Source of the DNA: a virus
Lineage: Duplodnaviria > Caudoviricetes
Reading direction: 5' to 3' (one strand)
IMG/VR virus record: IMGVR_UViG_3300042363_000465
Location: 1 to 36,868 of that record
Length of the DNA stretch: 36,868 nucleotides
Part shown: piece by piece, positions 1-36,868 of the stretch
Numbering within the stretch: position 1 is the first letter of the stretch
Layout: every line of letters begins with the position of its first letter
Program-made: the position numbers and the translations under genes
Notes under the pieces: generated by a model
Databases searched by the model: none
What the model saw: only the letters and a program-made list of their open reading frames with translations
What the model was told of the DNA's origin: nothing

Positions 1-926
1 GAGCCCTCATCCAAAAATTCTTCATCCGCTATCAGTTCTTCATCCAAAAATTCTTCATCCGCTATCAGTTCTTCATCCAAAAATTCTTCATCCGCTATCA
101 GTTCTTCATCAAAAAACTCTTCATCTAAAAATTCTTCGTACAGTTCTTCAATATATTCATCATACATCTCATCTTCAAAAACATCATCTAAATTCATATC
201 AATTTCTGACATAAAATTTTCTAAGTATCCAGGACAATCTATACTTGATAATGGATCACCATTACACTGTAATTCTAATAATGCTTCTTGAAATCCAGCA
301 CAAGAAGTTGATGACAATGGATCTTCATAACAAGGATCTATTCCATAATTCAATCTAAAATTAATGTTCCTTACTTCGGGCCCATAAAATCCTGCCCAAC
401 CATTTGTGTCTCTACCTACAAATCCAACTTTCACCTCATCCAAATCATTTATTTGATACGGGTTTGTAAAAGTTTCTGAATAATTGAAGTTTGTCCAATT
501 GAATCTATAATTTAAATCATAGTTGTAGGATTCTACTAAACTATTATTGTTATAAAACTTTGCATACGCTGTTAAGTAATCAAGTTGCCCGTTATCCCAA
601 CCATTACCATTCTTAGCAATAAAGTTAAAGCTAAACCCGTTAACAATAATGCCACTACCAGCAGCACTCAATGCTTGTGCTATATCAACGGGTTGATAAA
701 TGTCAGTTAAGCCATACGAAAAATTAATCAAACTGGGATTATTAAACGCACCTACAGCAGGCAATGGTCCACAGTATCCAGGACCACCAGGAGACCAGCA
801 CGTAAGTTGTTCTCCTACTGATCCAGCGTTTACCCAACCAGTATAGTCAATTAAGTTTGGTGTGTAATCTTGACTGTGAGCCATAGAAGAAACGACTAAC
901 AACACAAGTAATAAAAACTGCTTCAT
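1..926 (-). CDS. Secreted-type phage protein with Cys motifs and an acidic repeat region; runs off the left edge
   Basis: ATG at 926 overlaps the stop of 923..2140 (ATGA). Reads MKQFLLLVLLVVSSMAHSQDYTPNLI...GFVGRDTNGWAGFYGPEV...DPCYEDPLSSTSC...DEEFLDEELIA with no stop before position 1. Not in the ORF track because it is incomplete. Confidence 0.85.
   Translation of the reverse strand, partial: MKQFLLLVLLVVSSMAHSQDYTPNLIDYTGWVNAGSVGEQLTCWSPGGPGYCGPLPAVGAFNNPSLINFSYGLTDIYQPVDIAQALSAAGSGIIVNGFSFNFIAKNGNGWDNGQLDYLTAYAKFYNNNSLVESYNYDLNYRFNWTNFNYSETFTNPYQINDLDEVKVGFVGRDTNGWAGFYGPEVRNINFRLNYGIDPCYEDPLSSTSCAGFQEALLELQCNGDPLSSIDCPGYLENFMSEIDMNLDDVFEDEMYDEYIEELYEEFLDEEFFDEELIADEEFLDEELIADEEFLDEELIADEEFLDEG
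7..110. repeat. 33-bp tandem coding repeat (DEEFLDEELIA on the minus strand)
   Basis: tcatccaaaaattcttcatccgctatcagttct starts at 7, 40 and 73, with a partial copy at 106 that degenerates to ~140. No spacers. Confidence 0.95.
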
Positions 927-2140
927 CTACTTCTCGGCATATTGGGAGTACTGGCTACATCACGATCTCGTCTTTCATTGTATCCAGGCACTTCTTCTCT
1001 GTTCAGTTCCCAAGATATAGAAGCATCGGATCCAATCTTACCTTCATAAGGGCAAGGAGTTCCTGCCATTTTCATAGCAGTCCATACTCGTTCGTCTTGG
1101 CACATTAGTGATACAGCAGCAACACGCATACCCATATCGTAAAGAGTTTTGCTTAGTTTTATTCGTTCACAATTTTCATCTGTAATGCTTTTACCAGTAG
1201 ATAAACCAAATATTTGTGTTTGTACTGCTCCACTGATGCCTGTTGTACACAAGTCTTGTGAGTAACTGCTACCGATACTAGGTGCTATCGCACTAGGAGG
1301 CGGTGAGTTAATTTCTTGTTCAATACGCTGAGTGCTTTCGTTTCTTGTTACGTTTTCATTATAGTTGTTGTTGGTGTTATCTGATACAGTTAAGTTTTGA
1401 TTTGTGTTGGTATTTGTGTTTACACTTGTTTGGTTTATATTATTGTCGCTTGTGCTTACACTTTGATTGACATTTAAATTTTCATTAACGCTATTGCTAG
1501 TGTTAACATTATTAGAGTTACTAGTGACCACACTACTGTTATTATTTGTGTTTACATTGGTGCTTGTATTAACGTTATTATTATTATTGGTAGCAGTGCT
1601 AGTATTGACATTATTATTGGTATTAACGGATGTGCTTGTATTAATATTAGTATTTAAATTTGTATTATCACTGACGCTAACGTTGTTATTATTGTTCGTG
1701 TTAACCGATGTGCTTGTGTTTATATTGTTATTGGTAGCAGTGCTGGTACTGGTGTTTATATTGTTATTGGTGTTTGCACTTACACTATTGTTTGTGTTAT
1801 TATTAGTATTCACAGATGTGTTTGTGTTTACGTTGGTGCTTGTATTAACGTTGTTATTATTATTGGTAGCAGTGCTGGTACTGGTGTTTATATTGGTATT
1901 CAAATTAGTGCTGTCACTAGTGCTAGTGTTTACATTGGTATTCAAATTAGTGCTGTCACTAGTGCTGGTGCTAGTGTTTACATTGGTATTGGTATTATCA
2001 CTAGTAATAACATTGTTGTTTGTGTTATCACTGGTGGTATTTGTGGTAGTGGTACTCGTGGTGTTGATATTTGTAGTATCTTGAGCAAATACTGTAGAGG
2101 TCATCAAAATCATAACAAAAGGGATAAGATTTTTCATCAT
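923..2140 (-). CDS. Signal-peptide protein with a long Asn/Thr/Ser low-complexity region and a Cys-containing C-terminal domain
   Basis: MKNLIPFVMILMTSTVFA|QD signal peptide, ~250 aa N/T/S tract, C-terminal PPPSAIAP...DLC...DENCERIKLSK...MCQD...AGTPCP. Late promoter upstream. Confidence 0.85.
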   Translation of the reverse strand: MMKNLIPFVMILMTSTVFAQDTTNINTTSTTTTNTTSDNTNNNVITSDNTNTNVNTSTSTSDSTNLNTNVNTSTSDSTNLNTNINTSTSTATNNNNNVNTSTNVNTNTSVNTNNNTNNSVSANTNNNINTSTSTATNNNINTSTSVNTNNNNNVSVSDNTNLNTNINTSTSVNTNNNVNTSTATNNNNNVNTSTNVNTNNNSSVVTSNSNNVNTSNSVNENLNVNQSVSTSDNNINQTSVNTNTNTNQNLTVSDNTNNNYNENVTRNESTQRIEQEINSPPPSAIAPSIGSSYSQDLCTTGISGAVQTQIFGLSTGKSITDENCERIKLSKTLYDMGMRVAAVSLMCQDERVWTAMKMAGTPCPYEGKIGSDASISWELNREEVPGYNERRDRDVASTPNMPRSR

Positions 2141-2173
2141 ATTCTCTTGTTGGTACTATGGGAACAGTATGTA

Positions 2174-2181
2174 TATTTATA
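2174..2181 (-). promoter_or_regulatory. T4-type late promoter for 923..2140
   Basis: tatttata on + = TATAAATA on -, 33 nt upstream of the ATG. Confidence 0.7.
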
Positions 2182-2221
2182 AGTAGTTGAATATTAACGA
2201 CATTAAAAGTGAAAATAATGA

Positions 2222-2250
2222 TTGACATCCTCTAAGAATACTTGTATAAT
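2222..2250 (+). promoter_or_regulatory. Consensus sigma70 promoter heading the radical SAM operon
   Basis: TTGACA (2222-2227), 17-nt spacer, TATAAT (2245-2250), with an AT-rich upstream region. Confidence 0.85.
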
Positions 2251-2295
2251 AGACATGTATTGTAAATATTAGTATTATATTAAAGAGAGAACCAT

Positions 2296-2604
2296 ATGTT
2301 TATTGATCTGTCTGCTTTTAACAAGAGTAAAAAAAGAAAGTCTAAGAAAACAAAGGGTCCAGTGTATGCAAAATATACTCCCCCTGAGTTTAAACCTTAT
2401 CGACCAGCTCCCAATCCGTATTATTCAAATACGTCACAATACCCTAGTGTCACTACTACAGGTCCTATCAATACCTCTAAACCTGAACGTAAAGAATATA
2501 CTGGTACTCTTGTAGTCGGAATTGCAACTATGCATAAATCTAATGCTGTACCGATTATAAATCAAGAACAAGCAGAAGAAATTTCAAGGATGCGCCGTGG
2601 ATAA
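2296..2604 (+). CDS. Conserved hypothetical phage protein
   Basis: Basic N-terminus; C-terminal YTGTLVVGIATMHKSNAVPI motif familiar from T4-like phage hypotheticals. Confidence 0.75.
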   Translation: MFIDLSAFNKSKKRKSKKTKGPVYAKYTPPEFKPYRPAPNPYYSNTSQYPSVTTTGPINTSKPERKEYTGTLVVGIATMHKSNAVPIINQEQAEEISRMRRG

Positions 2605-3382
2605 AAGATTCTTAGTTGGAGTTCTAACTACTAGAGATGCTGATAAAACAAAAAGATGTTTGGACTCAATCGACTGTAAAGATGTAGATGTAGTTGTCAT
2701 TGTAAACACTACCGATCCTTTTTATCTAACGAAAGTGGAGGATGTATGTGCTGGGTATACTGTAATTGAAACTTCCTGTAACGGCACTGCCGGTAGAGGT
2801 AAAAATACAGTCTTAGATTATTTTATTCAAAACCGATACAAATATCTACTGCCTATTGACGGAGACGATTACTATACAGAAGGAGCAGTTAAACAGATTG
2901 TCAGATATACTAACTTGTTGGAACCAGAGTTCTCACCTGATATTATTGGACAATTAAATAATCAAATGTCATACAAGGGTGAAAAAACTAATTGGATTGA
3001 TTTTGCAAAAATTATGCCATCTAAAATGCTTGCCGCCAAATCGAAAGCAAATTGGAGAACCCTTAGGCAGTTAAATAAACTTACAGAAGAAGTAATGCCT
3101 TTTAACAGGTTTTTGTTATTATCATCTGTTGCAGCCAATAGTTTTCGGTATAGTGAAACCTTGTTAGCTGCTGATGATTATTTAGCAATGTATGAGTTAT
3201 ATAGTCAACCGTCTCTAAACTATATTTTGCTTAAAGAAAAGAATTTATATTACTACGATTTAGATGAAGGCGGTACACTTCATAAATTTGTAAGCGAAGA
3301 TAATACTGAGAACATGATTTCTTTCTGGCAAAAAATTGCCACATTAGATTTTACATCAAGTAAGACGATAAGTATACAATGA
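2597..3382 (+). CDS. GT-A (family 2-like) glycosyltransferase
   Basis: N-terminal strand-helix with RCLDSI...VVVIVN, G..RGKN..L, and YLLPIDGDDY (DxD motif). GTG start overlaps the upstream stop. Confidence 0.75.
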   Translation: MDKRFLVGVLTTRDADKTKRCLDSIDCKDVDVVVIVNTTDPFYLTKVEDVCAGYTVIETSCNGTAGRGKNTVLDYFIQNRYKYLLPIDGDDYYTEGAVKQIVRYTNLLEPEFSPDIIGQLNNQMSYKGEKTNWIDFAKIMPSKMLAAKSKANWRTLRQLNKLTEEVMPFNRFLLLSSVAANSFRYSETLLAADDYLAMYELYSQPSLNYILLKEKNLYYYDLDEGGTLHKFVSEDNTENMISFWQKIATLDFTSSKTISIQ

Positions 3383-3984
3383 TACCACTTTCTTTAGTAA
3401 GCAAGTGGATGTTCTTTGTAAGAGAAAACCCACAGTATTTAAATAGATTCTCCGATTGTTTTTGGCCTAGTCAAATGATCAGTAAAGCTGCTGCTTTAAA
3501 ATTATTAGACTCTAAAATGCGTTGGACGGGTGAAGATCAACAGGTGTATGTGTTTGGTGGTTGGTATGGAATATTTGCTCAGATAATGCACGAAAGATAT
3601 CAAGGTATAAAAATATTTAATATAGATATAGATTCTTCGTGTGAGTTTGTATTTAATAGTATAAACACTAGTGATCAAATAGTACATATTACTTCAGATA
3701 TGGCAGAGTTTGAGTATACAACAATTCCTGACCTTGTTATTAATACAAGTACCGAACATGTTTCACAGAAAACATATGACACCTGGTGGAACAAGATTCC
3801 TAGCGGCACTATATATTTAATACAAGGCAATAACTTTTTTGAAAGTCATGAACACATTAGATGTTCCAATACAATAGAAGAATTTTTAAAAATGAATCAC
3901 TTAGATGATGCAGAAACAATTGAATGTGGTATGAGACCAGACGGATCTTCTTTTTATAGATTTATGTCGGTGGGAATAAAATGA
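3379..3984 (+). CDS. Class I SAM-dependent methyltransferase-like protein
   Basis: VYVFGGWYG (motif I-like), NIDID acidic strand end, DM, DLVINTSTEH. Confidence 0.65.
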   Translation: MIPLSLVSKWMFFVRENPQYLNRFSDCFWPSQMISKAAALKLLDSKMRWTGEDQQVYVFGGWYGIFAQIMHERYQGIKIFNIDIDSSCEFVFNSINTSDQIVHITSDMAEFEYTTIPDLVINTSTEHVSQKTYDTWWNKIPSGTIYLIQGNNFFESHEHIRCSNTIEEFLKMNHLDDAETIECGMRPDGSSFYRFMSVGIK

Positions 3985-5423
3985 AAAATATTATCTTGAT
4001 TAACAATGTTGATGCAATACAACTATTAGAAAGTAAAAGAGATGAAATAAATCTAATCAGTCCTTCTTTTTGCACAGCAAAGTGGTTACAAACTACCTTA
4101 GTGTTACAAACAGGGTACAATCATTCTTGTCACCATCCATCTCCTCATAAAATTCCTGAAGAAGAAGTTAAAGCAAATCCAGCCGCTTTGCATAATAGCA
4201 AATTTAAAAAAAAACAACGAGCTAAAATGTTAAAGGGTATTCGCCCCGAAGAATGTGGTTACTGTTGGAATATTGAAGATTTAGGTAAAGATTATTTTTC
4301 AGACAGACACACTAAAACCGCTGATTACTGGGCATGGGATAGATTTAATGAAATAGCAGAATCTGATCCTAATGATGATGTGTATCCTGCATATTTAGAA
4401 GTATCGTTCTCAAATGCGTGTAACTTTGCATGTGCGTACTGTTCTCCTGATATTAGTTCTAAGTGGATGAAGGATATTAAAAAGAATGGACCTTATCCGG
4501 TAGAGTTTGGAAGCCATGACTTGTCTCATTTAGAAAAAAGAGAACAATTTCCTTATGAACACGATGAGTACAATCCATATGTTGAAGCGTTTGAAAAATG
4601 GTTTCCAGAAGCATATCCACACTTAAAGGTATTTAGAATCACCGGTGGTGAACCCACAATGTCAAAAGACATGTGGAAAACTCTAGATTATATTATTGCA
4701 AATCCTAGAAAAGATTTAGAAGTATCTATTAATACAAATCTGGGAGTACCCAAAGAATTAGTTGATAAACTTATTAAGTATGCTAAAATTATAGATGAAT
4801 CGTGTAAAGAATGCCAAATTTACACCAGCAATGAATCACACGGCAAACAAGCAGAATATGTCAGAGATGGCATGGACTATGACTATTGGCTTAGGAATCT
4901 TGAAAGGGTTTTAACACAAACTAATTGCAGGGTTGTTGTAATGACCACAATTAATATACTTAGCCTGCCCTCTTTTAACAGATTTATTCAAGATATTATG
5001 GATCTACGTATATTATATAATGAAGACGGCTTTGTTAATCGTATACCCCTGAGTATTAATTATTTAAGGTTTCCACCACACTTACAGGTTACATTATTAA
5101 CTGATAAGTTAAGAGAAAAGTATGCTACTGAAATAGAAAATTATGCAGAAAGCTGGTTAGAAGAAAACGCTAGAAATAACAGAAATCAATGGTATGCTAA
5201 ATTATATTTAGAAGAATACAACCAAATAAAAAGATTTTGCGACTATATGAGAAAGGAGCAAAGTTCTGGAGCAAAGTACAGAAGAAATTTTATACAGTTT
5301 ATAAATGCTTATGATATAAGACGTAAAAAGAATTTTGCAGAAACCTTTCCAGAATATATTGAATTTTATAACGATTGTCGCAGTGAACATCAATCCTATA
5401 TAATGGTAAATCAAATTGACTAA
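3981..5423 (+). CDS. Radical SAM enzyme 1 with N-terminal SPASM/twitch-like Cys domain
   Basis: CNFACAYC (CX3CX2C), TGGEP, N-terminal CTAKW...SCHHP...ECGYCW, C-terminal DIRR..F..TFPE. Confidence 0.92.
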   Translation: MKNIILINNVDAIQLLESKRDEINLISPSFCTAKWLQTTLVLQTGYNHSCHHPSPHKIPEEEVKANPAALHNSKFKKKQRAKMLKGIRPEECGYCWNIEDLGKDYFSDRHTKTADYWAWDRFNEIAESDPNDDVYPAYLEVSFSNACNFACAYCSPDISSKWMKDIKKNGPYPVEFGSHDLSHLEKREQFPYEHDEYNPYVEAFEKWFPEAYPHLKVFRITGGEPTMSKDMWKTLDYIIANPRKDLEVSINTNLGVPKELVDKLIKYAKIIDESCKECQIYTSNESHGKQAEYVRDGMDYDYWLRNLERVLTQTNCRVVVMTTINILSLPSFNRFIQDIMDLRILYNEDGFVNRIPLSINYLRFPPHLQVTLLTDKLREKYATEIENYAESWLEENARNNRNQWYAKLYLEEYNQIKRFCDYMRKEQSSGAKYRRNFIQFINAYDIRRKKNFAETFPEYIEFYNDCRSEHQSYIMVNQID

Positions 5424-6852
5424 TCCTCTAATAGATTACAGAAAAAAAGTACTCGATTCTAAATCTCCTTCTTTCTGCGGGGCTAAATGGTACAATGCTA
5501 CTACTTGGTTGGGTAGTGGTACCACTGCTTCTTGTCATCATCCAACCGCTCACCGTATACCTCTTGAAGAATTAGCAGAAGACTATACTGCATTACATAA
5601 CACAAATCACAAAAAAGCTGCTCGAAAACTTATGCAACTTGGAGAACGACCACTTGAATGTGAATATTGTTGGCGTATGGAAGACATGAAAGTGGAGACT
5701 GTTTCTGATAGAGTTTTTAAATCTCAAATTTATAGTGAAGAAGATTTGCAAAAAGCATATGATATGCATTGGAAAGATTCAGTCAATCTAAAAACATTTG
5801 AAATTGCATTTGATAGAACATGCAACCTTGCTTGCTCTTATTGTAACTCTAGTTTCTCCACTACTTGGGCTAAAGACATTAAAAAGTTTGGTCCGTATCA
5901 GAACTTAGTATCAGACGGTGCGGGAGCATATGAGCAAGATGGTTCTTGGGTTGAACCATATGGTCGTGATGAAGAAAATCCTTATATTACAGCATTTTGG
6001 AAATGGTGGGATAATGGATTGTCTGAAAGCCTAGAAGAGCTTCGTATTACTGGCGGAGAACCTCTTATGTCGGGAAACACTTGGAAACTTTTTGATTGGT
6101 TTGAAAAACAAGAATCTAATATGAGATTTGCTATCAATACTAATCTAATCGCTAAAGATGATATTATTGACAAGCTAATAGAAAAGTCATATAACATTAA
6201 AAACTTTGAACTATATACTAGCGCAGAATGTTACAAAGAACAACAAGAATATTTGCGTGATGGATTTGATTGGGTTGTTTGGCACAACAATATGATGAGA
6301 TTTTTAACAGAAGGAAATTACAGTTCTGTTAATATTATGATGACTATAACTGCACTATCTTTGTTTAGCATCACTGACTTTTTGGACGAAGTATATTCCA
6401 TGAAAAAGTATTCTAAGTCCAAAACTCATCCAGTAGTAAGTCTTAACATATTAAGATTCCCAGCATTTCAGAATTGTTTAACTCTACCAGAAAGCATTAG
6501 ACAAAAGTGTAGAAATGAGTTATACTTGTGGTATCAGAAAAATAAAGATTTACCATATTGGTTAAATTTTGAATTATCTAGTATTGAAAGATTAATAGAA
6601 TATCTTGATACTACAGAATCTCCTCATCGTAAGGCAAGTGGCGCTGAAATTTTATGGAAAGATATGAAGTCCTTCTATACACAATATAACGAAAGAAGAA
6701 ATAAAACTTTAGATTGTTTTCCGAATGAATTTAATGAATGGTTCAATAGTATAGAGATTGAGAATAAACAAACTATATTGAGGTCTGGTGATAACACCGT
6801 TTATGAAAATGATAATGATAGTAAATTAATTAGGATTAAAAATATATTATGA
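5416..6852 (+). CDS. Radical SAM enzyme 2 (same subfamily as 1)
   Basis: CNLACSYC, TGGEP, CGAKW...SCHHP...ECEYCW; TTG start overlapping the upstream stop. Confidence 0.92.
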   Translation: MTNPLIDYRKKVLDSKSPSFCGAKWYNATTWLGSGTTASCHHPTAHRIPLEELAEDYTALHNTNHKKAARKLMQLGERPLECEYCWRMEDMKVETVSDRVFKSQIYSEEDLQKAYDMHWKDSVNLKTFEIAFDRTCNLACSYCNSSFSTTWAKDIKKFGPYQNLVSDGAGAYEQDGSWVEPYGRDEENPYITAFWKWWDNGLSESLEELRITGGEPLMSGNTWKLFDWFEKQESNMRFAINTNLIAKDDIIDKLIEKSYNIKNFELYTSAECYKEQQEYLRDGFDWVVWHNNMMRFLTEGNYSSVNIMMTITALSLFSITDFLDEVYSMKKYSKSKTHPVVSLNILRFPAFQNCLTLPESIRQKCRNELYLWYQKNKDLPYWLNFELSSIERLIEYLDTTESPHRKASGAEILWKDMKSFYTQYNERRNKTLDCFPNEFNEWFNSIEIENKQTILRSGDNTVYENDNDSKLIRIKNIL

Positions 6853-7892
6853 AAAAACACATAGTTTTAACACTTCAAAATCCTTTAAATGAATCTGATT
6901 TGTTAGATATAAAGTTTAATGTTACTGATACTGACATTGGTGATGATTGGTTTCACTGTTGCTCAGAAGCATTAAAAAGCAATTCTCGTTTAGAAAAAAA
7001 CTTTTGTTGGTTAGGCTGGCCTGATCCTAATAGAACAGTATCTTACTTGTCAGAAAAATTGAATGTTTGTGTAGACAGCATTAATGAATTTGCTGATAGT
7101 AATATCAATCTTTGGAGTGGGTATCGAATTAATAAAAATTGGGATGATATTTCTACTGACGATGCTTTGAATCAACTACATCATCACTTTGAAATTTTGA
7201 TGGGACAAGTTTGGGACGTTGCTATCTATATGAAAACTGCAAACGACAAAACATCATATTATATACGGCAATTAAATAATCTTGTGCATGAATTGGCCTC
7301 CAGAAAAACTGCCAATACAATGGGAGGAATGACTATTGCAAGTTATTTGAATCCAGTGCGTAGTTTGTTGATGGATAGTTATTATGATAGCTTTTCATTA
7401 CAAAGAAATTTCGGTGATGTATTTTTACATTATGCACAAACGGGTAAAACTCCAATAGAAGCGTTTGAAGATGATGATGACTATGTATTCAATAACAACA
7501 TCAATGCTCTGAGGTATATGTCAGGTGAGTTTAATATCTGGTGGAGCGGTTCTACAAGTGATGCACAAATAGTGGAAAAAAAGAATGCTCTTCGAAAATG
7601 GTTACACGAAAGAAATGTTATCATGCAGGAGGAAGGTGATTTTTGTTATTATGTTGATTCAGAGGGAAATAAACAGGGTGTTGGTTGGTTAGTTGTTGCT
7701 GAATTGGAAAATCAATTCAAAACCAATCAAGATTTGTCAAAAGAAATCGCTAAAAGATTAAATATATATAAGGTAGAATGTTTTTTGAATAATGAGAGTA
7801 TCTCCTCTAAAACTTGGGATTACAAGTGGACAGATTCTAATTATGAAGAAAATGAAATTGAATTTCTTAGTCCACTATTTCCGAGAGTATAA
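6849..7892 (+). CDS. Hypothetical protein with His/Glu motifs embedded in the radical SAM cluster
   Basis: 347-aa ORF coupled at both ends; LNQLHHHFE...LNNLVHE...HYAQTGKT; no recognised family. Confidence 0.8.
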   Translation: MKKHIVLTLQNPLNESDLLDIKFNVTDTDIGDDWFHCCSEALKSNSRLEKNFCWLGWPDPNRTVSYLSEKLNVCVDSINEFADSNINLWSGYRINKNWDDISTDDALNQLHHHFEILMGQVWDVAIYMKTANDKTSYYIRQLNNLVHELASRKTANTMGGMTIASYLNPVRSLLMDSYYDSFSLQRNFGDVFLHYAQTGKTPIEAFEDDDDYVFNNNINALRYMSGEFNIWWSGSTSDAQIVEKKNALRKWLHERNVIMQEEGDFCYYVDSEGNKQGVGWLVVAELENQFKTNQDLSKEIAKRLNIYKVECFLNNESISSKTWDYKWTDSNYEENEIEFLSPLFPRV

Positions 7893-9289
7893 TGAGTACA
7901 CACACGTATGATGTAATCAATCTTAAAAATATTGCAGATGAACTTAATACCGTTGGTAAAGGTTTTTGCCTTGCTAAATGGTATCATGTTAGTATGCATC
8001 TACATACGGGTCAGAATCATAGTTGTTACCACCCTGCACCTCACAAAATACCTTTGGATTTAGCACAAAAAGATCCAAACGTTCTTCACAATAGTCCGTT
8101 CAAAAAACAAGTGCGTAAAGAGATGCTTGAAGGTAAGCGCCCTGACGAATGTAGTTACTGTTGGAATGTTGAAGACTTAGGTGACGATCAAATATCAGAT
8201 AGAATGTTGAGATCATCCGAACCTTGGGCAACTCCTTTGCTACAGGAAACAAAAGATATCGACTGGAACGCAGATGTATATCCTCGTTACTTAGAATTGA
8301 ACTTTAGCAATCGCTGTCAGTTAAAGTGTAGTTATTGTGCGCCGATGGCAAGTTCTAGTTGGTTACAAGAAACTAAAAAATGGGGTAACTGGCCATTAGA
8401 AAATAGAATCAATGTTAGACAGTATGACAATGATTCATTTGAGAATGAGGGTTCGATATATGGAGAAGAAGATACCAACCCATATATTAAAATATTTTGG
8501 GAGTGGTTTCCTGATGCGTACCCACACTTACACACTCTACGATTTACTGGCGGTGAACCTCTACTAAGTCCTAATGTATTTAAAGTGTTAGATTATGTAG
8601 CAGAACACCCTAAACCAGATTTAGAGTTTGCTGTTAATAGCAACATGATGATTCCTGAAAGAAATATTATTCGATTCATACAAACAGCAAATGATCTTAC
8701 TCGGAATAAAAAGATTCGGGGGTATTCTTTATTTACTAGTATAGATACTTGGGGTAAACAAGCGGAATGGATTCGCAATGGATTAAATATAGAAACATAT
8801 GAAAGCAATCTTCATTATTATATGGAGAATGCTGAATCCAAATACTTTAGCTTTATGGTGACTTTTTGTTTACTTGCTATTCCAAACTTTACTGAGTTTT
8901 TAGACAAAGTGTTAGAATTTAGAAGAAAGTATAATGTTGATAATAGTTATCAGCGAATAAATTTTGATACACCGTATACTGTAGAGCCTCCTCATCTCAC
9001 TGCTCTAATTGCTGATGATTGGATGGTAGAACGTTTAGAATATACTTGTGAATATCTAAAAGAAAGAGTAGATGATAATGATATAAACATGTTCTCAACT
9101 GTAGAGTATATGAAACTAAGACGGGTTCTTGATTGGGTGAAACAGAACAGATATGAAGGTGAAGAACTTGCAATGAATAGGAGAGATTTCGCGGCGTTTG
9201 TTGATGAACATGACAGAAGAAGAGGTGCTGATTTTCACGCTGCCTTTCCCGAACTTAAACCATTTTATGAAATGTGTAAAGACTCGTAA
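7892..9289 (+). CDS. Radical SAM enzyme 3 (same subfamily as 1 and 2)
   Basis: CQLKCSYC, TGGEP, CLAKW...SCYHP...ECSYCW, DRRRG.DF...FPE. Confidence 0.92.
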   Translation: MSTHTYDVINLKNIADELNTVGKGFCLAKWYHVSMHLHTGQNHSCYHPAPHKIPLDLAQKDPNVLHNSPFKKQVRKEMLEGKRPDECSYCWNVEDLGDDQISDRMLRSSEPWATPLLQETKDIDWNADVYPRYLELNFSNRCQLKCSYCAPMASSSWLQETKKWGNWPLENRINVRQYDNDSFENEGSIYGEEDTNPYIKIFWEWFPDAYPHLHTLRFTGGEPLLSPNVFKVLDYVAEHPKPDLEFAVNSNMMIPERNIIRFIQTANDLTRNKKIRGYSLFTSIDTWGKQAEWIRNGLNIETYESNLHYYMENAESKYFSFMVTFCLLAIPNFTEFLDKVLEFRRKYNVDNSYQRINFDTPYTVEPPHLTALIADDWMVERLEYTCEYLKERVDDNDINMFSTVEYMKLRRVLDWVKQNRYEGEELAMNRRDFAAFVDEHDRRRGADFHAAFPELKPFYEMCKDS

Positions 9290-10593
9290 TGAAAGATAAT
9301 AACAATTCAACTCTGTCTAAAAAATCAGATGAAATACAAAATTCTTTTTGTATATTACCCTTTGTACATACTTACCTTAACACTGAGGGGGATGTATTTC
9401 CTTGTTGTATATCTTGGGATGCTGAAAGAACCAATTTGATTGGGTATTTGAAAGATGCTCCACTAGAAGATCATTTTAATAGTGATTTTATGAAAACCTT
9501 GCGTCTTGATTTGTTGTCAGGAAAGAGAAGGGATGATGTGTGTACTAGGTGTTATACATCAGAAGATAACGGGTTTCCCGGCGGCCGCCATGGTAATAAC
9601 GGCGATCTAGAACACATGATTGATTCTGCGATAGAGGCAACAAAATCTGATGGATATCTGGAACCGATAATAAAAAGTTGGGACATACGGTATAGTAATT
9701 TGTGTAATTTGAAATGTCGGTCATGTGGAAGTGTTTACAGCACTACATGGTCAAAAGAAGATTCTGAATTCGTGCCCAGTAAAAAATACAATGAGATTAA
9801 AGCATTTCCTGAAGGCACCGATCCCTTAGAACATCAATACGATAATGTAGAAAAAATATATTTTGCAGGCGGCGAACCTTTGATTATGCCTGAACATTAC
9901 GCTACTCTTACTAAAATTATAGAAAAAGGTAGAGCAGAAAAAGTGCGTCTTGTATATAATACAAATATGACTAAACTGAATTACAATAAACATTATTTGC
10001 CGGATTATTGGAAACAATTTAAAAAAGTTACCTTGGGGTTAAGTATTGATTCTTTCGGTGACCGAGCAAATTACATAAGACATGGATCCGTTAAGTGGAA
10101 TAAGATAGAAAATAACATCAGAGAAATAAAAACATATTGTGAACAAAAAGGATCGAATATAGATTTTTTCTTTTCTCCTACTATTAGTTTATTGAATGTC
10201 TTTACTATAACAGACCATCATAAATATCTTTATGAAACTGGTCTTATGACACATATAGATTGTTTGTTGTTCAATATTCTATATTATCCACAAGATTTAT
10301 CTATATTGATTTTACCAGAAATACTTAAAAAAGAAATTCAGAAAAAAATACTAAATCATATTGAATGGATTCAGTCTAACGGAGGCGGTGAAAGATCAAT
10401 TAAACAATTTGAAAGTCTATCATCATATTTAAATGATCCGATAGAAAATAAAAATTATCATATTAGCACTTTTATTTCTAGGACAAACGAATTGGACCAT
10501 AGACGCAATGAATCTTTTTCAGCTACGTTTCCAGAGTATAAACCCTGGTGGGAAGAAATTAATAAAAACCATATAGTGTTGAAAAATCTATGA
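9289..10593 (+). CDS. Radical SAM enzyme 4 with N-terminal twitch/SPASM domain
   Basis: CILPF...VFPCC...CTRC, CNLKCRSC, AGGEP. Confidence 0.92.
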   Translation: MKDNNNSTLSKKSDEIQNSFCILPFVHTYLNTEGDVFPCCISWDAERTNLIGYLKDAPLEDHFNSDFMKTLRLDLLSGKRRDDVCTRCYTSEDNGFPGGRHGNNGDLEHMIDSAIEATKSDGYLEPIIKSWDIRYSNLCNLKCRSCGSVYSTTWSKEDSEFVPSKKYNEIKAFPEGTDPLEHQYDNVEKIYFAGGEPLIMPEHYATLTKIIEKGRAEKVRLVYNTNMTKLNYNKHYLPDYWKQFKKVTLGLSIDSFGDRANYIRHGSVKWNKIENNIREIKTYCEQKGSNIDFFFSPTISLLNVFTITDHHKYLYETGLMTHIDCLLFNILYYPQDLSILILPEILKKEIQKKILNHIEWIQSNGGGERSIKQFESLSSYLNDPIENKNYHISTFISRTNELDHRRNESFSATFPEYKPWWEEINKNHIVLKNL

Positions 10594-11891
10594 GTGAAAA
10601 AATAAAAATTTCAGATACCATGTGTTCTTTTCCATGGACACATTTACATGCTTGGCCAGAAGGTCGAGCTATGTTATGTTGTGTAGCCCATGGCGGAGAC
10701 AAGCGAGGCGAGGTTGGAGATTTTTCAACTCACAACTTTCAAGAAATTATGAATAGCGATAAGATGAAACAAGTCAGGCGCGATCTCATGAGTGGAATAA
10801 AAATTCCAGAATGTGAGGCTTGTTGGAAAGATGAAGAATTGGGAAAACACAGTTTTCGCAGAAGTAAGAACAACTATTCAATTGGTTCAGAGCAATATGT
10901 AGAAATTGAAAATCTTCTGAAAAAAACACACCCTGATGGCACATTAGAAGATCCTAAAATGCTTTACATGGATTTTCGTTTTAGTAACTTATGTAATCTA
11001 GGTTGTCAGACATGTGGAAGTCCTTTAAGCAGTACGATTGCAAATAATAGAGAAAATAATGACAGTGAAGAAAATTTTCTAAAAAATAAAAATGTATTAT
11101 CAGAAAGAGGCACAGTAACATCATTTGTATATGCTCGTCCAGACTTTATGGAAGTAGATGTATATCCATATTTAAATGATTGTCGTGAATTTTATTTTGC
11201 AGGCGGCGAACCTTTAATGCACCAAGAACATTTAGATATTTTAAAATATCTAGATGCAAATAAATTATACGACAAACATATTATTTATAGTACCAATATG
11301 ACGCTGACTAAATGGAAAGGAACTGACTTTTTAGAACTTTGGAAAAACTTCAATAAAATTCTTTTCTGGTGCAGCATTGATGGCTATGGAGATCAATTAG
11401 AATTTATAAGGGAATTTTCTAACCACTCAAATATTTTCAAAAATCTAGATAAATTATTAAAATTAAAAGAGAGTAACCCAAAATCATTTAATGTAAATAT
11501 ATGTTACACTCACAGTCTATATAATGCATATTATACTAAAGAATTTTTTCAATTTCTGTTTGATAATGGCTTTCTAGATAGACTAGGTGATATAGAGTTA
11601 AATGTTGCATATGACGATGAAAACTCCCCCGCATGTCTGCCGTTATTTGCAATAGAAGAATTAAGAAAAAAAAGAGCAGAAGATAGACAGTCAGATGTAA
11701 TGCAATATGCTTTCACAAAATTTGATAGGTTAGAACATTATTTTGATGCGATTGATATATCTTTAGACGCTAAAATACCCAGTAGTGTATTTGATAAGTT
11801 AGTACAAACTAAATTGAAACCTAAAATGGAAAAAATTGAGAAGGCGTTGCCATGGTTGGCTAGTGTAATTAAACGGAATCGGATAATATGA
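10590..11891 (+). CDS. Radical SAM enzyme 5 with N-terminal twitch/SPASM domain
   Basis: CSFPW...LCC...ECEACW, CNLGCQTC, AGGEP. Confidence 0.92.
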   Translation: MSEKIKISDTMCSFPWTHLHAWPEGRAMLCCVAHGGDKRGEVGDFSTHNFQEIMNSDKMKQVRRDLMSGIKIPECEACWKDEELGKHSFRRSKNNYSIGSEQYVEIENLLKKTHPDGTLEDPKMLYMDFRFSNLCNLGCQTCGSPLSSTIANNRENNDSEENFLKNKNVLSERGTVTSFVYARPDFMEVDVYPYLNDCREFYFAGGEPLMHQEHLDILKYLDANKLYDKHIIYSTNMTLTKWKGTDFLELWKNFNKILFWCSIDGYGDQLEFIREFSNHSNIFKNLDKLLKLKESNPKSFNVNICYTHSLYNAYYTKEFFQFLFDNGFLDRLGDIELNVAYDDENSPACLPLFAIEELRKKRAEDRQSDVMQYAFTKFDRLEHYFDAIDISLDAKIPSSVFDKLVQTKLKPKMEKIEKALPWLASVIKRNRII

Positions 11892-13093
11892 CTCACTGTA
11901 TAAATGTTTATAAAGGATTAAGATACACGAATAGCGGAGAGGTTATGTTTTGCTGTAAAAGTGAAAACTGGCTTGACGATAAAGATGGTATTCCTGTTAA
12001 CATAGCGACTCATACATTTGATAAAGCAATAAATGGAAAAATTGCCACTGAGATCCGAAACGATTTAGAAAATGGCATTCGTCATAAAAACTGTAAGAAA
12101 TGTTGGGAAGAAGAAGACGCTGGAATAAAAAGTAAAAGAATTTTAGATAATAATAGAGCAGAGGAATATTGGGGAAAAGAGTACCTACACGACAAAACCG
12201 CTAGTGCAGAAATTGTAGAATTAAATCTGGGAACTATCTGTAATTTAAAATGCAGAATTTGTGGTCCTTGGTCAAGTAGCAAGTGGGTAAAAGAACATTA
12301 TGAGATAAACAATAAAAAAGAACTCTTCTCTCAATATATGGAACAGGTTAAAAAATGGCAGGGTAATTGGGAAGATGACAGTCCATCTTGGATTCATATA
12401 GAGAATAGTTTACAACATTTAAAACAAATAGATTTTTATGGTGGAGAGCCTTTCTTAGTAGAAAAAAATTGGAGCATTTTACAAAAGAGCGTAGATGCTG
12501 GATATTCTAAAAATCAAATTTTACATTTTAATACCAACGGCACACAATACAATGAAAATCATATTGATATTTTAAAAAAATTCAAATCTGTATTGATAAG
12601 TCTGTCTATTGATGATTTATATGAGAGATTTGAATATCAAAGACACCCTGCAAAGTGGAATGAGGTATATGAAAACATTATTAAATTTACTGAGTTGGCA
12701 AAAAATACAGATAGTATTGATGTTGCAGTATGTATTACTGTAAATACGTTAAATGTTTTACATGTTCCGGAAATTGTAAAATTTTATGATGAGATGCAAC
12801 TACCGTATTATATTAATCTTTTGCATGGACCGCCCTACTATAATGTTAGAAATATTAAACAGTCAATCAAAGAAAAAATAACAGATAAATACAAATGTGA
12901 TACCAATAATTTGTCTGAGTATTCTAAGAATAGCTTAAAAACTGTTTTGAGCTACATGAATAATTATATAAGTTCTGATGGACCTTGGACTGAATTTATT
13001 AAGTTTACAAAAGCAAAAGATGAATATAGAAAAGAATGCTTTAAAGAAACATTTCCCGAACTATTTTCCATTATAGAGAAAAGTAATAAATGA
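11888..13093 (+). CDS. Radical SAM enzyme 6 with N-terminal twitch/SPASM domain
   Basis: HCI...FCC...NCKKCW, CNLKCRIC, YGGEP. Confidence 0.92.
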   Translation: MTHCINVYKGLRYTNSGEVMFCCKSENWLDDKDGIPVNIATHTFDKAINGKIATEIRNDLENGIRHKNCKKCWEEEDAGIKSKRILDNNRAEEYWGKEYLHDKTASAEIVELNLGTICNLKCRICGPWSSSKWVKEHYEINNKKELFSQYMEQVKKWQGNWEDDSPSWIHIENSLQHLKQIDFYGGEPFLVEKNWSILQKSVDAGYSKNQILHFNTNGTQYNENHIDILKKFKSVLISLSIDDLYERFEYQRHPAKWNEVYENIIKFTELAKNTDSIDVAVCITVNTLNVLHVPEIVKFYDEMQLPYYINLLHGPPYYNVRNIKQSIKEKITDKYKCDTNNLSEYSKNSLKTVLSYMNNYISSDGPWTEFIKFTKAKDEYRKECFKETFPELFSIIEKSNK

Positions 13094-13683
13094 AAATAAG
13101 TCAGCCGTTTGATGATATGCCGCTGTGGCAATTTGAAAATATTGATATTCCTGAGCTAAATTATTCAAAGTATCGTTATATATCGGGGCAAAACATGGAT
13201 TTCTTAACATCCGATCCGATTTACTCTAAGAGAAAAAGAATTGAATTTACTGAGTTAAATCAATGTGAAGATTTCAAGCAAATAAAAATACAAGTAATAG
13301 ATTTAATAGAAAAAATAAAAAAAACGAACACTTTGCGCCTTGACATTCTTTATCCCATGGACGCTTGGGATATGTATGAGTATCCAATTGATATTCTTAT
13401 TGATAACTCATCGTTTGATATGGGCAATCATATTGATAACAGAAACGTCAAATGCAATTTATTTTTAAATTTACAACATAATATGTCATCTACTGAATTT
13501 TCTATTGTAAATCAACATACTCCTTTTAACACCACAGAATTTAAACCGTCAATCAGAGAATGGAAAGGACCAACAGAAAAGGGAACTGGTTATTTCTGGT
13601 TTAACTGTCCAGAACTCTGGCATAGAATTCACGTAACTGATGTTGAACGAAAAATTGCAATGATGGGAGTAACCATTAAATGA
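13090..13683 (+). CDS. 2OG-Fe(II) oxygenase-like protein
   Basis: GNHID (HxD), distal LWH, and a downstream Arg (ERK), matching the double-stranded beta-helix dioxygenase layout. Confidence 0.65.
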   Translation: MKISQPFDDMPLWQFENIDIPELNYSKYRYISGQNMDFLTSDPIYSKRKRIEFTELNQCEDFKQIKIQVIDLIEKIKKTNTLRLDILYPMDAWDMYEYPIDILIDNSSFDMGNHIDNRNVKCNLFLNLQHNMSSTEFSIVNQHTPFNTTEFKPSIREWKGPTEKGTGYFWFNCPELWHRIHVTDVERKIAMMGVTIK

Positions 13684-14339
13684 ATATTGTTGTTATAGGA
13701 CCAGGCACAAATCCTCTTAGATTTGGAACATACTTTGTCAATCAGGCAGAGACAAGAGGACATACAGTCACTAAGTTTTCATATAGATTAGCGAATGATT
13801 CCGCTGAAACAATTGCTGAAAAATTTGGTGAGACTATATCTCATCTAGACAAAATAGATTTACTTTTATACAACTGCATGGGAGGAGGTTACCCAGGACA
13901 ACCAAAAGATTTTCAGTCCAGTCATGAAGTAAATTTTGCTCAATGGCAAGATAGTATTTTAATCAATGCTGCTATGCCACATATGTTTTCTATTAAATGT
14001 CTAGAGAAGATGGATGAATCTTCTTCTATAGTCTTTATGACTTCTTCTGCATCATATCTTATCAATAGAAATAATTATTTACAAATGGCAGGATATTTTG
14101 GTACTAAAGGTGTAATGAATAATTTGGCTAGAGCATTAGCCGAATACAATGACAAAAAGGCCACTGTTTCCCTTATAGCACCTCACATACCATATGATGC
14201 GCCCGATACTGCTATAGTTATTATGGATTCATTGACTAATAGAATATTAAATTTGACAAAAGAAGATAATGGAAAAATTCTACAATGTTATCCACCGAAT
14301 GGAAATATTTGGTATCATGAAGGTGGAAAGCAGGTATAA
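13680..14339 (+). CDS. Short-chain dehydrogenase/reductase (SDR)
   Basis: N-terminal VVIGPG, IDLLLYN, FMTSS, catalytic YFGTK (YxxxK). Confidence 0.8.
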   Translation: MNIVVIGPGTNPLRFGTYFVNQAETRGHTVTKFSYRLANDSAETIAEKFGETISHLDKIDLLLYNCMGGGYPGQPKDFQSSHEVNFAQWQDSILINAAMPHMFSIKCLEKMDESSSIVFMTSSASYLINRNNYLQMAGYFGTKGVMNNLARALAEYNDKKATVSLIAPHIPYDAPDTAIVIMDSLTNRILNLTKEDNGKILQCYPPNGNIWYHEGGKQV

Positions 14340-14344
14340 TACTT

Positions 14345-15559
14345 ATGAAAGATACCGTTTGCACTGCACCTTGGAATTCTGTTTATATAGACGGATCTAT
14401 CAAACTATGTTGTACTTCTCCTGGACCAATGCTAACGGACTCCGGTGATGAATCCTCATTGGATAATCTCAATACAATTCTTTCGGGTAAAACTTGGACA
14501 ACGATACGTCAGTCAATGCTAGATGGAAAAAAAATCCCTAAATGTAATCGTTGCTGGAATATGGAACCTAACAGTTTTCGGGCTAGTAATAATAATCAAT
14601 TTTCTGATACATTTAAAAAAATTATAGAAAATAACAGCTCAGATGTTATGGCACTAGAAAGTATGACGATTGCTATAGGAAATCAGTGTAATCTAAATTG
14701 TAGAATGTGTTCTCCAGATGCAAGCAGTATGATAGAAAGAGAATGGAGCAGAAAAGATAAACATCCTTTAGGTAAAGGAGTTGGACTGAGAACAGACATG
14801 ATAGTTAGCGATGCTGGAACAAAAGAAATCTTTCTTAAAGATTCTAGATTCTTAGACTTCATAAGAAAAAATGGCGAACATTTAAAAGAAATTTACATGT
14901 TTGGTGGTGAACCGTTTATCATAATAGAAGAGCATTTAACATTTCTTCAAGCACTTATAGATGCAGGCAGTTCTAAAAATATAACTTTAAGATATTCTAC
15001 AAACGGAACCAATATAACTCTTAGAAGATTTACAGACATCTGGAGTCATTTTAAAGAAATAAAAATACATGTCAGTTGTGATGGAATGGAAGAAGTCTAT
15101 GATTATATAAGATGGCCTAGTAAGTGGAGTAAAATGAAGGAAAATCTTAACTACTTTGCTGAATTGAAACGAAGCGGTAACATTTTTACATCAGTTGCTT
15201 GCACGATGCAAAATTTAACATTACTACAAGCAGATAGATTTGAAAAATTTATAAAAGAAGAATATGATTTAGGCATAGTTTATATTCCGGTAGATAGTCC
15301 TACTGAATTTTCATTGAAGACAGTTCCTATTGAAGTATTACAAAAAGTTTATAATAATACTCCTACAGAAAGAATAAAAAATATCATACAATCACATATA
15401 GATAACTACAATGAAAGTGAAAGTATATCGTTGTACAACAATATGTTAAAGGTAGTAAAATGGCAAGATAATTATAGAAATCAACATCTACATGATTTCT
15501 TTCCTACTATAGATGAGTGGTTCAAAAACAATCCTGCTAGGGCGAACTATAATGATTAA
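14345..15559 (+). CDS. Radical SAM enzyme 7 with N-terminal twitch/SPASM domain
   Basis: CTAPW...LCC...KCNRCW, CNLNCRMC, FGGEP. Confidence 0.92.
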   Translation: MKDTVCTAPWNSVYIDGSIKLCCTSPGPMLTDSGDESSLDNLNTILSGKTWTTIRQSMLDGKKIPKCNRCWNMEPNSFRASNNNQFSDTFKKIIENNSSDVMALESMTIAIGNQCNLNCRMCSPDASSMIEREWSRKDKHPLGKGVGLRTDMIVSDAGTKEIFLKDSRFLDFIRKNGEHLKEIYMFGGEPFIIIEEHLTFLQALIDAGSSKNITLRYSTNGTNITLRRFTDIWSHFKEIKIHVSCDGMEEVYDYIRWPSKWSKMKENLNYFAELKRSGNIFTSVACTMQNLTLLQADRFEKFIKEEYDLGIVYIPVDSPTEFSLKTVPIEVLQKVYNNTPTERIKNIIQSHIDNYNESESISLYNNMLKVVKWQDNYRNQHLHDFFPTIDEWFKNNPARANYND

Positions 15560-15656
15560 AAAAATAAAAGACTGGTATAAAAACTGGAAACATAAACGCG
15601 CAATTAAAAAGAGATTAAAAGAATTACAAGAAAAAGATCCTTTTACATATGATTAG
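15552..15656 (+). CDS. 34-aa basic peptide coupled to the carbamoyltransferase
   Basis: MIKKIKDWYKNWKHKRAIKKRLKELQEKDPFTYD fills the gap exactly and overlaps both neighbours by 8 nt. Confidence 0.75.
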   Translation: MIKKIKDWYKNWKHKRAIKKRLKELQEKDPFTYD

Positions 15657-17076
15657 TTGGGGTGTGAGTGCAGGATTCCATGACGCAGCGTTGACAATAG
15701 TGCAAGATGGCGTTATTGTCTTTGCTTCACACTCCGAACGATACAGTAGAATAAAAAATGACAAAAATTTAAATTGGGGATTACTACGAGCTGCACTAGA
15801 GTTTGGTAAACCTGATATTATTTTTTGGTATGAGAATCCTCTACTGAAAGCCACCCGTAGAATTTGGGCAGGACAAAAAAACTGGTATAAAAATCCTAGA
15901 TCATATTTTACAGATGTCGGTTACAATCCTGAATGCCCAATAGAATGGGGAAATCATCACAAGAGTCATTTTGCAGCAGGCTACTACACAAGTCCATTCG
16001 TAAGCTCTGCTACACTTGTTATAGATGCAATTGGTGAATGGACTACAAGTTCAATTTGGAAAAATGATAAAAAAGTTTGGTCGTCACATTATCCAAAATC
16101 TTTAGGACTTTTTTACACTGCCTTTACTGATAGGCTAGGATTGAAACCAAACGAAGATGAATACATTCTTATGGGTATGTCTGCGTATGGTAATCCCGAT
16201 AGATTCTTTGCTGAAATTAGTAAACTTACTCATACAGTAAAAAACATGCACAAAGGCGTTAGAAATTGGCGTCCCGAACTTACATCACAGCAAGACTTGT
16301 TTGATATTGCAGCAGCAGTACAAAAAGTATTTGAGTCTTACTTACATGGATTGTTAAATAAAACAAAAGAGCTAACAGGTGAAAAGAATTTAGTATATAT
16401 GGGAGGTTGTGCTTTAAACTGTCTTGCAAATAGACTTATACCAGAATATTTTAAAAGTCATTGGATTATGCCCAATCCAGGTGATGCAGGTTCTTCACTA
16501 GGTGCAATACTTGCACATACTAAAGAAAAAGTTAATTTTTGTACTCCATATTTAGGACATCAGATAAAAGGCGAGTATCCAGTTGACAAAGCACTACAAG
16601 AACTGTTACACTGTGGTATAGTAGGAATTGCAAATGGTAAAGCCGAGTTTGGTCCTAGAGCGTTAGGTAATCGTAGTTTGTTAGCAGATCCACGCGGAAA
16701 AGAAATGCAAGACAAAGTTAATGCGATTAAACAACGGCAAGAATTTAGACCTTTTGCTCCTGTGATTAGAAAAGAAGATGCAAAAGATTATTTTGATGTA
16801 GACGAAACTTTTAATTCGCCTTATATGCAACAAGTAGTGAAATGTAAGTACCCTGACAAATATCCAGCTATTGTTCACAAAGACGGGACAAGTAGGATAC
16901 AAACTGTTACATATAATCAAAATAAGGGACTATATTTGCTACTTACCGCTTGGTATGAAGAAACAGGTTGTCCTATGTTACTCAATACTAGTTTAAACAT
17001 AAAAGGACAACCTATTGTAAATACTGTTACAGATGGACAAATTTTTTCTAAACATTATAAAGTGAAAGTTATGTAA
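15649..17076 (+). CDS. O-carbamoyltransferase, NodU/CmcH/TobZ family
   Basis: GFHDAA, HHKSH, VIDAIGE, GGCALN, PGDAGSS, EFGPRALGNRS, RPFAP, LLNTSLN. Confidence 0.95.
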   Translation: MISWGVSAGFHDAALTIVQDGVIVFASHSERYSRIKNDKNLNWGLLRAALEFGKPDIIFWYENPLLKATRRIWAGQKNWYKNPRSYFTDVGYNPECPIEWGNHHKSHFAAGYYTSPFVSSATLVIDAIGEWTTSSIWKNDKKVWSSHYPKSLGLFYTAFTDRLGLKPNEDEYILMGMSAYGNPDRFFAEISKLTHTVKNMHKGVRNWRPELTSQQDLFDIAAAVQKVFESYLHGLLNKTKELTGEKNLVYMGGCALNCLANRLIPEYFKSHWIMPNPGDAGSSLGAILAHTKEKVNFCTPYLGHQIKGEYPVDKALQELLHCGIVGIANGKAEFGPRALGNRSLLADPRGKEMQDKVNAIKQRQEFRPFAPVIRKEDAKDYFDVDETFNSPYMQQVVKCKYPDKYPAIVHKDGTSRIQTVTYNQNKGLYLLLTAWYEETGCPMLLNTSLNIKGQPIVNTVTDGQIFSKHYKVKVM

Positions 17077-17093
17077 GTAATAAATAACTTTAT

Positions 17094-17387
17094 ATGGGAA
17101 CAATAATACCTTTTAAAATAAAAAACATAAAACCAAAAAATAAAACTATTGGTCATCGTATATCTTTTTATACTGATGCTGAAATAGAAATAACTCTATT
17201 GTCTTTGAATATGTTTGGTTCAGATACACAAAGATATACAATTAAAACACTGAAAGAATTAGATCCTTTGTACATTAAATCTTGTCTTTGCAGTTTGAAA
17301 TCCAGTGATGTAATATCCAGTGCTGTTAAAAAATCTATAAATATTATTATTGATAACATGGAAGAAATAAAAGATGCCAACATATAG
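17094..17387 (+). CDS. Hypothetical protein
   Basis: 97-aa ORF in the operon direction, overlapping the next gene. Confidence 0.6.
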   Translation: MGTIIPFKIKNIKPKNKTIGHRISFYTDAEIEITLLSLNMFGSDTQRYTIKTLKELDPLYIKSCLCSLKSSDVISSAVKKSINIIIDNMEEIKDANI

Positions 17388-17691
17388 TTTCCGCAATATT
17401 CAAACAGGTGTAGTGGAAGATAAGATAATGTCAATGTCTTCCCGCGAAGAATATCTCAAAGAAAATCCAAACCTTGAAACCATTATTACCGGCGCACCGG
17501 GTCTTGTAAAAGGCACCGGTGATCGAACCAAACCCCCAGCGGGATTCAAAGAAGTATTATCTAAAATATCAGAAGCAAATCCAACTAGTTCTTTGGCAAA
17601 TGATTATGGAAAAAAAGATCACACATCAGTCAAAGTAAGAGACCTTGTGCAAAAGCACAGGGAAAAAGCAGGAGGTAATATCACCGAGTAG
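17374..17691 (+). CDS. FmdB-like small protein (Cys-less variant) typical upstream of phage phoH
   Basis: MPTYSFRN..TG...MS....EYLKENP...GFKEVLSKI; position next to phoH. Confidence 0.6.
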   Translation: MPTYSFRNIQTGVVEDKIMSMSSREEYLKENPNLETIITGAPGLVKGTGDRTKPPAGFKEVLSKISEANPTSSLANDYGKKDHTSVKVRDLVQKHREKAGGNITE

Positions 17692-17741
17692 TTTATATTA
17701 TGGTTCTTTAATCCACAATTAACTCATAGGAAGTGTTGCAT

Positions 17742-18482
17742 ATGGCTAAGAAGAATCTGCGTTTAGTTTTAGATTACAAATCAAAAAGCACAACAGGTCA
17801 AATTAGTTTGTCTGACCTAATAACCATAGAAGCAAAGACGGAAAATCAAGGCCAGTTTATGTCACTATACGATACTAAACTGGCTTTTTTATTGCATGGT
17901 TGTGCTGGAACAGGTAAAACTTTTATTGCTCTATATAGAGCATTAGAAGAAGTAATGGGAAACGAAACAAAAAGAGACCGAGTTATAATTGTTAGGTCTG
18001 CTGTACCTTCCCGTGAAATTGGACACTTGCCTGGTGATCAAGATGAAAAGACTGAAGTTTACAGCGCACCATACCAATCAATTTGTCAAGAACTTTTTCC
18101 TGGTAAATTTTTAGCATACAACCGCTTGGTTGAATCTCAATATGTAGAGTTTATGTCAACTTCATTTATTCGGGGGATCACATTAGAAAATTCTGTTATC
18201 ATTGTAGATGAATGTCAAAACTTGAACGATATGGAAATTAATAGTATAATGACTAGAGTAGGGGCTAATACCAAAATTATATTCTGTGGTGACTTCCGCC
18301 AAACGGATCTTCATCGGCGCAACGATATGTCGGGTATGAAGAAGTTTATGGCTACAGTTGATGGTATGCCTTCATTCAGTTCTATTGAATATGGACCAGA
18401 TGATATTGTCAGATCACAGTTAGTTAAAGAGTATATTCTCGCTAGAATGCAATATGAGGATCAAAATCCTGTAAGTTATTGA
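17742..18482 (+). CDS. phoH: PhoH-like ATPase
   Basis: GCAGTGKT Walker A, IGHLPGD..EK, FIRGITL, IIVDECQN, FCGD..QTD, DIVRS. ATG at 17742 follows an AGGA SD and is preferred over the track's 17733 start. Confidence 0.95.
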   Translation: MAKKNLRLVLDYKSKSTTGQISLSDLITIEAKTENQGQFMSLYDTKLAFLLHGCAGTGKTFIALYRALEEVMGNETKRDRVIIVRSAVPSREIGHLPGDQDEKTEVYSAPYQSICQELFPGKFLAYNRLVESQYVEFMSTSFIRGITLENSVIIVDECQNLNDMEINSIMTRVGANTKIIFCGDFRQTDLHRRNDMSGMKKFMATVDGMPSFSSIEYGPDDIVRSQLVKEYILARMQYEDQNPVSY

Positions 18483-18552
18483 TTTTCTTAGTAAACTCTT
18501 TTCTTCAATAAAAACAAACACTTACGTCAGAAATGTCATAAGTGTTTGTTTT
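18471..18552. repeat. Three copies of a TAAGT-based motif in alternating orientation, including a perfect 14-bp inverted repeat
   Basis: aaaacaaacactta (18511-18524) and taagtgtttgtttt (18539-18552); degenerate copy gtaagttattgatttt (18471-18486). Confidence 0.8.
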
Positions 18553-18570
18553 CCTTAGATTAAATAATGC

Positions 18571-18599
18571 TTGACTTTTCAGAAAAACTAGTGTATAAT
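18571..18599 (+). promoter_or_regulatory. sigma70 promoter for the small-ORF/tRNA unit
   Basis: TTGACT, 17-nt spacer, TATAAT. Confidence 0.8.
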
Positions 18600-18633
18600 A
18601 CTTGTATAAACTGAGAAATTAAGGTGAAAAGAG

Positions 18634-18849
18634 ATGTGGAATTTAGAAGGTATGCAAGTTAAGGGTCGTTACATGGATGAGATTGTTGTTCGTGGACAGG
18701 TACTTAGAAGTAGAGTAGCATACGGCGGAGAAGTCCAGCATACTGTTAAACTAGACAAAGGGTTTACTTTGTTCGGTGGAGCAGTTCAGCGTGAAGCAGG
18801 CGATAATATCATTATTGAAAACAAATATATTACACAGGTGAAAGATTAA
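18634..18849 (+). CDS. Small hypothetical (probably early) protein
   Basis: 71 aa with an AAGGTG SD, just after the sigma70 promoter. Confidence 0.75.
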   Translation: MWNLEGMQVKGRYMDEIVVRGQVLRSRVAYGGEVQHTVKLDKGFTLFGGAVQREAGDNIIIENKYITQVKD

Positions 18850-18983
18850 TGCTATTACTAAGTAATGGTTATGCTCATCGTATTTTTAGCTGCCACTTAG
18901 AATTATTTGATTTTATTGGTGCTGAATTATTTGAATCTCTTATGAGTGATACTCACTCTCAATACACTTTAAGTTTTTATTAA
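18849..18983 (+). CDS. 44-aa hypothetical protein
   Basis: TAATG coupling to the upstream gene; MLLLSNGYAHRIFSCHLELFDF...; ends 10 nt before the tRNA. Confidence 0.4.
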   Translation: MLLLSNGYAHRIFSCHLELFDFIGAELFESLMSDTHSQYTLSFY

Positions 18984-18993
18984 TTATTTTTAC

Positions 18994-19070
<77 letters not shown>

Positions 19071-19075
19071 ATTTA

Positions 19076-19159
19076 GCCCGAGTGATGAAATGGTATACAT
19101 AGAAGACTTAAAATCTTCCGTCTAAAGACATGCCGGTTCGAGTCCGGCCTCGGGCACCA
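19076..19159 (+). tRNA. tRNA-Leu (UAA)
   Basis: gcccgag/ctcgggc acceptor stem, gaaga-ctTAAaa-tcttc anticodon arm, long variable arm, gccgg-ttcgagt-ccggc T arm, encoded CCA. Confidence 0.95.
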
Positions 19160-19175
19160 AATTAAGGAAATCTAA

Positions 19176-19901
19176 ATTAATACACTTTGGACATTTGGAG
19201 ATAGTTTTGTAGACGGGCTTCTAAAAGAAAGTCCCGCAGATCCTTCTTCAGGAAATTCTAAAGAAGAACGGTTAGACATATGTTTCGGGAATCAAATTTT
19301 TAAGAGAAGCAAATTATTTACAAAATTTTATAATATGGGAGTATCTGGTTCAGGTAATGAACAAATTGCGTATCAAGTTACTAAACTATTAGATAGTTTT
19401 GATAAAGATGATTTTGTTCTCATAGTATTCTCTAACATGCTAAGAGCGTGTAATTACAATTTTTTTACAGATGAATATGTAAGAGCAAGTGAAAACGAAC
19501 ATCAATATGCTAAAAGAAGTCCAGTATGGCAGACTGATATGATGTTGTTATATTTGCACTCACAACTAAAGTATAGAAATATATCTCATGTGTTTATGAA
19601 TTCATTTGAGCCTATTAACATGTACTCAAAATTTTCATATGAACAATTAAAATCTATAAATTATTATGAACCAGAGTATTTAGATAATACTTTATTCAAT
19701 ATTTTACTTGGTAAATTTTTACAGAAAAAAAATGATAAACTAGAATATCTAGAAATTGATCCTAGAAAAACTAGAATTTTTACAAAATTTAAAGGCTATG
19801 AAAACAATAAATATATTTCACCGTGTTTTCACCCTTCACCAGAAGGGCATGTACTTATCGCCGATACTTTAATTCCTATTATTACTGAATATAGGAAGTA
19901 G
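19176..19901 (+). CDS. SGNH/GDSL-like hydrolase or acyltransferase with a probable ATT start
   Basis: The frame is open 53 codons upstream of the track's 19335 start and contains LWTFGDSF (block I). NMGVSGSGN (block II) and C-terminal FHPSPEGH follow. An AAGGA SD lies 7 nt before ATT at 19176. Confidence 0.75.
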   Translation: MNTLWTFGDSFVDGLLKESPADPSSGNSKEERLDICFGNQIFKRSKLFTKFYNMGVSGSGNEQIAYQVTKLLDSFDKDDFVLIVFSNMLRACNYNFFTDEYVRASENEHQYAKRSPVWQTDMMLLYLHSQLKYRNISHVFMNSFEPINMYSKFSYEQLKSINYYEPEYLDNTLFNILLGKFLQKKNDKLEYLEIDPRKTRIFTKFKGYENNKYISPCFHPSPEGHVLIADTLIPIITEYRK

Positions 19902-20514
19902 GAATAGTTTGTTTATGATTAGTATCAAATATATAATCAGGTTCTTTATGATGACTTCTACGGTTAACACCTTCTTGATTGTAACCAATACCCATCAACA
20001 ACAGAACTTCATTTTCGATACCAGCATCTTTACCTACTTCAAAACCATTGAAACACAAGCAGCAACCAGTTTGATAACCCATTAAAGAAGATACAATATT
20101 AACATATCCAGCAGCAATACCGACGGCCATATCCGTATCTCTTTGAGTGAAGTCAGCAGTATCACCATAAACAGGATGTCCTTTAATAGCCATACCATCT
20201 GGGTTTTTTTCAAATGCTAGTAATACATTTGCGAGAGTTTGCGAGTTTGTTTGTGAAGAAAGTTTACCTTCCTTGCTTATATACATTCCCTGACCTTTAG
20301 TTTTATTGTGCATCTTTTCAATTACATCTCGGTTAGTAATAACATGAACTTTATAAAATGCACGATTTTGTTTACTAGGACATTGAGTGGCTGCTTCAAC
20401 AATTGCTTCTAAATCTTCTTTAGGGATTGATTTAGAAAGGTCCCAGTTTCTTTGAGTATGCTGACTAGAAGCAATAGCTTTTTTTAAGTCTAAATGAGAC
20501 AATTTGGTATACAT
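19882..20514 (-). CDS. Nitroreductase-family flavoprotein
   Basis: QRNWDLSKSIPKEDLEAIVEAATQCPSKQN, D.AVGIAAG....SLMGYQTGCC, LLMGIGY; GGAG SD. Confidence 0.85.
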   Translation of the reverse strand: MYTKLSHLDLKKAIASSQHTQRNWDLSKSIPKEDLEAIVEAATQCPSKQNRAFYKVHVITNRDVIEKMHNKTKGQGMYISKEGKLSSQTNSQTLANVLLAFEKNPDGMAIKGHPVYGDTADFTQRDTDMAVGIAAGYVNIVSSLMGYQTGCCLCFNGFEVGKDAGIENEVLLLMGIGYNQEGVNRRSHHKEPDYIFDTNHKQTIPTSYIQ

Positions 20515-20547
20515 ATATTTCTCCAGGAGTTATAAGTATTAATTACT

Positions 20548-20555
20548 TATTTATA
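20548..20555 (-). promoter_or_regulatory. T4-type late promoter for the nitroreductase
   Basis: TATAAATA on the minus strand, 33 nt before the ATG. Confidence 0.6.
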
Positions 20556-20563
20556 TAAAAATT

Positions 20564-21229
20564 ATGTTTAGAAAAATAAAAATTGATTTAGAAAAACCAG
20601 AAGCTGAAGTTACCGAACACGGTAGATTTTATCGCACACCAAGCGGTAATTTATATCCATCGGTTACTACTCTTATGTCCTATAAGTCAAAAGAGTCCAT
20701 CATGGCCTGGAGAGAATCAGTTGGTGAAAAAGAAGCCAATAGGATTAGTAATCAAGCAGCAACAAGAGGAACAAAGATTCACAATCTATGTGAAAAGGTA
20801 CTTTTAAACCAAGAGATTGATACAAGTAATCTTAGTATGTTAGATAAACAGATGTGGGATCAGTTTCGCCCACATCTTAACAGCATCAACAATATACATG
20901 CAATAGAAGATCCATTATTCAGTAATCATTTGCGCCTAGCAGGTCGTGTAGATTGTATTGCTGAATGGAATGGAAAGTTATCAGTCATTGACTTTAAAAC
21001 CTCTCGTAAAAAGAAGAGAAAAGAATGGATTGAAAGTTACTTCATGCAATGTACTGCATATGCCATTATGTTTGAAGAAATGACAGGAATACCTGTTCCG
21101 CAAATAGTAGTTGTTCTTTCAGTAGAAGATGATGAACCTCAAATCTATGTAGAAAGGCGTGACAATTATGCCAAACAACTTTTAGAACTGCGTTTAGAAT
21201 ATGAACGATTTTCAAAACTAATGTATTGA
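20564..21229 (+). CDS. PD-(D/E)XK exonuclease of T4-like phages
   Basis: YPSVTT, RGTKIH, AGRVDCIAE...VIDFKTS, QCTAYA. Confidence 0.9.
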   Translation: MFRKIKIDLEKPEAEVTEHGRFYRTPSGNLYPSVTTLMSYKSKESIMAWRESVGEKEANRISNQAATRGTKIHNLCEKVLLNQEIDTSNLSMLDKQMWDQFRPHLNSINNIHAIEDPLFSNHLRLAGRVDCIAEWNGKLSVIDFKTSRKKKRKEWIESYFMQCTAYAIMFEEMTGIPVPQIVVVLSVEDDEPQIYVERRDNYAKQLLELRLEYERFSKLMY

Positions 21230-21260
21230 CTTTAATTTTAAATACTATATAATATAAATA
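21226..21260 (+). promoter_or_regulatory. Overlapping sigma70-like and late promoters upstream of the SleB-gp33-gp59 unit
   Basis: TTGACT, 16-nt spacer, TATAAT (21248-21253), then TATAAATA (21253-21260). Confidence 0.6.
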
Positions 21261-21281
21261 TATATTCAAATAGGAGTTTGT

Positions 21282-21806
21282 ATGAAAAAGTTTATACTTT
21301 TAACAGCAACACTGTTAGCAGGTTGTTATAACGATGAGCCTGAAATAACACTAGAATATGAAGATATGTTTCATTATAATGTTAATGATCTTGGAAAGAT
21401 TACATATGAAGAAGTTGAGTGTTTAGCAAAAAATATTTATTTTGAAGGTCGAGGTGAAAGCCTACAAGGGCAAATAGCAATAGCACATGTTACTTTAAAT
21501 AGACAAAAAGATAAAAGATTTGAAGATAGTATATGTGATGTTGTTTATCAAGGTCCACTAGACAACAGAACAAACCCATTAAGACATCAGTGTCAATTTA
21601 GTTGGTGGTGTGATGGTAAAAGTGACGTTCCTAGAGACCTTTGGTCTTGGGGTAGATCAATGACTGTTGCTGTTAAAGTGTTAGAAGGCGAATACAAAGA
21701 TCCAACAAACGGTGCATTGTGGTTTCATAGTACAGAGGTAAATCCTGACTGGAAATTTGTAACATATAATGTTGGGAAAATTGATAATCATATATTTTAT
21801 AGATAA
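21282..21806 (+). CDS. SleB-like cell wall hydrolase (Hydrolase_2) with lipoprotein signal
   Basis: CLAKNIYFEGRGE, VTLNR, CQFSW.CDG, DPTNGALWFH, IDNHIFYR; lipobox LLAGC. Confidence 0.9.
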   Translation: MKKFILLTATLLAGCYNDEPEITLEYEDMFHYNVNDLGKITYEEVECLAKNIYFEGRGESLQGQIAIAHVTLNRQKDKRFEDSICDVVYQGPLDNRTNPLRHQCQFSWWCDGKSDVPRDLWSWGRSMTVAVKVLEGEYKDPTNGALWFHSTEVNPDWKFVTYNVGKIDNHIFYR

Positions 21807-21818
21807 TGGAGAACTTTT

Positions 21819-22109
21819 TTGCTATACCAAATAGAGAATGATTTTATGGTTGATTCAGAAAAAGTAACAGATACTTTTTTAATAACAAAAAAATTTAGAT
21901 CACCTTCTGAATTTTCTTATTTTATAGAAAGCACATCTAGAAAAACAAAGACATCTTGTATAGATATATTAATTAATTTTTGTATTGAAAATGAAATCGA
22001 ATCAGAAAGTATTGCTAAACTTATTAATGCAAGTTTAAAGGAAAAATTAGAGTCTGAAGCACAGGAATTAAATTTGCTTAAAACTAAATCTTATAAATTA
22101 CCTTTTTAA
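21819..22109 (+). CDS. gp33: Late transcription co-activator gp33
   Basis: FS..IE...C.ENEIE.ESIAKLIN.SLKEKLE.EA..LNLLK...KLP; conserved 33-59-32 order. Confidence 0.85.
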   Translation: MLYQIENDFMVDSEKVTDTFLITKKFRSPSEFSYFIESTSRKTKTSCIDILINFCIENEIESESIAKLINASLKEKLESEAQELNLLKTKSYKLPF

Positions 22110-22110
22110 T

Positions 22111-22698
22111 ATGACTGCATTTGAAGTATACAAGCTATATACAGCATTGCGTTTACATTTTACATACGCAAAGTATGATATAACAGTAACTAAAGGTCGC
22201 ATGGCAAATCTCCGAGATGCCTTTGATAGAAAACGTGATACGAAATACATGTATAAATTAGCAAGTGAATATTCTAGAAAAGAAGTAATAGACATTTTAA
22301 TTGCTAATTTTATTACGGGCGATCCCACTGCAAATATTTACACTGGAAACTTTGTAGATAATTACAAAAAGTTGTTGACAAACAGAAAGAGAATGTTGTA
22401 TAATTTGGATACAGACTTAGATAATATCTTATTCAGGATGGAAAAAGAAAAGATTAAGTCTGCGTGTAAGGAAGGGCAACACCCGCTAATCTTCAGAATG
22501 TACATGGGTGGGGATATACATTTGGAATCACTTGTTATTATGGAAAAACTATATCCTTATGTTGAAGATTATAAAACTGATTTTGTATTAGAACACTTGT
22601 GCTTGCTAATTACAAAATATAAACCGTTTGTTAGGTTTGACAAAAATATTGTTGTACAGAAATATACAGGTAAAATGTTGCAATGTCTAAGTCAGTAA
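22111..22698 (+). CDS. gp59: Helicase loader gp59
   Basis: FEVYKLY.ALRLHFT..KYD, F..KRD...KL, GQHP.I, KYKPF. Confidence 0.9.
   Translation: MTAFEVYKLYTALRLHFTYAKYDITVTKGRMANLRDAFDRKRDTKYMYKLASEYSRKEVIDILIANFITGDPTANIYTGNFVDNYKKLLTNRKRMLYNLDTDLDNILFRMEKEKIKSACKEGQHPLIFRMYMGGDIHLESLVIMEKLYPYVEDYKTDFVLEHLCLLITKYKPFVRFDKNIVVQKYTGKMLQCLSQ
22375..22404 (+). promoter_or_regulatory. Possible sigma70 promoter inside gene 59 serving gene 32
   Basis: TTGACA, 18-nt spacer, TATAAT. Confidence 0.4.
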
Positions 22699-22862
22699 GA
22701 AAAGTCCCCGAAGAAAAGAAAATTCATCGGGTTGTTAAGAGTTACCCTGTGAAAGAAATTGATCAGGTTTTAAAACGTATAAATAATTTTGAGGATCTAG
22801 AGAATATTGATCTAGATGAAGTCTTTGAAAATTATTATAATACAACAACAATACATCGCTAA
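22683..22862 (+). CDS. 59-aa hypothetical protein between gp59 and gp32
   Basis: MSKSVRKVPEEKKIHRVVKSY...DLDEVFENYYNTTTIHR; basic N-terminus and acidic C-terminus. Confidence 0.55.
   Translation: MSKSVRKVPEEKKIHRVVKSYPVKEIDQVLKRINNFEDLENIDLDEVFENYYNTTTIHR
22778..22785 (+). promoter_or_regulatory. Late promoter upstream of gene 32
   Basis: TATAAATA about 100 nt before the gp32 ATG. Confidence 0.5.
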
Positions 22863-22886
22863 TATAACGCAAATACGGAGAAATTT

Positions 22887-23795
22887 ATGGCTTTTAATTC
22901 CCTTTCAGACCTTCGCAAGAGTCGTGGCAATTTTGATTCATTGATGAAGGAAGTTGAAAAACTTGATGCCCCGCAAGGCAAAGATGATTTAAATGTATGG
23001 AAACCTACAGTAGACCAAGCAGGTAACGGATATGCTATTATTCGATTCTTGCCTGCACCTCAAGGTGAAGATATGCCTTGGGTACAAATTTGGAATCATG
23101 GATTTCAAGGACCTTCAGGTAAGTGGTACATTGAAAATTCACTCACTACACTTAAACAAGCAGATCCAGTATCTGAACTCAACACAGAACTTTGGAACAG
23201 TGGTCTAGAATCAAATAAAGAAGTGGCTCGTAAACAGAAGCGCCGACTCTCTTATTACTCTAATATACTTGTTGTGGAAGATTCCGGTAATCCCGCAAAC
23301 AATGGTAAAGTCTTTCTTTATAAATTTGGTAAAAAGATTTTTGACAAAATTAAAGATGTGATGCAACCAGAGTTTGCAGACGAAACTCCAATGAATCCAT
23401 TTGATTTTTGGGATGGCGCTAATTTCAAACTTAAAATTCGTAAAGTTGAAGGTTATCAAAATTATGATAAGTCTGAGTTTGCATCACCTAGCCCAATTGC
23501 TAATAATGATGACGCTATTGAAGTCATTTGGAAAAATCAACATTCATTAGCAGCCATTGTAGCTCCTAGCAATTTCAAATCATATGATGAGTTGAAGAAA
23601 AAACTGGACTTTGTTCTTGGTAACAGTGCTAAAGTAGGATCAGCAGAAAACATTTCCAGAGTAACGGGTGATGCTGCTGACGATCACTTCATGGATAAAG
23701 TGACCAAGATGGCTTCAACTAAAGCACCTGTGATTGAAGAAGAAGATGAGGATGAAACTTTGTCTTACTTTGCCAAACTTGCTAATGACGATTAA
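22887..23795 (+). CDS. gp32: Single-stranded DNA-binding protein gp32
   Basis: GNGYAIIRFLP, HGFQGP.GKWYIENSLTT, KRRLSYYSNI, NPFDFWDGANFKLKIR, NYDKSEF, acidic tail LSYFAKLANDD. Confidence 0.97.
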   Translation: MAFNSLSDLRKSRGNFDSLMKEVEKLDAPQGKDDLNVWKPTVDQAGNGYAIIRFLPAPQGEDMPWVQIWNHGFQGPSGKWYIENSLTTLKQADPVSELNTELWNSGLESNKEVARKQKRRLSYYSNILVVEDSGNPANNGKVFLYKFGKKIFDKIKDVMQPEFADETPMNPFDFWDGANFKLKIRKVEGYQNYDKSEFASPSPIANNDDAIEVIWKNQHSLAAIVAPSNFKSYDELKKKLDFVLGNSAKVGSAENISRVTGDAADDHFMDKVTKMASTKAPVIEEEDEDETLSYFAKLANDD

Positions 23796-23810
23796 TATTC
23801 GTTAAAATAG

Positions 23811-23835
23811 AAAAGGGACTTAGGTCCCTTTTTTT
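23811..23835. terminator. Bidirectional intrinsic terminator between convergent genes
   Basis: aaaagggac-ttag-gtccc followed by a T tract; A tract on the other side. Confidence 0.9.
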
Positions 23836-26101
23836 ATATCCCTGCAAATGTTCTGTCTTGAAATCGCTGAATAATATTACTATTATTTCTAGGAGTAGAA
23901 GGCGTTGTTAAGATTTGAGGTGCAGCAGGAGATGCTGATGTGTTATTATTTGTAATATTATTAATAATAGGAGGAGCAGATTGAGTACTAGGTGTAGATA
24001 AGTTTGTCATGTTTTGAATAGCATTGCTAGTAACTGATTGACTCGCCGCAACTTCACTCTGCGTACCCTGTAGCATTTCGCGGGCAGCTTTAGCAGAATT
24101 TTGTTGATATTTTTCATCTTCAGTTAGAAGTTCAGATGGAACGGCAACACCATTTATTACAGCCGGTACTGGTCCGTTATACTCAACATCTAATTTTGTA
24201 GGATCTAAATTCATTTGTTCTGCGAGTTCCATCTCCCTTTCATTTTTTTCTTTTGCATTACGAATTGGGATGACTGGGCCTGAGGTAGTGCCTTCAAAAC
24301 CCAAGTCACGTTCCAGGCGCTGTCTGCGTGTCAGCGGCGTTGTTGAAACATTCTCCGCAGTACCTTCAACAAGTTCTGGTGTTGTTGCCGCAGGAGTCGC
24401 AGTAGCAAGTGATGACCCCTGATCTTGCATTTGTTGTTTATATTTTTCTTGAACTTCAGGTGGAAAACTTTCAATATCACCTGGGCCATATTCAATTCTT
24501 GCCATTTGATCTTCAGTAAGAGGCTCTTCCTGACCAGGATAAAATGGTTCGTTACCAATCATAATACCACCAGCGTTTTTTACGGCTAGTTGATCTTCAA
24601 GGCTTTCTCTTTGTCTGGCAAATCCTGCGCGGCTAGGAGACATTCCATCAAATCTGTTGGGATCGCGTTCCGGGATAACAGAAGTCGCAGTACCTTCAAC
24701 GGGTCCTGGTGTTGTTGCAGCAGGAGTTGCAGTGCCTTCCGAAGGCACTACATTTCGTCTATCAATTATAGCTTGACGCTGTTGTCGCTGAGGACCATTT
24801 TCACCTGCTCGATCTGCTGCTTCTTGTAAAGATTGTTGTGAGTTTTCAGCTTCACGGTCTGCTTGATAAGAACCGTCTTCCATCTTTTCTTCAACACTAT
24901 CTATTAGACCAAAAGTAAGCCCACTACCAATATTTCTTCCTGCATTTTGAAATTTTTGACCCAAAGTAGCATCTTCATCTGCGTTGAATCCTTTAAACCC
25001 ATCGTATGCCGCCATACCTGCTGTAAGACCTAATCCTACAGGTCCTAAAAATCTACCAGCACCTCTTGCAAATCTACCTAAATTTCCTAATCTGCCTGGT
25101 CCAGGTCTAGGTCCAGGTCTAGGTCTAGGACCTGCTCTAGGTCTTCTGCTAGGCAAATCTATATCTGGTATGATAGAACCTAATCCCCCACCCAATCCGC
25201 CAGATGGTTTGCCAGAAATTAGTTTTAGTTCTTCTAAAATATCTTTTAAAACTTGTAGCTGTTCGGCAGCAGGATCATTTACATCAATACCTGACATTGT
25301 TTTAGGAGCGTCTTTTGTAATAATAGGTTGATCAGCTATTATTACTTTTTCAGGACCTTTTTTATTACTAGATCCTGTTTCAGCAACTTTCTCTTTATTA
25401 TTTTTTGCCTGTATTTCAGATACGCTTTTATCTTCACTGTTGTCCAGCGCAACACTGTTTGTGACTAATTCTGCTATACCTTTTGTTTGATTTTCTTTTC
25501 CCAATTCAGCGGTAGCTTCTTGTTGAGCAGCAGTAGGTCCTCCAGAAAATAAGCCAGTCCCTAAAAATCCTCTGTTTGTTCCAAACATTCTGCCTGGTTC
25601 ACTGAACGCTTGTGCAATTGATCCTCCAAATCCTTTGTCAGCATCAGCTCCCATAAATTTTGCAAATTTCTGTTTAACTGTATTGCCTTCATTCAATGAT
25701 TTTCTTTGTCCTACAGCATCTATTATCTTTTCAAATTTCTTAGAAGTATCTTTCTCCATGGAAAGTAAAAACTTTTCCATAGCCTTTTCTATATTGCTAG
25801 TTTTTCCAGATTCTAACGACTTTATATAAGAATCAAATAATTTCTTAGTTTTTTCATCTTGTTTATTTAAAAGTTCTTGAAAATTTTGAGTATCATTAGA
25901 AATAGCTTCAGTTAGTTTACTAACCGCGGCAGAAATATTTGTAGTAGAAGAGTCTCTAGTAGATGTCATAGACATACCAGCTCTCATACTTTGCGCTAAC
26001 CTATTAGCGCCTTCCGAAGTAAATCTTCCAGTATTCGAATCTCTTACATTCGAACCAGAAAATCCTTCGTCTGCTATATTTCTGCCTTCTACATTAAGCA
26101 T
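23834..26101 (-). CDS. Tape-measure/baseplate hub-like protein (gp29-like by position)
   Basis: 755 aa; helical N-terminus, Gly/Arg-rich RFLGPVGLGL segment, C-terminal PPIINNITNNN; follows gp26/gp51. An imperfect ~48-bp repeat lies at 24356 and 24686. Confidence 0.55.
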   Translation of the reverse strand: MLNVEGRNIADEGFSGSNVRDSNTGRFTSEGANRLAQSMRAGMSMTSTRDSSTTNISAAVSKLTEAISNDTQNFQELLNKQDEKTKKLFDSYIKSLESGKTSNIEKAMEKFLLSMEKDTSKKFEKIIDAVGQRKSLNEGNTVKQKFAKFMGADADKGFGGSIAQAFSEPGRMFGTNRGFLGTGLFSGGPTAAQQEATAELGKENQTKGIAELVTNSVALDNSEDKSVSEIQAKNNKEKVAETGSSNKKGPEKVIIADQPIITKDAPKTMSGIDVNDPAAEQLQVLKDILEELKLISGKPSGGLGGGLGSIIPDIDLPSRRPRAGPRPRPGPRPGPGRLGNLGRFARGAGRFLGPVGLGLTAGMAAYDGFKGFNADEDATLGQKFQNAGRNIGSGLTFGLIDSVEEKMEDGSYQADREAENSQQSLQEAADRAGENGPQRQQRQAIIDRRNVVPSEGTATPAATTPGPVEGTATSVIPERDPNRFDGMSPSRAGFARQRESLEDQLAVKNAGGIMIGNEPFYPGQEEPLTEDQMARIEYGPGDIESFPPEVQEKYKQQMQDQGSSLATATPAATTPELVEGTAENVSTTPLTRRQRLERDLGFEGTTSGPVIPIRNAKEKNEREMELAEQMNLDPTKLDVEYNGPVPAVINGVAVPSELLTEDEKYQQNSAKAAREMLQGTQSEVAASQSVTSNAIQNMTNLSTPSTQSAPPIINNITNNNTSASPAAPQILTTPSTPRNNSNIIQRFQDRTFAGI

Positions 26102-26213
26102 GTTTCTTATCTGCCTTGTTCTTTAAATGAACGACTAGCATTCCTATGTACACTTCTCTCTCCCAGGGCATCATATTTTCTAGTTCAGTCAAACTATAAT
26201 GATGTTCTTGCAT
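26094..26213 (-). CDS. gp51: gp51-like baseplate hub assembly segment; frame open back to 26270, probably reached by -1 frameshift from gp26
   Basis: (RITLSQDSIENFYKTNFLL)MQEHHYSLTELENMMPWEREVYIGMLVVHLK. Confidence 0.75.
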   Translation of the reverse strand: MQEHHYSLTELENMMPWEREVYIGMLVVHLKNKADKKHA

Positions 26214-26263
26214 TAATAAGAAATTCGTTTTATAAAAATTTTCAATCGAATCCTGGGAAAGAG

Positions 26264-26956
26264 TTATCCGAAAAAATGCTCGTAACCGTTTATACCAACG
26301 TAATTATCTTTACCACATGTTTTACAAGTAAATGATATCTCATGTCCTAATACTGGAATAGTTGTTAAAAATTCTTCAATATCTTGCATTAATTTAATAG
26401 GTAAATTTTCAATAAATGCAATCATGTTTCCAGGTGTTTCATCCCTAGGATCAATAACTTCTTCTCCGTTTACTATCTGTTCAATGCAATTAATAACTAT
26501 CTCAGTATCTGATAGAGTATCTACTTTACCCTGATATTCTGCTGTTGGATACCGTATAACTATAGATACTTCATCATTGATTTTAAATTCTTTTTTAGTT
26601 GTATCTACTTCACCGTATATTTTATAGTCTTCAATATTCATTTCATAACGCATTGAAGATTTGCACGATCCACATGTTAAATTGAATTCTTGTATTGTAC
26701 CCACAGATTTTGCTTTTATTTTCAAAAACAAATACTGTATTTGATACATTGTTAAATTCTTATCGTTGTACAATCCAAATGTACAATTTTCTATAACTTG
26801 TGAACACGCTGATACTCTTTCAGATAAAGTTTCAGATTCGCTCGCGAGTATTAATAGCTTTTCTTCTTTTACCAAAAACGGTCTGTACTTTACTGGTTTT
26901 TTAATTCCAGGAATCACAATTGTAAATGTTGGTGTTATAATTTCAGGTAGTGCCAT
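26264..26956 (-). CDS. gp26: Baseplate hub assembly protein gp26-like
   Basis: MALP...KYRPFLVKEEKLL, YLFLKIKAKSVG, two CxxC motifs, ends GYEHFFG. Confidence 0.85.
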   Translation of the reverse strand: MALPEIITPTFTIVIPGIKKPVKYRPFLVKEEKLLILASESETLSERVSACSQVIENCTFGLYNDKNLTMYQIQYLFLKIKAKSVGTIQEFNLTCGSCKSSMRYEMNIEDYKIYGEVDTTKKEFKINDEVSIVIRYPTAEYQGKVDTLSDTEIVINCIEQIVNGEEVIDPRDETPGNMIAFIENLPIKLMQDIEEFLTTIPVLGHEISFTCKTCGKDNYVGINGYEHFFG

Positions 26957-26971
26957 AATATTCTCCGATGT

Positions 26972-27520
26972 TTATAATATTCGTTCCCAGTACTTAGCAG
27001 ACATTGAAACTGACATTCGCATGAATCCAATATTTCCCCAAGCTAATGGTGTCAAGTTAATTAGTTTTGGTATTGCTTCATATATTTTCCACTTTGCTAA
27101 AACATTATTTTCTGTATCTAATGATTTTATTTCCAAGTCTGAATACATTTGATCATGAAATTTAACTTCTTTACTTATTGGATTGACACAATGTTGAATC
27201 CAGGTTTCAAACAAAGTTCTTGCTTGCCAATTTTCTTCAACAATAAAAGTGAAAACTATATCTGATGTTAAAAAATCTAAGTTCTGTGTTCGATATTCTG
27301 TCCACGGTCCTATTTTAATAGGAACGGTATTAGTAACAAACCCAGGTATTTGTGCTTCTTCGCACATTAACGTTAACAATCTAAGTGTATCATTTTTATT
27401 TGAAATACCTAATTCTTTAGGTAAATTAAATGTTACTTCAAATCTTTCTGTTCTTGGTAGGTGCTTGGTTCTGACAACGTTTAAAAAATTATCAAGACCG
27501 AATAGTGATTTTTCTGCCAT
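26972..27520 (-). CDS. Tail-tube-fold protein (gp54-like tube initiator)
   Basis: MCEEAQIPG, FTFIVEENWQARTLFETW, LEIKSLD...IYEAIP; position between gp2 and gp26. Confidence 0.7.
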   Translation of the reverse strand: MAEKSLFGLDNFLNVVRTKHLPRTERFEVTFNLPKELGISNKNDTLRLLTLMCEEAQIPGFVTNTVPIKIGPWTEYRTQNLDFLTSDIVFTFIVEENWQARTLFETWIQHCVNPISKEVKFHDQMYSDLEIKSLDTENNVLAKWKIYEAIPKLINLTPLAWGNIGFMRMSVSMSAKYWERIL

Positions 27521-28092
27521 TATTGCATCGCCTTATTACTATTCTGATAGACAGTTCTGGTATTAGCACCGACAAAATTATGTGTTGGTAAAAATATAGC
27601 AGCCTTCCAATGTTGAGGTTCTACTTTTAAAAATCTACTTTGAACATGATTATTCAAATATCTTTTAATTGAAGGCTTCACTTGTGGAAACTTTGTAAAA
27701 TTTTTAAGTAAAGACCAACTTACATCTATTTTGCTTTTTTCGGTTAGCTGTTTGTCCGTATAGTCTAATAAATTACCTAATAAAACTGCTCTCTGTAAAG
27801 GAGGTAAATAGTGTAAGTTCAACCCTATGAATCCTCCTGGTGCAGAATCAAATGGTAAACATAACGGAAATGTATCGTAATATGGTAAAGTCTCTTTCAA
27901 CTTAGGATCGTACATGAACATGTACATATTACCAGGTTCAATTTTAGAGGTAAGATCCCCTAAGTCAGTTTTTTTGACATCGTTATAGTCAGTAAGTTGT
28001 CCAGCCATTTTTTTGACTGAATTCATATACCAATTAAACGATCTGTCCTGATCGCCTGCGGCTGCTCTTATATTTTGAAATGGATTTGACAT
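27520..28092 (-). CDS. gp2: DNA end protector gp2
   Basis: MYMFMYDPK.KETLPYYDTFPL, GFIGLNLHYLPP..RA, KRYL..HVQS, AIFLPT. Confidence 0.92.
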   Translation of the reverse strand: MSNPFQNIRAAAGDQDRSFNWYMNSVKKMAGQLTDYNDVKKTDLGDLTSKIEPGNMYMFMYDPKLKETLPYYDTFPLCLPFDSAPGGFIGLNLHYLPPLQRAVLLGNLLDYTDKQLTEKSKIDVSWSLLKNFTKFPQVKPSIKRYLNNHVQSRFLKVEPQHWKAAIFLPTHNFVGANTRTVYQNSNKAMQ

Positions 28093-28097
28093 GTCAT

Positions 28098-28105
28098 TAT
28101 TTATA
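28098..28105 (-). promoter_or_regulatory. Late promoter directly upstream of gp2
   Basis: TATAAATA, 5 nt, then ATG. Confidence 0.7.
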
Positions 28106-28134
28106 ATGATTTATGCAGCATCTAAACAATAACA

Positions 28135-28584
28135 TTATAATCCAAGTTCTTTTTCAGTTATAATTTTAAACTCCCACTTTCTATTTTTACAATATTCAGT
28201 AGCAGCCTCCCACTTAGCAAGATTAACTCCCCACTGTTTTACTTCATTGATAAATCTTGCAGTTTTACGTGTGGGAATTTTAGGTTCTTTTGTAAATCTG
28301 AGAGGTTTTACTTCTATCAAATACATTTTTTGATTATTGTTTTCATCATTTATTTTAAGATAAAAATCAACAAAATATCTATGTATTCTATTGTCTAAAG
28401 GAGAGCGATATGGTATAATGATTTCTTCACTTCCCCATTCTAGCACAGAAGAATTTTTATCACACCAATTCATAAATTTTAATTCATATCCTGATCTATA
28501 AACGATGTTATCAACATCCCCTCGGTATTTTATGGGGTTTCTTGGAATAAATTTTCCTTGATATAATTGTTTGGTGTATGTCAT
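28135..28584 (-). CDS. gp4: Head completion nuclease gp4
   Basis: YQGKFIPRNPIKYRGD, YRSGYE, WGSEE..IPY.SP.D...HRYFVDF, IEVKP, N.AKWEAA, F.IITE. Confidence 0.93.
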   Translation of the reverse strand: MTYTKQLYQGKFIPRNPIKYRGDVDNIVYRSGYELKFMNWCDKNSSVLEWGSEEIIIPYRSPLDNRIHRYFVDFYLKINDENNNQKMYLIEVKPLRFTKEPKIPTRKTARFINEVKQWGVNLAKWEAATEYCKNRKWEFKIITEKELGL

Positions 28585-28647
28585 AAGATGTTATAAATAA
28601 TGAATAAATGTTTAGTGTATGTCATAAGATGTTATAAATAATGAATA
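28574..28647 (+). repeat. 33-bp exact direct repeat (period 41), each copy containing a late promoter
   Basis: gtgtatgtcataagatgttataaataatgaata at 28574-28606 and 28615-28647; TATAAATA at 28592 and 28633. Confidence 0.9.
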
Positions 28648-28678
28648 TAAACTATTTATCATAATAGGATTCAAATAA

Positions 28679-29554
28679 ATGGCAATAACTTTAAGAAACA
28701 CTAAAGGCATCCCGTTAACCACTGAGGAACTGGATCAAAACTTTAGTGAAATTAGTACAAAAATAGATTCCAGTTCTTTAGGATCTGGTGTGGCTACTTT
28801 TTTGGGTACACCTTCTAGTGCAAACTTATTAGCGGCAATAACTAATGAAACAGGAACTGGTGCGTTAGTGTTTGCAAACTCACCCACATTAGTAACACCA
28901 GCACTTGGTACTCCAACAAGCGGTACTTTGACAAACGTAACTGGTCTTCCAATAGCAACTGGTGTGTCTGGTCTTGGTACGGGTGTAGCAACCTTTCTTG
29001 CTACACCTTCTAGTGCAAACTTATTAGCGGCAGTAACTAATGAAACAGGAACTGGTGCGTTAGTGTTTGCAAACTCACCCACATTAGTAACACCAGCACT
29101 TGGTACTCCAGCGAGTGGTACTGTAACAAATTTAACTGGCACAGCATCTATTAATATTAACGGCACGGTGGGCGCTACAACAGCAACAACTGGAAATTTT
29201 ACTAATATTACTGGAAACAATTTAGTAAATACTGTTATCAGAGGCAAAGTTCAAGCACTCGGTAGTATTTCAGGTGCAGTTACTATAAATATGTCACTTG
29301 GTGATACAGTTACTGCGACAATTACGGGCAATACCACATTTTCAATAACTGGTCTTACTAGTGGTTCAACGAACACAGTTTATCTTATATTAACCAACAG
29401 TGGCGCTGGTACCATTACTTATCCAACAGGTACTACGTTTAATCGAGGAGTTGCTCCAATTACAAGTGCAACAGGCAAAACTTTAATTATTCTAGACACT
29501 GTAGATAATGGGACTACTTATATGGGTGTTCAATCTTGGCGTAGTTACGCATAA
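28679..29554 (+). CDS. Virion fibre/adaptor protein with internal duplication
   Basis: MAITLR..KG.PLT.EELDQNF attachment-type N-terminus, duplicated TPSSANLLAA.TNETGTGALVFANSPTLVTPALGTP, beta-rich C-terminal domain; late promoters upstream. Confidence 0.75.
   Translation: MAITLRNTKGIPLTTEELDQNFSEISTKIDSSSLGSGVATFLGTPSSANLLAAITNETGTGALVFANSPTLVTPALGTPTSGTLTNVTGLPIATGVSGLGTGVATFLATPSSANLLAAVTNETGTGALVFANSPTLVTPALGTPASGTVTNLTGTASININGTVGATTATTGNFTNITGNNLVNTVIRGKVQALGSISGAVTINMSLGDTVTATITGNTTFSITGLTSGSTNTVYLILTNSGAGTITYPTGTTFNRGVAPITSATGKTLIILDTVDNGTTYMGVQSWRSYA
28807..29110 (+). repeat. 109-bp direct repeat with one mismatch, period 195 bp
   Basis: 28807-28915 versus 29002-29110. Confidence 0.9.
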
Positions 29555-29563
29555 GGATTTGTT

Positions 29564-31063
29564 ATGAGCTGGACTAGAAAATTATTTACATCTGGTGGAA
29601 ATAATACCAGTGTAGAAACAAGTTTCCCAACTAATACCACTACAAGTTGGAATACAAATACTACTAGATTAACTAATATTCTAACTAGTAGAAGTACCAC
29701 TACTGTTTGGGAAATTCCAGGTAACACAACTACTACATTTTTAACTAGTAGAACAACATCTGGAAATACTAGTTTTTCAACTTTAACTACTTTTCCGACT
29801 TTAACTACTTTTTCAACAGATACATTGTATTCAACAAATACATTGTATTCAACTAATACACCTTTTCCAACAACTACTAACTGGAATACAAGCACTACTT
29901 TTTCAACAAATACTCCTGTTCCAACAACCACTAACTTTAACACACTATTAACTGCATATACAGTTCCTACTACTTATTCATTAGGAAATACTTCTAGAAA
30001 TACAACCACTACTTTTCAAACTTCTAGAATTACAAGCGGGTTTACTTTTATTAATACTTCTAGAAATACAACCACTACTTTTCAAACTTCTACAAATACA
30101 AGCAGAAGCACTACTACATCTTGGTCTAGTTCTTTTAATTTTAATACTACTACATGTTGGCAAACAAATGCGAACACTTGTAGAAGTACTGACATAGGTA
30201 TAACCACTTTTCAAACAAGTTTTAATACTAATTTTAATGATACTAATAATGGGTGTATTAATTATAATACATATGGGCAAGAAACATCCAGAGACTCACC
30301 TTCTCCTGGATGTACATTACAGTCATGCGACTTAATTAGTCAAACATATGATTCTTATATATCTCCCGAAGACGGAGAGACAGAACTTCAATATCTGGCA
30401 CAGGAATGCTATAGTTGTGCTGTTAACTGTAATGTTAATACTTCTTCAACTACTACAGCTCCAATTCCTGGTACGACTTGTTACGATACTTTTTTTAACA
30501 CTTGTCGGTCAACAAATACATCAGGAACAACAACTGCTAGTAGAAACACTACTACTAATTATACTACATTTTGGAACTCAAGCCGGCTTACCAATACAGA
30601 GTTTGGAACAAATACTACTTTTTTCTCAAATGCTACATTTTGGAATACAAGTAAGTCAACAACTACAAATTGGACTACAAATTCATCTGTTTCAACTAAT
30701 GTAGAAGAATATATAAATACTTCTAGAAGTACAAATTCATCTGTTTCAACGAACACTTCTGCGCTTACAAACACTTCTAGAAGCACGAATACGCCGTATT
30801 CGACAAATACACCGTATCCAACAAATACACCATATCCGACCAATACTAGTAGAAACACCAATACTACTAGTAACACTTTAACAACTGCGTCAGGTACTTT
30901 TACAACTGATTTTAATACAAATAGAACAACATCGACAACAAATACTTTTAGTCAAAATACGACTACTCAATTTACAACAGAAGCAACAACTTCTTGGCAA
31001 ACTCAATACTCATCGAATACAACAACTACTACCAGTAGAACCACCAGCTGGATAACTGAATAA
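29564..31063 (+). CDS. Thr/Asn/Ser-rich fibre protein with mirror-complementary arms and a central Cys-rich tip
   Basis: 499 aa; all 10 Cys lie in aa 198-314; AAGGA SD; followed by a chaperone-like gene. Confidence 0.8.
   Translation: MSWTRKLFTSGGNNTSVETSFPTNTTTSWNTNTTRLTNILTSRSTTTVWEIPGNTTTTFLTSRTTSGNTSFSTLTTFPTLTTFSTDTLYSTNTLYSTNTPFPTTTNWNTSTTFSTNTPVPTTTNFNTLLTAYTVPTTYSLGNTSRNTTTTFQTSRITSGFTFINTSRNTTTTFQTSTNTSRSTTTSWSSSFNFNTTTCWQTNANTCRSTDIGITTFQTSFNTNFNDTNNGCINYNTYGQETSRDSPSPGCTLQSCDLISQTYDSYISPEDGETELQYLAQECYSCAVNCNVNTSSTTTAPIPGTTCYDTFFNTCRSTNTSGTTTASRNTTTNYTTFWNSSRLTNTEFGTNTTFFSNATFWNTSKSTTTNWTTNSSVSTNVEEYINTSRSTNSSVSTNTSALTNTSRSTNTPYSTNTPYPTNTPYPTNTSRNTNTTSNTLTTASGTFTTDFNTNRTTSTTNTFSQNTTTQFTTEATTSWQTQYSSNTTTTTSRTTSWITE
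29987..30092 (+). repeat. 40-bp exact direct repeat in the fibre gene (period 66)
   Basis: aatacttctagaaatacaaccactacttttcaaacttcta at 29987 and 30053; a second 21-bp repeat at 30676 and 30730. Confidence 0.85.
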
Positions 31064-31075
31064 AGGAGATTTATA

Positions 31076-31579
31076 ATGTTATATGCTAGAATAAATGTAG
31101 AAACTAACGAGGTGTTAGAATATCCTATAAATGAGGTTAAATTGCGTGATCACTTGGTGAATACTTCTCTGCCAAGAGTTATCACAGATTTTTCTTTAGC
31201 GGGAACACAATATGTTTGTGTGCCACCTGTACCTTTTGATAGTATAACTTTAAGACCAACAGAAACCCATCAGTTAGAAACCACTTCAGCATATTATGAT
31301 GATGAAACTGATACATGGGTTAGAGTATATGAATTGGTTGAAGTTAGGCCTTCTAAAAGAGCTATTAGAACTGAATTTCGCTGGAAAGAACTTTCTAAAA
31401 GAAGAGCAGCAGCACTGTCAAAACTAGATGCTAAAATTATGCGTAACCTGAGTGAAACTAGACAGGGGTTAGCTACTACTGAAAATATTGAAGACTTAGA
31501 TGCCAAAGCACAAGAGTTGAGAGATATGACAAATTTAGATGCATGGGATATTGACGAAAGAACCTTTTTTGATGTATAA
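31076..31579 (+). CDS. Tail fibre assembly chaperone-like protein
   Basis: YARI...VLEYP...LR...NTSLP N-terminus; C-terminal W..L..RR...L...D...AQELRDMT...W resembling Tfa-type chaperones; directly after the fibre gene. Confidence 0.6.
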   Translation: MLYARINVETNEVLEYPINEVKLRDHLVNTSLPRVITDFSLAGTQYVCVPPVPFDSITLRPTETHQLETTSAYYDDETDTWVRVYELVEVRPSKRAIRTEFRWKELSKRRAAALSKLDAKIMRNLSETRQGLATTENIEDLDAKAQELRDMTNLDAWDIDERTFFDV

Positions 31580-31612
31580 TAAATAATATTTTTATAATGA
31601 TAGGTTTATATA

Positions 31613-32584
31613 ATGATGCAATCGTTAGAATTAGAACCAAAAAGTGAAGAAGATGTCAAGCCCCTTCTCATAGAAAATAAAATGTCTGACAGGTATAATG
31701 AGCGAAAAAAGATCGGTCCTTATGCCTCAAGATCAGAAAGAAATGCATGGGCAGTAGAAAATGAAGATTTGGTTCGTTCATTATCTCCTTGGCCCATTAC
31801 CTATGATGTGGGTGCAATTCAAGGCAATGATTTTAGCGAATTTACTTATACAGAATTTGCCGGCGGCGGCATATGGGTAAACACTCAATCTAGGGAAATA
31901 AACTGCCGTCTGATTGACTTTGCATCTAAAGTTGATTCTGGAAAAGAAGGTGAAGAATTATTTGAAAAATTTGTAGCTTCTTTTTCTGATAAGTATGTGA
32001 TGGAAGAACTTGATGAGAAATATAAAAACATTAAACATGTTGTATTTTTACCTGGACATAATCTTTTAGATTTAGTAGATACTGAAGCATTAACTAAACT
32101 ATTAAAAGAAGAAGATGATGTTCAAGTAAAACCTCATCCACTGACACATGGAGATGCTATTCGATTAGTATCAAGAAGATGTGGTTGGCAAAAGGTACTT
32201 CCTAAAAACATTTCAGGTGCTAAACTACTTGAACAATGTGAAACAGTTTACAGTACCACTGCATCTGAAATGATTATCACTGGTGCTGCGCTAGGAAAAA
32301 CTGTTTACGATCTTTCAGTATACAGTGCATCGGGTGCAGGAGTGTATCAACCCATTCATCGTGTCATTTCATATCTACAAAAAAGAGAAGGAAAGGAAGC
32401 TGCAAAAAAAGCAATTGCTAATATTATTGCTTGCCCTTGGTCAGGGGTAGTTTTCAAATTTCATGATAACTATGAAGAAAGAATAAAAATGTATTTTGAT
32501 AAAGCACTGGAACTAAGAGAATTGTATCGTCCACTGTCTTGTGGTCGTGGTGATTTAGATAAAAAGAAAGATGTTAAAAAATGA
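31613..32584 (+). CDS. KpsC/KpsS-like (capsule-synthesis family, GT-B) glycosyltransferase-like protein
   Basis: VVFLPG, VKPHP, LLEQCETVYSTTASEM...AALGKTV, matching the HP motif and following layout of CMP-sugar-using GT-B enzymes. Confidence 0.55.
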   Translation: MMQSLELEPKSEEDVKPLLIENKMSDRYNERKKIGPYASRSERNAWAVENEDLVRSLSPWPITYDVGAIQGNDFSEFTYTEFAGGGIWVNTQSREINCRLIDFASKVDSGKEGEELFEKFVASFSDKYVMEELDEKYKNIKHVVFLPGHNLLDLVDTEALTKLLKEEDDVQVKPHPLTHGDAIRLVSRRCGWQKVLPKNISGAKLLEQCETVYSTTASEMIITGAALGKTVYDLSVYSASGAGVYQPIHRVISYLQKREGKEAAKKAIANIIACPWSGVVFKFHDNYEERIKMYFDKALELRELYRPLSCGRGDLDKKKDVKK

Positions 32585-32757
32585 AACCTGAACATCGAAA
32601 AAGAGCAGAGATATGTAATTCTTGTGAACACTTAAATAAAACAATAAGTGTTTGCAAGAAATGTGGTTGCTTCATGCCCGCCAAAACCCGTTTAAACTGG
32701 GCATCATGTCCAGTTGGCAAATGGGATAAAATAATCATCAAAGAAATTAAAGAATAG
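32581..32757 (+). CDS. 58-aa Cys-rich metal-binding protein (DUF6171-like)
   Basis: R.EICNSCEH...CKKCGCFMPAKT.L..ASCPVGKW; ATGA overlap with the upstream gene. Confidence 0.8.
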   Translation: MKPEHRKRAEICNSCEHLNKTISVCKKCGCFMPAKTRLNWASCPVGKWDKIIIKEIKE

Positions 32758-32766
32758 ATTATTTAT

Positions 32767-32774
32767 TATAAATA
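32767..32774 (+). promoter_or_regulatory. Late promoter for gp48-gp53-hub-gp5
   Basis: TATAAATA 31 nt before the ATG. Confidence 0.75.
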
Positions 32775-32805
32775 GTGTAAATTACTTCATTAGAGTTTAC
32801 ACTTC

Positions 32806-34029
32806 ATGTCGAGACGATCACAAGTTGCCCGCGAACAGCGGGAACGTCAACCAAATCAAGGTACTCAAGGTCCTCAGCTAGAGGAAACTCTAGAATCGCG
32901 CAGGCAACGAGAGCGTCTAGAATTTCTAGAAAAAGATGCTAATACTCCACTAAAAATAATTAGCTCTCCTACAACACATCAATATCCTTTAACTTTAGAA
33001 AATAAAGAAGAGTTTGTACACAGTGTTATTTTTTACATTAATGCTAGAAATAATACTAGAGTAGGCGCAGCTTCAGCATCACAACTTGCTAATAATACCG
33101 CGTTTCAAGACGCACAAAAAGTTCTTGGTGAACAACTTGCCAGTGAAAATCGTTTAAAGTCAGAATCTGCTGATGCTTTTTTAGCATCAGTGGCAGCCGT
33201 TGCAACTGCTACCTCTGTATATGGTGTTGTCAAAACTTCAGTTGAAGGAGGATCGCCAGGTGGAAAAATTATCGAAACTGGAACCCTGGCGCTCGGCGTT
33301 GCTGCGGCCGTAGGTGTTGGTACTGAGGCTACTTCAACTGTAAGATTGCTTTCTGCAATTGAACTATATGTCTCAGCACCTCCTTCTGCTGAATATGCTG
33401 CTGAATGGCAAAACGCTGATATAGGCGCTCTTGCGGGAACATTAGCATCAGGTGGCATAGGAGCAAATGGAGCAAAGTTAGATTTTAAAGATATTTTGGA
33501 AGATGGAGGTTCTTTGGCGACATTTGCTGGTAGAAGCATAATACAAGCAGCAGCCGCAGCTCCCAGAGAATTCGGAATTACAGGTGATCTGGGAGCAGGA
33601 ATAGAAGCAACTAGTAAAAAAGTAGCAAATCCTTATAGAGAACAATTATTTAAAAATATGGGATTTCGATCATTTGGATTTTCATACAAATTTAATCCAA
33701 GAAATACCGCAGAATTAACTTCAGTTATGGAAATTATACAACTTTTTAAATATCACATGCACCCTGAAATAGATACTTCTAGATTATTTTTGATATATCC
33801 TTCCGAATTTAATATTGAATACCGTTATAAGGGTAAAATAAATGAATATATACACAAAATTTCCACATGTGCATTAACCAATGTTAGAGTTACTTACGGT
33901 AGTTCAGATTTTACAACATTTTCTGGTACGTCCGGCGCCCCCTCTGAAATTAATTTAGACTTGACATTCTCAGAATTGGAAACTCTTTCTAACAATAGAA
34001 TAGGACAAAATTGGAGGAATAGTTATTAA
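32806..34029 (+). CDS. gp48: Baseplate tail tube cap gp48
   Basis: YPL, NPYREQLFKNMGFRSFGFSYKFNPRN..E...V.EII..FK..MHP, YPSEFNI, CALTNV.V.Y, LTFSELE. Confidence 0.88.
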   Translation: MSRRSQVAREQRERQPNQGTQGPQLEETLESRRQRERLEFLEKDANTPLKIISSPTTHQYPLTLENKEEFVHSVIFYINARNNTRVGAASASQLANNTAFQDAQKVLGEQLASENRLKSESADAFLASVAAVATATSVYGVVKTSVEGGSPGGKIIETGTLALGVAAAVGVGTEATSTVRLLSAIELYVSAPPSAEYAAEWQNADIGALAGTLASGGIGANGAKLDFKDILEDGGSLATFAGRSIIQAAAAAPREFGITGDLGAGIEATSKKVANPYREQLFKNMGFRSFGFSYKFNPRNTAELTSVMEIIQLFKYHMHPEIDTSRLFLIYPSEFNIEYRYKGKINEYIHKISTCALTNVRVTYGSSDFTTFSGTSGAPSEINLDLTFSELETLSNNRIGQNWRNSY

Positions 34030-34535
34030 TGTTTTTTAAATCAATGAAAGGACTATTATATCCAATACACGACAACCAGATTGTGGTTACTGATATATTT
34101 AAAAGAGTTGGGTTAAAAAAACCTGTAGTGGGTAAATTGGCGTTAGAAAAATATTATATTGATGACGGCAATACGCCTGAAGATATTGCAAAAATATTTT
34201 ATAACAATGTTTATTATCATTGGGTAATTCTTGTTGTTAATGACATAGTTAATGTGTATGAGGAATGGCCTAAACCTGAAGCTGCTTTACTTGATTATGT
34301 AAGAGACAAGTACGGCGCCGGCACCGAAAACCATGACCATCATTATGCTTTGGCTGAAGATACTTCTATTATTGTTGATTATGATGCTGCCAAAATAGTC
34401 AGTGGAGAATATGTTGCTATATCTAATTACCAGTATGAATTAGAATTAAACGAAAACAAAAGACAAATTTCTATATTGAGACCAGACTACTTAAAAGAGT
34501 TTGTAACACAGCACACTAAATTGATGGCAATTTAA
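34029..34535 (+). CDS. gp53: Baseplate wedge protein gp53
   Basis: TDIFKRV, Y.I.DG.TPE.IA..FY....YHWVILVVN, EWP, NE.KRQI.IL.P. Confidence 0.9.
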   Translation: MFFKSMKGLLYPIHDNQIVVTDIFKRVGLKKPVVGKLALEKYYIDDGNTPEDIAKIFYNNVYYHWVILVVNDIVNVYEEWPKPEAALLDYVRDKYGAGTENHDHHYALAEDTSIIVDYDAAKIVSGEYVAISNYQYELELNENKRQISILRPDYLKEFVTQHTKLMAI

Positions 34536-34536
34536 A

Positions 34537-35925
34537 ATGTCGTATAATGATGAAATTTTACAAAAAGCTGGTACAGTATTAACAGAAGAAATAACCATCT
34601 CTTTAGTAAATGGTGTTGTTGTTGATTTAGTCAATTTTGTGGTTGAATTGAATTTATATGAAGACATTTTTTCTCCCTGTTTGACCGGCAATCTTACTAT
34701 TGTCGATTCTGCAAATTTAATATCTGAACTTCCAATATTAGGTATTGAAGTTATTACCATTAAATATCGAACACCAACATTTGAAAACATTCCTTCAAAT
34801 GTCATCGAAAAAACCTTTCAATTGTATTCCATAGAAAATAGAACTCTTAATGGTGATAGAGAAACAATGTATACTATGAATTTTATTTCAGTTGAAGGTT
34901 TTATGGATCAAATAGAAACTTTAGTACGCTCCTTTTCAGGAACTACTGATGAAATTGTAAGTAAAATTTATAATGATTATATTGCTAAAGCTAGAAGACT
35001 AGATACTCCTGATAAAAAAACTTCATTGGTTATTTTTGATACCCCCCATACAAGTAGATTGAGATATATTTCTAATCATTGGTCACCATTTAAAAATTTA
35101 TCATTTATTGGTAAACGTGTTAAAGGTAATATACTAAACAGTTCTGATTATTTTTTTTATGAAAGCAATAAAGGCTTTTATTTTACTAGTATAGAAGGAT
35201 TAATAACACAGCAACTTGCAACCGGACATTTTGAAGAATATGTAATTGAGGTGCAAAAGAATACTACTCCCAGAAGAACTTCTGGTATTGTATATAAAGG
35301 CGTTAATGTTCCTCCTGATATGACTAGATTGAAAAATATAAAGATGCCAAAAACTTTTGATGCTATTGAAGGCATCATGTCTGGATATCATTCTAATTCA
35401 ATTAGAGGATATGATTTAACGACAAAAAAAATGACAGAATCTACTTTTGATTTTAGAGAACAAAATGCAGCATTTGTTAAAACAGATGCGGGTATCGCAT
35501 TTCCGAATATTGCTAGTAATCCATATGCACATTCACAATTTGTAACATACAACACTAATTTGTATAACGATTATGGTGTTACTGATCATTTAGAAGATTT
35601 GCCAGCTGGTCATCCAGCACAGTATGTTACAGATAGAATACACTATAGAACATCATACATAAATTCATTTAATAATTTTAAATTTGAAATTGAAATACAT
35701 GGTAGAACTGATATTGAAGTTGGTATGTTAATACAAATTTTATATCCGTCTGCTAGAACAAAGTTAGAGAATGAAAATACTCCAGAACAAGCACATGATC
35801 AATTATTATCAGGGTCATATTTAATAACTGCGATACATCATACTTTTAAGTTTGGTGAGCATTCTATACTTGCTGAAGTTGTAAAAAATGGATTGAATAA
35901 AAGTCTTGGAGAAAACAGTGAATGA
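34537..35925 (+). CDS. Baseplate hub/tail protein (gp27-like)
   Basis: LNLYEDIFSPCLTG, YFFYESNKGFYF.SIE.L, HGRTDIEVG, SGSYLITAIHH; between gp53 and gp5. Confidence 0.75.
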   Translation: MSYNDEILQKAGTVLTEEITISLVNGVVVDLVNFVVELNLYEDIFSPCLTGNLTIVDSANLISELPILGIEVITIKYRTPTFENIPSNVIEKTFQLYSIENRTLNGDRETMYTMNFISVEGFMDQIETLVRSFSGTTDEIVSKIYNDYIAKARRLDTPDKKTSLVIFDTPHTSRLRYISNHWSPFKNLSFIGKRVKGNILNSSDYFFYESNKGFYFTSIEGLITQQLATGHFEEYVIEVQKNTTPRRTSGIVYKGVNVPPDMTRLKNIKMPKTFDAIEGIMSGYHSNSIRGYDLTTKKMTESTFDFREQNAAFVKTDAGIAFPNIASNPYAHSQFVTYNTNLYNDYGVTDHLEDLPAGHPAQYVTDRIHYRTSYINSFNNFKFEIEIHGRTDIEVGMLIQILYPSARTKLENENTPEQAHDQLLSGSYLITAIHHTFKFGEHSILAEVVKNGLNKSLGENSE

Positions 35926-36868
35926 ACAGACCAAATTTTAAACTCTGGTTAGGTGTTGTTGAAGATAGAGCAGACCCAGAATACTTAGGAAGGTATAGAG
36001 TAAGAGTATTAGGTTATCACACTGCGAATCGTGATGTATTGCCTACTAGTGATTTACCATGGGCAGTTGCTATCATGCCAGTAACGTCTGCTAGTATATC
36101 AGGAATAAGTGATACGCCTAGTCTAGTTGAAGGTTCTACAGTAGTTGGTTTTTATGCTGACGAAGATGATCAGATACCTATAATTATGGGTTCTTTGGCT
36201 GGAATGCCTTTGCAAAGAATAGACGATTCTTCTATAGGATTTTTTGATCCTAAACACAGATATCCTCGTAACGGAGAAGACGCCGGTTATAACGCACTCG
36301 GTGAACCTGATATATCAAGACTAGCAAGAGGCAAAGATGCTGAAAAACATGCTAGTTTAATATCAAAAAGACAAACCATTTCTAAACAAATACCCAGAGC
36401 AGTTTCTCCTAGCGTACCTTCAGTCGGTGAAGATAAACCGTCTGCAACATATACAAGAGAATTTTGGGATGAACCTCATCCTAGATTTGGATCTACAGAT
36501 CAAGGAACATATACACCAGCCGGTTCTATTCCTACCTTTGAAACTAGTAAAACGTCAGTGTATCCTTTTAATAGAGTGGTTGAAACAGAATCTGGGCATG
36601 TATTTGAAGTAGATGATACACCAGGTAATGGTAGAATACATGAATATCATAACTCAGGTACATTTTATGAAATTCAATCTGACGGTAAAAAAATTACTAA
36701 AATAGTCGGTGATGAATATGAAATTACTTTAGGTGATAAAAAAGTTACAATACAAGGTTCGTGTGATGTTACTATAGGCGGTAATGTTAAGTTATATGTA
36801 CAAGGTGATTTATATACTGAAGTAGATGGTAATCAATTTACTACAGTAAGAGGAGACCGAGTTACTAA
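35922..36868 (+). CDS. gp5: Baseplate hub/spike gp5 (OB fold plus beta-helix); runs off the right edge
   Basis: WLGVVEDRADP..LGR.RVRVLGYH, DLPWA, YPFNRVVETESGHVFEVDDTPG..RIHEYH.SGTFYE, VxGD/N octad repeats. Confidence 0.93.
   Translation, partial: MNRPNFKLWLGVVEDRADPEYLGRYRVRVLGYHTANRDVLPTSDLPWAVAIMPVTSASISGISDTPSLVEGSTVVGFYADEDDQIPIIMGSLAGMPLQRIDDSSIGFFDPKHRYPRNGEDAGYNALGEPDISRLARGKDAEKHASLISKRQTISKQIPRAVSPSVPSVGEDKPSATYTREFWDEPHPRFGSTDQGTYTPAGSIPTFETSKTSVYPFNRVVETESGHVFEVDDTPGNGRIHEYHNSGTFYEIQSDGKKITKIVGDEYEITLGDKKVTIQGSCDVTIGGNVKLYVQGDLYTEVDGNQFTTVRGDRVT

What the first reader, a model, noticed from the sequence alone, without database searches (positions are those of the whole stretch)
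29564..31063. Mirror-complementary fibre: a ~200-residue-per-arm beta-hairpin zipped by Arg-aromatic pairs with a Cys-rich tip
Seen in the sequence (numbered by hand): every basic residue in the two low-complexity arms faces F, W or Y at the mirrored position. Index sum 513: F21/R492, R35/W478, R43/F470, F59/R454, R63/F450, F83/R430, W107/R406, F125/R388, plus aromatic pairs Y89/Y424, Y95/Y418, F101/Y412. Sum 515: R145/W370, F151/K364, R155/W360. Sum 514: R167/F347, F173/R341, R181/Y333, W187/R327, W199/R315, R207/Y307. That is 17 of 17 arm Arg/Lys. C198/C314 and C206/C306 both sum to 512, and the remaining Cys can be nested (231/289, 250/285, 255/282). The 6-residue repeats in aa ~71-125 mirror those in aa ~388-430. 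Established: diagonal cation-pi pairs and cross-strand disulfides stabilise beta-hairpins, and the T4 gp37 needle also runs out and back. Inference: the chain folds back on itself into a ~65-70 nm antiparallel ribbon (possibly oligomeric) with an acidic Cys-rich receptor tip. This looks like an undescribed virion appendage with a base-pairing-like protein code that low-complexity masking would hide.
Basis: partly seen in the sequence, partly recalled or inferred. Interest (0 to 1): 0.92.

Follow-up and report, generated by a model that had tools for sequence, protein, structure and literature searches.

The report
Self-zipping hairpin fibre of lake phage
A 499-residue threonine-rich protein in the tail-fibre genes of a freshwater T4-like phage has two arms that match when one is read backwards (arginine or lysine opposite an aromatic residue), and most relatives keep the two arms equal in length, so it likely folds back into a thin two-stranded ribbon about 65-70 nm long whose cysteine-rich tip would contact the host.

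Summary
Confirmed. All 25 index pairs are in the sequence. A gapped mirror alignment pairs 17 of 17 arm Arg/Lys with F/W/Y: score 80, against at most 41 in 300 parity-preserving shuffles and 0 of 1000 block permutations. Of 71 relatives collected, 57 beat all their shuffles. Eighteen cysteine-free relatives (668-1442 aa) pair over 305-649 positions, 16 in one ungapped register. Arm lengths co-vary (r=0.986, n=32; 4 exceptions). Corrections: Arg/aromatic and Thr:Thr pairs share one face; Pro lies on the other (13 of 13), favouring a two-stranded ribbon over a T4-needle barrel. The tip is predicted as a small sheet (pLDDT 84-97) whose disulfides are probably not nested. The gene sits between a fibre-tip gene, a fibre-chaperone-like gene and a KpsS/KpsC-like glycosyltransferase gene; cultured Caulobacter podoviruses and KVP40 carry short versions. 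No significant family, PDB or fold hit; nothing found in ten paper searches. This scan noted the same design on five other genomes. Structure, oligomer, virion location and glycosylation are untested.

The parts
29564..31063 (+). Mirror-complementary Thr-rich protein, 499 aa
   Evidence: no Pfam or PHROG hit
29564..29617 (+). N-terminal cap, aa 1-18, unpaired, basic/aromatic; likely attachment segment (inferred)
   Evidence: conserved start in group A; type co-varies with the upstream gene
29618..30229 (+). Outgoing arm, aa 19-222 (aligned to aa 213)
   Evidence: the 19/(L-5) anchor recurs in 9 group A relatives
30230..30433 (+). Tip, aa 223-290: six Cys, 10 Asp/Glu vs 1 Arg; predicted strands 223-234, 240-243, 250-267, 273-290, turn around P268-G271
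   Evidence: AlphaFold2 with 42-row alignment, pLDDT 84-97 here; charge; Cys arithmetic
30434..31045 (+). Returning arm, aa 291-494
28679..29554 (+). Upstream tail-fibre protein, 291 aa, with conserved C-terminal domain; candidate carrier of the hairpin (untested)
   Evidence: phrog_7760 tail fiber, E 9.4e-08; same C-terminal domain upstream in relatives
31076..31579 (+). 167-aa tail-fibre assembly chaperone-like protein
   Evidence: no direct hit itself; 34% identical over 154 aa, E 2e-21, to L121:2729-3286, which hits PF16778 above cut-off and phrog_4912
31613..32584 (+). 323-aa KpsS/KpsC-like (GT-B type) glycosyltransferase-like protein with invariant K-x-H-P
   Evidence: ESM Atlas features 0.94, 184 shared, PF05159 LipB/KpsS cluster; profile vs PDB best hit KpsC 6mgb E 0.013; PF05159 in 3 of 30 and PF07922 in 1 of 30 members, all below cut-off; invariant K173, H175, P176
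32581..32757 (+). 58-aa Cys-rich protein (DUF6171-like) that follows the transferase-like gene here and in several relatives
   Evidence: PF19668 E 9.4e-06, just below cut-off

Best explanation
The protein's two arms match in mirror order, and it most likely folds back on itself into one long two-stranded antiparallel beta-ribbon, predicted to be 64-74 nm if extended, that likely hangs from the tip of the upstream tail fibre and would present a disulfide-locked, variable tip to the host. Register is set by side chains on one face: Thr opposite Thr as filler, and every 4-10 residues an Arg/Lys (or Gln) opposite Phe/Trp/Tyr (shown as a sequence pattern; cation-pi contact inferred). The other face carries Ser/Asn/Thr/Ala, all the prolines and the arm cysteines; prolines there imply free strand edges (inferred from sheet geometry), and this face is the likely site of sugars added by the neighbouring KpsS/KpsC-like enzyme (inferred, about 40%). 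Length is tuned by matched insertions in both arms (shown in 28 of 32 marked relatives and 18 of 18 group C). Shown: pattern, family, paired lengths, gene context. Predicted: tip fold. Inferred: ribbon, monomer or side-chain-packed bundle, attachment, receptor binding, glycosylation. My odds: mirror beta-pairing 0.9; ribbon rather than closed barrel given pairing 0.7; tail-fibre appendage 0.85.
For: 17 of 17 arm Arg/Lys face aromatics; score 80 vs max 41 of 300 shuffles; 0 of 1000 block permutations, controls z at most 2.9. Each N-arm scores best with its own C-arm in 10 of 10 group A and 8 of 8 group C proteins tested. Group C: 856 of 882 paired Arg/Lys face aromatics, 16 of 18 in one ungapped register, L085 77 of 77 over 649 pairs (summed); a matrix trained on groups A, B and D (learned without group C) recovers all 18 (43-97 vs shuffle max at most 23); with Arg/Lys and aromatics masked, the L047 register still puts 44 of 45 opposite aromatics. 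Arm lengths from Cys markers that do not use the mirror score: r=0.986, n=32, N-arm 168-318 aa, unrelated to tip length. Group C register centre offset 14-15 in 18 of 18, mostly on an acidic D-P-E-x-G-like turn. In the family alignment 130 of 158 Arg/Lys face aromatics at offset 0, against 1-33 of 122-163 at offsets of 1, 2, 4. Pro on face 1: 13 of 13 (window), 159 of 183 (group A). Cys count even in 45 of 47 proteins with two or more; arm Cys come as mirrored pairs. AlphaFold2 places low-confidence strands 56-76/437-457 and 81-87/426-432, both summing to 513. Context; Thr/Ser-rich ORF within 1.6 kb upstream of the transferase-like gene in 81 of 86 loci with enough flank (100 loci, redundant, 14 too short).
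Against: No structure: AlphaFold2 pLDDT is under 50 for 415 of 499 residues even with an alignment. A matrix learned without group A did not recover the window's register (16 vs shuffle mean 14), nor did the masked test (2 of 8). 14 of 71 relatives do not beat all shuffles: 9 of 22 group B and 5 of 8 others; Cr30 gp254, L036, L038, L040, L123 give z at most 2.0. Four of 32 have unequal arms: L010 (26 aa short of the otherwise identical L011), L033, P0021, and P0003 (C-terminally short); 13 of 45 A/B proteins lacked the markers and were left out. Relatives are not independent. Group C has almost no Pro (3 in the paired arms), so a closed barrel is not excluded there. Transferase assignment rests on sub-threshold hits.
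Confidence: 0.6

Rival explanations
1. Three hairpins intertwine into a closed six-stranded antiparallel barrel, like an extended T4 gp37 needle; the two registers (Arg/aromatic at S, Cys at S-2) are the two neighbours of each strand.
For: The constant two-residue offset between Cys and Arg/aromatic registers is what a sheared barrel would give (inference); face 1 is small polar residues that could fill a narrow core, above all in group C; gp37 precedent (PMC9659904 passage).
Against: Pro on 13 face-1 positions of the window's arms, in both strands of the 6-residue repeats, would break barrel hydrogen bonds (established geometry); no His at all, so no iron sites (PMC6957217 passage); no gp37 match by sequence or fold.
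Confidence: 0.2
2. The mirror pairing is real but between chains (arm-swapped dimers or polymers), or ribbons pack face to face through the Thr/Arg/aromatic face.
For: The code needs only antiparallel neighbours; earlier scan notes describe two-gene versions (not checked by me); one face carries all bulky pairs, as a packing face would.
Against: The first and fourth conserved tip Cys lie on the arm register within 0 to -4 in 27 of 32 relatives, and group C turns are short and central: both fit closure within one chain.
Confidence: 0.1
3. The ribbon is not a receptor-binding tail appendage but another virion or infected-cell filament (sensor, decoy, glycan scaffold).
For: Relatives carry different N-terminal modules, and in KVP40, L042 and L067 the gene does not follow a recognised fibre gene; group C lacks a Cys tip. 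No virion proteomics seen.
Against: Directly after the annotated tail fibre gene in Lullwater, Quill, ERS, BL198 and DCM; followed by a chaperone-like gene here; tip is the most variable part (49-149 aa between markers).
Confidence: 0.07
4. A disordered mucin-like or solenoid stalk; the mirror pattern is a by-product of short repeats.
For: Low complexity, many direct repeats with 18-nt period; low pLDDT; weak signal in part of group B.
Against: Block-permuted and parallel controls fail; own-arm preference 18 of 18; matched arm lengths; no DNA-level cause: two weak inverted repeats only, Thr:Thr pairs share a codon 20 of 52 times vs 21.2 expected.
Confidence: 0.03

Closest known systems
T4 gp37 long-tail-fibre needle (domains D10-D11)
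   Same: Chain runs out and back in antiparallel strands with the receptor-binding region at the far end (PMC9659904 passage; PMC6957217 passages).
   Different: gp37 is a six-stranded trimer with seven His-bound irons inside a 215-residue C-terminal region; this protein has no His, about 200 residues per arm (up to 649 pairs in relatives), a Thr/Arg/aromatic pairing code, Pro-rich arms, disulfide-type Cys, and is a separate gene.
S16/T-even gp38 adhesin
   Same: A separate protein placed at the tip of a trimeric fibre through an N-terminal module (PMC6851490 passages); the arrangement I infer here.
   Different: gp38 has a helical attachment domain, beta-helix and polyglycine sandwich; no sequence match here, and attachment of this protein is untested.
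Designed cation-pi and cross-strand beta-hairpin peptides (YKL, HPD series)
   Same: Cross-strand cation-pi pairs stabilise hairpins; the twist-favoured diagonal on non-hydrogen-bonded sites is 2-9 where direct pairs sum to 13, i.e. S-2 (PMC9268152 passages).
   Different: 12-residue synthetic peptides with one such pair, against 17 to 77 pairs over hundreds of residues in natural proteins.
CryoSeek glycofibril TLP-12
   Same: Freshwater, Ser/Thr-glycosylated beta-ribbon fibril (10.1101/2025.09.30.679562, first part and passages).
   Different: Parallel triple beta-helix of Gly-Ser dodecapeptide repeats, assigned to alveolates; no mirror symmetry.
KpsS/KpsC (PF05159) capsule glycosyltransferases, for the neighbour gene
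   Same: H-P motif region and downstream nucleotide-binding stretch align with KpsC; Atlas features.
   Different: All hits are below curated cut-offs; donor and acceptor unknown; phage-encoded beside a fibre gene.

Membership tests
T4 gp37 needle | His-x-His iron-binding motifs along the needle | tested here: not met
   No His in 499 residues
T4 gp37 needle | Out-and-back antiparallel chain path | tested here: met
   As a sequence pattern; not a structure
T4 gp37 needle | Homotrimeric six-stranded barrel | not tested
   No homo-oligomer job was run; Pro distribution argues against it
T4 gp37 needle | Sequence or fold similarity to gp37 D10/D11 | tested here: inconclusive
   No PDB sequence hit at E 0.01; no Foldseek hit at E 0.001, best VIA Z 4.8, on a mostly low-confidence model
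gp38-type adhesin | Gp38 N-terminal helical attachment domain and polyglycine sandwich | tested here: not met
   No Pfam/PHROG hit; Gly only 15 of 499; 18-residue cap only
gp38-type adhesin | One copy bound to the tip of a trimeric fibre | tested here: inconclusive
   Gene order fits; no usable prediction
Triple beta-helix / TLP-12-type fibre | Tandem same-direction repeats and a C-terminal intramolecular chaperone | tested here: not met
   Mirror score 80 vs parallel 30; no chaperone domain hit; protein ends five residues after the last pair
KpsS/KpsC-like glycosyltransferase (neighbour gene) | PF05159 match above the gathering score | tested here: inconclusive
   3 of 30 members hit below cut-off, window protein none; Atlas 0.94; KpsC E 0.013
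KpsS/KpsC-like glycosyltransferase (neighbour gene) | CMP-sugar transfer activity | not testable with these tools
   Needs an enzyme assay

The most novel reading that the evidence does not exclude
A widespread, undescribed class of phage appendage: a single chain that zips on itself like a nucleic-acid stem through a residue-pairing code (Arg/Lys/Gln opposite aromatic, Thr opposite Thr), forming a two-stranded beta-ribbon from about 17 to over 200 nm long whose length evolves by matched insertions, mounted through interchangeable N-terminal modules and sugar-coated on its free face by a dedicated phage KpsS/KpsC-like transferase.
Probability: 0.35. Interest if true: 0.95.

Novelty: categorically new. 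Interest (0 to 1): 0.85.

Why it matters
If the fold holds, it is a fibre architecture outside the known phage repertoire (triple beta-helices, beta-spirals, collagen, the gp37 needle), with strand register over hundreds of residues readable from sequence alone. That makes long-range beta-register specificity, a standing question in folding and design, directly testable by swap-and-rescue mutants. It also raises how matched indels arise in two places of one gene. The sequences are low-complexity and return little in standard searches (tblastn of a group C member found no phage record). Cultured Caulobacter podoviruses carry 215-217-aa versions on a laboratory host, so structure, virion location and the glycosylation idea can be tested now. 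It is new relative to the literature I could search, not to this scan, which noted the design on five other genomes.

Tried and rejected
Single-sequence AlphaFold2: pLDDT 30.7, uninformative. Profile search of 1.84 billion representatives with aa 190-323: 1 hit, an unrelated repeat protein. ESM Atlas with the fibre: best 0.84, unnamed viral clusters, leads only. Foldseek PDB and BFVD: no match at E 0.001; VIA second look: 0 of 797 at Z 5 or more; the wide VIA search could not be run, and the tip was not folded alone, so its fold is not shown to be new. Complex prediction of three fibre-tip domains with the two hairpin ends: no verdict (score 0.04), no evidence either way. Masked-residue and held-out learned matrices failed on the window itself. 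Reads laid on L011 did not show whether the 26-aa shortfall of L010 is real. No RNA holder listed. KVP40.0254 scan of viral contigs returned itself and four loci sharing only its N-terminal module. Tentaclins (PMC10743442 passages) and TLP-12 rejected as unrelated. DNA inverted repeat as the cause rejected. Asn-x-Ser/Thr counts (33 of 62 Asn) follow from composition and were not used. Paper searches with no description of this design: (61, 100, 101, 133 returned 0 papers; for the others I saw listings); subscription journals and supplements were not searched.

Full report
Setting. The window is a piece of a T4-like myovirus: head closure, DNA end protector, tail tube and baseplate hub genes on one side, baseplate tail-tube cap, wedge, tail protein and gp5-like hub on the other, gp32 and gp59 further left. 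All 24 listed runs holding the gene are lake-water metagenomes, one of them possibly the source. The best gp32 matches are Methylophilales phage Melnitz and cyanophages at 55-57%; the host is unknown. The 499-aa ORF at 29564-31063 has no Pfam or PHROG match.

Observation. All 25 quoted pairs are right. One index sum alone is not significant (1874 of 20000 shuffles), three adjacent sums are (107 of 20000). A gapped mirror alignment with a hand-set matrix gives 193 pairs in three registers, 17 of 17 Arg/Lys opposite F/W/Y, score 80 against mean 24 and maximum 41 in 300 parity-preserving shuffles. Block permutation of the C-arm, which keeps the repeats, never reaches it (0 of 1000), and 12 control proteins give z at most 2.9.

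Family. Searches with the protein and with its conserved neighbour at 31613-32584 gave 71 non-redundant Thr-rich proteins including the window's: group A (23), B (22), C (18, no Cys tip, 668-1442 aa) and 8 others. Above all their shuffles: 23 of 23 A, 13 of 22 B, 18 of 18 C, 3 of 8 others (10-40 shuffles each). In group C, 856 of 882 paired Arg/Lys face aromatics and 16 of 18 need no gap. A matrix learned without group C recovers all 18; the converse test, learned without group A, failed on the window. With Arg/Lys and aromatics masked, the register was recovered in some proteins (L047 44 of 45, L010 8 of 8, L012 8 of 10) and not in the window (2 of 8) or most others, where repeats let it slide. 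Each N-arm prefers its own C-arm in 10 of 10 and 8 of 8 proteins tested. Cultured phages have short versions: KVP40.0254 (9 of 9, 50 pairs, 6-residue loop), Lullwater gp41 (10 of 12; 0 of 200 shuffles), BL198, DCM and ERS (7-8 of 10; 0-1 of 200). Cr30 gp254 and four other short neighbours show no significant signal.

Paired indels. Using Cys motifs that do not depend on the mirror score, N-arm and C-arm lengths correlate at r=0.986 over 32 of 45 A/B proteins (13 lacked the markers); the difference is -9 to -17 in 28, with exceptions L010, L033, P0021 and the C-terminally short P0003. Close pairs show matched changes, for example window/L011 +87/+88, window/L105 +23/+23, L050/L048 +44/+44, L086/L088 +26/+26; unmatched are L010/L011 (0/+26) and L032/L033 (+10/0). 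These may be repeat collapse in assembly, as one contig that skips 66 nt at a 40-nt repeat suggests, or true intermediates; one search did not decide. In group C the register centre stays 14-15 residues from the chain midpoint in 18 of 18, mostly at an acidic turn. No DNA symmetry explains this, so selection on the protein is inferred. Relatedness inflates these counts.

Anatomy. Positions alternate between two faces. Face 0 holds Thr:Thr (42 of 85 pairs in the window, 46% in group C) and nearly all Arg/Lys-aromatic and Gln-aromatic pairs, spaced mostly 4 or 6 apart; face 1 holds Ser, Asn, Thr, Ala. Mutual information peaks sharply at offset 0 on face 0 (1.15 A, 1.33 C) and is flat on face 1. 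Pro sits on face 1 (13 of 13; 159 of 183 in group A). Since Pro lacks an NH (established), face 1 residues are likely non-hydrogen-bonded sites with free edges, which favours a two-stranded ribbon for this protein. Arm Cys lie on face 1 and sum to two less than the local Arg/aromatic register (512 vs 514), the offset given for the twist-favoured diagonal in model hairpins (PMC9268152, passages). So either the disulfides are diagonal, or the backbone register is the Cys one and the cation-pi pairs are diagonal, or the two registers are two neighbours in a barrel; sequence cannot choose. Length: 193-215 pairs give 64-74 nm extended, 52-58 nm if strongly coiled (rise values from my own knowledge).

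Tip. AlphaFold2 with a 42-row alignment is confident only for aa 223-290 (block pLDDT 84-97), with strands 223-234, 240-243, 250-267, 273-290; low-confidence outer strands fall on sum 513. C231+C282 equals the arm register, and its equivalents lie within 0 to -4 of it in 27 of 32 relatives; strands 250-267/273-290 bring C250 near C289 and C255 near C285. I infer a non-nested pattern, but I could not see model coordinates. Tips vary from 49 to 149 residues between markers, always with an even number of inner Cys (32 of 32), and this one is acidic (10 D/E, 1 R). Variable, disulfide-rich and distal is what a receptor-binding end looks like (inference).

Module. Upstream is a tail-fibre gene (phrog_7760) whose C-terminal domain recurs before A, B and Caulobacter-type hairpins, while group C follows a 73-aa gene and starts with a different N-terminal module. 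Downstream is a protein similar to PF16778-bearing fibre chaperones and a KpsS/KpsC-like protein. A Thr/Ser-rich ORF lies upstream of the latter in 81 of 86 redundant loci (the bait was the transferase-like gene). In five Caulobacter podoviruses the order is tail fibre, hairpin, transferase-like gene, holin. Glycosylation of the hairpin is my inference from this linkage and from Ser/Thr content, at about 40%.

Comparison. Closest is the T4 gp37 needle, a six-stranded antiparallel trimer with His-bound iron (PMC9659904 and PMC6957217, passages); this protein has no His and fails membership, though it works like it in running out and back. S16 gp38 gives the precedent for one adhesin on a trimeric tip (PMC6851490, passages); Pam3 gp25 for a co-encoded fibre chaperone (PMC9608196, abstract). 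TLP-12 is a parallel triple beta-helix. The Caulobacter phage paper passages I saw say nothing on these genes (PMC11053796). No PDB sequence or fold match. Ten full-text searches found no description (listed under Tried and rejected); supplements and subscription journals were not seen. Five earlier notes of this scan describe the same code on other genomes, two as two-chain versions; I formed my reading before seeing them, did not check them, and count them as no evidence.

Verdict. Best reading: a long two-stranded beta-ribbon adhesin on a tail-fibre tip (0.6), with a trimeric barrel the main rival (0.2). Interest 0.85.

Noticed in passing
window 3981-15559: Seven radical-SAM genes in one run (3981-5423, 5416-6852, 7892-9289, 9289-10593, 10590-11891, 11888-13093, 14345-15559); three have a SPASM hit N-terminal to the SAM domain (two above cut-off); with an SDR (13680-14339), a carbamoyltransferase (15649-17076) and a nitroreductase (19882-20514). 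A large modification cluster of unknown target.
   Followed up: no
L129:1201-1844 (Caulobacter phage Quill_5.2 gp41): The annotated frame ends in an out-of-frame tail while another frame carries the returning arm to the expected end: frameshift or sequencing error.
   Followed up: partly
L043-L088, upstream of group C hairpins: A conserved 73-74-aa gene precedes group C hairpins, a short coiled-coil-like gene and two enzyme-like genes follow; attachment module and upstream partner change together across groups.
   Followed up: partly
window 32581-32757: 58-aa protein with three Cys-x-x-Cys-like motifs (DUF6171-like) follows the transferase-like gene here and in L010, L021, L028, L032, L121.
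   Followed up: partly
L123:4067-5990 (Caulobacter sp. UC70_42 chromosome): A prophage-like copy of the fibre tip, Thr-rich protein and transferase-like gene, with an insertion sequence interrupting the upstream fibre; the only hit in the genome collection. Mirror signal weak (z 1.1-2.1).
   Followed up: partly
L121:1813-2778: A 321-aa relative with almost no Arg in its arms but His-containing Thr motifs still scores above shuffles (z 5.4): possibly a His variant of the pairing code.
   Followed up: no
window 30404-30515 and 30651-30832: Lake-water runs hold divergent alleles around the tip and in the returning arm, some joining L010/L011-type sequence to the window type: signs of recombining length variants in one population.
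   Followed up: partly
L006:6055-6648 (KVP40.0254): Its N-terminal module also occurs inside unrelated fibre proteins (L125-L127); the gene lies far from KVP40's annotated tail genes in the stretch shown.
   Followed up: partly
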